Assembly (NCBI GenBank): GCA_024137785.1
Contig: JAHRHZ010000058.1
Span: 11,838,427-11,902,426 of the forward strand
Direction: 5' to 3'
From: Ginglymostoma cirratum
Taxonomy: Eukaryota
Length of the DNA stretch: 64,000 bases
The notes under the pieces were generated by a model, which had not been told where the DNA came from, did no database searches, and saw only the letters and a program-made list of their open reading frames with translations. Positions within the stretch are counted from its first letter, which is position 1, and every line of letters starts with the position of its first letter. The position numbers and the translations under genes are program-made. Below are positions 1-64,000 of the stretch, in pieces.

Positions 1-519
1 ACATACAATATCTATATAATTATCAGTATGAATAGCTAAGCAGTTGTTAACTGGAACCATACAAGATTGAAAACACAAACTTGTTTTTACATTTTTTGGT
101 TCAATTTTTTTTTAAAACAGAAAATAAATTTCACTTTTTCCAGATGAAATATGATTCAGAATCACAAACCAGATCTAGACTGCACATTTATTATTTGTGT
201 ACTGTTTACAAAAAGATGGATTGAGGCCTTTCTTCTAGAAAGGAATGGCCCAAATGTTAAATATTCAAGATTGGAATACAATTTTAAAATTAGATAGATG
301 CAAAAATGCTTATGAACATACAAATCTCCAAGTTGAGAACAAGAGGCGGCCATTTGGCCCCTTGAGCCTACTCTGCTATTTAGTAGTCTGATTCTTGGGG
401 ATGTGCGATAATGTAAACTTAAGGTTACAACCTTCCACTCCCTTGATTATCACTTCTACCTCCCTCAAAAACTGATGAAGAGCACAGCGTTCTGATCCTC
501 AGAGAATATTTTAACTCAC

Positions 520-822
520 CTCTCTCTTAAGTGTTACCCCTTGTTTTCTTTGGATTTCTTTGGACTTTGGATTTATTACAGTACAAAGAGATGCAAAAAT
601 TCAAATACTTTTTCCTACAAATCGATAAAACAAAGTAATAATCTTTCTTAAAATGTAAATAAAAATGTTTATCGGTGCATAGGAATCTAACGGAGTATAA
701 GTAATTATTTTCTTCCAACTGGTTGTGTATTTTCCAGATGAGCTTTTGTAAGTATATCACTTGTAAATTTTAAAAAGCAGCTGCTCAAACAGAGTCTTGC
801 ATTGTGCTCCTCACCACCCTCA
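520..822 (-). other. Candidate non-coding (5'-UTR) exon of the unidentified minus-strand gene
   Basis: Minus-strand donor GAG|GTGAGT (plus actcac 514-519). Possible acceptor ctaacgtcagattttcag| at 823-824, or the exon starts at a TSS near 850. No long ATG ORF runs to the donor. Confidence 0.4.
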
Positions 823-2719
823 CTGAAAATCTGACGTTAGTTTGCAGCGACAGACGTGTATCTGGGATCAGGTTGTGTCTGATCACTGATCTCCACGGGG
901 CCTTGAAATGCTAACGGCATGTGTCATGGGAATGGCCAGTGACCTGTGCCAAATTGAAGAGACTGTCTTAACCAGTCAGTCTAGAGGGCGAATGTGTGTG
1001 AAATGGAGCATCTCCTCCTGGGTCATAAGGCACAGCACAGCTCAGATTTTCTGACCCAAATTTTCTGCTCTGACGGAAGACAAGATTAGATTTATTCCCA
1101 GCAGAGGGAAAAAAAAAGATTCATTTTTAATTCTACCCCTAATTGCATCTGTGTACCTTCATGGGTCAACATCATATTTACTTGTATTTAATTATTCAGA
1201 GCTTTGGTCATTTCTTTCATTCATTCTCTGCATCACAACCACAGTTGCACTAGCTCCAACACAAATAATGTTTTTTTTTGCCCTCCCTTTCCGCTCAACC
1301 AGTTAAATGTTTCCCTGAAAAAAAATGAAGTTTTCTTTCTTATATTTCCCTTTTTTTTTGCTGGGAGGAAACGCCAGATTTGATAATGGCCCATTCCAGA
1401 ACATGTCAAGAATATTCTAGAAATAAGTTGAGGCCGATGTGGTGTTGCAGGGAACAGCTGGTCCTGCCAGTTATTGTGCTTCGTGGGGCTCCTCAGTGTA
1501 GTTCAGCTCAAAGCAAGTTGGAAAACCCACCCAGTGAGGCAAAAGGGATTCAAACATCACTGAATCAGTGACATCAACAGTTGGACCTTTCTGGTTTGGA
1601 GTCAATTCTCTCTTACCAAAAATGCTGGCCCAGTTTCATATTAAATGTTTTTTAATCTTGAGACTGCCAACGTTTAATTCTTTTTATGAAAAAAAAAGTA
1701 CATTCAATACCACATTCCTTTGGGAACATTGTGACTGATGTATTTCCATGAGAACACCCCACATAAAAGAAGCTTGAAGCTGTATTAACAAGGCACATTC
1801 CACCCACAGTCAAGAAAGCTAGTTTTGTGCTGCTTAATGTGGTCGTGCTATTTTAGGATTATGCAGTCCAGCAGCCAGGAGGGTCGTTTGAGTTAATATG
1901 TTCCATATTGCAATGTGATTATTTTTAAACGCTCTGTTCGGATTCAAGCAACTCTGCTTCACTTTAGCGTTGAGAAGGCTCTGATTGAGGTGGGAACGTT
2001 TTGCTACTACAAGGGAAAATATCCAATGTTCCCAGGCTGTTGCATACTTACTGTAACAGTTTGCAGCCAAAAGGACATGTGCTAAACATTTGCCAGCAAA
2101 ACAGATGTGAACTCAGTTAGCCCCATAGACGGTTATCTTTGGTTACATGTTTTTATCCTTTCATTTCTGATAATTGAATTAAAACTGTCTTCTCATCAAT
2201 ATAAACTCAAACCAATACAGCAGGAATTCCATGGTGTACCTGAGACAAAACATATTTACCGAGCTTACGTCACAAACTCTAACTTCACTTGGCTCTCATT
2301 GGGAATGGGATTTTTTCCAGTGTGTGTTTCTCCAAAATTTCTTGTAGCATGAATCTTTAACTACATTCTTCTCCGTAATTATTGTGAAAGCTGACATTCC
2401 TGTCATCTCAAGTCTTTAACTGAAAAGTGTTAATTTGTCATTTGCTGTGTACCTCGATGATTAAATCATGAAATTAATGTCCCCAATTTTCTTCCTCACC
2501 AACCTCTCAAGGGGTTTTGTTTCCAGCCTGTAATGGTTCTTAGCATTGTTTTCTTTCGGACTCTGCTTATTTAGACAGTACTGAAATTTCAGGTCATTAC
2601 AGCCCAGTCAGATCCTGATTCAGAAGTCCTGATGGTGCCAAAGGCTATTCCTGCATGTCCTACTACCATTCCAGTTAAGATCGGCAATTCAGCTCCGGAA
2701 GTCCTTCTCGTGCAACTTC

Positions 2720-3592
2720 CAGTCCCTACTATCTGGAAGGCAGTAGATGCATGGATACATCATTAATTGCACCTTCCCCTCCAAGTCACAAAGTATCCTG
2801 ACTTGGCATTACATCACTCTTTCGGTTTCGCAGGGTCAAAATCCTGGAACTCCCTTCCTAACTGTTGCTCCATATCACATGGTGTGTAACAGTTCAAAAA
2901 GGTGGCTCATTACCATCTTCTCACTGGTGATAGAGATGTACAGCATGGAAACAGAGGCTTTGGTACAATTTATCCATGTTGACCAGATATCCTAAATTAA
3001 TCTCATCCCATTTGCCAGCATTTGGCCCATATCTCTCCCAACCCTTCCTATTCATATACCCGTCCAGATGCCTTGTAAATGTTGTAATTGTACCAGCCTC
3101 CACCACTTCCTCTGGCAGCTCATTTCATACACGCACCACTCTCTGAAAATGTTGTCCCTTAGGTCTCTTAAATTTTTCCCCTCTGACCATAAACCTATGC
3201 CCTCCAGTGCTGCACTCCCCACCCCCCGGGAAAAGACCTATCCATGCCCCTCATGATTTTATAAACTTCTAAGGTCACCCCTCAGCCTCCAATGCTCCAG
3301 GAAAATAGCTCCAGTCTCTCCTTATAGCTCAAACCCTCCAACCGTAGCAACATCCTTGTCAATCTTTTCTGAACCCTTTCAAGTTTCACAACATCCTTCC
3401 TATAACAGGGAGACCAGAATTGCATGCAATAATTCAAAAGTGGCCTTACCAATGTCTTGTACAGCCGCAACATGACCTCCCAACTCCAATACCCAATGCC
3501 CTGACCAATAGGTAATTAGATGGGCAATAAAGATCCTGGTCAATATGCTGGCCTAGCTATTGATGCCCAGACCCCAAGAATAAATTTAAAAA
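2720..3592 (+). mobile_element. Degenerate 3' end of a shark LINE, interrupted by a CR1 fragment
   Basis: Motifs ttcccctccaagtcac...gggtcaaaatcctggaactccc...ccatcttctca, resuming after 3510 with gatgggcaataaa...atgctggcctagc...gatgcccagacccc and an A-rich end. The same family occurs in reverse at 12670-13575, 34800-34910 and 51495-51680. Confidence 0.6.
2926..3510 (-). mobile_element. CR1 LINE 3' fragment (ORF2 C-terminus and 3' UTR)
   Basis: Translates to MLRLYKTLVRPLLNYCMQFWSPCYRKDVVKLERVQKRLTRML and VEAGTITTFTRHLDGYMN, typical CR1 ORF2 C-terminal segments; homologous to 6331-6920. Confidence 0.9.
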
Positions 3593-6410
3593 CAAACATT
3601 TCAGGTTCAATTCCAAATCCCAACAGATCTATTTTCTTTCTCTCTGCATTTTTGTCATGTAACGTGATATATAGATGACTAATTGGGAGAAGGGGCTGTT
3701 GGATAATATTAAATGAACATGTTCAATCTAGAATGCAACATCAAAGAGAAAGTAGATCTGTATGGAACTGTACCTACCAGTTTTCCAATGCATTAAAAGA
3801 GAACACAAGGTTTCAATCCATGTTCCAATGCTACAACATGGTAACTATATTTAACTGTGGCCAAGTGCAATAAAGTGTTTGAACGCTGAACCAAAATATT
3901 GATTCTTTCTCCTACTCATCATTCATACCACAGAAGTGGTCATTCTGCTCTATTCATAAACTAGCAATTTTCTCTTGAAACCAGTTAGGTGAACATTCCC
4001 CCCACTCAGGCACCTCATTTGACCACAGTCACCGCCCAAAGGGCTACACACCCATCTCTAGAACGTATCGCATTACATCAGTCATTTCAAAAATCTTATC
4101 AAGTTTCAGCAAGTTTGTAACAGAAAAATCTTTTGTGATGTTGGGAAAGCTTTCACTATAAATTTTTAAAATGCAATAAAGATATCAATAGAAAATATTC
4201 AGTAATTGCAAGTTAGCTTCACCTAATTAAATGGTTACTGAGTTAACAGATGCACAGAGGCACTCATGAGCTCACTGTTAGCTGCTAACTGAACTTAGTT
4301 GTTCATTTTTATCAGCTGAATGGTGTACAGGATCCATTAAAAAGCACAATATTGTATGTTAAAGAAGATTGAACAAACCTCCATTAAATGCGTATCGTTG
4401 TTGATGATACTGCTGTGATGGCCATAAGCACTTTAGTGTAGTAGCAGGAGTCTTTGCTGAGATACTATGTTGTAAAGTAAGCACACTGGGGATGTTAAAT
4501 GGGTTTCAGAAACGCTCGAATTACAGTACAGTGAAGTAGAAAGCTTTTATATACTGGCTGTGTAGGTGAATCATAAAGGATTGGTTAAAGATGAGTTGTT
4601 TCCATGGGGTGGAGGGGGAGGGGAGTGGGGTTGTGTCACTGGGCTCTGTAACAATGAAAACCAAAAATAAACTTGATATTTAAAAACAGGAACAATATTA
4701 CTTTGCCCTTAATTTAAAGAAAACACACGCACTTTATGCTCTTTGCATTTTACGAAGCTAGATTAAAAGATTACCTGACATACAGGTGGAAATAAATGCA
4801 ACAGTAACTTTCAAAATGGATTTGGATTAATATCCAAAAAAAGAAATAAATTGCAGGGACATGGGTGGGAAAAAGAAAATCAGGGCAGTGGCACTAACTG
4901 CAGAGTTAGCCTAAATAGGGAAGATGGCACAAATGGCCTCCTTCTGTGCTCCAGAATTTTGTCGGTTCTATATTTGCTCCAGTTTCTGGGACAGCATGAG
5001 TGTCGTAAATACTGAATTTGTAAAATGAGTAGGTTATACCTTCAAACGCTGGCACGTTTTGATACTTTCAGTAGCCACTTTGCATGCAGAAGCAGCAAAG
5101 TGAAAATGCAAACTAGCAAAGATCAGAAACTAGTCCAACTTAGAAGATTTTGTTTTGGCTCTGAATTATTAACTAATATCAACTAATCTTTAATATTACA
5201 ATTTGCAATTTTAGCAGGGAATTCGTAACCATGTTGCAAATATTTATGACATAAAACTTTCCTTGTTCCGTATCTAACTCTACCAAAAAATACTAGTTCA
5301 ATAAGGTTCCTCTACACTTCAAGCATATTGTCATTGGTGAAGTTGCACGGGGAAGGAATGAGGGTTTAAATGTCAGAGGGAATGAATTAAGCGGAAGACT
5401 GCACAGCCTCATGGCTTTACAAGAGATAAATATGGTTTAATACTTGATTCTTAATCTTTGCTTCAAAATTTTGTTTGGTTTCTCTGCTGTACAATTTTTT
5501 TTTTAAAAGAAATTAATGGATTAAATTGATGACAGCTTTAAGCTAACTGTCAGCTTCCTTTCATCGTCCCTTGTATACTCCCATCCTGCAAGAATGTTTG
5601 GGTCATGATTATTTTAATTCAAGTATTAATGGTATCATACATTAAAACCTTTCAAAAATTACTGGACTGAAGGGTGGCTGAAATAAAAGCAGATCAAAAC
5701 ATTGTGAACTTAACCAACTTTAAACTGACTTGTTCAACACTAAGCAGATAGTGGAAAAAAGGTCTCCTTTTTTTTAAAGTGGTAGAAATTGCCCACTTGA
5801 CTCAAATATTCAGGGAATGGCACAGAAACACTTTAACAGAATAAAATGAGGTGTACTGACCAATTTTGCAAAGAAACATGAGTTCAAAGCAGAAAGAATT
5901 AGTTTCTGACTGAAGAGTAATTTCTGAAGTGGATTTACTGCCCATCATTAATTGCACTCTGGGCTTTCTCGCTCTCCAGCAGTCTGCTTCCTTTGATCTG
6001 AGAGATTAGACTAATTGCTGCTGTAAGATGTTGCAGAGCACGCTCAACACTGAACATCGAAATCTGTATTGAAATTAAACCTGTCAAACTGCATGATGAA
6101 ACTGGAACTCAAACTGAAGAGCGAGACAGCCGTTGAACCTTTTAATTGAGTATCATTGAAATGTTACGTGATACAAGTATCTGACTTTGTGTGAATCGGT
6201 ATTTTCTCTGGAATACAGTGCTTACATGAGATCAAAGGAAGACTATTGGGAGGAGCAAATCTAAATGATGAACACTTCATCCTGTTGATGGTTCCTAAAT
6301 GTTTATTTGTTCATCTTCTGGAAGTGAACTTAGAACAAAGAACAAAGAAAATTACAGCACAGGAACAGGCCCTTCGGCCCTCCAAGCCTGTGCCGATCCA
6401 GATCCTCTAT

Positions 6411-9200
6411 CTAAGCCTGTCGCCTATTTTTCAAGGATCTGTATCCCTCTACTCCCTGCCCATTCATGTATCTGTCTAGACACATCTTAAATGACACTAT
6501 CGTGCCCACTTCTACCACCTCCGCTGGCAATGCGTTCCAGGCACCCACCACCCTCTGCGTAAAGAGCTTTCCGCGCGTATCTCCCTTAAACTTTTCCCCT
6601 CTCACCTTGAAATCGTGACCCCTAGTAATTGTTGCTATCCACCCTGTCTATACCTCTCATGATTTTGTAGACCTCAATCAGGTCCCCCTTCAACCTCTGT
6701 CTTTCTAATGTAAATAATCCTAATCTACTCAACCTCTCTTCATAGCTAGCGCCCTTCATACCAGGCAACATCCTGGTGAACCTCCTCTGCACGCTCTCCA
6801 AAGCATCCACATCCTTTTGGTAATGTGGCGACCAGAACTGTACACAGTATTCCAAATGTGGTCGAACCAAAGTCCTATGCAACTGTAACATGACCTGCCA
6901 ACTCTTGTACTCAATACCCCGTCCGATGAATGAAAGCATGCCGTATGCCTTCTTGACCACTCTATCCACCTGTGTTGCCATGTTCAGGGTACAATGGACC
7001 TGAACACCCAGATCTCTCTGTGCATCAATTTTCCCCAGGGCTTTTCCATTTACCGTATAGTTCGCTCTTGAATTGGATCTTCCAAAATGCATCACCTCGC
7101 ATTTGCCTGGATTGAACTCCATCTGCCATGTCTCCACCCAACTCTCCAATCTATCTATATTCTGCTGCATTCTCCGACAGTCCCCTTCACTATCTGCTAC
7201 TCCACCAATCTTAGTGTCATCTGCAAACTTGCTAACCAGACCATCTATAACTTCCTCTAGATCATTTATGTATATCACAAACAACAGTGGTCCCAACACG
7301 GATCCTTGTGGAACACCATGGGTCACAGTTCTCCATTTTGAGAAACTCCCTTCCACTACAACTCTGTCTCCTGTTGCCCAGCCAGTTCTCTACCCATCTA
7401 GCTACTACACCCTGGACCCCATGCGATTTCACTTTCTCCGTCAGCCTACCATGGGAAACCTTATCAAACGCTTACTGAAGTCCATGTATATGACACCTAC
7501 AGCCCTTACCTCATCTATCAATTCTGTCACTTCCTCAGAGAATTCTGTCAAGTTGGTAAGGCATGACCTTCCCTGCACAAAACTATGCTGCCTATCACTA
7601 ATAAGCCCATTTTCTTCCAAATGTAAATTGATCCTATCCCTCAGTATCTTCTCCAGCAGCTTCCCCACCACTGACGTCAGGCTCACCTGTCTATAATTAC
7701 CTGGATTATCCTTGCTACCCTTCTTAAACAAGGGTAAAACATTAGCAATTCTCCAGTCCTCCGGGACCTCACCCATGCTCAAGGATGCTGCAAAGATATC
7801 TGTTAAGGCCCCAGCTATTTCCTCTGTCACTTCCCTCAATAACCTGGGATAGATCCCAACTGGACCTGGGGACTTGTCCACCCTAATGCCTTTTAGAATA
7901 CCCAACACTTCCCCCCTCCTTATGCCGACGTGACCTAGAGTAATCAAATATTTATCCCTAACCTCAACATCCGTCATGTCCCTCTCCTCGATGAATACCG
8001 ACGCAAAGTATTCATTAAGAATCTCACTCATTTTCTGACTCCTCGCATAACTTCCCTCCTTTGTCCTTGAGTGGGCCAACCCTTTCTCTAATTACCCTCT
8101 TGCTCCTTATGTATGAATAAAAGGCTTTGGGATTTTTCTTCACCCTGTTTGCTAAAGATATTTCATCACCCCTTTTAGCCCTCTTAATCCCTCGTTTCAG
8201 ATTGGTCCTACTTCCCCGATATTCTTCCAAAGCTTTGTCTGTTTTCCGTCACCTAGATCTTACGTATGCTTCCTTTTTCCTCTTTGCTAGTCTCACAATT
8301 TCACCTGTCATCCATGGTTCCCTAATCTTGCCCTTTCTATCCCTCATTTTCACAGGGACATGTCTGTCCTGCACTCTAATCAACCTCTCTTTAAAAGCCT
8401 CCCACATATCAAGTGTGGATTTACCCTCAAACAGCTGCTCCCAATCCACATTCCCCAGCTCCTGTCAAATTTTGCTATAGTTGGCCTTCCCCCAATTTAG
8501 CACTCTTCCTTTAGGACCACTCTCGTCTTTGTCCATCAGTATTCTAAAACTTATGGAATTGTGATGACCATTCCCAAAGGAATCCCTACTGAAACTTCAA
8601 TCACCTGGCCGAGCTCATTCCCCAACACTAGGTCCAGTATGGCCCCTTCCCGAGTTGGACTATTTACATAATGCTCCATAAAACCCTCCTGGATGCTCCT
8701 TAAAAATTCTGCTCCTTCTAAACCCCTAACACTAAGTGAATCCCAGTCAATGTTGGGAAAATTAAAATCTCCCATCACCACCCCCACCCTGTTGCTCCTA
8801 CATCTTTCCATAATCTGTTTACATATTTGTACTTCTATCTCACGCTCGCTGTTGGGAGGCCTGTAGTACAGCCCCAACATTGTTACCGCACCGTTCCTAT
8901 TTGAGCTCTGCCCATATTGCCTCACTGCTCGAGTCCTCCATAGTGCCCTCCTTCAGCACAGCTGTGATATCCTTTTTGACCAGTAATGCAACTCCTCCAC
9001 CCCTTTTACCTCCTTCTCTATCCCGCCTGAAGCATCTATATCCTGGGATATCTAGTTGCTAATCTTGCCCTTCCCTCAACCAAGTCTCAGTAATAGCAAT
9101 AACATCATACTTCCAGGTACTAATCCAAGCCCTAAGTTCATCTGCCTTACCTACTACACTTCTCGCAGTAAAACAAATGCACCTCCGACCATCTGTCCCT
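6411..9200 (-). pseudogene. CR1 ORF2 (APE endonuclease and reverse transcriptase), disrupted
   Basis: ORF pieces 9059-9337, 8551-8925, 8249-8449, 8024-8230, 7441-8079, 6622-7356 and 6411-6605 are collinear parts of one CR1 ORF2, broken by frameshifts and stops. Confidence 0.9.
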
Positions 9201-9344
9201 TTGCGTTCATCATCTGATCTCTGCCTACTCTTCCCCTTAGTCACACTGGCATCATTATCTAGTTCCTTACAGGCTTTACTTACTACCTCCTTACTGTCCA
9301 TTAACCACCTCATTTGGTTCCCATCCCCCTGCCACATTAGTTTA

Positions 9345-9695
9345 AACCCTCCCCAACAGCATTAGCAAAAGCACCCACTAGGACATTGGTTCCAGTCCTG
9401 CCCAGGTGTAGACCGTCTGATTTGTAATAGTCCCACCTTCCCCAGAACCGGTCGCAATGTCCCAAAAATCTGAACCCCTCCCTCCTGTGCCATCTCTCAA
9501 GCTACTCATTTATCCTGCCTATTCTTTCATTTCTACTCTGACTAGCATGTGGCACTGGTAGCAATCTTGAGATTGCTACTTCTGAGGTCCTACTTTTTAA
9601 ACATGGCTCCTAACTCCCTAAATTCTGCTTGTAAGACCTCATCCCGTTTATTACCTATATCATTGGTGCCTATATGCACCACAACAGCTGGCTGT
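9345..9695 (-). pseudogene. CR1 ORF1 C-terminal SGNH/GDSL esterase-like domain, disrupted
   Basis: My translation: QPAVVVHIGTNDIGNKRDEVLQAEFRELG.../SRTSEVAISRLLPVP...WGRWDYYKSDGLHLGRTGTNVL. It contains the GxND (block III) and DxxH (block V) SGNH motifs. Confidence 0.8.
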
Positions 9696-10073
9696 CATAC
9701 ACAGAATCATACATTGAATCATACACAGAATCCCTACATGTGGAAACAGGCCATTTGGCCGAACAAGTCCACACTGCCCCTCCCAACCAGCACCCACCCA
9801 AACACATCCCCCTATTGATTCAATGTAACCCAGCATTTCACATGTCCCATCCACATAGTCTACACATCCCTGGACACTATGGGACAATTTAGCAAAGCCA
9901 ATCCACCCTAACCTGCACATCTTTGGACTGTGGGAGGAAACCCAGAGCACCTGGTGGAAACCCACGCAGATACAAGGAGAATGTGCAAATTCCACACAGA
10001 CAATCATCCACACATGGAATCAAACCCAGGTCCCTGGCGCTGTGAGGCAGCAGTGCTAACCACTGTGCCGCCC
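9696..10073 (-). mobile_element. HE1-type tRNA-derived V-SINE
   Basis: Minus-strand head GGGCGGCACAGTGGTTAGCACTGCTGCCTCACAGCGCCAGGGACCTGGGTTTGATT (A/B boxes), V-domain core TCCCACAGTCCAAAGATGTGCAGGTTAGG, and a tandem 12-nt tail repeat. Confidence 0.9.
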
Positions 10074-13000
10074 TTGCTTTTCATGTTGTTTAGAATTTGT
10101 TTCAATAGACAAGACAGTCACACCTGATGGATCATTTCTCTCAGTATTCCAAGAGTATGAGACAATGCATGCTTTGTAAAGGAATATAAAGTTTTTTTTA
10201 TTGTGAAAGGCATTTTTGGCTTAAATTTGAATCTTTGTTCTTCTTAAAATGACTCTTCATGCATCTTTTCTCCTAATTTTCTTTATTTAAATTCATGGTA
10301 CATTATAAGGCTTCGTGATGGGACTTGTGTCATTACATCTAATTATTTTGGGGTGATAAGAGGAAAGAAGAGGAGGAGGGGATGGTCCAAAGACCGGATG
10401 ACTACCACCTTAATTCTAAAACAAGTCTGCCGCCATTACACCTTGTACTGGGTCCACTTTGGCCTTGTAATACTTTGACACCAAAGGGGAAAAATTACCA
10501 AGGTACTCTGATAAACAAAAACGTTCCCTTACAGCCTACAAGATGAGAGTAGGCTTTGGCTTAGCAGCAGAAATGTCAGTAATTGTATTTGTTGCCTCTG
10601 ATTTTTGTATGAATATTGGAATGCAATTCTTACAGTACGGCATTTGGCTCGAAATAAAAGTCACAATTATGTGGATATGTATCAGTATTTAAAAATACGT
10701 TAACTGCAGCAAAGTACCAAAATGAACAACGTAACTGTGATAAAGTCACCTCATACAACAAAATGTCAAATCCGGCTTATTAACATTGCAGAGTTCCTCA
10801 TTACTTCTTGCCTTCACCACTGGTGGTGCATCTATATCTCAGCATCCAAAAGACAATTCAGCAAGAGGACTTCTTTTGCATTCTCCATTCGGAGTAGTGA
10901 AAACACAGAAGTGTACTGAGTCTGTGGGTGGTTTGAATGTGGGCTTGTGTCCATTGTGGGCCATAGCTTAACAGCGCTGCAACCTTGTTTCAGCTCAGAC
11001 TCTTCACGGCCAGTGAAAAGAGAACACAACCTCCTGGTTGTCATTCTAGACTAGATTCTAGAAAATAAGCAGCACCAGTGATTCACACATCACATTGTTG
11101 AAATATTACTGAATGAAGAATAAGCAGAGCAGTTAAATGTATAACCTCCAACGTAAGACCAAAATCTGTGAAGTAAAAATAGCACTGGTTCTGATTTCAC
11201 TTCTTTAGAAAATTGCATCTAAAACACATATCTGCTGTGTACTGCAGTTAATACTAATTCTACACTACACTGGTAGTATTTTCTGTAATTCTTCCTCTTG
11301 ACTCTTCAGATAGGAAGGCTTTATAAGCTCCAATGCACCAAATAATATGAATTCAAGTTTAGATCTCCAGGTAACTCAGCATACAGAACCAAAAACCACA
11401 ACTAATTTGCACAAACCAACTAATCCATCTAGTATGTTTCTCCATGCATTAGTTGCTGTCATAGCTTGTCTGGTTTGCAGAGTGATTGGAAATGGAAACA
11501 GAACTAAATACGTATTGAAGGGTAGATCAACACCATCAGTACTTATGATTAAATAACAAAATCTCAAAGTATCTTTGTGAAGGCATAAAATAAGTTAGTG
11601 AAAGGAATGTAAGGAAATGCTGGTAGAATGAAATGAAGTGATGGAGGCTAGTAATTGCACTGAATGGCTTGTGTCTGTGCTTTAAATTCTCCATAATATT
11701 CAAAGAGAAAAACTGTTTGGATTGTCAAATGAGAAACTCAGTGCTTCAAAGACCAATCATGCCATGTTGTCTCTATAGTGAGATGAAAATTTGAAACATG
11801 TTTAAAATCCTGTTTGAAGTCAGTTTTCCTTACTGCAATCTAAAAATTACTCTGAGACATCAGGAGTAGAACTCCAGCTGTTGTACAATATCGAAGACTG
11901 TATTGTTTTTTCCCTTCCTTCATCAGTCAACAAAAAAAAAATAAAAGAAACAGTGTAAGCAACAGTAGCTGATTACTATCTACAGGCCTGTAATCTTAGT
12001 GGAGCCATCTAGACTGATGCAAGCTTTCCAAAGTTAAAATTGTCAGTCTTAGATCCTCCCATATGTTCCCCTGTTTAGGATGGTGGAGCAGACAAACTTG
12101 GCCTCTAATGCTCCAACCCTGAGTCCAGAACATCAATCTACTGCCTTGTATATCACATGTGTTTTTGCCACTGGGTCAATTCTTTCCAAACGGTAACTAC
12201 GGCAGCAGTGTAACTTTTACTTATCTCCACCCCATATGGGTTTCCACACACATTTGCTCACTCCTCTCCCTCCAGTTGGAAAAACCTCTTTGGACTCCAA
12301 TGCGTCAAATGAGGCTATTTCTCATCCAGTGATGGGTCAAAGCTCTGACATGAAAACATGGTAAAATAATCACCTTCAATACTTATTAGTGAATTCTGTG
12401 CTTCATTCTATGATGCAAACTGTGTGTGTACATTCCAACTATAATTATAGCTGCCTTACCATCTAAATCTCTGTAAATAATTTGAAATCATATACACAGA
12501 CTCAAAAGCAATGGGATAGGTATCTTCAAAGCTTTTAATTATGTGTTCTTTCTCCTTTGATCCCTTCTGCTGCAGTTTTTCCAGCTGTTTCCCAGGATGA
12601 TGGACCAGTGAAGCATTTTCTCATACTTGGAATACAAAGGTAATAGATGATGTATGAAGGAGTTACTTCTTTTATTTCACAGGATATGGGCAATGTTGAC
12701 TATTCCTAGCTAAAGGTGGTGGTCAGATGACCTTAACTCAGGCTGTTCGTGTGGTGTAGGGTCATCCACAGAGCTTTCGGGGAGGGAGTTCCTGAATTTA
12801 GATCTAGTGATTGTAAAGGGACTGTTATATGGTTTCATGTCAGAATAGGGCATCCTTTGGAGGGAATCTTGCAGGATGTGGTGTTCACAACATCTGCTAC
12901 CCTTGCCCTTGTGATTGCTAAGAGTCATGGGTTGGCAAGTACAGTTAGAGGAGCCTGGTTGAGTTGCTCCAGTGCGTTTTGTAGCTGGTACACTGCTGGC

Positions 13001-13130
13001 ACTGTTTGTCATGAAGGATCTCAGTGTTGAAGGTGGTGGATTGTCTGTCAATTAAACAGACTCTCTTTTTACAAAAACAAAGTTGCTGGAAAAGCCCAGC
13101 AGGTCTGGCAGCATCCGTGAAAGAAAAAAC

Positions 13131-13170
13131 AGAGTTAATGTTTCGGATCGGGTGACCCTTCCTCAGAACT
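13131..13170 (-). ncRNA. Minimal type I hammerhead ribozyme motif (slightly decayed)
   Basis: Minus strand: AGTT-CTGAGGA-A-GGGTC-ACCC-GATCC-GAAA-CATT-AACT. The CUGANGA and GAAA cores, stem II and stem I (AGTT/AACT) are present; ACGT in stem III has decayed to ACAT. Confidence 0.65.
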
Positions 13171-13175
13171 TCCTC

Positions 13176-13216
13176 AGTTCTGAGGAAGGGTCAGTGGACC
13201 CAAAATGTTAACTCTG
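13176..13216 (+). ncRNA. Minimal type I hammerhead motif, probably inactivated
   Basis: AGTT-CTGAGGA-A-GGGTC-AGTG-GACCC-AAAA-TGTT-AACT. Stem II is perfect, but GAAA has become AAAA and ACGT has become ATGT (CpG decay). Confidence 0.6.
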
Positions 13217-13734
13217 ATTTTTCCTTCACAGATGCTGCCAGACCTGCTGGGCTTTTCCAGCAACTTTGTTTCCTGATTTACAGCATCCACAGTTCTTTCT
13301 TTCATTTTTTATTTAGACTCTCTTTTTATCCTGGATGGTATCAAGCTTCTTGAGTACTGGCACTGTACTCATCTAGGCAAGTGGAAAGCATCCATCACAC
13401 TGCTGATTTGTGTCTTGTAGGTGGAGGACAGGCTTTGGAAGGTCAGTTACTCACCACAGTGTTCCTCTAGCTCTCGTAGCCACAGTATTTATACAGCTAG
13501 TCCAGATCAGTTTCTGGTCAATATTAAGCCAGGATGTTGATAGCCAGTGATACTGATACCATCGAATGAAAGGTTTTCCTTTTGCAGCCGTCCACCTTTG
13601 TGCTAGTGCCCAGCTCTGCTATCAGACATGATGGTTCTTCAAAGTGTTTGATTATGTCGCATTGACTTACATAACCTGCTTCAGGGCTGTAACTGCTATC
13701 AGCCTAAACTGTGTGCATCACAGAATTGATTCAG

Positions 13735-14210
13735 TGAAGGAGGCCTTTGGGGACTCATCATGTCTGCACCAGCTCTCCAAACGAACAATGAACCTAGTCT
13801 CTTTCTCCCATCATCTCCTCATAACCCTATTCATTCCAATTCGCCTTGAATGTTTCAACGGAACCTGCCTCTAAGAGTCTCAGGCTGGGCATTCCAGACC
13901 ATAACCACGTGCCATGCGAAAATGTCCCTATTGTTCCTTTAATGAATTACTTGCCATTTGTGGCTCTTGCTCTTGATTCTTTGCACAAGCAGGAATAATT
14001 TCTCCCTCCCCACTCTCTCCAGACGACTTACAATTGAGTGTCTCGATCAAATCTCCTCTAAGCTTTCTTTTCATGCAAGTCAAACATTCTTAACTTCTCT
14101 AATCTATCTTCTTAACTGAAATTTCTTATCCCTAGAACAATTCTCAATCTTTTCTGCACTCATCCCAATGCTTTCACCTCCTTCCTAAAACGCAGCGCCC
14201 ATAATTATAA
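13735..14210 (-). mobile_element. Old CR1/L2-type LINE 3' fragment
   Basis: ggaggcctttgg...cattccagaccataaccacg...tcaaatctcctct...aatcttttctgcactc...tccttcctaaaa: the degenerate reverse of a CR1/L2 ORF2 end and 3' UTR. Confidence 0.6.
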
Positions 14211-14664
14211 GGTGATCTTCCACAACAGTTGTCTTTCATCCTACCTTAATTAATATTTTCAGCAGATACTTTGATTCCTTTAAAAGCTCTCTTAAATACG
14301 TCAATGTTCATTGACTAAATTACTCCATGAGATAGAATAAAATTACAGAAGATAGTGAAATATGTTCAATCTTATCCCCCTCTCCTCCTAATTCTAGAAA
14401 CATCTCCTGAATTCCTTATTGGACTTATTAATGACCATATTGTGTTTAGAGACCTTAATTTTGAACGTCCCTGGTTACCTTCTGTTCTTGATACTGGGCA
14501 CTACACGAGATGTTCTTCACTGTGATAAGCAAGGCACGATGTACTTTTCTCATTGAGAAAGGAGGAGGTAACTTTTCCATAAACTTGCGAAACTTACAGA
14601 AACAAAATAGTGTTGACTGAAGGATAAAGTTTAGTTTGCGTACTGTATATTAACTCCTCTGTTC

Positions 14665-14825
14665 TTTAAAATAGTCCCATGGGTTCTTTTACATCCACAT
14701 GAAAGGTCAGGAGGGACCTTGTTTCAATTCTCATCTGGTTGCGCTCAGTGCAGAGATGCGATTTGAAGCACGGACACAACTGTGTGGCTTATAATTTAAT
14801 GTTGGAAACAGTGCTGACTCTGAGT
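14665..14825 (-). mobile_element. Degenerate Deu-domain-like SINE relic
   Basis: aaatagtcccatgggttcttttacatccacatgaaagg...gtttcaattctcatctg resembles the DeuSINE core as I recall it. Similar relics lie near 40080-40220, 44380-44600 and 63470-63600. Confidence 0.45.
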
Positions 14826-14954
14826 GAATGTGTGTTTTGTATTTAACCTGTTACTAGTACAGCTCCTTTATATTCTTCTGTGATTCAGACCAACTTTGAC
14901 ATGGGCAAGTGTGCACATGAGGTTTTGCCTATGAGCAACTCACCACTGACTCAC

Positions 14955-15074
14955 ATTTTCTCTTGTAGGATGCTTACTCTCAGGCCGAGTACAATGGATG
15001 AACATTTCCATCATCTGTAGGAGGATCATTACAAATTCGGTTATGCAAGCAGTTGCCTGTTGGACGAGGCCTTT
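14955..15074 (-). other. Candidate internal exon (60 or 120 nt) with tandem donors; strand ambiguous
   Basis: Two GTGAGT donors 11 nt apart (plus actcac 14938-14943 and 14949-14954); acceptors at 15015-16 (cctcctacag) or 15075-76 (gctttttaag). The same DNA also reads as a plus-strand acceptor. Confidence 0.35.
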
Positions 15075-15725
15075 CTTAAAAAGCACATTGAATTTTAGTC
15101 TAGTACAGTAAAGTGCCATGTCTACGTGCTTAAACAATACACACAGTGCAGCAAAAAATGCCTAAGTTGGTGTATTTTGAACTGTTATCTCCCAGTTTAA
15201 ATAAAAGTACTCATCAACAAGACTTCCACCCATTTGAACAGGAACTTAAGCTTTTTTTTTGGCTTTTGGCTGGAGGTGGATTTGAGAGTTTCAAATCTAA
15301 GAGGGTAAAGATTCTGATCAGCCTCTCTTTGGTGCATTGCAATTCCAACTCATGTTTTTTTTTTGTTCAGTTATATTAGCAACAGAATGTTACCGTTTCC
15401 CAGTTTGTATCAAAGAACAGTGTCAGAATTTTCATCCCTCAAATTCAAGCTTCAACAGGTCTCATTTTAAATGACTAAAGGTCACAGATTTTCAATTGCC
15501 CACCCTCCCCACCCAAATCAAAGCTACATTTGAAGGGGTATTGTTGTACTGTTAGGAATTCACAGTAAATCAAACTCTTCAGCAGGTGATGGTGGCTCAT
15601 CTTAAACTCAGATGATCTAGGCTTTGTAGTTTTCTCAAAAAGTAGTATGCCAACTTTTGACTGACAATACATGTAATGGCAGATAACAGCCCACTTATGG
15701 ATCAACTTAACTTGTCACCCCACCA

Positions 15726-16532
15726 TGTTACAACCAAATGATGACTGCGGATGTACACATAACAACTGCCTGGCAGAGTGCTATGTGGATGTCACATCTG
15801 CACAGAGTTGTAGAAAATTTAAAAAGATTGAAAAGGATGAGCTATCAAGAAGCTGGCGACTCGTTCCAACTCTCAGCGGAAGCAGCGAGTTTTACCTTTC
15901 CAAGGATATACTGGAAAACAGGGTCAAAAACCAACTCCAACCCTGGTTTGAGTTGTTACTGGCCTGATATGCTAGTTTGTGAACTGGTGTGCTGGGAAGG
16001 GCACATTTGAGGATAACTATTAGACACTCCTACAGAGCAGGTAAAAAGGGAAAAGAGACTCTCACTCTGAATGCTGTGAACCATTACTAAAAGGAACCAG
16101 GGGAGAAAAATTCAATCAATCAATCTGCATACCCAAAATCTCAATTGAATACTCAACTATCAATGTCAGTGCTCCAGATATTAGCCAATGTAACGGTTGT
16201 AAAGTTCCACTATCTACTTTTCACAAATGAGTCAGACTGATTAACATATTTTTTTCAAATTTATATCTTTGGTTGGGCTCACTTCTTATTCCTAATCTAT
16301 GTTCAATTCTGTTACATTATTCATCTCTTGTTTAGTAAGTAATAAGATCACTCTTTTGTTAACTCAAAGCCTGGTTAAATTGACTTTTTAAGACACATAT
16401 TCACTTGGTCTGGGAGAAATGCATCCACAAAAGAGAAGAGATGCTTTGTAAATTAACCTTGTTGCAACCAATCAAGGGAGCAAGTGAATAAAGGGGAACC
16501 AATTCATCTCTTCTCACTCATGATTTGGTAAA
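15726..16532 (+). mobile_element. Probable degenerate solo LTR
   Basis: Starts TGTTAC, is ~800 bp long, and its U5-like end (aataag...aactcaaagcctggttaaattg...aaattaaccttgttgcaacc...ggtaa) resembles shark LTRs as I recall them. No clean TSD. Confidence 0.4.
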
Positions 16533-19500
16533 CCCCGTTTGGTACAGTGCCAAATTGGGATCCTTGCTTGAGGAATGGTCACAGGGCAAGAAAAATAAAA
16601 AAGTCTGTATTGATATAAATCCTTTAAATAGATCTCAGATGCTTCACATGTAATGAATTCCTTCGTAACAATTATCCTTGCACTTTGTAGGTAAAAGTGG
16701 AAAGATATTGTGTATGGCAATCTATAGAAACTGCATTGGGAATACTGATCTGTTAATATGAATACTTATGTAGTGACTGTTGAGTGACGATTTTTTTTTT
16801 TTTTTAAAATGAGTAACTTCCTGTTTTCAAATTGTGCCTTAGAATAATTAAAGTCCATCTCAATCAAAGTAGATGCGGTCAGACTGAAAATTGCAACAGT
16901 AATCAATTTTTGAAAAGAGCTGCTCATTTAATAATTTTACAAATTCTACTGCTAATTAGATGTTGGTTACCTATGCAATGTCTTACATCAAAGCAAAGCT
17001 TAGCACCTTTACCAGAAAGTGAATTTGCAGTGATCATTTTTATGTCTACTAAATTATTGTTGAGAGCGCTTGGGCAAATTTGAAGTGATGGATCCATCAT
17101 TAATATTGTAACATTAGGAAGGTAATATTGTGGTCGAGATTGCTTTATGTAAGAATTCTTTTTATTGCAGTAAGATTTGATGTAAAATCTATTACGCAAC
17201 TCGATCTTTAGCAGACCCAACAAGGGTCCTGTATTATTTGCTGTATCCTATTTCCATTATTAGTCTGATGATGATCTAATCCTCTTGTAATTGTGGTCAT
17301 GGCATGGATTAATTCATGTCATTGAGGTGGAGATAATTACACTATAGATTTTTTTTTCCCCGTATTAAGCACCTACAGGATTGGTTATTGCAAGGATTGA
17401 CAATTGAAAGACAATGAAAAATATTAGATGCATTGCAAACAAAGGAAGTTATTTATTCTAGACGTAATTAGTTCCATAATGTCTAGAATACACTTAGCTC
17501 TCGACACACCAGAGTCAACAGTACCTCCTGAAGAACTCTCTCACAGCAGCTATGTGTCTTTGTTTCTTGCTGGAATTAATTGAAAGTAAATGTGCTATTG
17601 TTTCCACATGATGAATGCCTGCTTTGTCTCATTTCATGGACTTGCTCTTTTTAGATTCAGAAATTTAACATCTTTTGATTCCTTAAGACAATAGATTTCG
17701 TCTTTAATTCAAACTTGCATGTAAATGGCAATTGTTTTAGAGACTTGTAATACATTAGATTAAAACATTAATTCAGTGCAGTAATGGTGAGCAGTATGCT
17801 GCTGAGTAATATTTTAGCGTGATTGAAGTTTATCTTTGCTCTTTCATGTTGCTACTGTTAGTACAATGGCTGGTGAGTAGTGTACACTACATGATGATAC
17901 TACTTAAAGTTCTGTTTTCAGGCCATGATGCAGAAAGGAATATGAAGAGGAAGTAAGGTGAAATGATGTAAGAGCCACAAATAACTTTCTTTTTGCCTAT
18001 TTCGTTTACTCCCCTTCATTTGGGAAGCTGCAAGGTATGGACTTTTACTGCTGTCTGCTTTTCTGATATCTGATCAAAATGCCCCACACTGCATGCAAGA
18101 GCTGACAGTGCTTGTGGCCAATTCAGCCACAAAGGAAATTACCACTGAACCCAATCCCATCCTGGACCAAAACCTTCATAGTGTGTGAACCAACAACATG
18201 GTTCAATGTACAACAATCCAGATTGCACAACCCTAACTAATTATTCCATCTTAGTCTCCTGAAAACAAGCCAAATGTAATTATTACCGATACCATTCTGG
18301 CTAATGGTGACTTTTTATCTATCCCCATCTCTCCATTTTGCACTGAAACTATTGATGGGAGGGGACTCGGATGACCACACAACATTAATGCCTCACACCA
18401 TGCCACTAAACAAACCTGCACTTTTGAATACAAAGTGTTTGATCAGTTAGGCTTGCAAAGTTGGATGCTTGCTTTAAACCAAATAAAATAGGCAGAATGT
18501 GTATTCAAAGAGGTAATGTCAAAATTGAACTTATGTCTGTAAATAATTATCATTTACTGAATCTGCAATATAAAAAGATTTTTGTGCCAGCCAAGTTTAA
18601 TAATTACGTTGAAAACAAATCTACAGCTAAGAAAAATTGAAACAGGTGCAGAAAATAAACGCTAAATCTCACCAATAGAATTTTTGCATCAACAGATTTA
18701 AGAAGAGAATGAACCACCTGTTTTTCACAGGCATTAGATGTGGTAAGTCTTATGTCCTCAAATCATGAAAAACAGATATAATGAGAGGTACCCTGTAATG
18801 ATGCTTCAAAGGTTTTTGAAAAAAAAAGTCCTCTCTAGCAATACACTGTACAGAAAAAATCAAAATACCAGACGTTGCAAGATGTAGCAGATGTTCCTGT
18901 TTTGAAAATTCCAGAAGTTTTGACAGAATGGCAATTGATGGCCCAACTCGGGCATAAATGGATTGTTTTTAAAAGGTTAGTGAAAACAGTGCTGAAGTAT
19001 GAAATTTGTTTACTAATGGCATCCTAATTTCTGCAAGTGTTAGTTTCTCACTTTTTCTGTACTATTGCTGTACTCTAAGTTTGGTGACAGAGTGAGTGAC
19101 ATGACCCGAATTGTATTTCCGGTGGCTATTGTTATCAGGAGGAATAACTGGAACATTTGAGAATTCAGTGGCTGGTTGTCCCTGCCTGTCTTTAGGGTTA
19201 TGAGCCACATCCCAAATGACAGAAACCAGTTTTCAGTTTCAGTAGTGGCAGAAGGGCTAGAACCTTAGGACAACAGCTGCTTTCAGGAAGACATCAAGAC
19301 TTCGTGGTCGCATGAAAATGGAATAGGATACCTGTTGTGAATCTCTTAGTCATATTGCACATTGAAGTAGAAAATGGAAACTCCCTTCAGCAATAGGGAA
19401 GTCCATGAGGCCTGAAGGAAAGAGCAAAGGCCTATCCTTGGGTAGATCACTGTTACATCATCAGGGGATTTCAGTTTCCCCTTAGTTGTCCAGTCTCTCC

Positions 19501-20836
19501 TCCTTTATTTTCCCACCCCCAGATCCGTCTTTCTCCTTCTCATTCTCACTTGTCTCTCTTTTTCCCCCTCGCTTTATCACTCTAGCCCACACCACCTCCT
19601 CTCTAGGTTCTGATGTCTACTCCCATATGGTCTTTCTGAGTCACTGTTTCTCTCCCTCGTGTTGCTCCAAGTAGTCTGTCAAAGACGTGTGTTACTCTCT
19701 GATTCACGCTGCACACTGTAGATGAGCAAAGCAAATCATTCCACAAATGATCTGATTGAGATTGGTGAAGCCAAGTGTTCAACTGAGAGCTGAATGAAGA
19801 ACACAATCCAGTTTTACATCCCTAAAGTGCTATTTGTTTCTTTTTCAAAATCTTGCTTGGAAATCCTTTCCCTGCCAGCATCTAGCAATGAAGTGAGGAT
19901 AGAAATAAAAACTAAACTGATTTACAAAGATTTACAGTGGGATTCAAACAGTATTATTAGGTCTTTATTCAATTTACTCTGAAAAGCAAATATCAAAGAA
20001 TAACAACTTACATTTAAAAAAAACCCTTTGTGCTAGTTTCACAGCTGAATTTATGCTTGTTTCAGCCTGTTCCACTGGCCAGTCTCACGTTTATTTTTGT
20101 CCTTTGATTTCTGAAAGGAGATGGTAAGATAAACTTAGTACAAAAATCAATGTTTCAGTGATCTTTCAGCATGTTGCACATATCAGTATTACCATTCTCA
20201 GTAATCGGCGAAAACCGTCAACTCCCAAGACAAACACTGTTGTATTACTTCAAGAAGCAAGACCATCATATTAATTGTGTATTGGCCACTTGTTTATAGA
20301 CTTTATTATGCAGATATTACTGGTGTAGTAAATCTGGGATGTAGTAAATAAAACTGAAGATTATTGTTCTGGGATACTCTTTTCCAAACAGTAATCTTTA
20401 TAAATTGGTAGATAATCAAGTGATAGACAATTTTTGCTTATTGGAAAAATGATCTCAAAGTTCAATTTCCTTACTAAGTTGTGGAATTCTAGGTGCTTTA
20501 TTTTATCTATTATAAAATAAATAGTGTCTTATCGTTTTTATTGATTGGATGTTCAAACCTGTCAGAATTCCCTGAAAATATCATTTGTTACAATAAAACT
20601 CCCACCCAGTAACAGTAAAATATTTCAGGTGTTTTTAAATTGGATGCTGACATTTTCTTCATCATTCCTCAAAGCATTAAGTTCAATTTCAAACCATTGG
20701 CCAATGAGCTTCATCCAAACTAAAAAGTAGCAGACAGCCAAAGAAAATCTGTCATGTTGCTCAATAACATGCATCATTTCTTTCAAGAGATTAAGAAAAC
20801 AACTGCATGAGGGTTCAAACTAATTGACCTGTCTTA

Positions 20837-21213
20837 ACAGAGAAAAAAAAAAATCCTTAACCTATGGAGCAGTGGGTCTTGAACCCGGGTCTCTCAGTCG
20901 AGAGATAGGGAGACTACGACTGCACAACGACAGGGCACAAACATTTTTTAATCCACCTGCTCAGAGATGTCACTGCATATCTCAGAACAGGTGGGACTTG
21001 AACCCAGATCTCCTGGCTCAAAGACAAGAACACTACCACTGCGCCACAAGAGCACTTCTGACCTGTCGTACATTTCTTTATTTAGCCTATTTTTCCAATC
21101 AACTTGGTCAGAAATGTTATTACACAGCTTTAGAGCAGGTGGGACTTGAACCCAGGCCTCCCAGACCAGAGGCAGGGACACTATCACTGTGCCACGAGAG
21201 CTCTTGAGCCGTT
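20837..21213 (-). mobile_element. Composite SINE with three tandem tRNA-like heads
   Basis: Three ~70-nt heads (about 21133-21203, 20983-21055, 20866-20938), each with an A box (TGGCACAGTG-like) and a B box (GGTTCAAGNCC); flanked by 13-bp direct repeats ttgacctgtctta (20824-20836, 21214-21226). Confidence 0.75.
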
Positions 21214-23508
21214 TTGACCTGTCTTACAAGTATAAAACAGTGAGTAGCATCTGTGGGGATAGTTATTAGGATAGTCAAGATGGTTCCACTGGTCAAGTTT
21301 GAGTTCAGAAGGTGTGCTCCTTCCATTTTTGAACACTAAGAAAACAAATACCAGCTCCCAATAACAAAGGCAAATAATAGTATGATAAGTTTAAATTCAT
21401 GAGAGTTTGGTTGCAAACTGATTCAAACCCGAGTAGCAAATACTATTCATTCAGATAATTCCACATGCTAATCTATCTTGATCTATAAAAGCAAAAATTG
21501 ACCATATGCTAGAATTGTTGCCTGTGACACTGCAAATTTTTTGCTTGACAAAAGGTAGCATTGGAGAAGTCCTCTCCTCCAATGCTTTACTTTAGGGATA
21601 GAAATGTATTATGTTATGTAGGCAAATTTGCTGTAATTAAGTTTCAAGTCTTCGTGAGGTGCAATAAATCAAATTAAACCCAACTACGAGACTACTGTCC
21701 TGATTACCTCAGGTATGTTAGGGAACCACAACTTAAATACTCAATCACAAGTTATTGTAATGTTGTAACATGCTTAAAAATAAAACAACTTAGTTTCATT
21801 TCATAAAAGAAAGCGCAACTTGCACTGTACAATATACAGTGAAAGTAGTTTCCTTTTTAAATGTTTTCTTTAAAAAAGTGAAAAACATGGAGATGACTAA
21901 ATACAAGGAACAAAAATTCTGTACAATATTCAGTAAATGTTGAACCTTGGTGTGCTGTTGGAAACAGGACTAAATGCTTCAACGAAACTGGTCAAGACAA
22001 AAGTCAAGTTAACCCAGAGCAAGATTCCTTTGAGAAACCACACCAGCCAGCTAACTTCCCATCCATCAGAGGAAGTCACAGAGATTGTAACCTCATTTTA
22101 AATACTGTAGTCCCTTTCCTGCAGTGTGCCCTGGTCACTCAATAAGGTATGGTAAAGAGTGGGTCTTACAGAAGGGAAGGCAATGGAATTCAGGACTGAG
22201 GCAGCTGCAGTAGTATCCAGTGAAAGATCAGTGTATTAACAGGGGAGCTGCTCTCCTGGCTGCAAATAGCAGCTTCCGCTCAGGAGAAGCTGCTAGGCTC
22301 TGATTGATGCAAAAGTCCCTCTGTTTACAAAGCTTGCTGAGGCTCTGGCCTGCAGAAGAACCTTGCATGGATTTGAGCAGGCAAGGAACCTGCTTATTTG
22401 TCAGTGCCCTGCCTGCCAGGTGAGAAGGAATAACATTAACCCCATTCCTTTGAGCTTAACTGTGGATGTGGATCAAAGGTCCCAATAACTCAGTCTAATG
22501 TGTTTGAAGTTGGAGTGCCGCATGAGGTGTGAACAGGGTCTGTCTACAATGATAAATTACTAAACTATAGCCAGTGGTGAGTTATTTTATGAAAGGTTCA
22601 AGTAGCAGAAGGCACAGCAGATGTATTCTCTATAGACTCTGTAGATGTGCCAGTTTCCAGGGACCTCTTAGCTCCTCTGGAACTGCGACAGCACTCAGGT
22701 GCTGGGAATGACAGCCAAGTCAAACTGCATGGCCTGGGGGATGTACTGGCTCCACATGGGCAGCACTCCAGAGGCACTTCAAGCAAACCCGAGACAGTGT
22801 GTCTGCGGCAAAATAAAAAACAGCAACAAGGGGCTCAGCTGCAGCCGATACCATCAAACGCTGACTGTCTACAGCCCGGAGTCATTTACTAGGTGTGGGA
22901 TTGCAGCAGACTGAAAATGGAGACTCACGGAAGTTTCAAGTGTCTGTGGGTTGCTGCTTTTGATAATTTTAGACCCCCTTAGTTGATCCATTCTTAGCTA
23001 ATGACATTAAACTTTTGATGGTTTCAGTTTCCAACTGTGTCTTGTCCCACTTCCTGTACTACATTAAGACTGTTACTGGTTTCAGATAACCTAAACCCAG
23101 CTACAATGATGAGAGCAGATTAAAATATAGATTTGGTGGAACTAATCCAAATAAATCCACAGAATTTAGTTTAATAATGCAACGTATAGTTGGAGTAAAT
23201 TGAAAAGCAGGACAGAGGCTGAAAGCACATCTTTCTAATGGTACAGATATCCAGTATTTCTCAGTTTTAATTAACAAGCCTTCATGTTATAGTGCAACTT
23301 AGTTTTGAAAACAGTAAATGCGTTGTTGAAGAGAACATGGATAGATGGTGATAGAAGGTGACATGGATAGATCCCTTACTCGGATTACATAAAACTGTTT
23401 CACGAAAGCACTCAAACTCCTTCAGACATAGCACACATCTGAAATATTGTCTTTATTTAGTTTCAGCTCAGGACAACAGGAAAGGAATATTTAAAGCTGA
23501 CAAAATGA

Positions 23509-23824
23509 GGGTGGCTCAGTGATTAGCACTACTACCTCATAGCACCAGGGACCCACGTTCGATTCCAGCTTTGGGCGACTGTCTGTGCAAACTCCACACA
23601 TTCTCCCAGTGTCTGTGTGGCTTTCCTCCGGCTGCTCTGGTTTCCCCCCAACAGTCCAAAGATGTGCAGGCTAGGTGGATTGGCTATGCTAAATTGCCCA
23701 TAGTGTTCAGGGATGTGTAGATTAGGTGGGTTATAGGGAGATGGGTCTGGGTGGGATGCTCTCAGGGTCGGTGTGGACATATTGAGCCGATGGGCCTGTT
23801 TCCACACTGTAGGGGTTCTATTCT
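23509..23824 (+). mobile_element. HE1-type V-SINE
   Basis: GTGGCTCAGTGATTAGCACT...GTTCGATTCCAG head; CAGTCCAAAGATGTGCAGGCTAGG core; GGGCCTGTTTCCACACTGTAGGGGTTCTA tail. Confidence 0.92.
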
Positions 23825-26548
23825 AAAAAAAAAATGCCAGTTTTTGGGGGAAAAAAAAAAAATCAGTGTCTGAACATTCTAGACTACAGATTTAGTTGCA
23901 GGAGACTCCACTCAAGAATTGCCTTGATCGGAGTAGATCAAGTTTGTTGTGGATTTGACCATTGCTCTTATTATCCAGTCTTATTGTAATCTTGTTTCTT
24001 GAAATCTTGAATGGTTCAAATTAATTAGTCCATTTTATCCTACATCTTATGTAATTCAGTTGATGGATTTTGTCTACAGGACAAAATTTTCACTATGAAG
24101 TCACCTTTCAAGATGTTAGCTTTCTTGTAACTATCGATGTGCATGGGTACTTTGAGTAATCCCACGCCATTTCAATTGATTATAATCAATGTTTGAACAA
24201 ACTGCAAATGTCAGCACTGCTAAAACAAAAAATGGACATAGTCACTGAACTAACATCTGCTGTTGTGTGTTTTACTGCACTTAACACCAGCATCACACTA
24301 CTTTCCATGCAGACTGGATTGGAAAATAAGCCATGTCTCAAAAACCAAATTTTTTGTGACTGTACATGACTCCGAAGATGAACTGATTGCCTTTCCCAAT
24401 GAACAATAAAGATGATGAAATGCAGTCGAAAACTCAAGTGCAGAAACAATCAATTCAGCTGTGACAGTTGGTATCACATTCACTGCAACTGAGAAGATTA
24501 GGGGCTGATGTAATCAGAGTGCTCAATACATCGAGTAGTGAAGGTTACTTCCGGGAGTTGGTGATTCAGCTTCAAAATTACTACTAGGCATTGGGAACAA
24601 TAACAGGAAGGATGAAATGATTTTGTTCACGTAAAAGATTTATTAGGATATAAAATGCCCCCTTCACAAGCCGTCATTGATACCATGGCAATCACAACAT
24701 CTTAGGCAGGAATCTGGTAAACGCTCGAGGAGGAATCTAATTTATTTCTGGGGAACAAGAAGAAAAATGAAATTAGGGTAATTAGCTCCTCTATGGAACT
24801 ATACTAACACCTTGAGCTGAAAGAGAACCATCTGTTCTTTAATTACAAATTTCTTTTGTAAAAGTATTGGTGAAATTGCAGGATCTTACATTAGCGAACA
24901 AGCATATTTCAGACTCCTTTGTCCAATATTTCAATTAAGATCGCTGTTAAATTAGGGAATGCATGACTCTCTGGGTTGACTTTTTAAAAGACAGTTTTTT
25001 TTTGTTTATAAGGACAGTTCCACTTGGGTCAATTTATTTTATGTTCCTCTAAAGTGTTTACCATTGAGAGACATAAAACATTGTTTCAGAAAACTTGGAA
25101 GGTGGAGTGAATCCACTTGGGCACTTTGCCGACAGGACTTGGATTCAAATTTATTCAAATTGAAGGACCAGAAGTCTACTCCCTTAGGCTCCTGTAAGAA
25201 ACAAGTATGGAGCACACTCCGTGAGCATAAGCCCATAACACAAAAACTGCTAATTCAGAACTAAGAGAGAGAATTGTCATTGAAATAGACTCGAAGGATG
25301 GTTGGAAATAGGACACAAAATGAGATATTTCTGCAGCAGGTATATACAGGGAACTGGCGCTGAGGGATTCTCTTGGTGCAGAGTAAAGTTTTATTAGCTG
25401 GAATGGAACTGGCTTGTCATTGATAATGGGTGCCTGAACCAGGATTCCCAGCTACAGGAGAGGGGCAGGGGGTGGAATTAAGTGAAACATTTGTTTCTAC
25501 AACTGTTTCCTATTCAGAAAGGCCGTAGAGCTTATTCAACAGTGCAGATAAGGTTACTGTACATACTGAGCAAGGCAGCAAATTTACCTGACATACTTTC
25601 ATAAAAATGACTAAAGAGTGGAATATAAAAGTATTTCTATGCAAATTGGTGTAGCTCAGAGAGATAATTGTCCTTTGTAATAGTCATTTGTACTATTGGA
25701 TGGGTAGCATGGAGTAAACAGACCATGGAAAGCAGTGAAGAATGACTTGTATTCCATTGTGTTGCTAACCACAACTCACCAGTAAAATATGCATTTTATT
25801 TCATAGCGAACTGATTGCCTTCAACTACCCAACTTCAGACATGAATCTGACAGCTTTCTGGAACTGTTCTTCTCTTGCCTTCCCTTTTATTTGAGCCTAT
25901 CACTCTGGAAAATATCATAAGAGTGAGCAGATCCTTTCAGAGTCCTGGCTAAATGGAATATTTAATAAGGGCCATATTTCAAGTTGGAGATCCAGTCCAA
26001 AGTTTGAACAGACACCAAAAAAGAATTATAAAGGTCAGAAAGGCCCCAGTGTAGCAGCCTAGCCTGAAAGTTGGCAAAACTCCTTACGCATGCATGTGGT
26101 TGGATTACTGCCATAAGCAGAAACCAAGCACCACACACATGAATCAGAAGCCTAACTACTGTGTTACTGGCACTTTGTAAAGGGATTGTCTCACTTTGTT
26201 GGGAGAATTGTTGTGTAGGCTCAACCTGAAACATTTAAAAATGGCTCATTCTCAAAATTACCTTCAAGCTGCTACAGTTGATCCTTTTGAAAACTAAATT
26301 ATTGACATATGCAAAGCACATCTTGAGGACAAGTATCGCTATTTGTTTAAGCACGTTGCCACAGATAAACATCTGCATGACTGCTGTGATATGTCTTCTA
26401 TTCAGTTAGATTGTCTTTTAGCTTGTTCAACCAATTATTTTAATAAATAATGGTTGGACATTCCCCCTACACGTTCGTACTTCAGTCCAACAAATTGACA
26501 TCACTATCCACGTTCACATTAGCCTCCACCGTATTTTCAGAGACTTTC

Positions 26549-26845
26549 TAGAATCCCTACAGTGTGGGAACAGTCCCTTCGGCCCAACAAGTTCACACCA
26601 ACCCTCAGAGCATCCCACCCAGACCCATCCCCCTATAACCCACCTAATCTACACATCCCTCAACACTCTGGGCAATTTATCATGGCCAATCCACCTAACC
26701 TGTACATCTTTGGACTGTGGGAGGAAACTGGAGCACCCAGCAGAAACCCACACAGACACAGGGAGAATGTGCAAATTCAACACAGACAGTTGCCCGAGGG
26801 TGGAATTGAACCCAGGCCTCTGGCACAGAGCCACCGTGCCACCCC
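26549..26845 (-). mobile_element. HE1-type V-SINE
   Basis: Reverse complement of the 23509-23824 family, with a short deletion in the head. Confidence 0.92.
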
Positions 26846-26884
26846 TTATTTATTCCCAAATATTAAATTTTTCCAATTTAAGAT

Positions 26885-26988
26885 CAAAAACAAAGTTGCT
26901 GGGAAAGCCCAGCAGGTCTGGCAGCATCTGTGAAGGAAAATCTGTGTCGGTTTTTGTTCCCGTTTTATAGCATCCGCAGTCCTTTCGG
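26885..26988. mobile_element. Short deletion derivative of the same Penelope-type element as 13072-13314
   Basis: Starts caaaaacaaagttgctgggaaagcccagcaggtctggcagcatc, like the 13072 left arm, and ends ...agcatccgcagtcctttcgg, like its right end. Exact 15-bp TSD tttccaatttaagat at 26870-26884 and 26989-27003. Confidence 0.85.
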
Positions 26989-27818
26989 TTTCCAATTTAA
27001 GATGATTTCTTTTCTGTGCACATAGACACACCATCCCAATCATTTGTAATGCTTGCTCCCACATCATAAACAGTCACAATTTAAGGCTATGCCTGTCATA
27101 GCACTTGGCGCAGTTTGATTTTTTTCCCCCAACTTCTTTGTGATCTTCATTTGGATTAGTTTGATATCTTGCTTGAGTTTGTTCTTGTTCAGTACAGTAA
27201 ACTTCCACAAACATTACCTTTATTTTCTTTTTAAGTTGGACAGACTATGGCTTGACCTTTTGTGCACCTCATTTCAGCCCTCTTCCAATTTTCCTCAGGT
27301 ACTTTAAGAAATGGGAGAGGGCCTGGGATGAGTTCTGTCAGGAGAATACAGGCATGGCTGAAGAACAAGGAGTCGTGTATTTTGCATGTAGGTGTTAGGA
27401 AAGCCACTTGTAATATCGATACAAATCAACTTCTAGGGATCTGATGACATTCTACAGGGAGGGAACATTTGTAGATCGTTAACCAATTTGATCCTATTTC
27501 CTCAAAAACTGATAGAAAAGCAATCCCAGAGACATGAGCAATGGCCTGAATAAAAAGAGGGGCAACTCGGGTGGAATTGCTCATTACATGAGACATTATG
27601 AAGTAAGTTCCCACACAAAATTGTTGTAACTGGATACAAGAGGTGACTAGATCCATATTTCTGGAACAGAAAAGGCATAGGAGGGTTTGATGCCAGAGCA
27701 GGTACATGAAGGGTTATAATTTTATTGAAAAAAAAACTGTTTCTTGGCTTATAGATAGCTTTTCCTGCTCCAGAGAGTTTCCGGAAGCTTGCGTCAGGAC
27801 AGAAGTGCTCTGATTCAC

Positions 27819-28034
27819 CAGGCCTTTTCATAGTAAGGCAATGTAGATCAGTTATACCATTTCTTTGGGAATTCCATAGATCTACTGTCCAAGTTCTCGT
27901 GGAAATGTCAAAGATCTCCTGCAGTAATTCATTGCCTAATGAAATGTGTTCCATTCCAGTTTTTTTTTGGTGGAAGAACGTTTCATTGTAAAATTTCTGA
28001 ATTTTACCGAGCAATGACTAAGACCATTACCTTT
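27819..28034 (-). CDS. Candidate exon with ATG (27954) encoding a 45-aa alternative N-terminus MEHISLGNELLQEIFDISTRTWTVDLWNSQRNGITDLHCLTMKRP, phase 1
   Basis: Strong acceptor ctttcctccttgcattgttgtctctttacttgtag|; donor CTG|GTGAAT; lies in the longest non-TE ORF (27502-28014). No recognisable homology. Confidence 0.35.
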
Positions 28035-28645
28035 CTACAAGTAAAGAGACAACAATGCAAGGAGGAAAGTCTTTCTCAAATATGTGTTAACTGATGTGAA
28101 AATGCAACATTGATATTATTTATGACCAGACCCCAGATAATGGTCCCCATATTGTTACAGTTCCTGGACAGTGATGAGGGCGAATTATTTTCCCTTCTAT
28201 ATTTATTTACACTCTTAACTGGTCACAAAAGGATTAACTTAAGAAAAGGTTTCCTTCTGGTTACTTTTCCACCAGGTCAAGTTAATTACTATTTCAAAAG
28301 GAACCAATTTAACCAGGCTTTCTCAGAGTTAATGGAGTGAGTTTATTCATTGGTAAGAAGAACCAAAAACATACATTACAGAAGAGTTTAAAAGAAAGTT
28401 AAAAGAAGTACAGTTCAATCTCTCGATTGTATGTCAAGAGCAGAGAGCAGAATGTTGACAGTCAAGCAGTGGATTCTAAGATCTTTGGATTTGCAGGTTC
28501 CCTGCAATTCTTTTAGCATGTTTCCTTTGACTGGCAGAATACAGACCAAGACGCTGCTTGACCTGCGACACAGGGTGACTAATGGGCAATTCTTAGACTG
28601 TGATCTTCATAGCATGCCAGCACTAGAATCCAGGTTAGTACATAC

Positions 28646-28715
28646 CAGTGCCTCAGCACACTCGCACACCTTCTTCCACTAGCTCACGCAGACCAGTGTT
28701 GGGCTGGTTTTTATG
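28646..28715 (-). promoter_or_regulatory. Candidate TATA promoter and ~40-nt non-coding first exon
   Basis: Minus strand: gCATAAAAAcc (28708-28715), about 25-30 nt to ...GAGCTAGTGGAAGAAGGTGTGCGAGTGTGCTGAGGCACTG|GTATGT (donor at plus 28640-28645). Confidence 0.4.
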
Positions 28716-31023
28716 CTCTGTTCTTGTATGTCTCTCACTCACACTGTTGTCCTTTGTTCCTCTTTCTTGCACAGTCTTAGAATAACTCTTTGGAAATTAC
28801 ACAGTTCAGTTTGTAGTGCATTTGTCCTCTCATAAGTCCATCTCTTTGAAGCTTCCTTGACACCTTGTTAAATGTGATATTCCATGGGTCCAAAAAAAGG
28901 ACTCTGCAAACAACTGCAGAATTTACATCCTCAGTCATTTGTGCAGCTGTAAGACTCTGGCTCCTTTTTAAAAAAAAAAAAAGTTTAATATGTCCATAGA
29001 TGTTCCAGGGCTATGATCTGTCCTTAGGACACCTTCCAGTGACAGATTTTTTTTTAAAAATGGGCTTAAAAAGCAATATTCAACCCTAGTCTGTGTGTTA
29101 GTCATCTGAAAAACTAATGAATGTGGATTGGCATGCTGTGAAGGTCACAGCTTGGAGAACAGACATAAATACCCCAGCACTGCAGGTAAAGAAGGAGCAA
29201 AATTGCTCTATCAAAGTGGCCAGTGCTCACTGCTGAAAGAAACTAGGACAAAAAGAACTTTAACCAACCTGTAAAGTCAAGAATCCAAATGCAAGCTGTT
29301 TACCTGCCATTGTTAATACTACCAAAAATATCAAGTGCAACATACACAATGTTTCGCTATCAATGACTCAGACACTGGCCAGAGATTTTGTTTCAACTTT
29401 CTTTGGATTCAGTTCTCACTCCTAATCACTGTGTATTATGATGTCTTTTTATGGTGATTAAATAATAAACTCACTCTCTGTAACCTGTCATTTGTTAACT
29501 TTTTTCATAAGAATAAATAATATCCAAATGACAAGATTTTCCTCCATGCTCTCTATAAATATCACTCAGTCACAGAGACAAACAAGCAAACAAAACAACC
29601 ACGCTCCCTCTTTCATTCTGGATGGGCTACAGCACTGAAATATTGCACTGCACAACTGTCCTGCCAAAGATCAGGGCTTCAATCATACCATATCCAGATC
29701 ATAGGAGAAGTGTGTAAAGAAAGCATGTGTACACAATAACGAAAACTTTGGAAACCTGACTTTAATGGGATATACAGGACAAACAAAAATGGAGGCACAC
29801 GTAGACAAGTGGGGAGTTTTTTGTGCAGTGGAGGTATGGTGTTAAAATGCATGATTTGCATTTATTTAAAAATGTCCTGAAGCAATTTATTCAGGGTGCA
29901 ATCAAAAAACTCAGGATTATTAGTTTAAAAAGCAAGGTTAATAATAATTTTAAGAATAATTCCAGCTTAATACAAATTTATTTCACAACATTTAGTTATG
30001 TATAGACCCCCATCCAACACCTTTGAGATTTCTGTCCATCTCCCACCAAAGTTACAAGTACGTATCAAAGAACATGCATAGACCCTTGCAATGATCCAGC
30101 AAATAAAATTATAGGACTGGTCAGACTTTGAAGGTGCTCTATACTAACTGTTGGTGCCACTCGATGACTGTCCCATCGACAATGCTTAGACTGGAATGGG
30201 TGGATTTTGTCTGGCTTATCCGTCTTCTCAGAAGGGAAAAGCTGTTCACAACTGTGCTTCACTACTGGGAACAGGCAGGAATATCACTGTTGGTGCTTAG
30301 TGTTGTATTCCCAAGGATTGCCTGACTGCTAACAGATGCAGTGAGGTAGCCCCATATGACTGCTTTGAAAATGGATGATTGTATTAATTACTCTGAGGGA
30401 AATGGCCAGTGAGCTCAAATTACACATGGATTAAGCACCTAACATGACTTTTTTGGTTGCTGCATGTTGCAACATAACTGAATATTCAGTTCCATACAAG
30501 TCAATGAAACAGAATGCCTGGCACGGTTGATAGCAGGCAGTTCAATGCTATGCTGCTACTTGTGTTCTGGGACATATTTAATATTATCTCCTAGTTTTTG
30601 GGGAAAATGTTATTCTTAGATGTGCTGTCAAATAAAGCCACTTATGATTTGCTAGGGTTTGTCAGCATTTCATTGATTTTTGTTTTAAACTTGGAGTACT
30701 TGATGACGAAGATGGAACTTGCTAATCAAGATATGTAACTGAGTCAGGACTTACTGAAAACATGCAAACAAACTTGTTTGGAATGGTGAACTTAGAAGGC
30801 AATGCAGAAATGGGCAGAAACTAATTGGAAGCTCATTTTATTCACCACTGTTTTGCCATTTCCATTGAGCTAAGTGTGTTTAATTTTGTAATCAATGTTT
30901 AATTAATAATGTAATCTATAAAACAAAAGAGCCAACTGTATTACCTGCATCATTTAAGACCAAATTGTCCCAGTGTGTATTTTGCCATGAGAATTAAAAA
31001 GGTCTTTCGTGCTATTGTCTTAC

Positions 31024-31129
31024 CTTTCATTTCCAAATTGTGACCATTCATGTACAAAAAGGTATGCAAGTTCCATCAAATATCAGCCAGTGCCAGAATC
31101 AATCAACTTTAGAAAGGCCAACAATGAAC
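31024..31129 (-). other. Candidate 106-nt exon
   Basis: Acceptor tgcttcctgtttcaaag|G and strong donor AAG|GTAAGA. An internal ATG gives MNGHNLEMK + G (phase 1). Confidence 0.3.
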
Positions 31130-32973
31130 CTTTGAAACAGGAAGCATAATTACTGTGGTTTCCCCATTTGTTTGATTTCCTCTGGTATCTTTATTCTCCT
31201 AGCCAGTGCACGTTTTATACACTCTGCTAGGAGAGCTCGAGACATACGTTTCTGTAAAACTAGCTGAGTTTCAGGCATTATCTTGCATTTGTAAGCATTT
31301 TTTTTAAATTTTGAAATTGCAGGTGGTCACATCACATTTCTTCAAGGGAAATACAAAGTTTAAAAAAAAAAAAAAAAACGTGAAACTGACATTCAGTTAT
31401 TTCAACATTCCAGGTAAGATGAGACTGGAACATTGTGCTCTGGACGCTTGAAATTTTAGACCATTTGGAGAAAGAATGAAATGTTTTGGGTGGCTACTGA
31501 ATTTATAGCTAATATTAACATCCAGAAAACATACGGTATATACATTACTTCAAGAAACAAATGTCTCCTAGAACGAATACTGTTATTGTCGGAGACTCCT
31601 GGCCATGTTACACATGAATGAAACAGGGCAGACATGTTTAGACTTTCATCGGTTTGGAATGAAATGATTCAGACATAGTCATTGTAATTTGTCAGAACGC
31701 AGCCTTTTTCTTACAATGAGTTCTGACAGCAGGGAAGGTACCGAATTCTGCAGGCCGTTGGCTGATGGCAGCGTTTGATAACTGGTTCCCAATTGTGAAG
31801 ACAGAATTTTAAGCATTTTGATTTCTCTTCATAGTTCAAAGAAAACAAGGTTTTGGGCAATTTTTTTTTAAAGAAAGAAATATCATTCATGCAGCATAGA
31901 GATAACTAGATGCTTGTCATTGCAGTATCAAAAATAAAAAAGTAAATTTCAAGCCTGAAGGCCAATCGTTTTGTTGCTACTTGTTTTCAGGCCTCATCAC
32001 ATGTCCTGCAACATGCAGAGCAATTTTCTGTATAAAATATTGCTAATTAACACAGTTTTGCTGCGTTTAACTATTATAAATCATCTTTTGATTTATGAGC
32101 TTACGGTGAGGAAGCCACGAAAAAATTCCATCACTGCCTTTCTTTTTACAAAGGACAAAACTCGAGCTTAGGCAGATGCTGTGCATGCAAGCTCAAATTG
32201 GTTCATTACTAAATTACTTAGCCTTCACATGGTAACCATGTTAAATCTCCAATCTGCTTGGGCTGAAAAAACTGTTGACGTACATTAAATTGTGTAGGGA
32301 ATTTGTTATGTGGACCATAAAGCAGCATTTTCTTTGTGGTGCCTTCAATTTGTATGGAGAAACAGTTGGTGTGTTCCTAAGCAGTGACCTTGGTGTTTTA
32401 TAAATGTTACAAAGAAGCAGAAAGGTAATTACATGACAAGTAGGTCAGGTCCTGCTGAAGCCTCATTGTTCTACTGTCTTAAGGCCAGAGTCTGGGCAAG
32501 GTTCACAAATTTATTACCACTCCATGTGGGTTATCCCAAAACTTAAATTTCCATGTATGGAAAAGTGAATTCCTTCCCCTTTATTCATCATTCCCTCAGC
32601 TGATTACACAAGGCTAACTTACAGAGGATACTGCACTCAGACATTTATAAATCTTGTATTTGAAAACATAATCCAGTAAACACAATAGCTTTTGCAGAAC
32701 AACTGACGTTGTTTCTGGTCTTTATAAGATGTCCCAGTCAGTCAGATTAATAAAAGCAAGTACTTAGAAGTGTACCTCAGTGGAGAATGGCAAAAATAGA
32801 TTTACTGGATTACCAATTTATTCTCTGGTTATTCAGAACAATGCTGCTTCAGATTGAGATGATAGTTGTCATCAAAATATTGTGTCCAATTCTGGATAAT
32901 GCACTTTAGGAACAATGCTAAGCTTATTCATGTTAACAATGAAAAAACTGGCTTAAGTTGCATATGCATTTTT

Positions 32974-33258
32974 ATAGAATCCCTACTGCGTGGAAACAGG
33001 CCCTTCAGCCCAACAAGTCCACACCATCCATCTTGGAGCATCCCACACAGACCCATTCCCCTATAACCCACCTAATCTACACATCCCTGAACACTATGGG
33101 CAATTTAGCACGGCCAATCCACCTAGCCTGCACACCTTTGGATTGTGGAAGGAAACCCACAGGGAGAATGTGCAAACTCCACACAGGTCGCCAGAGGGTG
33201 GAATCAAACCCGAATCCCTGGCATGGTAAGGCTGCAGTGCTAACCACTGAGCCGCCAT
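32974..33258 (-). mobile_element. HE1-type V-SINE
   Basis: agaatccctac...ggaaacaggcccttcagcccaacaagtccacacc...gcagtgctaaccactgagccgcc. Confidence 0.92.
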
Positions 33259-34799
33259 GGTCATTAAAAACTCAAAAGTGCACTGAGAGCGCTAAGACAG
33301 GCCTCCAGTCTGTCATGATAGTTTGGGAGGCCAGCAGGAGTGCATACGTTTGCGGTCTGTAGGTTCTCATGACAAGCTTTCAAATCACATGCAACTGGCA
33401 GACTGAATGCCTGCCCCACGTGTTGATAAAAGGTGTCAGTCCCCCTCCACTGAACCAGTGACACTCCATCTCTCAAACCTCCAATCCAGGAGTTATTTTG
33501 TTTTCCTCAGAAATGTGACCCATTTTTCAAATGCTCATGTCATTATCCTTGCTTGGAGCCTTTGAAGCTGAATGTTCCCTCTTACACAAGTATGCTCCCT
33601 ACAGTTGTAGCTGTTTCCTTCTGAATCAGGTAAATGGGAGCTCCCAACCTGCAGACAGCCTGCTCTTTGCTCTCTTTGATGTCAATGATTTGTAAGGGGA
33701 CAGACAGAGGAATACCCAGACACAGCCAAAAACTAGAATAAGGAAGTCCCTATCTTGATCTAGTCAGTCCAGAAAGTCTCCCACAGGAGTTACAATGCTG
33801 TTTGTAGTTGAAGTGAAATGGAAAGCAAGAAGTTAAGAATAATTTAATCTATAGTTTGTCATTACGTCAACATCATCCAATTTATACAAAAATGTGACAC
33901 ACACTAATAGACAGCCACAGAGGACATGTTCCATAAATTCCCTAAAATACGTAGGATAGGTAAAAGAGGTGTTAAAATGTAGTCTACCAGAGATGGATAA
34001 CCTGAAATATCCTGGAGGATTCATCACGTAATAACACAATTCAATTAAATCTATTGAACTAGTTATGAGCCAACACTAGAAGCAAAACAAGTTACCACCC
34101 TAAATTTGCTGAGAATCAAGCTCATTTAACAAAGAAATAACAGTGCAGGGAAAAGTTTGTTCTACTAAATTAGCTCCAAGTACAAAGATGTCCTAAATTG
34201 TTGATTCAGTCCTCGAAGCAAAATGGCAACCAAAGAGGTTCCAAATGGACAAGTCTACATAGCAACATGATTAAAGGGAGACTCAACATTCACCAGGAAA
34301 ATTCTAGCAAGCATTATGAGGAGTTTTGATTTCTCTCAAGTGCTTTCACTCTCGAAAGTAGTTGTGGCTTTGAAGGAAATCACTATTTGGTACAGGGTCT
34401 TGGAGGGAAATAAGTTTAATGAGTTCAATGCAAAAAAAAAAAAAAAAAAAAAAAAATGAAATTTTGAATTCAGATGTGACCAGCAACACACACTGCAGAA
34501 AGACAACACCAAAGCTTAAATTCTCCTGCGGCATAGGGGAGAATTAAAAATGGATGAAGATCGCTGCTTGGACAGTTGAAATGAAATATAACCATTGTTA
34601 GTGATTTAACGGTTTTACAGAGGCCACAGGACTGCAAGTTGCCATTCCTACAATGGAAATTATATTGTGCATGTGCGTCATCTCAAAACCCTGCTAGAGA
34701 CACAAAGTCTGTCAGAACAATTCCCAAACCCAGCTCTCAAAAATCTTTAAAGCTTTTAGATTTCAGTGACTGCAGATATTTAAAAAAAAAAAAACAACT

Positions 34800-34910
34800 T
34801 TAATTCTTGGGATATGGGGGTCCCTGGTTAGCTGCCTTCTTTAAAATCGTTGTAGTCCCTATAGTATAAGTTGACCCACAATGTTGTTAGTGAGGGAATT
34901 CCATAATTGC
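34800..34910 (-). mobile_element. Short old LINE 3'-end fragment (family of 2720-3592)
   Basis: gggatatggggg...gctgccttct...gttagtgagggaattcca matches the family tail in reverse. Confidence 0.45.
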
Positions 34911-35014
34911 TAAGTACTGTTTTGGGTTATAATTTAGCCTATCTGCCAATTTTACTCCTGACTTTGTTCGGTCTTTACTGTTTTTGTCATACCTTTTGAT
35001 AATTCACCATGTCA

Positions 35015-35316
35015 CAGCACAGTGGCTCAGTAGTTAGCATTTTACTGCCTCACAGCACCAGGGGCCCAGGTTCAATTCCAGCCTCAGGTGACTGTCTATG
35101 TGGAGTTTGCACACTCTCCTTGTGTTTGTGTGGGTTTCTTCCCACAGTCCAAAGATGGGTAGGCTAGGTGGATAGGCTACGCTAAATTGCACCAGAGTGT
35201 TCAGGGATGTGTAGATTGAATGGATTATTAGGGGATGGGTCTGGGTGGGATGCTCTGATGGTCGGTGTGGACTTGTTGGGCTGAAGGGCCTGTTTCCACA
35301 CTGGAGGGATTCTATG
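35015..35316 (+). mobile_element. HE1-type V-SINE
   Basis: cagcacagtggctcagtagttagc...ggttcaattccagcc...cccacagtccaaagatg...gggcctgtttccacactggagggattctatg. Confidence 0.92.
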
Positions 35317-35727
35317 AAAAACCCTGAAATTCATTATTATGACCACAGATCATAAACCTAGATCACTAAAAAGGACATGCTAAACTTTAAATTCTGACAT
35401 GTTTTTTTAAAATAGAAAGGTGCTGACACAGATATAGCCAAAATGACTGTGAATGAACATCCAGGGGCTGTAAGGAGAGGAATACTGGAATGACATACTT
35501 ATGGGAGTTAGAAGTAGCTTTGAAAAGGAGAAATTGTATTAGAAATGGAAGTATAACCTCCTGGGAGTTCTCAAGGACTGCGAGAACGATGGAAAACAAA
35601 CAGCAATTGGAGTGAGAATGTTTTGAGAATACACAAGAACAGGACATAAAACCCATTTGAACAGTGGTGCGTGCATGCATGCTTGCTAGCGGGAGATGCT
35701 CATGAACTGAGGTTACTCATATGTGCT

Positions 35728-35869
35728 GAGATAAAAGGTACTGCAGATGCTGGAGAATCTGAGATAACAAGCATCAGAAAATTCTGATGAAGGGTTTAGG
35801 CCCGAAACGTCAAGTTTTCCTGCTCCTGTGATGCTGCTTGACCTGCTGTGTTCATCCAGCCCCACGCTT
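35728..35869 (+). mobile_element. Short Penelope-like terminal-repeat insertion carrying a hammerhead ribozyme
   Basis: 16-bp TSD gttactc(a/g)tatgtgct at 35712-35727 and 35870-35885 (one CpG-type mismatch). The body gatgctgcttgacctgctgtgttcatccagc is related to the 13-kb element's gatgctgccagacctgctgggcttttccagc. Confidence 0.8.
35779..35817 (+). ncRNA. Minimal type I hammerhead ribozyme with intact catalytic core
   Basis: aaatt-CTGATGA(35784-90)-A-GGGT-ttag-GCCC-GAAA(35804-07)-C-GTC(35809-11)-aagtt. All core nucleotides are present, with a GUC cleavage triplet and the palindromic ACGT stem III typical of PLE-associated minimal hammerheads. Confidence 0.8.
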
Positions 35870-37708
35870 GTTACTCGTATGTGCTAATGCTGGTACCAGT
35901 GCGTGGTGAAGGTTATAGTCAACAAGTTCGACATTAATCACTCCTGCACTGCAGGCATTCCATGCTAGAAACTAGTTAGCCAGTTAAAAAGATAACAGGA
36001 CAAGATCTTCTTTAGAGCTTGACATCCTTTCATAAGCAGGAGAAGGAGAGTTGTTAGGCCTTTGGAACATTGCAGACTCCAGACATTCCCTTTTATTGGT
36101 GAGCACCGGGGCATTCATTACATTTGTTCATCAGCAACCCAAGATTATGGAGCTATCACAGCTTTAGCAGAGGAACTGTTCAGAAGTCACCATCTGGGCT
36201 CCCTCCTCCAGCTTTCATAGAAAGCTATTTTTACCAGCTATCGCAGCTCAGATGTACAACTGTACATGCCCGGGAGCATTCTTCCAACAAGGCTCAAGTA
36301 CAGATCACCTTATCTCCTTCCTTGCAACCTGCAGTCATCACTTTGTACAGCAGTAAAGATACCGCAAGAAATGGGTCAGGGAAAAGGGGCTGTACAAAAG
36401 GAGGAGGAGGAAGAATGGAACAGCTGGAACAAGAGTAAAGAAGAAGGTCGAAAGGATGTGTGTAAGTGTCAACTCGAACATATTCATTCCCAAGGCTTTG
36501 TATTTTGATACCACTGCAACGCAGATAACAGGCAAACACACGTGAAAAAGATGGATACTGTCAAAAGGAGAGGAGAGAAATACTTCTAAAGAGGTGGCAG
36601 TGACATATCCACATGAAAAGAAAAAGAGAGGAGACGTACAGTCATCCTACTTTGGTGGGGGGGGGCCCCCCCAGGGAGTGAGAGACATTTTTTCAATATG
36701 CAGTCAACAAGAGACAGATACTGATATAAATAATGGGTAGGGTTTGATCTGGAGGTAACATGACAGATTCGGGGCAGAGGAGGAGTGGGTAAACGAGCAG
36801 AAGGAAAATTGTTTTCCCCAACAGCGTGGACCTAGCAAACTATGCTGTGGGGGAAATTCACAAGCATTATTGCTGAAAGCTGCTTTGGGTTCTTTTTACA
36901 ATTCCTTGAATATCTTCAAGGGAAATGTGAAATAGCTTGCCTGCAATTGAAATCAGATTTCTGCAGTGCTGCACAATTGGCTTAAAGCAAGAAATAAAAA
37001 GTTTCCATTCCACCAAGATACCTTGGATATTTTATATGTTGAAGACAGCTGAGGAGCATGAAAAGATGATGAGAGGGTTGCTGCTGCACAGTCAGACTGT
37101 AATGAGAGACTGGAGAATATGCTGAGGTTTTATTGTGACTGGAAAACATCTGCAAGTCTGTAATTTAAGTACCATTATTAGGACAGCAAAGTAGAAGGAC
37201 ACAAGAGTAGTGGTATGACAGAGCTTGCAGTCTCCACTTAGATGCCTGATCAAATTGGTGCCTGTGATTTTACAGTAAATTAAATAGATATTGTTGTCAC
37301 AGACTCTGCTGTTCTGTCACTGAATAATTATGTCTGTCTAGAGAATGAAGAGTTATTTTAAGTGAAGCTCATCACATGCCCTCATTTTCTTTGCTTCTCT
37401 TCACATTGTAAATTATTTCTCTTGCGACATTTCCTTGATTAGTTTAGATCATATTGACCAAACTAAGATTACAAATTAGGCGCAAATCATTCCCCCCCCC
37501 CACTCCACCCCAAATTTTAGATCAGCAATGCACAGCTTTATCAGCTTCAGCTCTTTTTAGATATTAACATACATATGCAGGTGAAAACAAAATCATACCA
37601 TTTACCAAGTTTTCCCTGTTTAAAATGAAAACCAATTGATAAAATTTATTAGGTTTGTTAAAGTATTGTTGCCATACTTCTCCTTAGGTTATTCCCTCAT
37701 TTAACGCT

Positions 37709-38047
37709 GAGGTGATGGCCTAGTGGTATAATTGCTGGACTGTTAATCCAGAGATGCAGATAATGTTCTGGGGACCCAAGTTCGAATCTCGCCATGGCAG
37801 ATGGTGGAATTTGAATTCAGTAAATATCTGGAATTCACAATCTAATGATGACCACAAATCCATTGTCAACTGTCGGGGAAAAACCCAATCTGGTTCACTA
37901 ATGTCCTTTAGGGAAGGAAACTGGCATCCTTACCTGGTCTGGCTTACATGTAACTCCATACCCACAGCAATGTGGTTGACTCTGAACTGCCCTCTGGGCA
38001 ATAAATGCTGGCCTAGCCAGCAACACCCTCATCCCCTGAATGAATAA
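37709..38047 (+). mobile_element. Full-length tRNA-derived SINE with a LINE-derived 3' tail
   Basis: A box TGGCCTAGTGG, B box GTTCGAATC; body ...tctggttcactaatgtcctttagggaagg...; tail gggcaataaatgctggcctagccagc...catcccctgaatgaataag. Confidence 0.85.
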
Positions 38048-41000
38048 GAAGGAACAAAAAAAAATTAATAATAATACTGGCTACTCCTTCAAGATTAGGA
38101 TCAGTAAAACAGGTGTAGGTCATCCAGATTCTCTTGGCCTGCTCCAAGTTCCATTAGAGTGAATCTGATTGATGCCACATTTTCACGTGGCTTCTTAAAC
38201 TTCGTATCTTGCAATCCTATTTTAGTCAAGTTTATCTATTCCAGTCTTAATCTCCAATTGTTGCAACAGGTACAGCACTGAAGAGTGTTCCAGATCACTA
38301 TCATCAAATCCAATCATTAAGCTGAAACTAAAATTACAAACTAGGACATCGCAAACACGCCACCTTCACTGTGCAGACAGTTATATCAATGAATCTGTGC
38401 CATGCAAGTTCTGTCAAACAAGAATTCAACATTTTACCAGATGCTTCTAGTGATGTTAGCTGAGGAAGGAATTCTTTGGGACAACAGGATAAAGATCCTG
38501 CTCTCCTGCCAAAAGTGCAACAATCATTACAGGTGGAAAGCAGGACAATCATTTAGTGCTTTATCTCCAACTCAAACAAACAATGCAACACTCCAACTGT
38601 GCTGCACCAATGAGTTAGCCTTGACCGTGGCTTCAGCTGAAACCTTTACTTCAGATGAGGAAGCAAGTGGACCCAGCTTCTTTGGCCAAGACCTCATTAC
38701 GCAGCTTCTAGGCATCAGATGGTGACTGTGCAAAAAGTGCTTCTGTTTCCCCCCCAACCCAGACAAACCATTCACCTCAGCACACCTCCTGGCATTCAAT
38801 CTAATTAAAGACAATGATGTAGCTCATTGTATGGAAGCCTTACGCATGCCTTTTAAAAACAATAAAAAGTCTGAAAGTCCCTGCTCAGAACTGTCTTCGA
38901 AAGTAAGCCTTTTATAGCTTTGAGTGCAGTAGTAGTCATCAGTTTTGTTTTCTGCTGGTGTATCAAGGGAACACTGAGTTCCATAGACTTAAGGTCATAA
39001 ACACATTAAAAGTCAATTCATTGTCAGTCCAAATTTAGTTGCTTGTCTAAGAATGTCTCATAAGAGAATAATGAAACAAATTAGTTTGGGCAATATAAAA
39101 TTTTCCTGATTTGAACTTTTGTAGAGACAAATTTTGATGTAGTGGGAATTGTGGCCTTTCATTATTATCCATTGAATGTTTTAATTAACTGGAAACAAAG
39201 GCAACCATTTTTAGTTTAAACCTTCCAATCAATTGTCTGTAATTAGTATGGGTTAAAATTTGAGATTCGGTTTATGAAAATGCACGCAGGGGATGCTGCT
39301 GAGACAGAATAATCCAAATCCAAATGCAGAGGAAGGGCACATTCAGCACAAAAAGGTGGAGTTGTGGCTGGTCTTACGGGAATACCATTTGATACCTTGT
39401 TCAAAGGTGTCTTCGCGCTGGATCTTTCAGAAATAGCCATGGAATTAGACATTTAAAACCTCAGTCAAGTCCTGATGTTATCATATCACATTTATTGGAT
39501 ATAATGTTGGTAATTACTGTACAATAAACACAAGCTTTCTGGCAACCTTAGGACTTTGGATGCAATTTAATCTTGCATGTGAGAGCCAGGGATGACTGCC
39601 AATAGGCTGCCTTATACCCATGAAGTACTTACTGAAACGTATTTTAAAGTAATTTAATTGCTATTATGCACAGTTTCTCTGTATTCCTGTGAACTGCTTT
39701 CTAATTTCTGGGGTATTCCGTAGCAGAGTTAAGATTTTGTTCGATTTCAAGTATTAGTGCAAACCACCAATTATCAAAAATGCTTCAGCTTTTGAGTTTG
39801 TGGATGTTTAGGGTAGTCTTATATTTTAAATCATTTAATTAAAAAGCCTAATTGGTGATAATAGTCCTAGTGTTTTGTATAGGTCAAAAATTGACAAAAT
39901 TTGCTTTTTTAATATTCTTTACTTGTATAGTTCTGTAGGCAGTCTTATATTAAAGAAAAGGTATCTATATAATGACTATACTCCAATATAACCTAGAAAA
40001 TTAGAAGTTAGTTCACACAGAACAGTGGAATAGTATTTGTACAATAGCAGTTAGGCAACATAAAACACCTTATCGATATACACAGTGCAAAAGCACTAGA
40101 GTAGCACAGTGAAGTAGTGCTGCGTTGACAAAGTTTGGTTCTCTCCAAATAAGAGTTTAAACAATGACCCTAAATCACTTTGTCAACCAGAAGTGTAAAG
40201 ATCCTATGCCATTATTGGAAATCACTTGCTACGATCACACATTCGTTTACACTTTTTCCACCCGAAGCATTTTTTTTTGGGGGGGGGGGTGGAAAATGGA
40301 AAATGTGTAACAGCATAGTTTGAAGTTTTGTTCTAATTCAAAATCTTTGCAGAAAGCCAATTCATTACTTTGAATCCTACATGCACAAAATCTATTCCTT
40401 GTTCTTGTCAGAAAGGTTAGTGTTTGGATTGCTCCCTTGTTTTTATTATGTTTAATTTGTCAGTGATTGTCTGCGAAAAGAGCCAAGACATTGTCAAAGT
40501 TAGACAAGACTCCACTTCTAGCATTAAGCATCAATTAGTAATTTGTTCAAAAATCCAAAAGGAACAGTGGCTGAGATGGAATGATAGGCAAGGTCACCGA
40601 CACTTCCCTTACCCTTCAGCTCAGTCACACTGCTAAATTTGTAAAACAGTGTCCAAGATGCTCACTTTTGTTTTAATGTGTTCATGAGTTGTGAAGTGTT
40701 GCTATTATCAATTTCAGCATTGATTGAACGTCCCTTCATTATCCTCAACATGACTGAAGGTTTGTAGTCTTAAAGTTTTCAAAAAACCTTCATGAGCCAC
40801 TAACTCAAATTAGTCTAGCACCTTTCAGTTTATTTTGAACTGAAACTAGTACTTTTTTTTTTTTAAAAAAAATTTAGGGAAAATTGGGTAATAAGCCTTC
40901 ACATGGTTGGTCACTTCCCCCCCCCCCCCCACCCCCAACCCCATCAAAAAAAAAGTTAATTAGTTGAATTTTGAACTAAAACAAATAGATAGACATTCTG

Positions 41001-42589
41001 AATAAAAATCATTGTTTGTAGATTACCAGCAAACACCACCAGATATTAGGTCAGATTAACTACAACTTGTTTTGCTCTTCTATAAAGTGTTCCCTTTTAG
41101 TCATAATGGAGGTCAATCAACAAGTGACTAACCTTCATTATTGGATCCAGTTAAATAACATCCACTGACATTTTTATTATTTCTGTATTTGCAGTGAGTT
41201 GCAGGACCACAATTTCATTTTTACTAATAGTGTATTTGTTTTGACAAAGAACATGGGTACTTCTGTTTCCACATGCCTTTTAGTGAATAAATAAACGTGA
41301 CATGAGAGAAAAATGTCGGTTTCCACTGAAAAACTTGCCTAAATAGAATCTTTCTTCCAGAACATGTTTGCCAAAAAAACATTTCTTCTTAATGCTGTTC
41401 TCTTCAGACTTCCTTTCCACTTTTTCAGCATCTCCAAATCCTACTGATTGGAGCTTCTAGTAATGAACTCTCACTCCCGCCTCAAACAAAAACATTCAGA
41501 ATAAACCAGACAAGTCACACTTGGGAGCAGGCATTTTCATCCTCATGCCTGAAAGCTTTACAATTTCTCCCCCGGGACTCCGATTTATATTCTTGGTCGA
41601 TCTGAAACCTCTGTTCATTGTTAAGGAATCTTCATAAATCCAACATTTATAAAAAGAAAGGTGTTGTTAATTCAGTTAATATCTTTGATTTGTAGAACTA
41701 ATGTTAACATTGTTGACATTATTGGCAGCACGGGGGTGAGGAGAAGCTATGCAAGATACTGAGAGTGTGAAGCTTAACATTGAAAATCAAAATTGCTGAA
41801 GCCCATTAATTCAGTTGAGTCAAGCAATAAACAGCTTCAAATGTAGCTTGGGAGAAAACATTTAATTTGAAATTGGGGTACAAGTAATGAAACCTGATCC
41901 CCGTTTCAAAATCTGGGCACATAGTTGTAAATCATTAGTTTCATATTTCTTTTGCAAATTATCACTAATAGTTATTAAAAGGAGGCTCAACTTGTACTCT
42001 GAATACTGTACTGAAAACTACACTAGCTCCATTGTATACAGTGTGGCCGATCCATATCTCACGATTATCACAGGGGTGAATGAGTTCAGAAAGGCTTGTT
42101 TCAGCAATGAAAGAACGCAAGAGCAGTGTCATTGAGTTCAGTGCAGTAACTATTTATTTCTTTCCCCATTAAATTGGTCAGGTTTTTACTTAGCAAGTCC
42201 CCAGCGACTTGCATGACCAATTAAATGATGAATACCAATGGGATTTCCTTTGATGCACATTCCCACATCAGCTGACTCTAAAGCTAGTAGAAAAGTCACC
42301 AGAATAAGCTTGCTAAGTTTTCTTAAATGGCCCAGGTATTCTATGCTGTCTCTGGAGACACGTTCCCTCTAAACCATGCAAAGGAAATCGATTTCTGGTT
42401 CTGTCATGCTTGGACTTCTAATGTCTGTGGAGCATTGAAAAAAGGAAATGCAACTTTGCACAAAAAGTGCTGAGGCCATCTTTATTTATAGAGACATACT
42501 GCCTGTTACATGACTAATCAAATTTTTAAAAAAGGCTTGATCGTGTATTCAGTATGATTGTAGAATTCTTCAGTGTAACAGGGCTGTAG

Positions 42590-42770
42590 AAGCATAGGTA
42601 AAATATATTCGAGTTGAAGATAGACAAGTTTCTAATTAATAAGGGAAATAAAAAAAAAAAAGATTCTTGGGGGAAAGAGAGGCAGGAAAGTGGAGCATCA
42701 TCAGAACAGCCATGATCTCATTCAAATGAGAGCAGACTCTGGGTTGAATGGTCTGCTTCTGCTCTTACGG
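42590..42770 (+). mobile_element. Old CR1/L2 3'-end fragment
   Basis: gatagacaagtttctaatt...gcaggaaagtggag...cagccatgatctcattcaaatg...gaatggtctgcttctgctc. Confidence 0.55.
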
Positions 42771-42785
42771 ACAGAGGCCTGTAAG

Positions 42786-43524
42786 CTAAGGTAGGACTTA
42801 TCCACCAAATGACAAGATCCTGGGGTGTATTGCTAAACAAAGACCTTGGAGTGCAGGTTCATAACTCCTCCATAAGTAGAGGCAGATAGGATAGTGAAGG
42901 CAGCATTTGGCATGCTTGCTTTTCTTGGTCAGTGCATTGACTATAGGAGTTGGGAGGTCATGTGGCTGTACAGGACATTAGTGAGGCCACAAGTGGAAGT
43001 GTGCACAATTCTGGTCTCCTTTCTATACAAAGGGTTGTGAGAGATTTACAAATGATGTTGCCACAATTAGAGGGTTTGAGCTATTAGGGAGAGGTTGAAT
43101 AGACTGGGGCTATTTTCACTGGAGCAGAGGCTGGAGGGGTGACCTTAGAGGTTTTAAAAAGCCATGAGGAGCACAGCTAGGGTAAATAGACAAGGTCTTT
43201 CCACTTCCTGCCCCCAAGGTGGGGAGTCCAAAACTAGAAGGCATAGGTTTAAAGGTGAGAGGTCAAAGATTTTAAAAAAAAAGGACCGAAAGGGCAACTT
43301 TGTCCATGTAAAACAAAAAAAAAAAAAAAAAAAAACAAAGATAGAAAGTGAGCTGCCAGAGGAAAAGGAGGCTACAACTAGAGAAAAACTCATGTGGACA
43401 GGTACATGAATAGGAAGGGTTTAAGAGGGATATGGACCAAATGCTGTCGGATGGGACTAGATTTATTTAGGATATCCAGTCAGCATAGATGACTGAATTG
43501 GACCAAAAAGGGTCTGTTTCTGTG
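42786..43524 (+). mobile_element. CR1 LINE 3' fragment (degenerate)
   Basis: gaccttggagtgcaggttcat...gcatttggcatgcttgc...ttagtgaggccac...ttctggtctcc...ggggagtccaaaactagaaggcataggtttaaaggtgag...ctgtttctgtgctgtacatct; same family as 2926-3510, opposite strand. Confidence 0.85.
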
Positions 43525-45027
43525 CTGTACATCTAGGACTAATGATGTTCGAAAGGGTCAGTTCCTTTCTACCATAAGGTATGTTGAATTTTCTCAATGC
43601 ATTGGTGTACTTTACAATGCTCCATGTTGGAAAACACTCTAGAATGGAGCTGTTAGCCTTCCTGGGGCAGTGACAACCAGGGCCTGTGTTCAAAGGGATA
43701 CATTAGGGCCTAATAACTGGGGCTCAGGCCTCTAGAATTGTGGTTCTTAACCTTTTCTGTATCAAGGCACAGACTCGGGCTCCATTTCCCTTCTCATGCA
43801 CAGCAATAAAATTGCACTGGATACTACATCCAATAATAGACACAGGATCTCGGAGGTTGGAAGCAGAGAGGCATAGTCTGTAGGCCACTTGTTGAGCAAC
43901 ACTGTCATGAGACTAGTGGAAAACTAGTGCTCTAGGAAGACCAGAGCTCATGAGCGTGGGCCCTGGAGGTCATGAGCAGCACCGTGGCTTGTCATTTTTG
44001 ATCCTGCCCCTAGTGGCAGGAATGAATATTGCCTTGTACAAATCTTTACAATTGCAGCATCTGTAAAAAAGTAGTATTGTGCACCAGGACTTCCAGCAGC
44101 AGGTGGTGCCAGCAAGGGGAGGGTGGCTGGAGCGGATAAAATGGAATCTTGTTGGGGAAAAACAAAACAGGATTTCTGCACCAATCCAACATAATCCAGA
44201 GGCCATGTTTCATTGCATACCATAAACAATTCCTGGTTTATCCTCAATTTCTGTTTCTGCTTGTAAAAAACACTCGATGCCAATTACATAAATAATTGGT
44301 TTCACCATCTTTGGGGTATCCACATATTCAAAGAATGTTGCATTTCATGGTTTTTAATGCATGAAAATGTAGCAGTAATATCCCACAAGCGGGATTATGG
44401 CCGATGCCCAGTGTATTTTGAAAGTTTAGTGGTAGACATACAGTTCATTGAAGAGCAAGAATGCCTTTGTACTATTCAATACGGCATACATTTTGACTTA
44501 ATATCCCATCCAAAAGGCAACATTTGACAGGATAACACTATCCAGTCTTAGCCAGTCTCAGTGGACAGACATCCTCACTACCAATACTGTTTGGCATTTG
44601 TGCTGTAGTGATTTAGCTGTAAAGGCACTGAATATATGCACAAGGCTTCCTTCAGAGCCAGCACAGTTTAGAGTGTTTTTAAATAAAAAAAACAAACAAA
44701 AAACAGCAGACAGTACCACTTCATCTTTAAAGAAGAGTTCTGGCCTAAAAAGGGTTGGTTTCCTGTAAGTACAATAATTGTAGTTTCTACCAACAAACTA
44801 CATACCCTGTAATTTTTTGGGGTATAGTGGATGTGCATGTTTACACTCTTCAGGCCTCCTTTCCTTACTAAGTATCAGCAGCTGTAAAGCCTGCTGAAAA
44901 AGTGAAATCAGTTTGTCACAAGACACAAAACTATAATTCCTGGTTGACTGATGGTTGTGCATTTAAGTATCCTTTACACGACAAAGCAGTGTTCCAAAAC
45001 AAGTAAACTTCCCAATGATAGCTGAAT

Positions 45028-45250
45028 ACAGAATCCCTACCGTGTGGAAACAGGCCCTTCAGCCCAACAAGTCCACACCAACCCTCAGAGCATCCCACCT
45101 AGACCCATCCTTTTACACCCCATCCAACTTACACATCCCTGAACACAATGGGCAATTTAGCATGGCCAATCTACCTAGCCTGCACATCTTTTGGACGGTG
45201 AGGGGAAACCAGAGCACCCAACAGGAAATCCATGCAGACATGGGAGAATT
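45028..45250 (-). mobile_element. 5'-truncated HE1-type SINE
   Basis: The 3' two-thirds of HE1; the tRNA head is absent. Confidence 0.88.
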
Positions 45251-46292
45251 GATAAAAGCATTGCATTAAATATTATATGGTTAAAAATCAGCCATAACAA
45301 TAACCCTTAAATTCATGCTCATGGTAAGGCTGATTTCTAAAAATTAGTTTCAAGAAAAGTCACTCTTGCCAGAAAGAAAGCAAGTTTGCTAAGTTGCACA
45401 CTCCAAAAAAAAAAAAAGGCAAAACAATATAAAGTGAGGAAATAATCAGCAGTTTGAGAACTACTTGACTGACTCAGTTGCATTTAATTCTCATTAATTA
45501 ATTAACAAACAAACAAAAAGAGTTGGGAATTATTCCTTGGAGTACAAGGATTACAGATTTTTGTTGAATTTTACCAAATGCTTTATTGCACAAAAAAAAA
45601 AACAACTTTGCTGCACTGCTGCCAAGGTGCTCGGAACATTGAAGCTCAAAGTACTGTTGGGTTGAATATTATAGTCATTATGTAAGTGAAATCCTAAATT
45701 AAAACTGAAGCAAGTTTTTAAACATATAAAAGTGAAGGTCTCATCCTGAAAACAACCATAAGAGCCCAATCTGAAGTACTTGAGGCTAGAAAGGTCAGGT
45801 AACTTCCTTTTCTCATTGTAGATCTAGGTGCAGTCCCCATTTTGAACAGTTGTCATTTTCAGAATCTAACATGAAGTTGTGCTGGGTTTTGCAAATAGCA
45901 ATTTCATGCAAGACTCATCATTACTGTGCAGGTGCTTACATACTGCAGGCTGGAACCTGCTGATCCAAAAATCACTCAAGAGATTTGGTTTTGTTGAGCA
46001 CCTTGGCAGTGAAGAGTTGAGTTGATCACCTCAAGCCCTTAGCAATACATTTCAGCCATTGATGTTTCAACTTGTTAACCATAAAAGTGGCTTTTGGCAA
46101 TTCTTGCTTCTGACCAGAGGCATTCCAAATTCTTTGTTGGGGTGGGGGTATGGACTTCAGGTTGCATAATTACTCATTACTACACTCAACGTGCACACCT
46201 CTTCTACTTGTGGCGTGGCGGGGCAGGGCGGGGGGGGTAGGGGGAGGAAAGAGGAGGAATTGTCAGTATCAGAGCTGGATAGTTCCACTTAC

Positions 46293-46420
46293 CTGCATTC
46301 TCAGAATGGAAGGTCATGTCAGTGCAGAGCGAGAGCAAGACAAGAAAAAGCTACCAAAAGAAAACCAGAATTCTAGTTTGATAGCACAAGAGACCACTCA
46401 CTCCAAGCAAGCCAAAAAAA
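46293..46420 (-). CDS. Candidate alternative first exon, ATG at 46317, encoding MTFHSENA + G (phase 1)
   Basis: Perfect donor CAG|GTAAGT (plus acttac 46287-46292); pyrimidine-rich UTR-like leader; ATG in gacATG context. The 5' boundary is uncertain. Confidence 0.4.
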
Positions 46421-49005
46421 GAAGACTGATCTATTGCCCATTCTGTCACCTTTATCTTCAACATAATCTGTTCCCTGCTTCATCACATGGAGTAAATTGA
46501 GCACTCTACCCCTAGCAATGCAAACAGAATTGGTCTCATTTACTAACCACCTTGGCAATCTTTCTTCACTAGGTACCCAAAATGGAAGTAGGTTCAGTCT
46601 GCTTAAAAATCAGTCCAAAAGGAAATTCTAATGTTTCTTAGCCAGCTTAAAAAAAAAATTTCATTGTATCGGGGTTACATTCCCATTTGGGAATCCTCCT
46701 AATGAACCTGTTTGCTATTTTTAGTTCCTTGTTGCAAAGAAAGACAAAGTTTAAGTGATTCCTAACCAATGTTTTGTACAAATTCAATTCAGTTTGCTTT
46801 TCCCTTCCATCACTTAAAAGCTAAAGCATTATTTAGGACTCAGTTTTTGAAAGAACTACTTGCATGCTTACATCACCACATGCTTTCAACTCTCTAGCAT
46901 TTGTTTGAGATGCAGTTTGTAATGCCTGGAGAAAGGTACTTTTTAAAAACCAAACCACTGGTTAGTGTTGGGAACTTTAGAAAAAAAAAGTGTCATCTCC
47001 ATTCACCTCCTGTTCATAATTTAATTTTGCCATAAATAGAGACGAACTGGCCTTGGATTAGATTTTCTTAAATCTGAATAAACCCAATCCCTTAAGCTCC
47101 AGCAAGGAGAAAATTACTAAATAGTAATTAAATAAAACCAAATGCCAAAGTCTGAATCAATGATGTTTCTAGTATTTAAAATGTTTTAGCATTTAATGAG
47201 ATGAATGATTCAAACCTTCTCCAGGGTGGCTCTAAAGCCCAGTTTGTTTTTAAAATTCCTAATTTTAAAAAACAAAAAAAACAGGCCAGATTTGGATTAA
47301 CTATCACTTGATCTACCTGGGGCCCAGATTTGTACTCATCCTTAGTATAGAGGATCATGAAATACATTTGTCACTGAATTAACATTCTAGTGTACCCCCT
47401 CATTTAAGCATCTAAGGGAGACAATCATATTCAAAGCTCCATCTGCCGAGTAATTCTATTTGCTTATTGTCAGATCTACAGGAAAACAAGCTCAGCAAAT
47501 TCAAGTAACTCCGGAGTAACTGCCAAGTCATTTTGAATGGCTTGCTAACAATGAAATAATACCCCCCCTTAAAAAAAACACAAATCCCACTGAAACAAAC
47601 CTACAGCAATCAAAGTATCTGCTTGTGCAGAGCCAACATTGCCTTTTTGCAAGCAACAATTGGAACACATTTTGCTGAAGGAAGGGCATGTTACCTTAGT
47701 TTGCATCCTGTGAACCATGGAAAAGATTGGGTTCAGGAAAGGTTGAAAAGCTACTTGGTATGAAAAATTGTGAGCTGGTGAAGAGAAGCCTGTCCTGATT
47801 AAACAGGGGTAAAAAAAGGGTAGCTAGGCCTCAGGTTGAGATAGGATGCTTGATCTGAATAGTGTGTTTCTGCTGAATCTAACGTTGAGGGAAGTTGTTT
47901 GAACATGCTTTGGGAACCTGGACCAAAGGGAGCTTGGAATTGCAAAGTAGATGCCTACACATCCTCCTCCTTTCATGTTTTAAAACATCCCTTTTGTCTG
48001 TTAAGGATTGGAAACTCTTAGCACGGAACACTGGTCAAAAGGCTAAAGAATTATTGTTAAATCACTAGGGCAAAAAAACAGCAAGCTTGGGGGAAGGCAG
48101 TAAATGGAATCTCCTTGTGAATGAGAACAGACAGGATGTAAACCAGCTGGGAGGGAGAGAGCGCGAGAGAAGCTTGTAAAAATGGACCCTAAAAACTCTT
48201 CTTGCATCTTATATAGAAGAAAAAAAGCCAGACACAGGATTTGCCAAATGGAGTAATTCTCTGCCCCCATACAACAGGTGAAACTGCAGCATCTTTCAGG
48301 CTCAAGATGTTATGAGAAAAGGTCAGCTTTCAGATTCCCTATAATGTCTTGCTCTCTGTACTTATCCAAGTTTTTGTCTGACCATTCTGGCAAGCTGATC
48401 AAATTGAACCATGATTAGAAGATATTAATCAGATTTTTGATGTAGAAGGGGTGAAGGCAAAAGCACATTTCAAAATTACAAAAACAAGCAAGTGACCACC
48501 TTTTGAGTAAGGAGCAGAGGGGAATCCAGAGACTAACATTCCTCTTTCAAATGGCATCATTTAGAGACAGCTTGTGGTCCAAATCAGAAATGGATGCAAA
48601 GTAAATCTTTTAATAACACTGCATAAATTCTGCTTTAGAAGAGAGCAGGAGATCAAAAATTTAAAACCAGACAGACAAACAAATGAAAGGTTTGTTTTTA
48701 TGAAAAAAAGACATCACATGGGGCAGAAATCCTTGCAGGTGGATTTCTGTCTCACTCTGGAATGCCAGACACCAATTTGAGGCATCCAGGATTCTCCTCA
48801 CCTGGCAGACAGTTTGAAGTTACAGTAAATAGCAATTACAGCAGATACACAAATAAAAAGAGGATAAAATCCTAGCTTCTAGTTGTAGAAGGCTTTAGAT
48901 TTCAGTCAGTAAAATGGTTTAAGTCAATTAATTCTTATTTTTCCAGCACACACTAATCTGTGTCTGTCTCCAGGGCAAGTACGCTGGATAACCTGCCCCA
49001 CTTAC

Positions 49006-49094
49006 CTTGATATGGGGCTGACAACGATGTCCTTAGTCACACTGCTCTTATGCAAGACTTAATTGCTGACCCAAAAATCAGAGATGCGAGTGGC
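49006..49094 (-). other. Candidate 89-nt internal non-coding (5'-UTR) exon
   Basis: Branch point ttCTGAC, tract ttctgcctgtttgtcctcCAG|G and perfect donor AAG|GTAAGT. Stops in all three frames and no ATG. Confidence 0.6.
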
Positions 49095-51494
49095 CTGGAG
49101 GACAAACAGGCAGAACTGCACGTCAGAACACTGCTGTAATTTTGACACTGAAGATTTTGTCCCATAAATATTGCAAGCTGGCATTTTGGAATCAACGCTT
49201 ACTTTAAGCCAAGCAAAGTCACACTGTCAAGCTAGTAAATCAGTAAAAGGCACAAAACACAATATTCCAAAAACTGAAGTGTGACAGTTAATTTTGCAAG
49301 TGGGAATCAAAGTATTTAAGGAAAACAGATCTGAACAAAATAGCTTAAGTGGCTTCAATTTAGTTCTCAGCAGACATTGTTCAAAATGTTGGGTGGGTGG
49401 GTGGGTAGGTAGTGTGCTCCTCCCCCCCCCCAGCTTCCTTTGGGACTTTGCTGGCAACAGTGCACTCATACTCATGGAAAAAAATTCCGTCTATTTGCTT
49501 TTGTCTCACTGTTAGCTCTCAGGCATGTCTTGACAAGAACTCAGTATTGCCGAGACGGTGGAGGAGGGGACAGGCAGTCATTTGTCAGTCTCTCAACCCT
49601 GAAATTTCTGTCAACTCAGCATCATTTGAGGGGCGAGGAAAGGGGAATTGATGATGTCACCCTTGAATCATCATTTCCAGAAACTTGCAATCTGTTTAGA
49701 TAGTGGGAGTAATAATGAGGTTACTGATCCAGAAATGTTATCTTCCACATAATTTAATTAAGACAGCCAGCACTGAAAACATCTGAAAAAAAAACTTGGA
49801 GTCAGCCAGCTTTCTGCAGGAAAGTAGAGGGGGAAAAAAAAAAAGGAAGAGTGGGAATAAATCTCATGAGCCAATTGAATTGTGACTATAGCTTGCAGAC
49901 ATACAAATCCTCCAACCTGCTGGCCTAACCTTGATCCTGCACTCCACTCAAAGTTAATAAAACAGCTTGTAATTTCTTTACTGTGAGAAAGGGAGGCAAC
50001 ACGCTAACACTACCAAGACGCCTGGAGAGGAGTGATCACAATTGTGATCACTCATTTTTGCTACATCTCCAAATTAGAACAGCCAAACAGTTTAAAAAAA
50101 CCAACATGACAAAGAAAATGAAGTTCATTTTTAATATCCTGAGCTTAAAAAAAAAGGGGGGAGACCCTTGGAGTCACAGTACAGCGAGTGGCAAAACCAT
50201 TAACTCCAAATATTTAGTGACTGATGGGAGTGAAACATCTGAATTGCCCAAGTTTATCTTCTTAAAATTAAGAAAAAGGTCTGTAGCCATCACACAACTC
50301 AATCTTCAGTTTTAGAAAAAAAAGGAACTTTAAACCGGATTAGCAAGAGTCAGTTGAAAGTTTACTTGCATGCGTAATACAAATACATGAATAACAGGCT
50401 AATGGCCAGTGCCCTTAGAGCTTCTTGGTTATTCTGCTATTTTACAAAGCTAACATAACCTTTCCCAAAAAGGATCTGTCAGCTTCTCTCAGACCCTTAG
50501 CTTTACCCACGTAAGGAAAGCTCATTCATGGAATCAGAGATAATGAAGGGTCATGGTGCACTTTAGCCTGGTGCTGGAAGACACCATTTTTTTTTCCCCC
50601 AATGTGCAAGTGATCCAATTAGGCATGGCTTTCAAGAGATCCAGATAACTAGCAGAATGGTGGCACTAAAATAGTTTGTAAAGGATACCTCATGACAGCA
50701 CAAGCTATGAAAAGTGACTTTTCTGGATGTCACATGATCAGCTAGACTTTACAAAACAAAAATTTAAGCTCAACATAAGTTTGAGATCCCAGAGATCAAA
50801 TTCCAATGGGAGGGCCTTCGTGCACAGGCCCAGCTCAATTGTAGAAATTAAAATGTTAAAAGGAATTATTTGATGGAACATCTTCAGTGTAAATTGATAT
50901 TACATTTTGGAATTCCATGAATTCAGTGGTTTTTCATATTCCAATCTTTGATTTGGGAAGTGACTTGTTTTGGTGGCTGTCTTCCTTAATGATTTCCGAC
51001 CTCCAACCCCAAACCCCCACCACTGGCACAATGTACAGCTACTTATGATGGAAACAGGCTTGTGGTTAACAAATGGTGTTGTGGGTTTCATTGTATCATT
51101 GCACATCTTGTGAGATACTAAAGGTCATGTTTGATGACCAGTTAACAGCCTTCTGTACAAAACATGCAAAGCCCCGCTCAGCCGCCGGCCACTCACGTCC
51201 GTTCTGTATGTGACGTACACACACTCACGGGAGGTGGAAAAGAAAATAAAAAAGTAGCTTCAAACATTTGCAAAAAAATCAAACAGTATGTAACCAGAGG
51301 GAGTAGCAGTGCTTGGGATGACTTGTATTGTTATCTGTTGACTTTGCCTATGGCTCAAAATGGTGCAGCTGGCCATGGAGGGAAAAACTGGGAGCTGTAT
51401 TTTACTGGTTTCACTGGTGTAAAACAGAAGTACTTTCAGCAATGGTCAATACGCTGACCAGTTTATTGAAAGGGAATTATTGATTACCCACAAA

Positions 51495-51680
51495 GTTCTT
51501 TCATGGGTCATGGGCACTGATGTCCAGGCCAGCATTTACTGCACATCAATTGCGCACAAGACACTGGTGAGCTGCCTTCTTGAACAGCTGCAATCCATGT
51601 GCTTTATGCCAGGACTTTTGATCCAATGATAAGGAATGCCTCTAGTTCCAAAGGCAGGCTGGTACAGGACTTTGACATAT
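51495..51680 (-). mobile_element. Old LINE 3'-end fragment (family of 2720-3592)
   Basis: ggccagcatttactgc...ggtgagctgccttcttgaacagctgcaatccatgtg. Confidence 0.55.
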
Positions 51681-54600
51681 TCAGATGGTCTTCCAATGCA
51701 ACTTGTCCACCTAGCTGGTAGAAGTCAAAAATATGCAGATATTCTGGAAAACTGTTTTTGCTCCAATTAAATGCACCCTCGTATGAATTGATTGTTCTTG
51801 TGCTATTTGCCATTCACCACAGGAAAAGCAGCTATTTATGGTATTGGGCCTGGAATATTAAAACTAGTGTAGAAGTAAAATTGAAATACCATTTAGTAAT
51901 CTAGTATCTGTAGTATAGTGTCAACGTGCATATGATCATGCCTTTAAAATGATAGGCAGAAACAAAGGATGGACAACATGCAAAGGGTTTGGTCTTTTAA
52001 TAAAAGGACAAACCAAACACTAATGGTAGCTGTATATAGTCCAACAAGAATCACCAGCAAGTCACTAAGACCAAACTTCAGCAAATTAAAAAACTAAACT
52101 TGTGTTTACATAGCCTTTCTGAACTGCTTTGACATGTTTCTTGAATGCTTTAAAAGCCTGAGATGTAACATTTTAAATACCAATATGCAGTAGAGAGAAG
52201 TGCCTCTACTAACATTGCTGTAACACATTGCCTTTTGGCACCTATGATCTCAGTTGTGGGTTGTGCAGGGTTCTGGGAGCTTTGAGGGACACTGGATGGG
52301 AGAATGGAAGATTGTTTTGTTTTGTTTACAATTCTTTAGAAATTTTAAAACTGCAAATTGAATATTCAGCACAAAATTGCACTTTAAGGGGTCTTCACAC
52401 TTCCGTTTTTTTTAAACTAACGAGACACTGGACTATCTTAGCCAATTCAGCACCACACTTATCAATAAAAGGAACAATAGACAGTTAGTTACGCAAGACA
52501 ACATCTAACTACAGGTTCAGCGCTTAAGGAAAAAGCCTGAAGGTCAAGGCCATCTATCTTCGAATCTAAAAATCAATTTTCTAGACCATGTGCTTTAGGT
52601 CAGTCTCATCCAAGGATTTTAGCTCTTCATTTCCGTGTTATATTATTATGTACTTGTTTACCAGGCAATGGGTAGTTTTAAAGATATACAGATGTCATTT
52701 AATCATACTAACCATCATGGAGATGAAATTGGACATACTCAGCACAAAAAATTTGAACAAATAGGGGAGTGATTAACCATTGTGATCAAGAGTATTTAGC
52801 AATTTAGTCAGACCAGACTAAAAACATGACTATACACCATGTCCAAGTTAGGTACTAAAAATCAGTGACGTAATCTCGGGGTCTGCAAATAGCGATAGAC
52901 CCAGACTTAAAATGTTTGAGCTGTTTCCTTGCTATTGCTCTAAAATTTGTTCTATTGGTGTTCTGTTCAGTCAAGATCCACCATGTAATCCTTCTGGAGA
53001 GCAGAAAGAACTTACACAAATCTACATTCATGTGTCCAGCACAGAACCTTCCCAGGAATTAAAAAAAAATTAAAATTCCATCTGAAGTTCCAGAAGTGGG
53101 CTAGAAATGTGAAATAATGATCAAAACTTGAAGACTGGTTCACTGTGTTCCAAGGGAAGGAATGTCTAATTTTTTAAAGTTGTTTTTAACCTCCACAGAC
53201 TGCTTCTTTCATTCTTGCTGCAGTTTTCTCATCACAACATTGAGCATTTCACATTAAGTCATACACAGATTAATTGTCTAAAATGCTCTGGTATTTCCTT
53301 GAGTGGGTGAAGACTTGAGCTGATCATAAATACCAGCATCAGCCCCTTGGGCTGAATGGCCTAGCTGCATGCTGCGAAATATATTTCCAATTAATACTCC
53401 AATCTTGTCAACGCCCCCAAGATTTAAATACTTGTTTAATTCTCTTTTCCCCATCAAATAAAGGTATTCCCCTGTGCTCTTGACAAGGGCTATTAAACAT
53501 GATTGGATAATCTAGTGTTAATATATTACACATTAATTCATTCCTGTTCAAATGTTTGGTAATGTGGTGCACACAAGCCCACTGCTCCACTACATTTGAT
53601 CTGCAAAAATAAAGCTAAGTAGGCAGCATATTGCATCAAGCACTTTCACCCAATCTTAAAATTCTCTTCCAAATACATCGATTTATCGTGAGCTTTTAAT
53701 ACTCATTAGTGTGGTCACTGGACATATCCTTAAAAAAGGAAAAAGAATGGACCAAGTACAACAATATAGTGTATGGTGGTATTCTACAAGGTCTATTTCA
53801 AAAATGTTTTAGTGCTGTACTCAGCAGAAAAAAAAACGCTCCTATTCATTTCTAGACTAAACCTAGCCAAATTCAGCTATAATCTATGCTTAATTGATAA
53901 GATTGAACAAAAATAATTTCAGGATAACTATAGTTGGAGTCCAGTCCATCCTGGGCTTTATTAGATGGTTTTAGTAAGGTGTGTACATGCAGCACACAGG
54001 ACTACCAAATGTACATATTGGCTGAACAATTTACAATGAAATGTTGCATTAAAAGCCTGAATGTTTCTCACATTCAGTGGCCAAAGGTCAAGCATTGGAA
54101 CAATTTTTAATCCAAATCCACAGTGTTCTGCCTCATGAGCAAGCTGGCTGAGAAAGAAAGAAGTTATTATATTGTGACCCAACATATATTTTTATTAACC
54201 TCCAGAACTACAGGGGGATTTAAAAAAATAAAACAATGTTTAGTTTCATTGTAGGATACCCTGATTGAAAAAATGTTTTCTTCATTTTAGATTTTTCTGG
54301 TTCAACTTTTCAGTATTCCACACACAAAAGTAGACTTAAGTTTTGCAGATGTTGTAACGGCAGGAAATGTGTTGCTATCCTGAAATTTGTGAAGGACATT
54401 CTGTACTTTTGAAAACACTCAGATTCATAACTCTTAAAGAACTGCCAACAGTATTTTAAGAGGGAGAAAGCAAAGCACTGAAGAAAAAGAGACAAAATTC
54501 CTCACTGAACAGTAAAAATTTACCTTTTGGTGGTAAGCTGTCATACAGAGAAAGTGTATGTCGTTTCATGCATGCACAGTCTCTTATTTTTCAACTTAGC

Positions 54601-57600
54601 AACTGCTTCAGACCAGTGAAAGCTAGCTTTGTGTGGTTAGTTGGTTTTAGTTTAAGTTCCTAGGCTGAAGTCCTTTTTCAAAAAAAAAAGGAACTGTATT
54701 AAATAAATGTAGTCGGAGTCATTAGCCTGCTGTCTAGTAGTGTTTCAACATTTATAATGTTTTTAGAAAAAAAGTGGCTAAAAACCCAAGACTGACTCAG
54801 TCAGCTGCCTCTGGCTTGAACAATAAATTTGCATAATTTTACAGGCTTGTTTTCAATTATGAATTACACAATAGGGTGAAATGCAATTTTAACCTAAATC
54901 AGGGCTGTACAAGGAAAATGTCAATTAAAAATCTAACAAATTTGCTGTATTAATTCATCATAAGAGAACTGGTAATGGCCTTGCAGCTGACATTGTCATG
55001 AAATTAAATAATCCTGCCTGTTCTTGCACAATAAACAGAAGCCTTGATAGGCAGAAATCAATACTAATGCAGTGGTACAACTATCAGGACATTTCCCCCT
55101 TTCACAGGGCTGGTAAAAATCTCATGATCTGTTTATTTTATAAAAATAATTTGTGGTTGGAAGATTGATGATGTCAGCAACTTTTACACTGCACTAGGGA
55201 AAGCAAGATAATAGGACTTGTCATTTACAGCATTAAGGAGCCTACTGAACAAGTTCATTAACATTTAATGAGAAACACAAGGAAGAGAGAGTTCAAGGAG
55301 GATGTGCCTTTATCTCCTAGCCACTTTGTACTGTGTTTGAAGCTGTGCTGGTTCGCAAACTAACTTGTACTTTTCCATTGTGGTAGGTTATAACATGGCT
55401 TTTCTGTAAATGCTTATGCTATGGCTGTCAACAAGGGGAGACAACAAATTGTCTGAAACACTTCAGCTTGGTGTTGTGAACAAAAATTTGTCTGTATTAA
55501 ACATCTGAAAGCAGTTTTATTGTCAAAACCATTTCAGAATCCAGTAATGAAATATTGCTTTTTGAGCGTGAGCATTTTGTCTGTTTGGTAAATTGAAGAC
55601 TCAGGATCAAACCTATGCCTAGTTAGCAGTCATAAATCTCTTGGTTAAAAAGAGTTGGGAATCCAATACAAAGTTTAAAAAATTGCTCATCTACTTAGCA
55701 ATCAATCATCAGATTGATTAATGTTAAATCAGTTTGAGTGGTCTTCTTTTGGAAGAAATTTAGTCACTGCTTTAGTGGCCTTTTGGAACTGAAGGCTGAA
55801 AAAGTCAACAGTTGGTAATTCTATACTGTTATTTAAAATTTCTTCACAAATTGTGAAGTGTGACTGGATTGGCTTGTTATCAGAGAATTGAAATCCACAC
55901 AATGAGTTCTACTGCTTAGTCTTGATTTGTTGACAAAGACATTGCAAAGATTTTTCTCTAAAGGCTTGCAATGTAGTGGATTGTATAATTAAAAAGTAAA
56001 GAGTAATGGATTTTAAATCCACATGCTTAGATGAAACAGTTTTAAGTGTTCATGCTTCCTACTTCAGTTGCTTGTCAAAACTTTGATTAATATAGTCTGT
56101 TATGCTTAAAATGTTTTTTACTCCAACATTTTTTAAAAAGTTAACTGTATCAATCTTCAGCATTTCTCCTTAACTGCTTGCTTCTGTTAAGCGGTATTAA
56201 AATCACTTTTTTGATGTTCAATTAGACAATAGAATGAAATACCATCCTCTTTTATTCAGTTGAGAAGTATAAAGAGCAAGAAACTAGCCAATGATGAAAA
56301 TTGTGTCAGGAATGTGTCATTGTAAACACCTACCATGCAGGTCCCAAGATGTGGAGCTGCACATTTAGATGAACTGGTTGGAATAGAAAGGGCACATCTT
56401 TGTTCGCACCCCTTCATGTTCCCAGCCTTAGTTCATGTTAAGCTCATTGAAGACCATTTGCCTGGAAATTTAATTGATGCTAATTCAAACTCCCATCTTT
56501 AAGTGCATTAGTTTCAAGAATTGTATCTCCCCGAAGGTAAAAAGCCCAACAAAAGTTACAAGACATCTTCCTGCACCACAAGTGATTTAGTTTGTACCAG
56601 CTGTTGTAACGCAGTGGACAGTTCAGGAAAGTCACTAGCATAGCCCTTGATCTAAGCAGAGGGGGTGTGGAATAAACAGTTAGCACCAATAACCAATGAT
56701 CAGCACCCCTGCTCATGCTTACTGTCCTACAGCAAGCCAAACTGGTATTTAGAGTCTGGTGCACGGATTGGACTAAGTTTGACTGCAAAGTTCTCTTTAC
56801 CAAATTGTGCATCAACTCATTGGCAATCACTTGGGGAATAAATGTGGAGTTTTTCAAGACTGTATTAAGCATGATTTGACATATTCATAAGACTAAAAAG
56901 GAGCAAACATCAAACAGGTGAAATAAACCTAAATTTACATCTCATGCATCAACACAAGTGACTGTTGTTTTACTAATTTGTTCTTAGTTGGGTGCACTCT
57001 TCAACAAACCCACAATTCAACTGCCTTTCTTGCTTTTAAAAAAAAGCAGCAGATTTGTCTGTGCTTGGAACATAAAGAGTGGAGAAAAATTGCCTCTGGC
57101 CAAAAGCAGCTTCAGGGTGCTTAAGAAAAGTTGCTTCTTGTAATGTACAACCTCAAAATATAAATTATGATCCACAAATAGGAAACTGAATACCCTGGTG
57201 GAAAGGTTACTGAAAAGGCTACGTGACCAGAGTAGAACAAATGCTATACAGTACGGCCCATGGACACAACCAAGTTATTCATTACCTTGCATTTCCATGA
57301 CATAAAACAGCAAAAAACAAACAAAAAACTTCACATCGAGGAAAAATATCCCATTCTGCTACATTTGTACCCTCAAACAATACAAAATTTTAAACTTGTT
57401 TTCTTAAAAAAAAAAAAAAGATTTTTGATTTACTTTAGGCATTCTTGCCTTTTTTGTGGGGAGAAAAAAAAAGTAACCCCACTGAGCCAAGTCATTAGAT
57501 GTATTCTTAATGGGACATTGAACAAAAGTACTTTCATAGTGGTTTATTCAGTAGCTCATGCTGCCAGCAAAATGGGAAGCTGACTGTACTTCAGATGTAG

Positions 57601-58554
57601 TTGAATTTGTCCACAAATTCTGACTAGGAGGGACTGTGTCAGATTTAGCAAGCATTTTAATGTATAGCTGCCCATTTCCTATGGATTTCTGAATCAGAAA
57701 TAGTGCAATACTTAGCTTTGTTCAAAGGAGTTGGGATTAATATACTAGATGGAAGAATGCTTTAACATTGGTTTGGATCAAATGATGGATCTAATGATGG
57801 ATCTATGCTGAAAAGCTCTCCAGACAGGTTTGCATATGTTGCATTCCAACTAGACAGGCTCACAGCATGTCTGAACTCCCGATTCTAAATGCATCTCTTC
57901 ACAGAATTCAATTGTTAGCTGCTCAATTATTGATTGTCATGAGGTTTAGCTTCACCTTCCAGACAGAAGTGGCAAAATGGATTACAGAACACATCTTCAG
58001 AAGAAGTGTATCACACGATTTGCTGATACTCAAATGTGGTAGAAAAGGTGTATTGACAAGAAACATACACAAATGGCTTGAATGAAATTACTGTTGCGAA
58101 TGGCTGGAAGCGAGTGTGTTGGTTTGAAATAGGAAGCAATTCTATGTGATCAAACAGTACTGAGTTAGTCAATCATTATGAAAACACTGATTTTCTTTTC
58201 AAATGCCATGGTTCTACTTTTGTAGAACCAGATAAAAATAGTAAGTGACCCCTCAGACCAAAAACAAAGTACTATTTAATTGAAAAAAATGTTCTATTTG
58301 TGTAGCGTAGGAATTATATGCTTAAATAAAGACGGCAGAGAAAGATATTTATAGAAATGCATGTCTAGAGTTTAGGGTTGTGGAGGAAAAAAAAGAGTGA
58401 AAGTGCAATTCTTGCACAATTCCCATAATAAGAATCATTTCCAGACATCACAGCATGCAAATGGACATCTTCCAGGTAAATTTCTCCAGTGCAAGCCGAT
58501 GAGTGATGATGATGCCCTCTTCCAACGCCATGTTCAATTGAACTGAATGGAACA

Positions 58555-58568
58555 TTTGCCATGGCAAC
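58555..58568. promoter_or_regulatory. RFX X-box-like palindrome
   Basis: TTTGCCATGGCAAC matches the consensus GTTGCCATGGCAAC at 13 of 14 positions; a GC box (ggggcggg) lies ~15 nt away. Confidence 0.45.
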
Positions 58569-60234
58569 AGCTTTGGTTCTGGTGGGGCGGGATGACAGCA
58601 CCTTGAACTCATGCACGAACCTCAGTTCTCAAAAACGGAGATAATTCTTTTGTTTAAAAACAGGAGCCTGAAAGTGAGTTTTCACAATCTAGAATGAAGT
58701 TATAACGGCCAGTGTAACCTTTCTTAGGCGCAGGGGAGAAAAAAAAAAGAAACGAGTTAGATTCGCCTTTGTGGTCCAGCTTATTGTCAAAACCCCATGT
58801 TTGATTACGGGTCATTGCGACACTTGGTGCAGACTGAAGTACTGTTATAGCAGTATGGTACACTCCGTCTGGCTCACTTGTTTGCGCTGTACAGCTGTAA
58901 GCCTCAACACAGCTCTCGAACCGACAGCGGGTGTGTGAACCACCTCCCACCTTACATCATCTCCAAGCAGCTTGGTCTGTGCAGAGGCTGCAAATGAAGT
59001 GGCTGCACCTGGAGCAGGGAGGAGCGTGTTAAGGGCACAGGCTGACCCTGGTTAGGGCACTGACTACACAGACTTTGCACTGTATGAAAAGGTCCAGACA
59101 ACCCCTGCGGATTCCATCATGCGACACTCGCCTTTCTTCTTTTCCAGACGTGGTAATCCAAAGAATATACTTAAGATCACCAGCAGCGTAATTATCCACC
59201 AGCTTCTCAGTCTCTTCTCCCTACCCCATCCCCTCTGTTCAGAATTCTCCCAATGCTGAACATTAATAGGCAGTGTTTTTTTTTTAAAAAAAAGCAAAGA
59301 TTAGATTTCAGAGAGACCCCTTGTTATGACTACCTCCTAATTCCATCAAACTGATCTAAATCCGCATTATTAGGAGCTGGAGTCTGGAGAGATTGCAGAT
59401 GCCTTTTAGTGCTTTGGTAGAAAGACAGCTTTTTTTGAAAAAAAACCCCACAGATTTTCAAATAGCTCCTCTTCCGATATGGCGATGATTGTATTTTGGC
59501 AACAAACAAATTTAAAGCCGACTTGTTTGCCTGAGTTATTTAGATTTTTGTTTAATTTCTAAACTGACAGGAGTAAACAGGTAGTGTCTTCTGCAGGCAC
59601 ATCTAACTGCTGGGGGGGGGGGGGGGGGGAGAAAGAAGGGGCAGGTCAGTCACTATTCTCCTGGTGGTATTTCCCTTGTTCTAATCCGTAATAGATGAAG
59701 CCTCTCCGCCCCCCAAAAGTAAACACGGCCTTACTGCCAGTAAGTTACTGGTCTGACTGGCACTGAAATCCAGGTAGAAGGAAGGTGCGAGGGCGAGGTC
59801 GGGGAACAACACTTGTACGGTTATCCAGGCCCCCCCCCCAAAAAAAAGTCCACAAATCGGACCAGCACCTTGTCCTTTCAAGGCCAAAAATTGTCTGTGT
59901 GCGCTTAAATCACAGCTGTAGCACGATTCAGTTGGTCACCACAGAAAGTAGTAGTTAAATTCTTTCCCTCTGGTGGAAATCATTTGCTTTCAAAGATCCA
60001 GACTGACCAGTGAAGGGGGTATTTTGTCTAGAGATGACGGTATGGAATGCCTGGTAAATTAGCCAGGCATCAGCAATTCTTTAAAAAAACCTATTTGGTG
60101 TCAGCCATGCGCTACTCCAGCCAGCTTTTAAGGAAAAAATGCAAATCGTTGATTATAAATCATCCGGTGTACGGTGGGAATCAGCTTGGAGGTAATACTT
60201 TTAAAAACACCAGAATTATTCTCGTATAGACAGC

Positions 60235-60380
60235 AGCCATTGGCCCGTAGTGCCTGTACCGGTCAATTTTAATATGGTGCCAATCTGCTTTCCTTCCCCT
60301 TGTATACTACATCTAAAAATTGTCCACCTGAATGCCCCAATTGAATCTGCCTCCACGTTACCATTCCAAGCCTCGCTCAG
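60235..60380 (-). mobile_element. Old CR1/L2 3'-end fragment
   Basis: gccattggcccgtagtgcctgtacc...aattgaatctgcctccac...ccattcca; the translated remnant AWNGNVEADSIGAF resembles the CR1 ORF2 end. Confidence 0.5.
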
Positions 60381-62143
60381 CATTTGTATCTGGCGCAGTC
60401 CCTCCATTTGCAAGCTCTCACTTTCAACCGCTTCTTCCATTCTCTCCCCTATCCTCCCTCCCTAAAGGAAAACACTACCGAGTGAATCAAGGGGGTGACA
60501 AAGTTTTAATGGGGACGTCTGCACGTCCATAACTAACAGCTCATTACAGAGAGGATTTTAATCGCAGCAATACTGAAACAAGTGAATGGAAATGTCTGGA
60601 ACACATCAATTAATTCAATCTGTTTGCTCCCCAGCAGCAGCCCCGGAGCTTTCATATAAATGAGTTGTCAAACGGAACGGCCTTGAAATAAAGCATGTCA
60701 GGATTGCAAAAATATTTAGTTTTTTTTATCCCCCCCCCCCCGACCCCGTTCCCCCCTCTCCAGTGACTATTCCAAGAGGAGACAAAGACCAGCTTGATCC
60801 CTGTAAATGTTACAATGCTCCCACTGATTGCCACATGAGCCTTTCCTCTGCATATGGTCAATTAGTATTGAAAATACTCAGCTGATTCCATTTTCTGGAA
60901 ATTTTAAGCACGGCCTTATGTGCAGGAAGAATGATGTTATTGAAAGGAAGAATCTCATCTAAATAAAAAAGGGCACATGGCCATCTGGTCTGGTCAAACT
61001 CTGTACAAAGTTTATGGTAGTACTTATAACGGGAGGGCTTGCCGTGGTTGTGGTGAACGTGCAGATCTCAGATTGACATCAATCGGTGTGTGTTTTAAAC
61101 AGGAACTCGGGAGGAAATAAATGCTCGCTCTAGTTAACTCTCTGCAACGAACAGAAGCCCACAGTCGCCGATCTCGGTGCAGTAGGAATAGACTCGTCAT
61201 ACATTGCGTGCGTCCAGGCTCCTCGATTGTAGGGAGAGAGATCTGGCTGCTGGCCAGACAGGCGAGAGCTCTGTTGATCGTTATGTCTAGCCTTCAGGTG
61301 TCTTAGCTCTCAGTGGGTGGGGGCGGGAAGAGAGAAGAGGAGGAGCTACAGATGACATGATGGCAGACAAAGAAAAAAGGGGAGAGAACGGGGGGGGGGA
61401 GAATAATTTGGCTTAAAATGAAATAACGATCATATTTCCCTAAGTTATTATTATTTTTGATTTAGTTTTAGCTGAGCTCTAAGGTGGATTTAAGAATGTC
61501 TATTTAAAAATTCAGATCGCTGCAGGATTTGAGCTCAGTACTGAAAGACAGGACAGGACAGGAAAGATTAATATAAACCAAAAAGAAAAATCCTCCTCTT
61601 TGCCCTTTGTTTGAATTTCAAAAGCTCCTCAGCTGTGTCCCTGAAAGCTCCAGTCCTTTCAGTAACTCATTGTAAGCCAAACTCTGGGAGCTGGTTGGAC
61701 AGGGCTGTACCCCTTCGTGGCAGGGTCAGTCGAGTTTGTTCTACTTAGTGCTGGCGGTGGAACTGATTGGACACGGAGAATGTGTTATCACATGCAGCCC
61801 ACTTCATCTCATCCCGCACCCTGAATAATGCAGTGGGCTGGTTTTTTGTGTTTTTTTAAAAAAACCGTCTGTGCTGCAGTCAGACAGACAGTTCCCTCAG
61901 GCAGCCGACGTTCTCCCCTGCACCAGCACCTCCTCCCACCCCTCCCTCTCAGGAGAAGGGATCTAAGGTTACCCTGCGGTACGTGAGCGGTTTTCAAAAC
62001 TTCCTTAAAAAAAAACCAAAAGCGGTCGTCTGACATTGTTAAGCCTTGTCACTTAACAAGAGTCACACACAAATGACAGATCTTTTGGAGCTGTGTAGTG
62101 AAGCGATCTCAGAAGCCAAGTGTATCTAAAAAAAAATACTTAC

Positions 62144-62340
62144 AGTTCAGTTGCCAAAATAGACTCTCATCAATTTTCTTCAAGCTGTCCAGTGCCTCAT
62201 TTGATTTGGGTACGGACTGAGTAGGGGGAAGAGAAGCAGGAAGCTCCATTAATTATACAAAGAAACATATTTCAATTTAAAGCTACTTCAGTCAGGCACT
62301 TGTGTGCAGGAACCCCAGTACTCTTACTATTGCTTCTATC
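62144..62340 (-). other. Candidate non-coding first exon
   Basis: Starts ~25 nt downstream of a minus-strand TATA-like box and ends at the donor ACT|GTAAGT (plus acttac 62138-62143). Confidence 0.45.
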
Positions 62341-62354
62341 TGATGCACTGAATT

Positions 62355-62512
62355 GAACTATATAATGCCCATGTGAAAGACAAGGGGTGGGGGGAAGAAG
62401 TCACGTGTGGCACATAGCTACGCACTATTGGCTCAGCTGATCAGCCTTTAGCAATACATCTCTTTCTTCTATTGGCTGTGTCGAGAGATTGATAGCATGC
62501 GGTCCCGCCCAG
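62355..62512 (-). promoter_or_regulatory. Core promoter: TATA-like box, E-box, two CCAAT boxes, GC box
   Basis: Minus-strand TTATATAG at 62358-62365; CACGTG at 62402-62407; CCAAT (plus attgg) at 62427-62431 and 62471-62475; cccgccc at 62504-62510. Confidence 0.6.
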
Positions 62513-62917
62513 TGAGTGCCTCTTTCACAGAAGAATGACGGTGTGGGAGTTGGAGTGACAAGGGAATTAGCTGGGAAAAGATCTGAAGCCATCATTAGGC
62601 AGAGGTCAGAGGAGGAGGAATGAGCAGCTTAACTGGTTTAACAGTGACTATATCATTGTTGCTGGTTTGTGAATGGCCAACTCGTGCACAGGACACAGCG
62701 AGGGCCAATGATCAGCTCCGTTTTAAACTCTCATCATAACTTTCAAATGACAGAAATCTCAATTGCAATCTAGATTAATTCTGAAGAAATCCAATGATGT
62801 AATGCACTGCAAACAAGGAGTCTTAAACATCACATTATTTTAGGGATGCATCTAATTGAAATGTCATTTAAGAATGACATAACGCAAAGGATGCTAAAAT
62901 TAAAACAATGTTCTTAC

Positions 62918-63050
62918 CAGTTGGTGTTTTCACCTTTTGAGCTGCGCTCCCGTTCAGATCATTAACTATCTCCTCACTCTTTAGAAGCCTTTTACAATGC
63001 CAGTCTTCTTGCCAGAGTTGGGGTGGTTCATGACGCACCAAAGATCCCAT
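62918..63050 (-). CDS. Candidate first coding exon or uORF: MGSLVRHEPPQLWQEDWHCKRLLKSEEIVNDLNGSAAQKVKTPT + G (phase 1)
   Basis: ATG at 63050 with +4 G; open for 133 nt to the donor CTG|GTAAGA; within the CpG-richer promoter region. Protein not recognised. Confidence 0.45.
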
Positions 63051-64000
63051 TCAGCCTCATCAGCGGCGCGTTGTTTCCTTGTTGGGAAATTGGAACATGC
63101 GGCCGAACAGGTGTCAGTCCAACAGAAAGTCCTGTTCTACTTTCCGGCAAAAGTGTGAGCACCCAGCCAGGGACCAGAATCCAGGTTCTCTTTCCACAAG
63201 TGCTGCCTGACTTGTTGAGCTGTTCCAGCAATTTCTCTTCTTGATCCTAGTGGACAGTTTGACTTGTTTCAACCATGCCCCTGGCAAGTCCTGGTGTCTC
63301 CCAGCTAACACAAGCCAAAACAGCGGTCGTAAACTTGGAAAGACGGCGGGGGGGGGACTGCGTTTCCATTCCGCCTTTCACAACCTCCCGATGTTCTAAG
63401 TCACATCACCATTCATTGAAGTGGGGCCACTATTTTGACATGAAGGACACGGGAGTCCATTTTGTGCCAACAAGATCCCACAATGAGTTAAATGGCCTGG
63501 TTGTGTTGGTTCAAAGATGAATATTGGACCAGACACTGCGGAGAAAGCCCATTGCTATTTGAGCTGGCAGAGAAGTAGGACAGGAGTTCGGTTCAACATC
63601 GGGGAGGCTCTAGATGTTCTTGTGGGGCTGTGGAATTACAAGCTCAGAGGTAATGGTGTTATCCCCGTGATCGAAGGATTACAATTACAGTCATTATAGT
63701 CCCACGTTGTTCCTTCAGTGACTGAACAATGGGAAGATCCTCTTCACACTATTCTGAAATAACATAAACAGAACTCCCCCATAAAAATATTACACTATCA
63801 TAAGTTGTGAATCCAATCGGATTCTTTATTGCAAAGATCTGCTTGTTTGGTGTGGCTGCCGAAATTAACTTGAAACATTTCCTTTTTATATGTGGCTGCA
63901 GTTATTTTTAAGAAAATGTGTAACGTTAACGTTATCAGGTTTACCTCTCTGCAATTTGTGCTGCACTTTTAAGGTGGCTGGTGATTGTGGGGATGAAGCA

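Follow-up and report, generated by a model that had tools for sequence, protein, structure and literature searches.

Introduction

Penelope-like elements (PLEs) typically insert as an inverted, 5'-truncated copy with a tail of 30–40 bp on one end (PMC8557442), and the inverted truncated copy and one-sided tail are likewise described in PMC8969392 and PMC3846280. In the rotifer Adineta, head-to-head inverted pLTRs, which contain the first ORF codons, occur together with palindromes at the junctions and target-site duplications (TSDs) of 8–10 bp (PMC3846280). The minimal hammerhead ribozymes of PLEs are marked by an extra base between positions 9 and 10.1, a G10.1–C11.1 pair and a palindromic 15.2–16.2 position; they are inactive as monomers and require the CpG palindrome at 15.2–16.2 to pair as dimers (PMC4209133). 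Pairs of such hammerheads on opposite strands, 100–700 bp apart, were reported in 2014, as was a truncated PLE with a second, opposite-strand motif at its 5' end (PMC4209133). Biochemical work on a Poseidon protein adds that it nicks and extends both strands in vitro, that the tail corresponds to the stretch between two reverse transcriptase (RT) start sites, and that hammerhead activity is dispensable for insertion in vitro (PMC11167929).

Here we examine an insertion at 13058–13328 of a 64-kb stretch of Ginglymostoma cirratum DNA (the window), which a preliminary description had presented as a fold-back mini-element carrying two hammerheads. Our analysis leads us to conclude that this insertion, hereafter copy 1, is most likely neither an amplified nor a functional ribozyme element, and that it represents an ordinary truncated insertion of the published type with inverted pLTR and tail.

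Results

An asymmetric inverted insertion with a templated junction

Copy 1 is bounded by a 14-bp TSD with an A+T content of 71%, whose left member (13058–13071) is identical to its exact partner at 13315–13328. This 14-mer has no further occurrence anywhere in the 64-kb window, and none of about 5000 random pairs of 40-nt windows placed 250 nt apart have even 12 nt in common, bearing out the exact duplication first described. Between the TSDs lie 243 bp, made up of an inverted, 5'-truncated and tail-less copy of the element's 3' end (13072–13170, minus strand; 99 nt long, 96 nt of it pairing with the right arm), a spacer (13171–13175), a direct 5'-truncated copy of the same 3' end (13176–13271, plus strand) and a 43-nt 3' extension, or tail (13272–13314, plus strand), which is homologous to 26953–26986. 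The inverted arms, originally put at about 95 bp around a 5-nt spacer, are real, measuring 96 nt each (13075–13170 and 13176–13271) with 90% complementarity and a separation of 5 nt. The insert is asymmetric, because the right arm alone has the tail, whose 43 nt separate it from the right TSD.

The spacer falls within a 9-nt stretch (13169–13177) that repeats left-arm positions 13158–13166 and overlaps each arm by 2 nt; it is a templated junction and not random sequence. The resulting hairpin, with a perfect helix of 41–55 bp, has a folding energy of −154.8 kcal/mol on the plus strand and −168.9 kcal/mol on the minus strand (z scores of −18 and −21), with no equally stable structure in 200 shuffles. 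The two arms are by far the closest inverted pair in the window, the next pair being 1770 nt apart.

No ORF remnant extends past about 14 codons in copy 1. The stretch 13208–13234 (plus strand) contains a branch-point-like motif, a pyrimidine tract and CAG followed at once by ATG (13232), and possibly represents the 3' splice site and start codon of the parent ORF. This acceptor-like motif with CAG-ATG lies just 3' of the hammerhead cleavage site, as it does at 26928 (minus strand) in a second copy described below. It may act as a cryptic splice acceptor and could explain fusions of such sequences to real genes by gene predictors; one gene model, P0006, joins arm sequence to a kinase C-terminal region. 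A direct repeat of the arm, that is a partial tandem forming a direct pLTR, is absent within every copy that we examined, which does not count against a PLE origin because the feature is optional in truncated copies.

Relatives in the window share the layout and differ in the junction

Searching the window with the element returned four PLE-type copies and no LINE or SINE copies. Copy 2 (26870–27003) belongs to the same family and is flanked by an exact 15-bp TSD around an insert of only 104 bp, just past a SINE-like repeat. Its inverted tail-less arm (about 26885–26946), 95–98% identical to the copy 1 arms, begins at 26885 at exactly the same outer base as the copy 1 left arm, and stops after about 60 nt, short of the hammerhead. 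Its partner is the tail by itself, a direct tail-only arm at about 26950–26988. Copy 2 therefore has no hammerhead, and its junction differs from that of copy 1. Copy 3 (35712–35885) belongs to a related family. Its 16-bp TSD contains one mismatch, and an 8-nt snap-back marks the junction of its tail arm (35728–35772, minus strand) with a tail-less arm (about 35780–35817, plus strand) that carries a hammerhead with intact core and one stem I mismatch. With both the core and the CG palindrome intact, this hammerhead would be a better substrate for a cleavage assay than those of copy 1. A fourth, older fragment of the same repeat group, near 63186–63245, is 76% identical over 51 nt, a match that nhmmer extends weakly to about 150 nt (63097–63246); no TSD is detectable around it.

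All three TSD-flanked relatives present the same order of TSD, inverted tail-less copy, direct tail-bearing copy and TSD, with copy 3 read on the other strand. In each the tail is at one end only, with a length of 43 nt in copy 1, about 36–39 nt in copy 2 and about 45 nt in copy 3, and the TSDs measure 14, 15 and 16 bp, respectively. These comparisons bear directly on whether copy 1 could be a DNA transposon of the MITE or foldback type, its 96-bp arms serving as terminal inverted repeats; its short, non-coding sequence, long inverted repeats and flanking duplication might suggest as much. The repeats are not terminal, given the 43-nt tail on one side; TSD length varies; the arms contain a PLE-type hammerhead; and copy 2 contradicts the idea, since it retains the two outer ends with almost no overlap between its arms. 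We give a DNA transposon next to no chance of being correct.

The window also contains other repeats. A CR1-type LINE at about 6600–9400 (minus strand) retains RT (PF00078) and endonuclease (PF14529) domains in frameshifted pieces, and shorter CR1-type copies, in mutually opposite orientation, lie near 2930–3510 and 42925–43535. A SINE-like repeat of about 300 bp is present in at least six copies, 79–89% alike and in both orientations (9724–10074, 23508–23821, 26535–26823, 32969–33256, 35024–35329 and 45030–45249), the closest inverted pair being 1770 nt apart; together with the CR1-type LINE it presumably constitutes the elasmobranch HER1/HE1 pair. A separate array at 20865–21205 consists of three spaced copies of a 74-nt unit, 62–80% alike with start-to-start distances of 119 and 148 nt, which look tRNA-derived.

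Twin priming by a LINE yields inversion, 5' truncation and TSDs of 10–20 bp. On these grounds, copy 1 might be an inverted 3' fragment left behind through twin priming by a LINE or SINE, for instance the window's own CR1-type element with its RT and endonuclease at about 6600–8950. Twin priming gives non-overlapping segments, whereas here the same 96 nt are found in both arms, and the element searches match the four PLE-type copies, not the window's LINE or SINE copies. This origin is accordingly highly improbable.

Two hammerhead motifs, both damaged

Each arm carries a minimal type I hammerhead motif next to the centre, and the two are on opposite strands, as the preliminary description had it; both are damaged. 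The left motif (13133–13170, minus strand) has intact core boxes and one G–U pair in stem II, and has lost its stem III palindrome through a change of 16.2 at 13139. The right motif (13176–13213, plus strand) carries a G12A substitution at 13202 and a change of 15.2 at 13206. A stem III had been claimed in each arm; in a minimal hammerhead this stem consists of no more than the two bases at 15.2/16.2, and neither arm has it intact.

A custom descriptor of minimal hammerheads, run across the whole window on both strands, gave one strict match, at 13133–13170 (minus strand), and relaxing G12 added only 13176–13213 (plus strand). Among 200 shuffles, a strict match appeared in one, a relaxed match in nine and two matches in none. 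The descriptor missed the copy 3 hammerhead because of its one mismatch in stem I, and a separate motif search recovered it. Rfam yielded no window match at the gathering score, and its ten matches with E ≤ 10 in 12900–13500 include no hammerhead family, seven being miRNA-precursor models that fit the hairpin. The Rfam miss is not a refutation, because minimal hammerheads without helix III require a custom descriptor.

The core boxes CUGANGA, GAAA and UH are present in the left arm and in copy 3, and the right arm fails through G12A, while the extra base between 9 and 10.1 and the G10.1–C11.1 pair occur in all three motifs. Across the three, helices I and II pair in 31 of 33 cells (93.9%) versus 8–55% for slid controls, with no two-sided changes. 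Stem II is pairable in every motif, and its changes, seen in three of five pairs, are one-sided in this set of three sequences. The 15.2/16.2 position reads CA in the left arm, UG (TG in DNA), a wobble at best, in the right arm, and CG in copy 3 only. We read the TG of one arm and the CA of the other as two independent decay products of one CpG, and copy 1 has likely decayed since insertion, mostly at CpG sites, with both ribozymes bearing CpG-type damage. The arms differ at 10 of 96 positions, and seven of these fall within the 38-nt hammerhead part versus three in the remaining 58 nt (Fisher p = 0.047, a borderline value that partly reflects CpG density). ADAR editing before insertion was rejected as a source of these differences, only one of the ten being readable as A-to-G against copy 2. 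We also rejected a non-LTR retrozyme: the region 12000–14500 holds no tandem array, and the two motifs are on opposite strands.

G12 acts as the general base of the hammerhead (PMC6155905), and its replacement by A lowers the cleavage rate by a factor of more than 500 in minimal hammerheads and of about a million in full-length ones (PMC2553840). All invariant core bases survive in the left hammerhead, but no partner lies near it on the same strand. This hammerhead is likely inactive, a judgement short of certainty because the invariant bases are kept and because one coelacanth hammerhead also has C and A at 15.2/16.2 (PMC4209133 supplement). Judged from these lesions, cleavage by either copy 1 ribozyme is unlikely. 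Whichever strand is transcribed, hammerhead helices I and II have a pairing probability of 0.0 in the full transcript, and forcing them carries a penalty of 41.3 and 33.7 kcal/mol, in keeping with the earlier suggestion that the hairpin masks the ribozyme; on these predictions, read-through RNA would fold into the long hairpin instead of the hammerheads.

The great stability of this hairpin, the uniquely close spacing of its arms in the window and the intact left core could be read as host co-option, with copy 1 acting either as a ribozyme that can be switched or as a dsRNA target of ADAR or Dicer. The arm differences concentrate in the ribozyme, the right arm bears the cleavage-slowing G12A (PMC2553840), and minimal PLE hammerheads are inactive as monomers (PMC4209133), the two here being on opposite strands. 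Nor did we find a host exon in the window, either in the 118 ORFs or among 49 of 98 crudely predicted exons, chosen as non-redundant and outside obvious repeats, of which one gave a weak match below the cut-off. That a host pre-mRNA contains copy 1 is an assumption, no exon having been identified in the window. If transcribed, the 41–55-bp helix could be edited incidentally, as in any such hairpin; nothing points to function, and we give co-option very little credence.

Gene models elsewhere and a search for the parent

The translated arm, compared with 1.84 billion proteins (HMMER, E ≤ 0.001), gave four matches, two of them whale shark (Rhincodon typus) gene models with 78% and 65% identity, in keeping with a shark origin of the window; the other two, P0002 and P0003, consist of low-complexity repeats and were set aside as chance matches. 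A follow-up protein search brought four further EukProt gene models among six candidates. An inverted/direct junction is readable in three of the six gene models, P0004 (whale shark), P0006 and P0007. P0007 matches both arms by tblastn, and in P0004 and P0006 the inverted part, only about six residues, was recognized by eye against the window's frames. The three junctions differ from that of copy 1 and from each other, in a sample biased to junctions with an open frame and to the query used. In all three the direct arm begins at or inside the hammerhead core. As read from the protein alone, the inverted arm of P0004 appears to end at the stem I 3' strand, which is the cleavage site, and there an overlap between its end and the complementary 5' strand in the direct arm is possible. 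Outside these collections, GTDB yielded no locus with a 22-mer and 29 with a 19-mer, none extending past 39 nt, which we attribute to chance; the phage collection searched gave no match to the element, and ESM Atlas no usable match.

Combining copy 2 with P0004, P0006 and P0007, none of four comparable junctions matches copy 1, in a sample that is small and not genome-wide. This count matters for the reading in which the fold-back is itself a non-autonomous element, its hairpin RNA being transcribed and re-inserted by PLE protein so that many copies hold a common junction. In its favour, the tail at the end of the direct arm would supply the RT start region, and pLTR sequences are enough for mobilisation in trans (PMC3846280). 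Non-autonomous derivatives of PLEs are known (PMC8557442; bioRxiv 10.64898/2026.07.22.740005), and fold-backs with two hammerheads recur (P0006, P0007). Set against this, the copy 1 junction is absent from the one same-family window copy and from all three readable gene models, and the RT start region would sit buried in a perfect helix of 41–55 bp. We consider such amplification unlikely. With junctions that differ in copy 2 and all three readable gene models, and CpG-type damage in both ribozymes, the evidence does not support the original proposal of an independent ribozyme mini-element.

A coding parent was sought in several ways. Pfam detected only the CR1-type RT and endonuclease, on three of the 118 window ORFs of at least 75 aa, and no PLE RT or GIY-YIG domain in any of them, a search that short or decayed remnants could escape. 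None of the eight protein matches contains a PLE RT or GIY-YIG domain at Pfam cut-offs, and two word-index searches of longer proteins, with no scoring candidate among three and among eleven, gave no RT/GIY-YIG parent.

Discussion

Copy 1 is probably the product of a single old insertion event in which a Penelope-like retroelement bearing an endonuclease was severely truncated at its 5' end; a parent located elsewhere in the genome would have made it in trans. The earlier attribution to PLEs is supported in that the motif fits the published minimal hammerhead of these elements and the layout fits published PLE insertions. Family membership is thus inferred from structure and motif, with no RT-bearing parent among the ORFs and proteins searched. 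Several observations temper this reading: no RT or GIY-YIG is linked to these ends in those ORFs and proteins, the 14–16-bp TSDs exceed the 8–10 bp of the rotifer paper (PMC3846280), stem II changes are one-sided in three sequences, the Fisher test is borderline and the junction sample is small.

We propose that an RT/GIY-YIG protein would nick both strands of an A+T-rich target, 14 nt apart, and that each 3' end would prime reverse transcription of the same region of element RNA, one cDNA starting from the tail-less site and the other about 40 nt further 3'. Both cDNAs of copy 1 would stop at the 5' edge of the hammerhead and be joined head to head via the 9-nt templated re-copy with its 2-nt overlaps, a combination of microhomology and templated synthesis, and fill-in would generate the TSD. 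This scheme builds on the two-strand, two-start-site behaviour of the Poseidon protein in vitro (PMC11167929). Two hammerheads would be present in copy 1 because the hammerhead lies within 100–140 nt of the start sites. Self-priming on an antisense template has also been put forward to explain palindromic head-to-head junctions (PMC3846280), and the junction data here are compatible with that route and with two-strand priming alike.

The positions at which the arms end hint at a further regularity. Of the six arm 5' ends in the three window copies, three are located 2–6 nt before the catalytic core, none extends beyond the 5' edge of the hammerhead, and the remaining three are shorter (one about 7 nt 3' of the cleavage site, two with tail only). 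In the Penelope element of D. virilis, transcription starts 46 bp before an intron that ends at position 491 (PMC2377424), and the hammerhead core starts at 496 (PMC4209133 Table S1). It is therefore plausible that a fixed boundary of the RNA, or a hard stop, lies at the ribozyme's 5' side, with each start site supplying one arm. These data hint that the pile-up at the hammerhead reflects run-off cDNAs primed on both target strands. We tentatively extend this to the idea, for which we would put the chances well below even, that shark PLEs mass-produce 'double run-off' mini-insertions, each with one tail-less and one tail-bearing arm whose ends pile up at the ribozyme.

As a single locus, copy 1 matters little, being one decayed copy of a repeat present four times in 64 kb with a layout already described. 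The formation of PLE inverted ends is itself described as unresolved (PMC8557442), and very short copies such as these offer a mechanistic trace in which the two primed ends, their junction and the TSD can be read together as one unit. If true, the double run-off rule would be a genomic read-out of the PLE integration cycle. Should the tail rule and the pile-up hold over thousands of shark copies, the in vitro result of two strands and two start sites (PMC11167929) would be tied to real insertions. Short perfect hairpins in shark RNA would also arise in abundance from copies of this kind.

Full-text literature, with few subscription papers covered, yielded no published account of this shark family or of arm ends piling at the hammerhead edge. 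The parts of PMC4209133 covered here include no shark example of a PLE minimal hammerhead. The retrozyme preprint (bioRxiv 10.64898/2026.07.22.740005) sampled one chondrichthyan genome, and its supplements might list the family.

Compared with the endonuclease-bearing PLEs Penelope/Poseidon and Neptune (PMC8557442, PMC3846280), copy 1 shares the inverted truncated copy head to head with a direct copy, the tail on one arm, the TSD, the A+T-rich target, the hammerhead near the 3' end and the ATG downstream of it; unlike them, it has no ORF remnant beyond about 14 codons and an insert of 243 bp. Its family also departs from the Adineta elements in TSD length, 14–16 bp here versus 8–10 bp (PMC3846280). 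Like the metazoan minimal hammerheads of PMC4209133, those described here have a 4-bp helix I, a core box with one extra base, a helix II of 4–5 bp closed by G10.1–C11.1 and a helix III reduced to a two-base palindrome. In contrast to the opposite-strand pairs in that work, the copy 1 motifs are just 5 nt apart and both mutated. Non-LTR retrozymes (bioRxiv 10.64898/2026.07.22.740005) are similarly non-coding, derived from PLEs and equipped with a type I hammerhead, yet they form head-to-tail tandem units with ribozymes on the same strand, whereas copy 1 is arranged head to head. A biochemical parallel is Anolis carolinensis Poseidon in vitro, which has two 3' end positions separated by roughly one tail length, can use either strand as primer and carries a hammerhead close to the ORF start (PMC11167929); the main text of that study does not discuss inverted insertions or TSDs, and the connection to the copy 1 layout is one that we draw here. 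Copy 1 is of a kind already known, a Penelope-type insertion that is truncated and decayed and whose two minimal hammerheads are mutated.

What the first reader, a model, noticed from the sequence alone, without database searches (positions are those of the whole stretch)
35712..35885. Intact minimal hammerhead ribozyme in a 142-bp TSD-flanked element, with a built-in antisense clamp
Seen: a complete core CUGAUGA-A-GGGU(uuag)GCCC-GAAA-C-GUC, with predicted cleavage after C35811, and a 16-bp TSD. Immediately upstream, catcagaa (35772-79) is the reverse complement of ttctgatg (35782-89), a remnant of an inverted arm that would pair with the catalytic core. Established: minimal hammerheads with a palindromic stem III occur in Penelope-like elements and retrozymes and can cleave as dimers. 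Inference: sharks host at least two subfamilies (CUGAUGA here, CUGAGGA at 13 kb) of short non-autonomous ribozyme retroelements. This copy is antisense to the inferred host gene, so it would not cut that pre-mRNA.
Basis: partly seen in the sequence, partly recalled or inferred. Interest (0 to 1): 0.75.

Follow-up and report, generated by a model that had tools for sequence, protein, structure and literature searches.

The report
Half-deleted Penelope stub with hammerhead motif
This 142-base insertion does carry a complete minimal hammerhead core between two copies of its target site, but it is most likely an ordinary broken stump of a known jumping gene (Penelope-like), and the 'clamp' is likely just what remained after most of its mirror-image half was lost.

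Summary
Observation confirmed. The hammerhead core (35784-35811) passes a strict minimal descriptor (0 of 300 shuffles). The 16-bp target duplication (15/16) is real: a contig from a related organism holds the empty site.

Interpretation only partly supported. The family is high-copy and normally a long head-to-head palindrome with a one-sided ~37-bp tail, the published layout of Penelope-like element (PLE) insertions. Here the tail-bearing arm lacks 77 nt; the 8-nt 'clamp' is its leftover and is rare among copies. 'Intact' overstates the case: helix I has 2 in-register pairs, and the core stays mispaired without the clamp (8.9-10.7 versus 11.1-12.0 kcal/mol). Both arms start just before the core, not at the cut site, so the copied RNA was likely uncleaved. 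It is not a retrozyme (no tandem units). Host-gene orientation is not established, and no PLE coding sequence was linked here. The scan has noted this kind of stub many times on other DNA, including this genome. New member of a known kind; low interest.

The parts
35712..35727 (.). Left copy of the 16-bp target-site duplication
   Evidence: a single target copy at the orthologous site of organism B (X8 record 25; X6 record 17)
35728..35764 (-). One-sided ~37-bp tail, the 3' end of the tail-bearing arm; it sets the polarity of that arm to the minus strand
   Evidence: Its reverse complement aligns with the tails of the 13-kb and 26.9-kb copies (mean column identity 67%); it is absent from the right arm
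35765..35772 (-). Outer remnant of the tail-bearing arm, the mirror image of the right arm's end (35866-35873)
   Evidence: I5, 8 of 8, joint 35771 to 35865 on opposite strands in all 4 runs
35772..35779 (-). Inner remnant of the tail-bearing arm (the 'clamp'); 77 nt of the arm, including almost all of its own hammerhead, are missing in front of it
   Evidence: loose ends behind 35771 and 35774 continue as the reverse complement of the right arm
35780..35781 (.). 2-nt seam between the two head-to-head arms
   Evidence: sequence
35782..35869 (+). Tailless arm. It begins 2 nt before the hammerhead core; its end may extend 4 nt into the right target copy
35784..35811 (+). Minimal type I hammerhead core with stem II; no helix III loop (dimer type); predicted cut after 35811
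   Evidence: features as listed in PMC4209133
35777..35819 (+). Possible helix I: 35777-83 with 35812-19, 7 pairs only if G35814 is bulged; 5 of its 7 5'-strand bases come from the seam and the clamp remnant
35870..35885 (.). Right copy of the target-site duplication; its first 4 nt also match the family sequence (junction microhomology)
   Evidence: (loose ends behind 35860 and 35865)

Best explanation
A 142-bp insertion with a minimal hammerhead core and a 16-bp target duplication, likely a short stub pasted in by an autonomous Penelope-like retrotransposon as two head-to-head copies of its terminal repeat, of which one likely lost 77 nt afterwards. Inferred steps: (1) The element's GIY-YIG endonuclease made a staggered cut 16 nt apart. 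(2) Its RT copied the terminal-repeat RNA twice, once from the tail end (minus-strand arm) and once from an internal start about 37 nt further in (plus-strand arm). (3) Both copies ran through the uncut hammerhead, stopped 2 nt in front of it and were joined across a 2-nt seam. (4) The palindrome later lost most of the tail-bearing arm, by a repair deletion or an RT skip, leaving 8 nt that still pair with the core. The ribozyme motif is a passenger that served the parent element. This copy is predicted to be inactive as a lone RNA, with or without the 8-mer. Shown: core, TSD, empty site in a relative, mirror-arm remnants, tail homology, high copy number. Inferred: the enzyme, double priming, timing of the loss, inactivity.
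For: Empty site: one organism-B contig matches 35317-35678 and 35870-36495 with 12 letters between. A second run's contig matches up to 35727 with 21 gaps, which leaves the same 12 letters plus one target copy. High copy: 3111, 10057, 5587 and 7314 contigs were laid in the 4 runs, with depth concentrated on the element. Full mirror arm in the family: loose ends behind 35771 read as the reverse complement of the right arm in 4 of 4 runs (43, 63, 194 and 165 records), and the joint 35771 to 35865 changes strand in 4 of 4 runs. Same layout in the window: 13058-13328 is a full palindrome (arms 87% alike over 197 nt) with tail and 14-bp TSD, and 26870-27003 is an internally shortened one with tail and 15-bp TSD. 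Literature: inverted 5'-truncated copy plus a 30-40 bp tail at one end (PMC8557442, PMC3846280; passages); minimal hammerheads in PLE terminal repeats, opposite-strand pairs 100-700 bp apart, no monomer cleavage and low dimer cleavage (PMC4209133, parts 1-2); tail = distance between two RT start sites, both strands extended, uncleaved RNA the main template (PMC11167929, parts 1-2). In 2 of 2 window copies with a preserved centre, both arms start 2-3 nt before C3 and not at the cut site. Folding: the hammerhead-like fold costs 11.1-12.0 kcal/mol with the 8-mer and 8.9-10.7 without it; the double hammerhead lies 26-32 kcal/mol above the best dimer fold in all 4 constructs.
Against: No RT or GIY-YIG coding sequence was linked to this terminal repeat here: there is no ORF in the insert, no whole genome is held, and collection scans found none. 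The PLE label therefore rests on layout and motif. The TSDs (14-16 bp) are longer than the 8-10 bp reported for Adineta Penelope. The right junction shows 4 nt of microhomology, whereas the anole enzyme primed without homology in vitro. Short-armed forms recur: 3 of the 32 listed piece rows cross the seam, with 3-7 gaps, two of them in organism B, so the short arm may arise at insertion rather than by later deletion. The empty site rests on one bridging contig plus one partial contig from another species. Nearest-neighbour folding ignores tertiary contacts and proteins, and the anole hammerhead cleaved only with protein.
Confidence: 0.8

Rival explanations
1. A dedicated non-autonomous mini-retroelement of fixed 142-bp structure (SINE- or retrozyme-like) that is transcribed, processed by its hammerhead and mobilised as a unit, with the 8-mer as an evolved clamp.
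For: Clean TSD on both sides; complete core; a few other contigs cross the seam (3 of 32 listed rows); non-autonomous PLE derivatives exist (PMC8557442 passage; bioRxiv 10.64898/2026.07.22.740005, part 1 and passages).
Against: Summed depth at the seam (35775) is 144, 4791, 3268 and 1626, against 274553, 1809332, 84065 and 26507 at 35813 (the tool warns that depth is no copy number). The three seam-crossing pieces carry gaps, and many different arm-to-arm joints are listed. There is a single hammerhead and no head-to-tail repeat. The arms include the uncut core, which a cleaved template would lack.
Confidence: 0.08
2. Same PLE origin, but the tail-bearing arm was short from the start: the RT skipped or stopped after about 44 nt and was joined through a short templated piece copied from the other arm's start, so no later deletion is needed.
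For: Varied arm-to-arm joints in other copies (table 5); the 13-kb seam holds 7 nt that repeat neighbouring arm sequence; only 1 nt of microhomology at the single-deletion breakpoints when this copy's right arm is used as proxy.
Against: The remnant ends at exactly the base where the other arm begins, as both arms do in the complete 13-kb palindrome. Long palindromes are deletion-prone (established knowledge, recalled), and microhomology deletions disable Adineta Penelope copies (PMC3846280 passage).
Confidence: 0.25
3. A MITE-like DNA transposon with terminal inverted repeats, in which the hammerhead likeness is incidental.
For: Palindromic shape and high copy number.
Against: The arms are asymmetric, with a one-sided tail; TSDs differ in length and sequence (14, 15, 16 bp); the strict hammerhead descriptor is met; the same core occurs in three unrelated metagenome contigs without an inverted arm at the core (L001-L003).
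Confidence: 0.02
4. Whatever its origin, this copy has become a working cis-regulatory ribozyme in a host transcript, switched by the 8-mer against a helix I rebuilt from the seam.
For: A 7-pair bulged helix I is possible, and it is mutually exclusive with the clamp; the core has no substitution.
Against: Without the clamp the core still mispairs with 35808-12. A partner copy is needed for helix III, and no second core in the window passes the descriptor. Fifteen unchanged core bases are expected with probability 0.40-0.46 at 5-6% divergence. The insertion is absent from a relative about 5% diverged.
Confidence: 0.03

Closest known systems
Insertion units of endonuclease-bearing Penelope-like elements: inverted 5'-truncated pLTR plus one-sided 30-40 bp tail (PMC8557442 and PMC3846280, passages read)
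   Same: Head-to-head arms, a tail on one arm only (~37 bp), a TSD around the whole unit, internal deletions in dead copies
   Different: No ORF between the arms (both are terminal-repeat stubs of about 90-130 nt); TSD 14-16 bp rather than 8-10 bp; one arm almost wholly lost; clade not determined here
[quoted passage not shown]
   Same: Core boxes, extra base between 9 and 10.1, G10.1-C11.1, palindromic 15.2/16.2 with no loop 3; found as solo or opposite-strand motifs
   Different: Helix I here has 2 in-register pairs against the 4-5 described for Schistosoma families; stem II has 4 pairs; sharks are not named in the parts read
Poseidon of Anolis carolinensis, PAc (PMC11167929, parts 1-2 of 4 read)
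   Same: Hammerhead upstream of two RT start sites whose spacing gives the tail; both target strands extended; uncleaved RNA as template
   Different: The PAc start sites lie 111-118 nt into the ORF; here the arm ends lie about 58-62 and 95-99 nt past the predicted cut. 4-nt junction microhomology here, none needed in vitro
Non-LTR retrozymes of animals (PMC7229834, passages; bioRxiv 10.64898/2026.07.22.740005, part 1 of 5 and passages)
   Same: Type I hammerhead, non-coding, TSD longer than 4 bp, PLE ancestry; reported in the one chondrichthyan sampled
   Different: Retrozymes are head-to-tail tandem repeats with two or more hammerheads and give circular RNA; this is a single head-to-head stub with one minimal core

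Membership tests
Minimal type I hammerhead of PLEs | Conserved core C3-A9 and G12-A15.1, U16.1, H17 | tested here: met
Minimal type I hammerhead of PLEs | Extra nucleotide between 9 and 10.1; G10.1-C11.1; palindromic 15.2/16.2 | tested here: met
   A35791; G35792-C35803; C35808/G35809
Minimal type I hammerhead of PLEs | Helix I of about 4-5 bp closing the core | tested here: inconclusive
   2 pairs in register, then A.G; 7 pairs only with a bulge and mostly from seam bases. A 2-bp helix I is described for the D. virilis variant
Minimal type I hammerhead of PLEs | Self-cleavage as a dimer or with protein help | not testable with these tools
   Folding predicts against it but ignores tertiary and protein effects
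Endonuclease-bearing PLE insertion | Inverted, 5'-truncated terminal repeat joined head to head | tested here: met
Endonuclease-bearing PLE insertion | 30-40 bp tail on one arm only | tested here: met
   35728-35764, homologous to the 13-kb and 26.9-kb tails
Endonuclease-bearing PLE insertion | Target-site duplication confirmed by an empty site | tested here: met
   X8 record 25 (one bridging contig, another species) and X6 record 17
Endonuclease-bearing PLE insertion | Terminal repeat belongs to an element encoding a PLE RT and a GIY-YIG endonuclease | tested here: inconclusive
   No genome held; Pfam on 94 window ORFs found only a LINE-type RT/APE at 6.6-9.0 kb; collection scans gave no linked ORF
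Non-LTR retrozyme | Head-to-tail tandem units with two or more complete hammerheads | tested here: not met
   One core in the window by the strict descriptor; no tandem unit between the TSDs
Non-LTR retrozyme | Small linear and circular RNAs | not testable with these tools
   Only contig runs were offered
Fixed-structure non-autonomous family (SINE-like) | Many copies share the same internal seam | tested here: not met
   Seam depth 16- to 1900-fold below core depth; crossing pieces gapped; varied joints (tables are cut, so this is not exhaustive)
MITE | Symmetric terminal inverted repeats and a fixed short TSD | tested here: not met
   One-sided tail; TSDs of 14, 15 and 16 bp

The most novel reading that the evidence does not exclude
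Losing most of the mirror arm turns a fully masked PLE stub into a half-freed ribozyme whose helix I is rebuilt from seam bases and competes with an 8-nt clamp. If such half-deleted stubs lie in host transcripts and cleave with protein help or by pairing with another copy's RNA, shark genomes would hold a large pool of accidental, switchable RNA cut sites made by palindrome decay.
Probability: 0.04. Interest if true: 0.6.

Novelty: new member of a known kind. Interest (0 to 1): 0.14.

Why it matters
As a single locus it matters little: minimal hammerheads occur by the thousand in vertebrate PLE remnants (PMC4209133), and this scan has noted such stubs many times. Its modest use is as a clean, datable record of PLE insertion. 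It has an empty site in a relative, a 16-nt staggered cut, two arms that differ by a 37-nt tail, and arms that begin in front of the uncut ribozyme, all of which fits the in vitro picture of two RT start sites and an uncleaved template. If the copy did cleave a host RNA, it would show palindrome decay creating new cut sites, but the evidence leans against that.

Tried and rejected
Rfam: 0 matches at gathering score over the window and 0 at E up to 10 over 35650-35950; the minimal motif is not picked up by these models. No whole genome is held, so there is no genome-wide copy census and no test of core versus flank conservation. In one search the listed variants inside the element were at 35813, 35815 and 35828, but 20 rows were cut, so this is not a conservation test. 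Collection scans: metagenome contigs gave 3 loci with the core only; viral contigs gave 0; prokaryote genomes gave 3 matches of 19-20 nt with no further likeness, taken as chance. Expression: no RNA holder listed. Run X1 (RNA is only a guess, and it may be the window's source) covers both flanks at depth 59-126 and enters the element by 25-26 nt, under the tool's 31-letter bridging rule; strand unknown; not used as evidence. Host gene: Pfam on 28 and 66 ORFs, PDB searches of two candidate exons and two rough splice-site scans (10 strong donors on minus, 5 on plus) identified no gene. No splice map from RNA runs was obtained, so orientation stays open. The idea that junction microhomology is general was dropped: it is 4 nt here, but by eye about 1 nt at 13 kb and none at 26.9 kb (sequence). 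The fact that 18 of 32 listed pieces begin at 35781-84 was not counted as proof of a fixed family start, because the query's own arm begins there. Literature searches for a shark-specific description returned 1, 2 and 1 papers. In the passages read none described these stubs; two were seen only as listings, most subscription journals and Repbase are not searched, and supplements were not read.

Full report
Observation. The sequence at 35712-35885 is as described. The two target copies match at 15 of 16 bases with 142 bp between them. Such a pair turned up at 8 of 9072 sampled positions of the window, the real site not excluded. The hammerhead core runs from C3 (35784) to C17 (35811), with an extra A after A9, a 4-pair stem II starting G-C, and C15.2/G16.2 with no loop. 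A strict descriptor finds it once in the window and in 0 of 300 shuffles; Rfam does not detect it. 35772-79 is the exact reverse complement of 35782-89.

The TSD is real. Laying four public runs on 35300-36500 gave one organism-B contig that matches 35317-35678 and 35870-36495 with 12 letters between. A contig from a second organism-B study matches up to 35727 with 21 gaps, which leaves the same 12 letters plus one target copy. The flanks differ by about 5% (19 of 362 and 31 of 609 letters). The insertion is therefore likely younger than the split between the two organisms. This rests on one bridging contig.

What the family looks like. Between 3111 and 10057 contigs per run were laid, with depth concentrated on the element. 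Behind 35771, the loose ends in 4 of 4 runs continue as the reverse complement of the right arm, and the joint 35771 to 35865 changes strand in 4 of 4 runs. The usual form is thus a long head-to-head palindrome. The window holds a complete relative at 13058-13328 (arms 87% alike over 197 nt, 14-bp TSD, extra 3' piece on one arm), an internally shortened one at 26870-27003 (15-bp TSD) and a decayed piece near 63.2 kb. The reverse complement of 35728-35771 aligns with the extra pieces of those copies. So 35728-35764 is a one-sided ~37-bp tail, the tail-bearing arm points along the minus strand, and the surviving hammerhead sits in the tailless mirror arm. Set against the reverse complement of the right arm (92 nt), the left arm keeps 8 nt at the outer end and 7-8 nt at the inner end and lacks 77 nt.

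The clamp. Summed depth at 35775 is 144, 4791, 3268 and 1626, against 274553, 1809332, 84065 and 26507 at 35813 (depth is no copy number). Three of the 32 listed piece rows cross the seam, each with 3-7 gaps, and the joint table lists many other arm-to-arm junctions; 26549 pieces and 13 joints were not shown. Short-armed forms thus recur, including in organism B, but this exact seam was not seen shared. In a complete copy the whole motif is locked in a hairpin of about 100 pairs (13-kb copy, -154.7 kcal/mol), so this copy is less masked than the norm, not more.

Would it cut? Helix I has 2 in-register pairs and then an A.G mismatch. Seven pairs are possible with one bulge, and five of those 5' bases come from the seam and the clamp remnant. 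The 8-mer is predicted to pair with the core (0.95-0.99 for most pairs). Without it, the core pairs instead with 35808-12. The open-core fold costs 11.1-12.0 kcal/mol with the clamp and 8.9-10.7 without it, and the double hammerhead lies 26-32 kcal/mol above the best dimer fold in 4 of 4 constructs. These figures ignore tertiary and protein effects. Published minimal hammerheads showed no monomer cleavage and low dimer cleavage (PMC4209133, parts 1-2 of 4), and the anole one cleaved only with protein (PMC11167929, parts 1-2 of 4). An unchanged 15-base core is expected by chance with probability 0.40-0.46 at 5-6% divergence, so no selection is needed. Both 13-kb cores are damaged at likely CpG positions.

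Mechanism (inferred). An inverted truncated copy plus a 30-40 bp tail at one end is the published layout of endonuclease-bearing PLE insertions (PMC8557442 and PMC3846280, passages; a 34-37 bp repeat in PMC2377424, passages). In vitro, the anole enzyme extends both target strands, starts at two RNA sites whose spacing equals the tail, and uses uncleaved RNA. In both window copies with a preserved centre, both arms start 2-3 nt before C3; a ribozyme-cut template would start at 35812. The simplest account is two cDNAs primed from a 16-nt staggered cut and joined head to head, with later loss of most of one arm. A short arm made at insertion is a live alternative. The double-priming and front-edge readings were taken from earlier scan notes and checked here only on these two copies.

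Results against my reading. No PLE ORF was linked. The TSDs are longer than the 8-10 bp in Adineta. The right junction has 4 nt of microhomology, which was not needed in vitro. Short-armed copies recur in other contigs.

Not established. The host gene and its strand: Pfam on 94 ORFs, two PDB searches and two rough splice scans found none, and no splice map from RNA runs was obtained. Penelope LINEs are listed for the whale shark genome (PMC8455134, one passage).

Membership and novelty. It works like, and is laid out like, a PLE terminal-repeat stub; membership lacks only the ORF link. It fails the tandem test for non-LTR retrozymes (PMC7229834, passages; bioRxiv 10.64898/2026.07.22.740005, part 1 of 5 and passages; its supplements are closed and might list chondrichthyan families). 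Three searches for a shark-specific description showed none in what I read. The scan itself lists 18 findings holding all of my search words in at least 9 genomes and 106 of 160 notes in this genome fitting 'Penelope hammerhead'; these are unchecked AI notes, not independent support. Verdict: new member of a known kind, interest 0.14.

Noticed in passing
window 13058-13328: Complete palindromic relative with a 14-bp TSD, a tail on the plus arm and a 7-nt seam that repeats neighbouring arm sequence; both hammerhead cores damaged in reciprocal CpG fashion; cleavage triplet ends in U rather than C.
   Followed up: yes
window 26870-27003: A member of the 13-kb subfamily with a perfect 15-bp TSD, a tailless arm, a tail, and both hammerheads lost from the middle: a second case of internal loss.
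   Followed up: partly
window 63097-63246: Decayed piece related to the 13-kb subfamily (nhmmer E 3e-7); no clear TSD or core.
   Followed up: partly
window 35679-35711: Organism B has about 21 fewer letters just left of the target site. In the window this stretch holds a 10-nt, 90% inverted match to 35765-74 (I3), which may be chance.
   Followed up: no
window 6400-9500, minus strand: Broken LINE-type retrotransposon: RVT_1 in two frames and an APE-type endonuclease fragment.
   Followed up: no
window 26545-26845, 32980-33260, 35016-35316: Several copies of a ~300-bp SINE-like repeat, by eye; likeness to known shark SINEs is recalled, not tested.
   Followed up: no
window 46293-46350, 49006-49097, 58951-59008 (minus); 61001-61500: Candidate minus-strand exons with plausible splice sites (the 49-kb one has stops in all three frames by hand translation) and a CpG-rich patch at 61 kb; no protein match found.
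   Followed up: partly
L001, L002, L003 at 601-628: Three metagenome contigs carry the same minimal core followed by a shared downstream motif, with no inverted arm at the core; probably host-animal DNA from another PLE family.
   Followed up: partly
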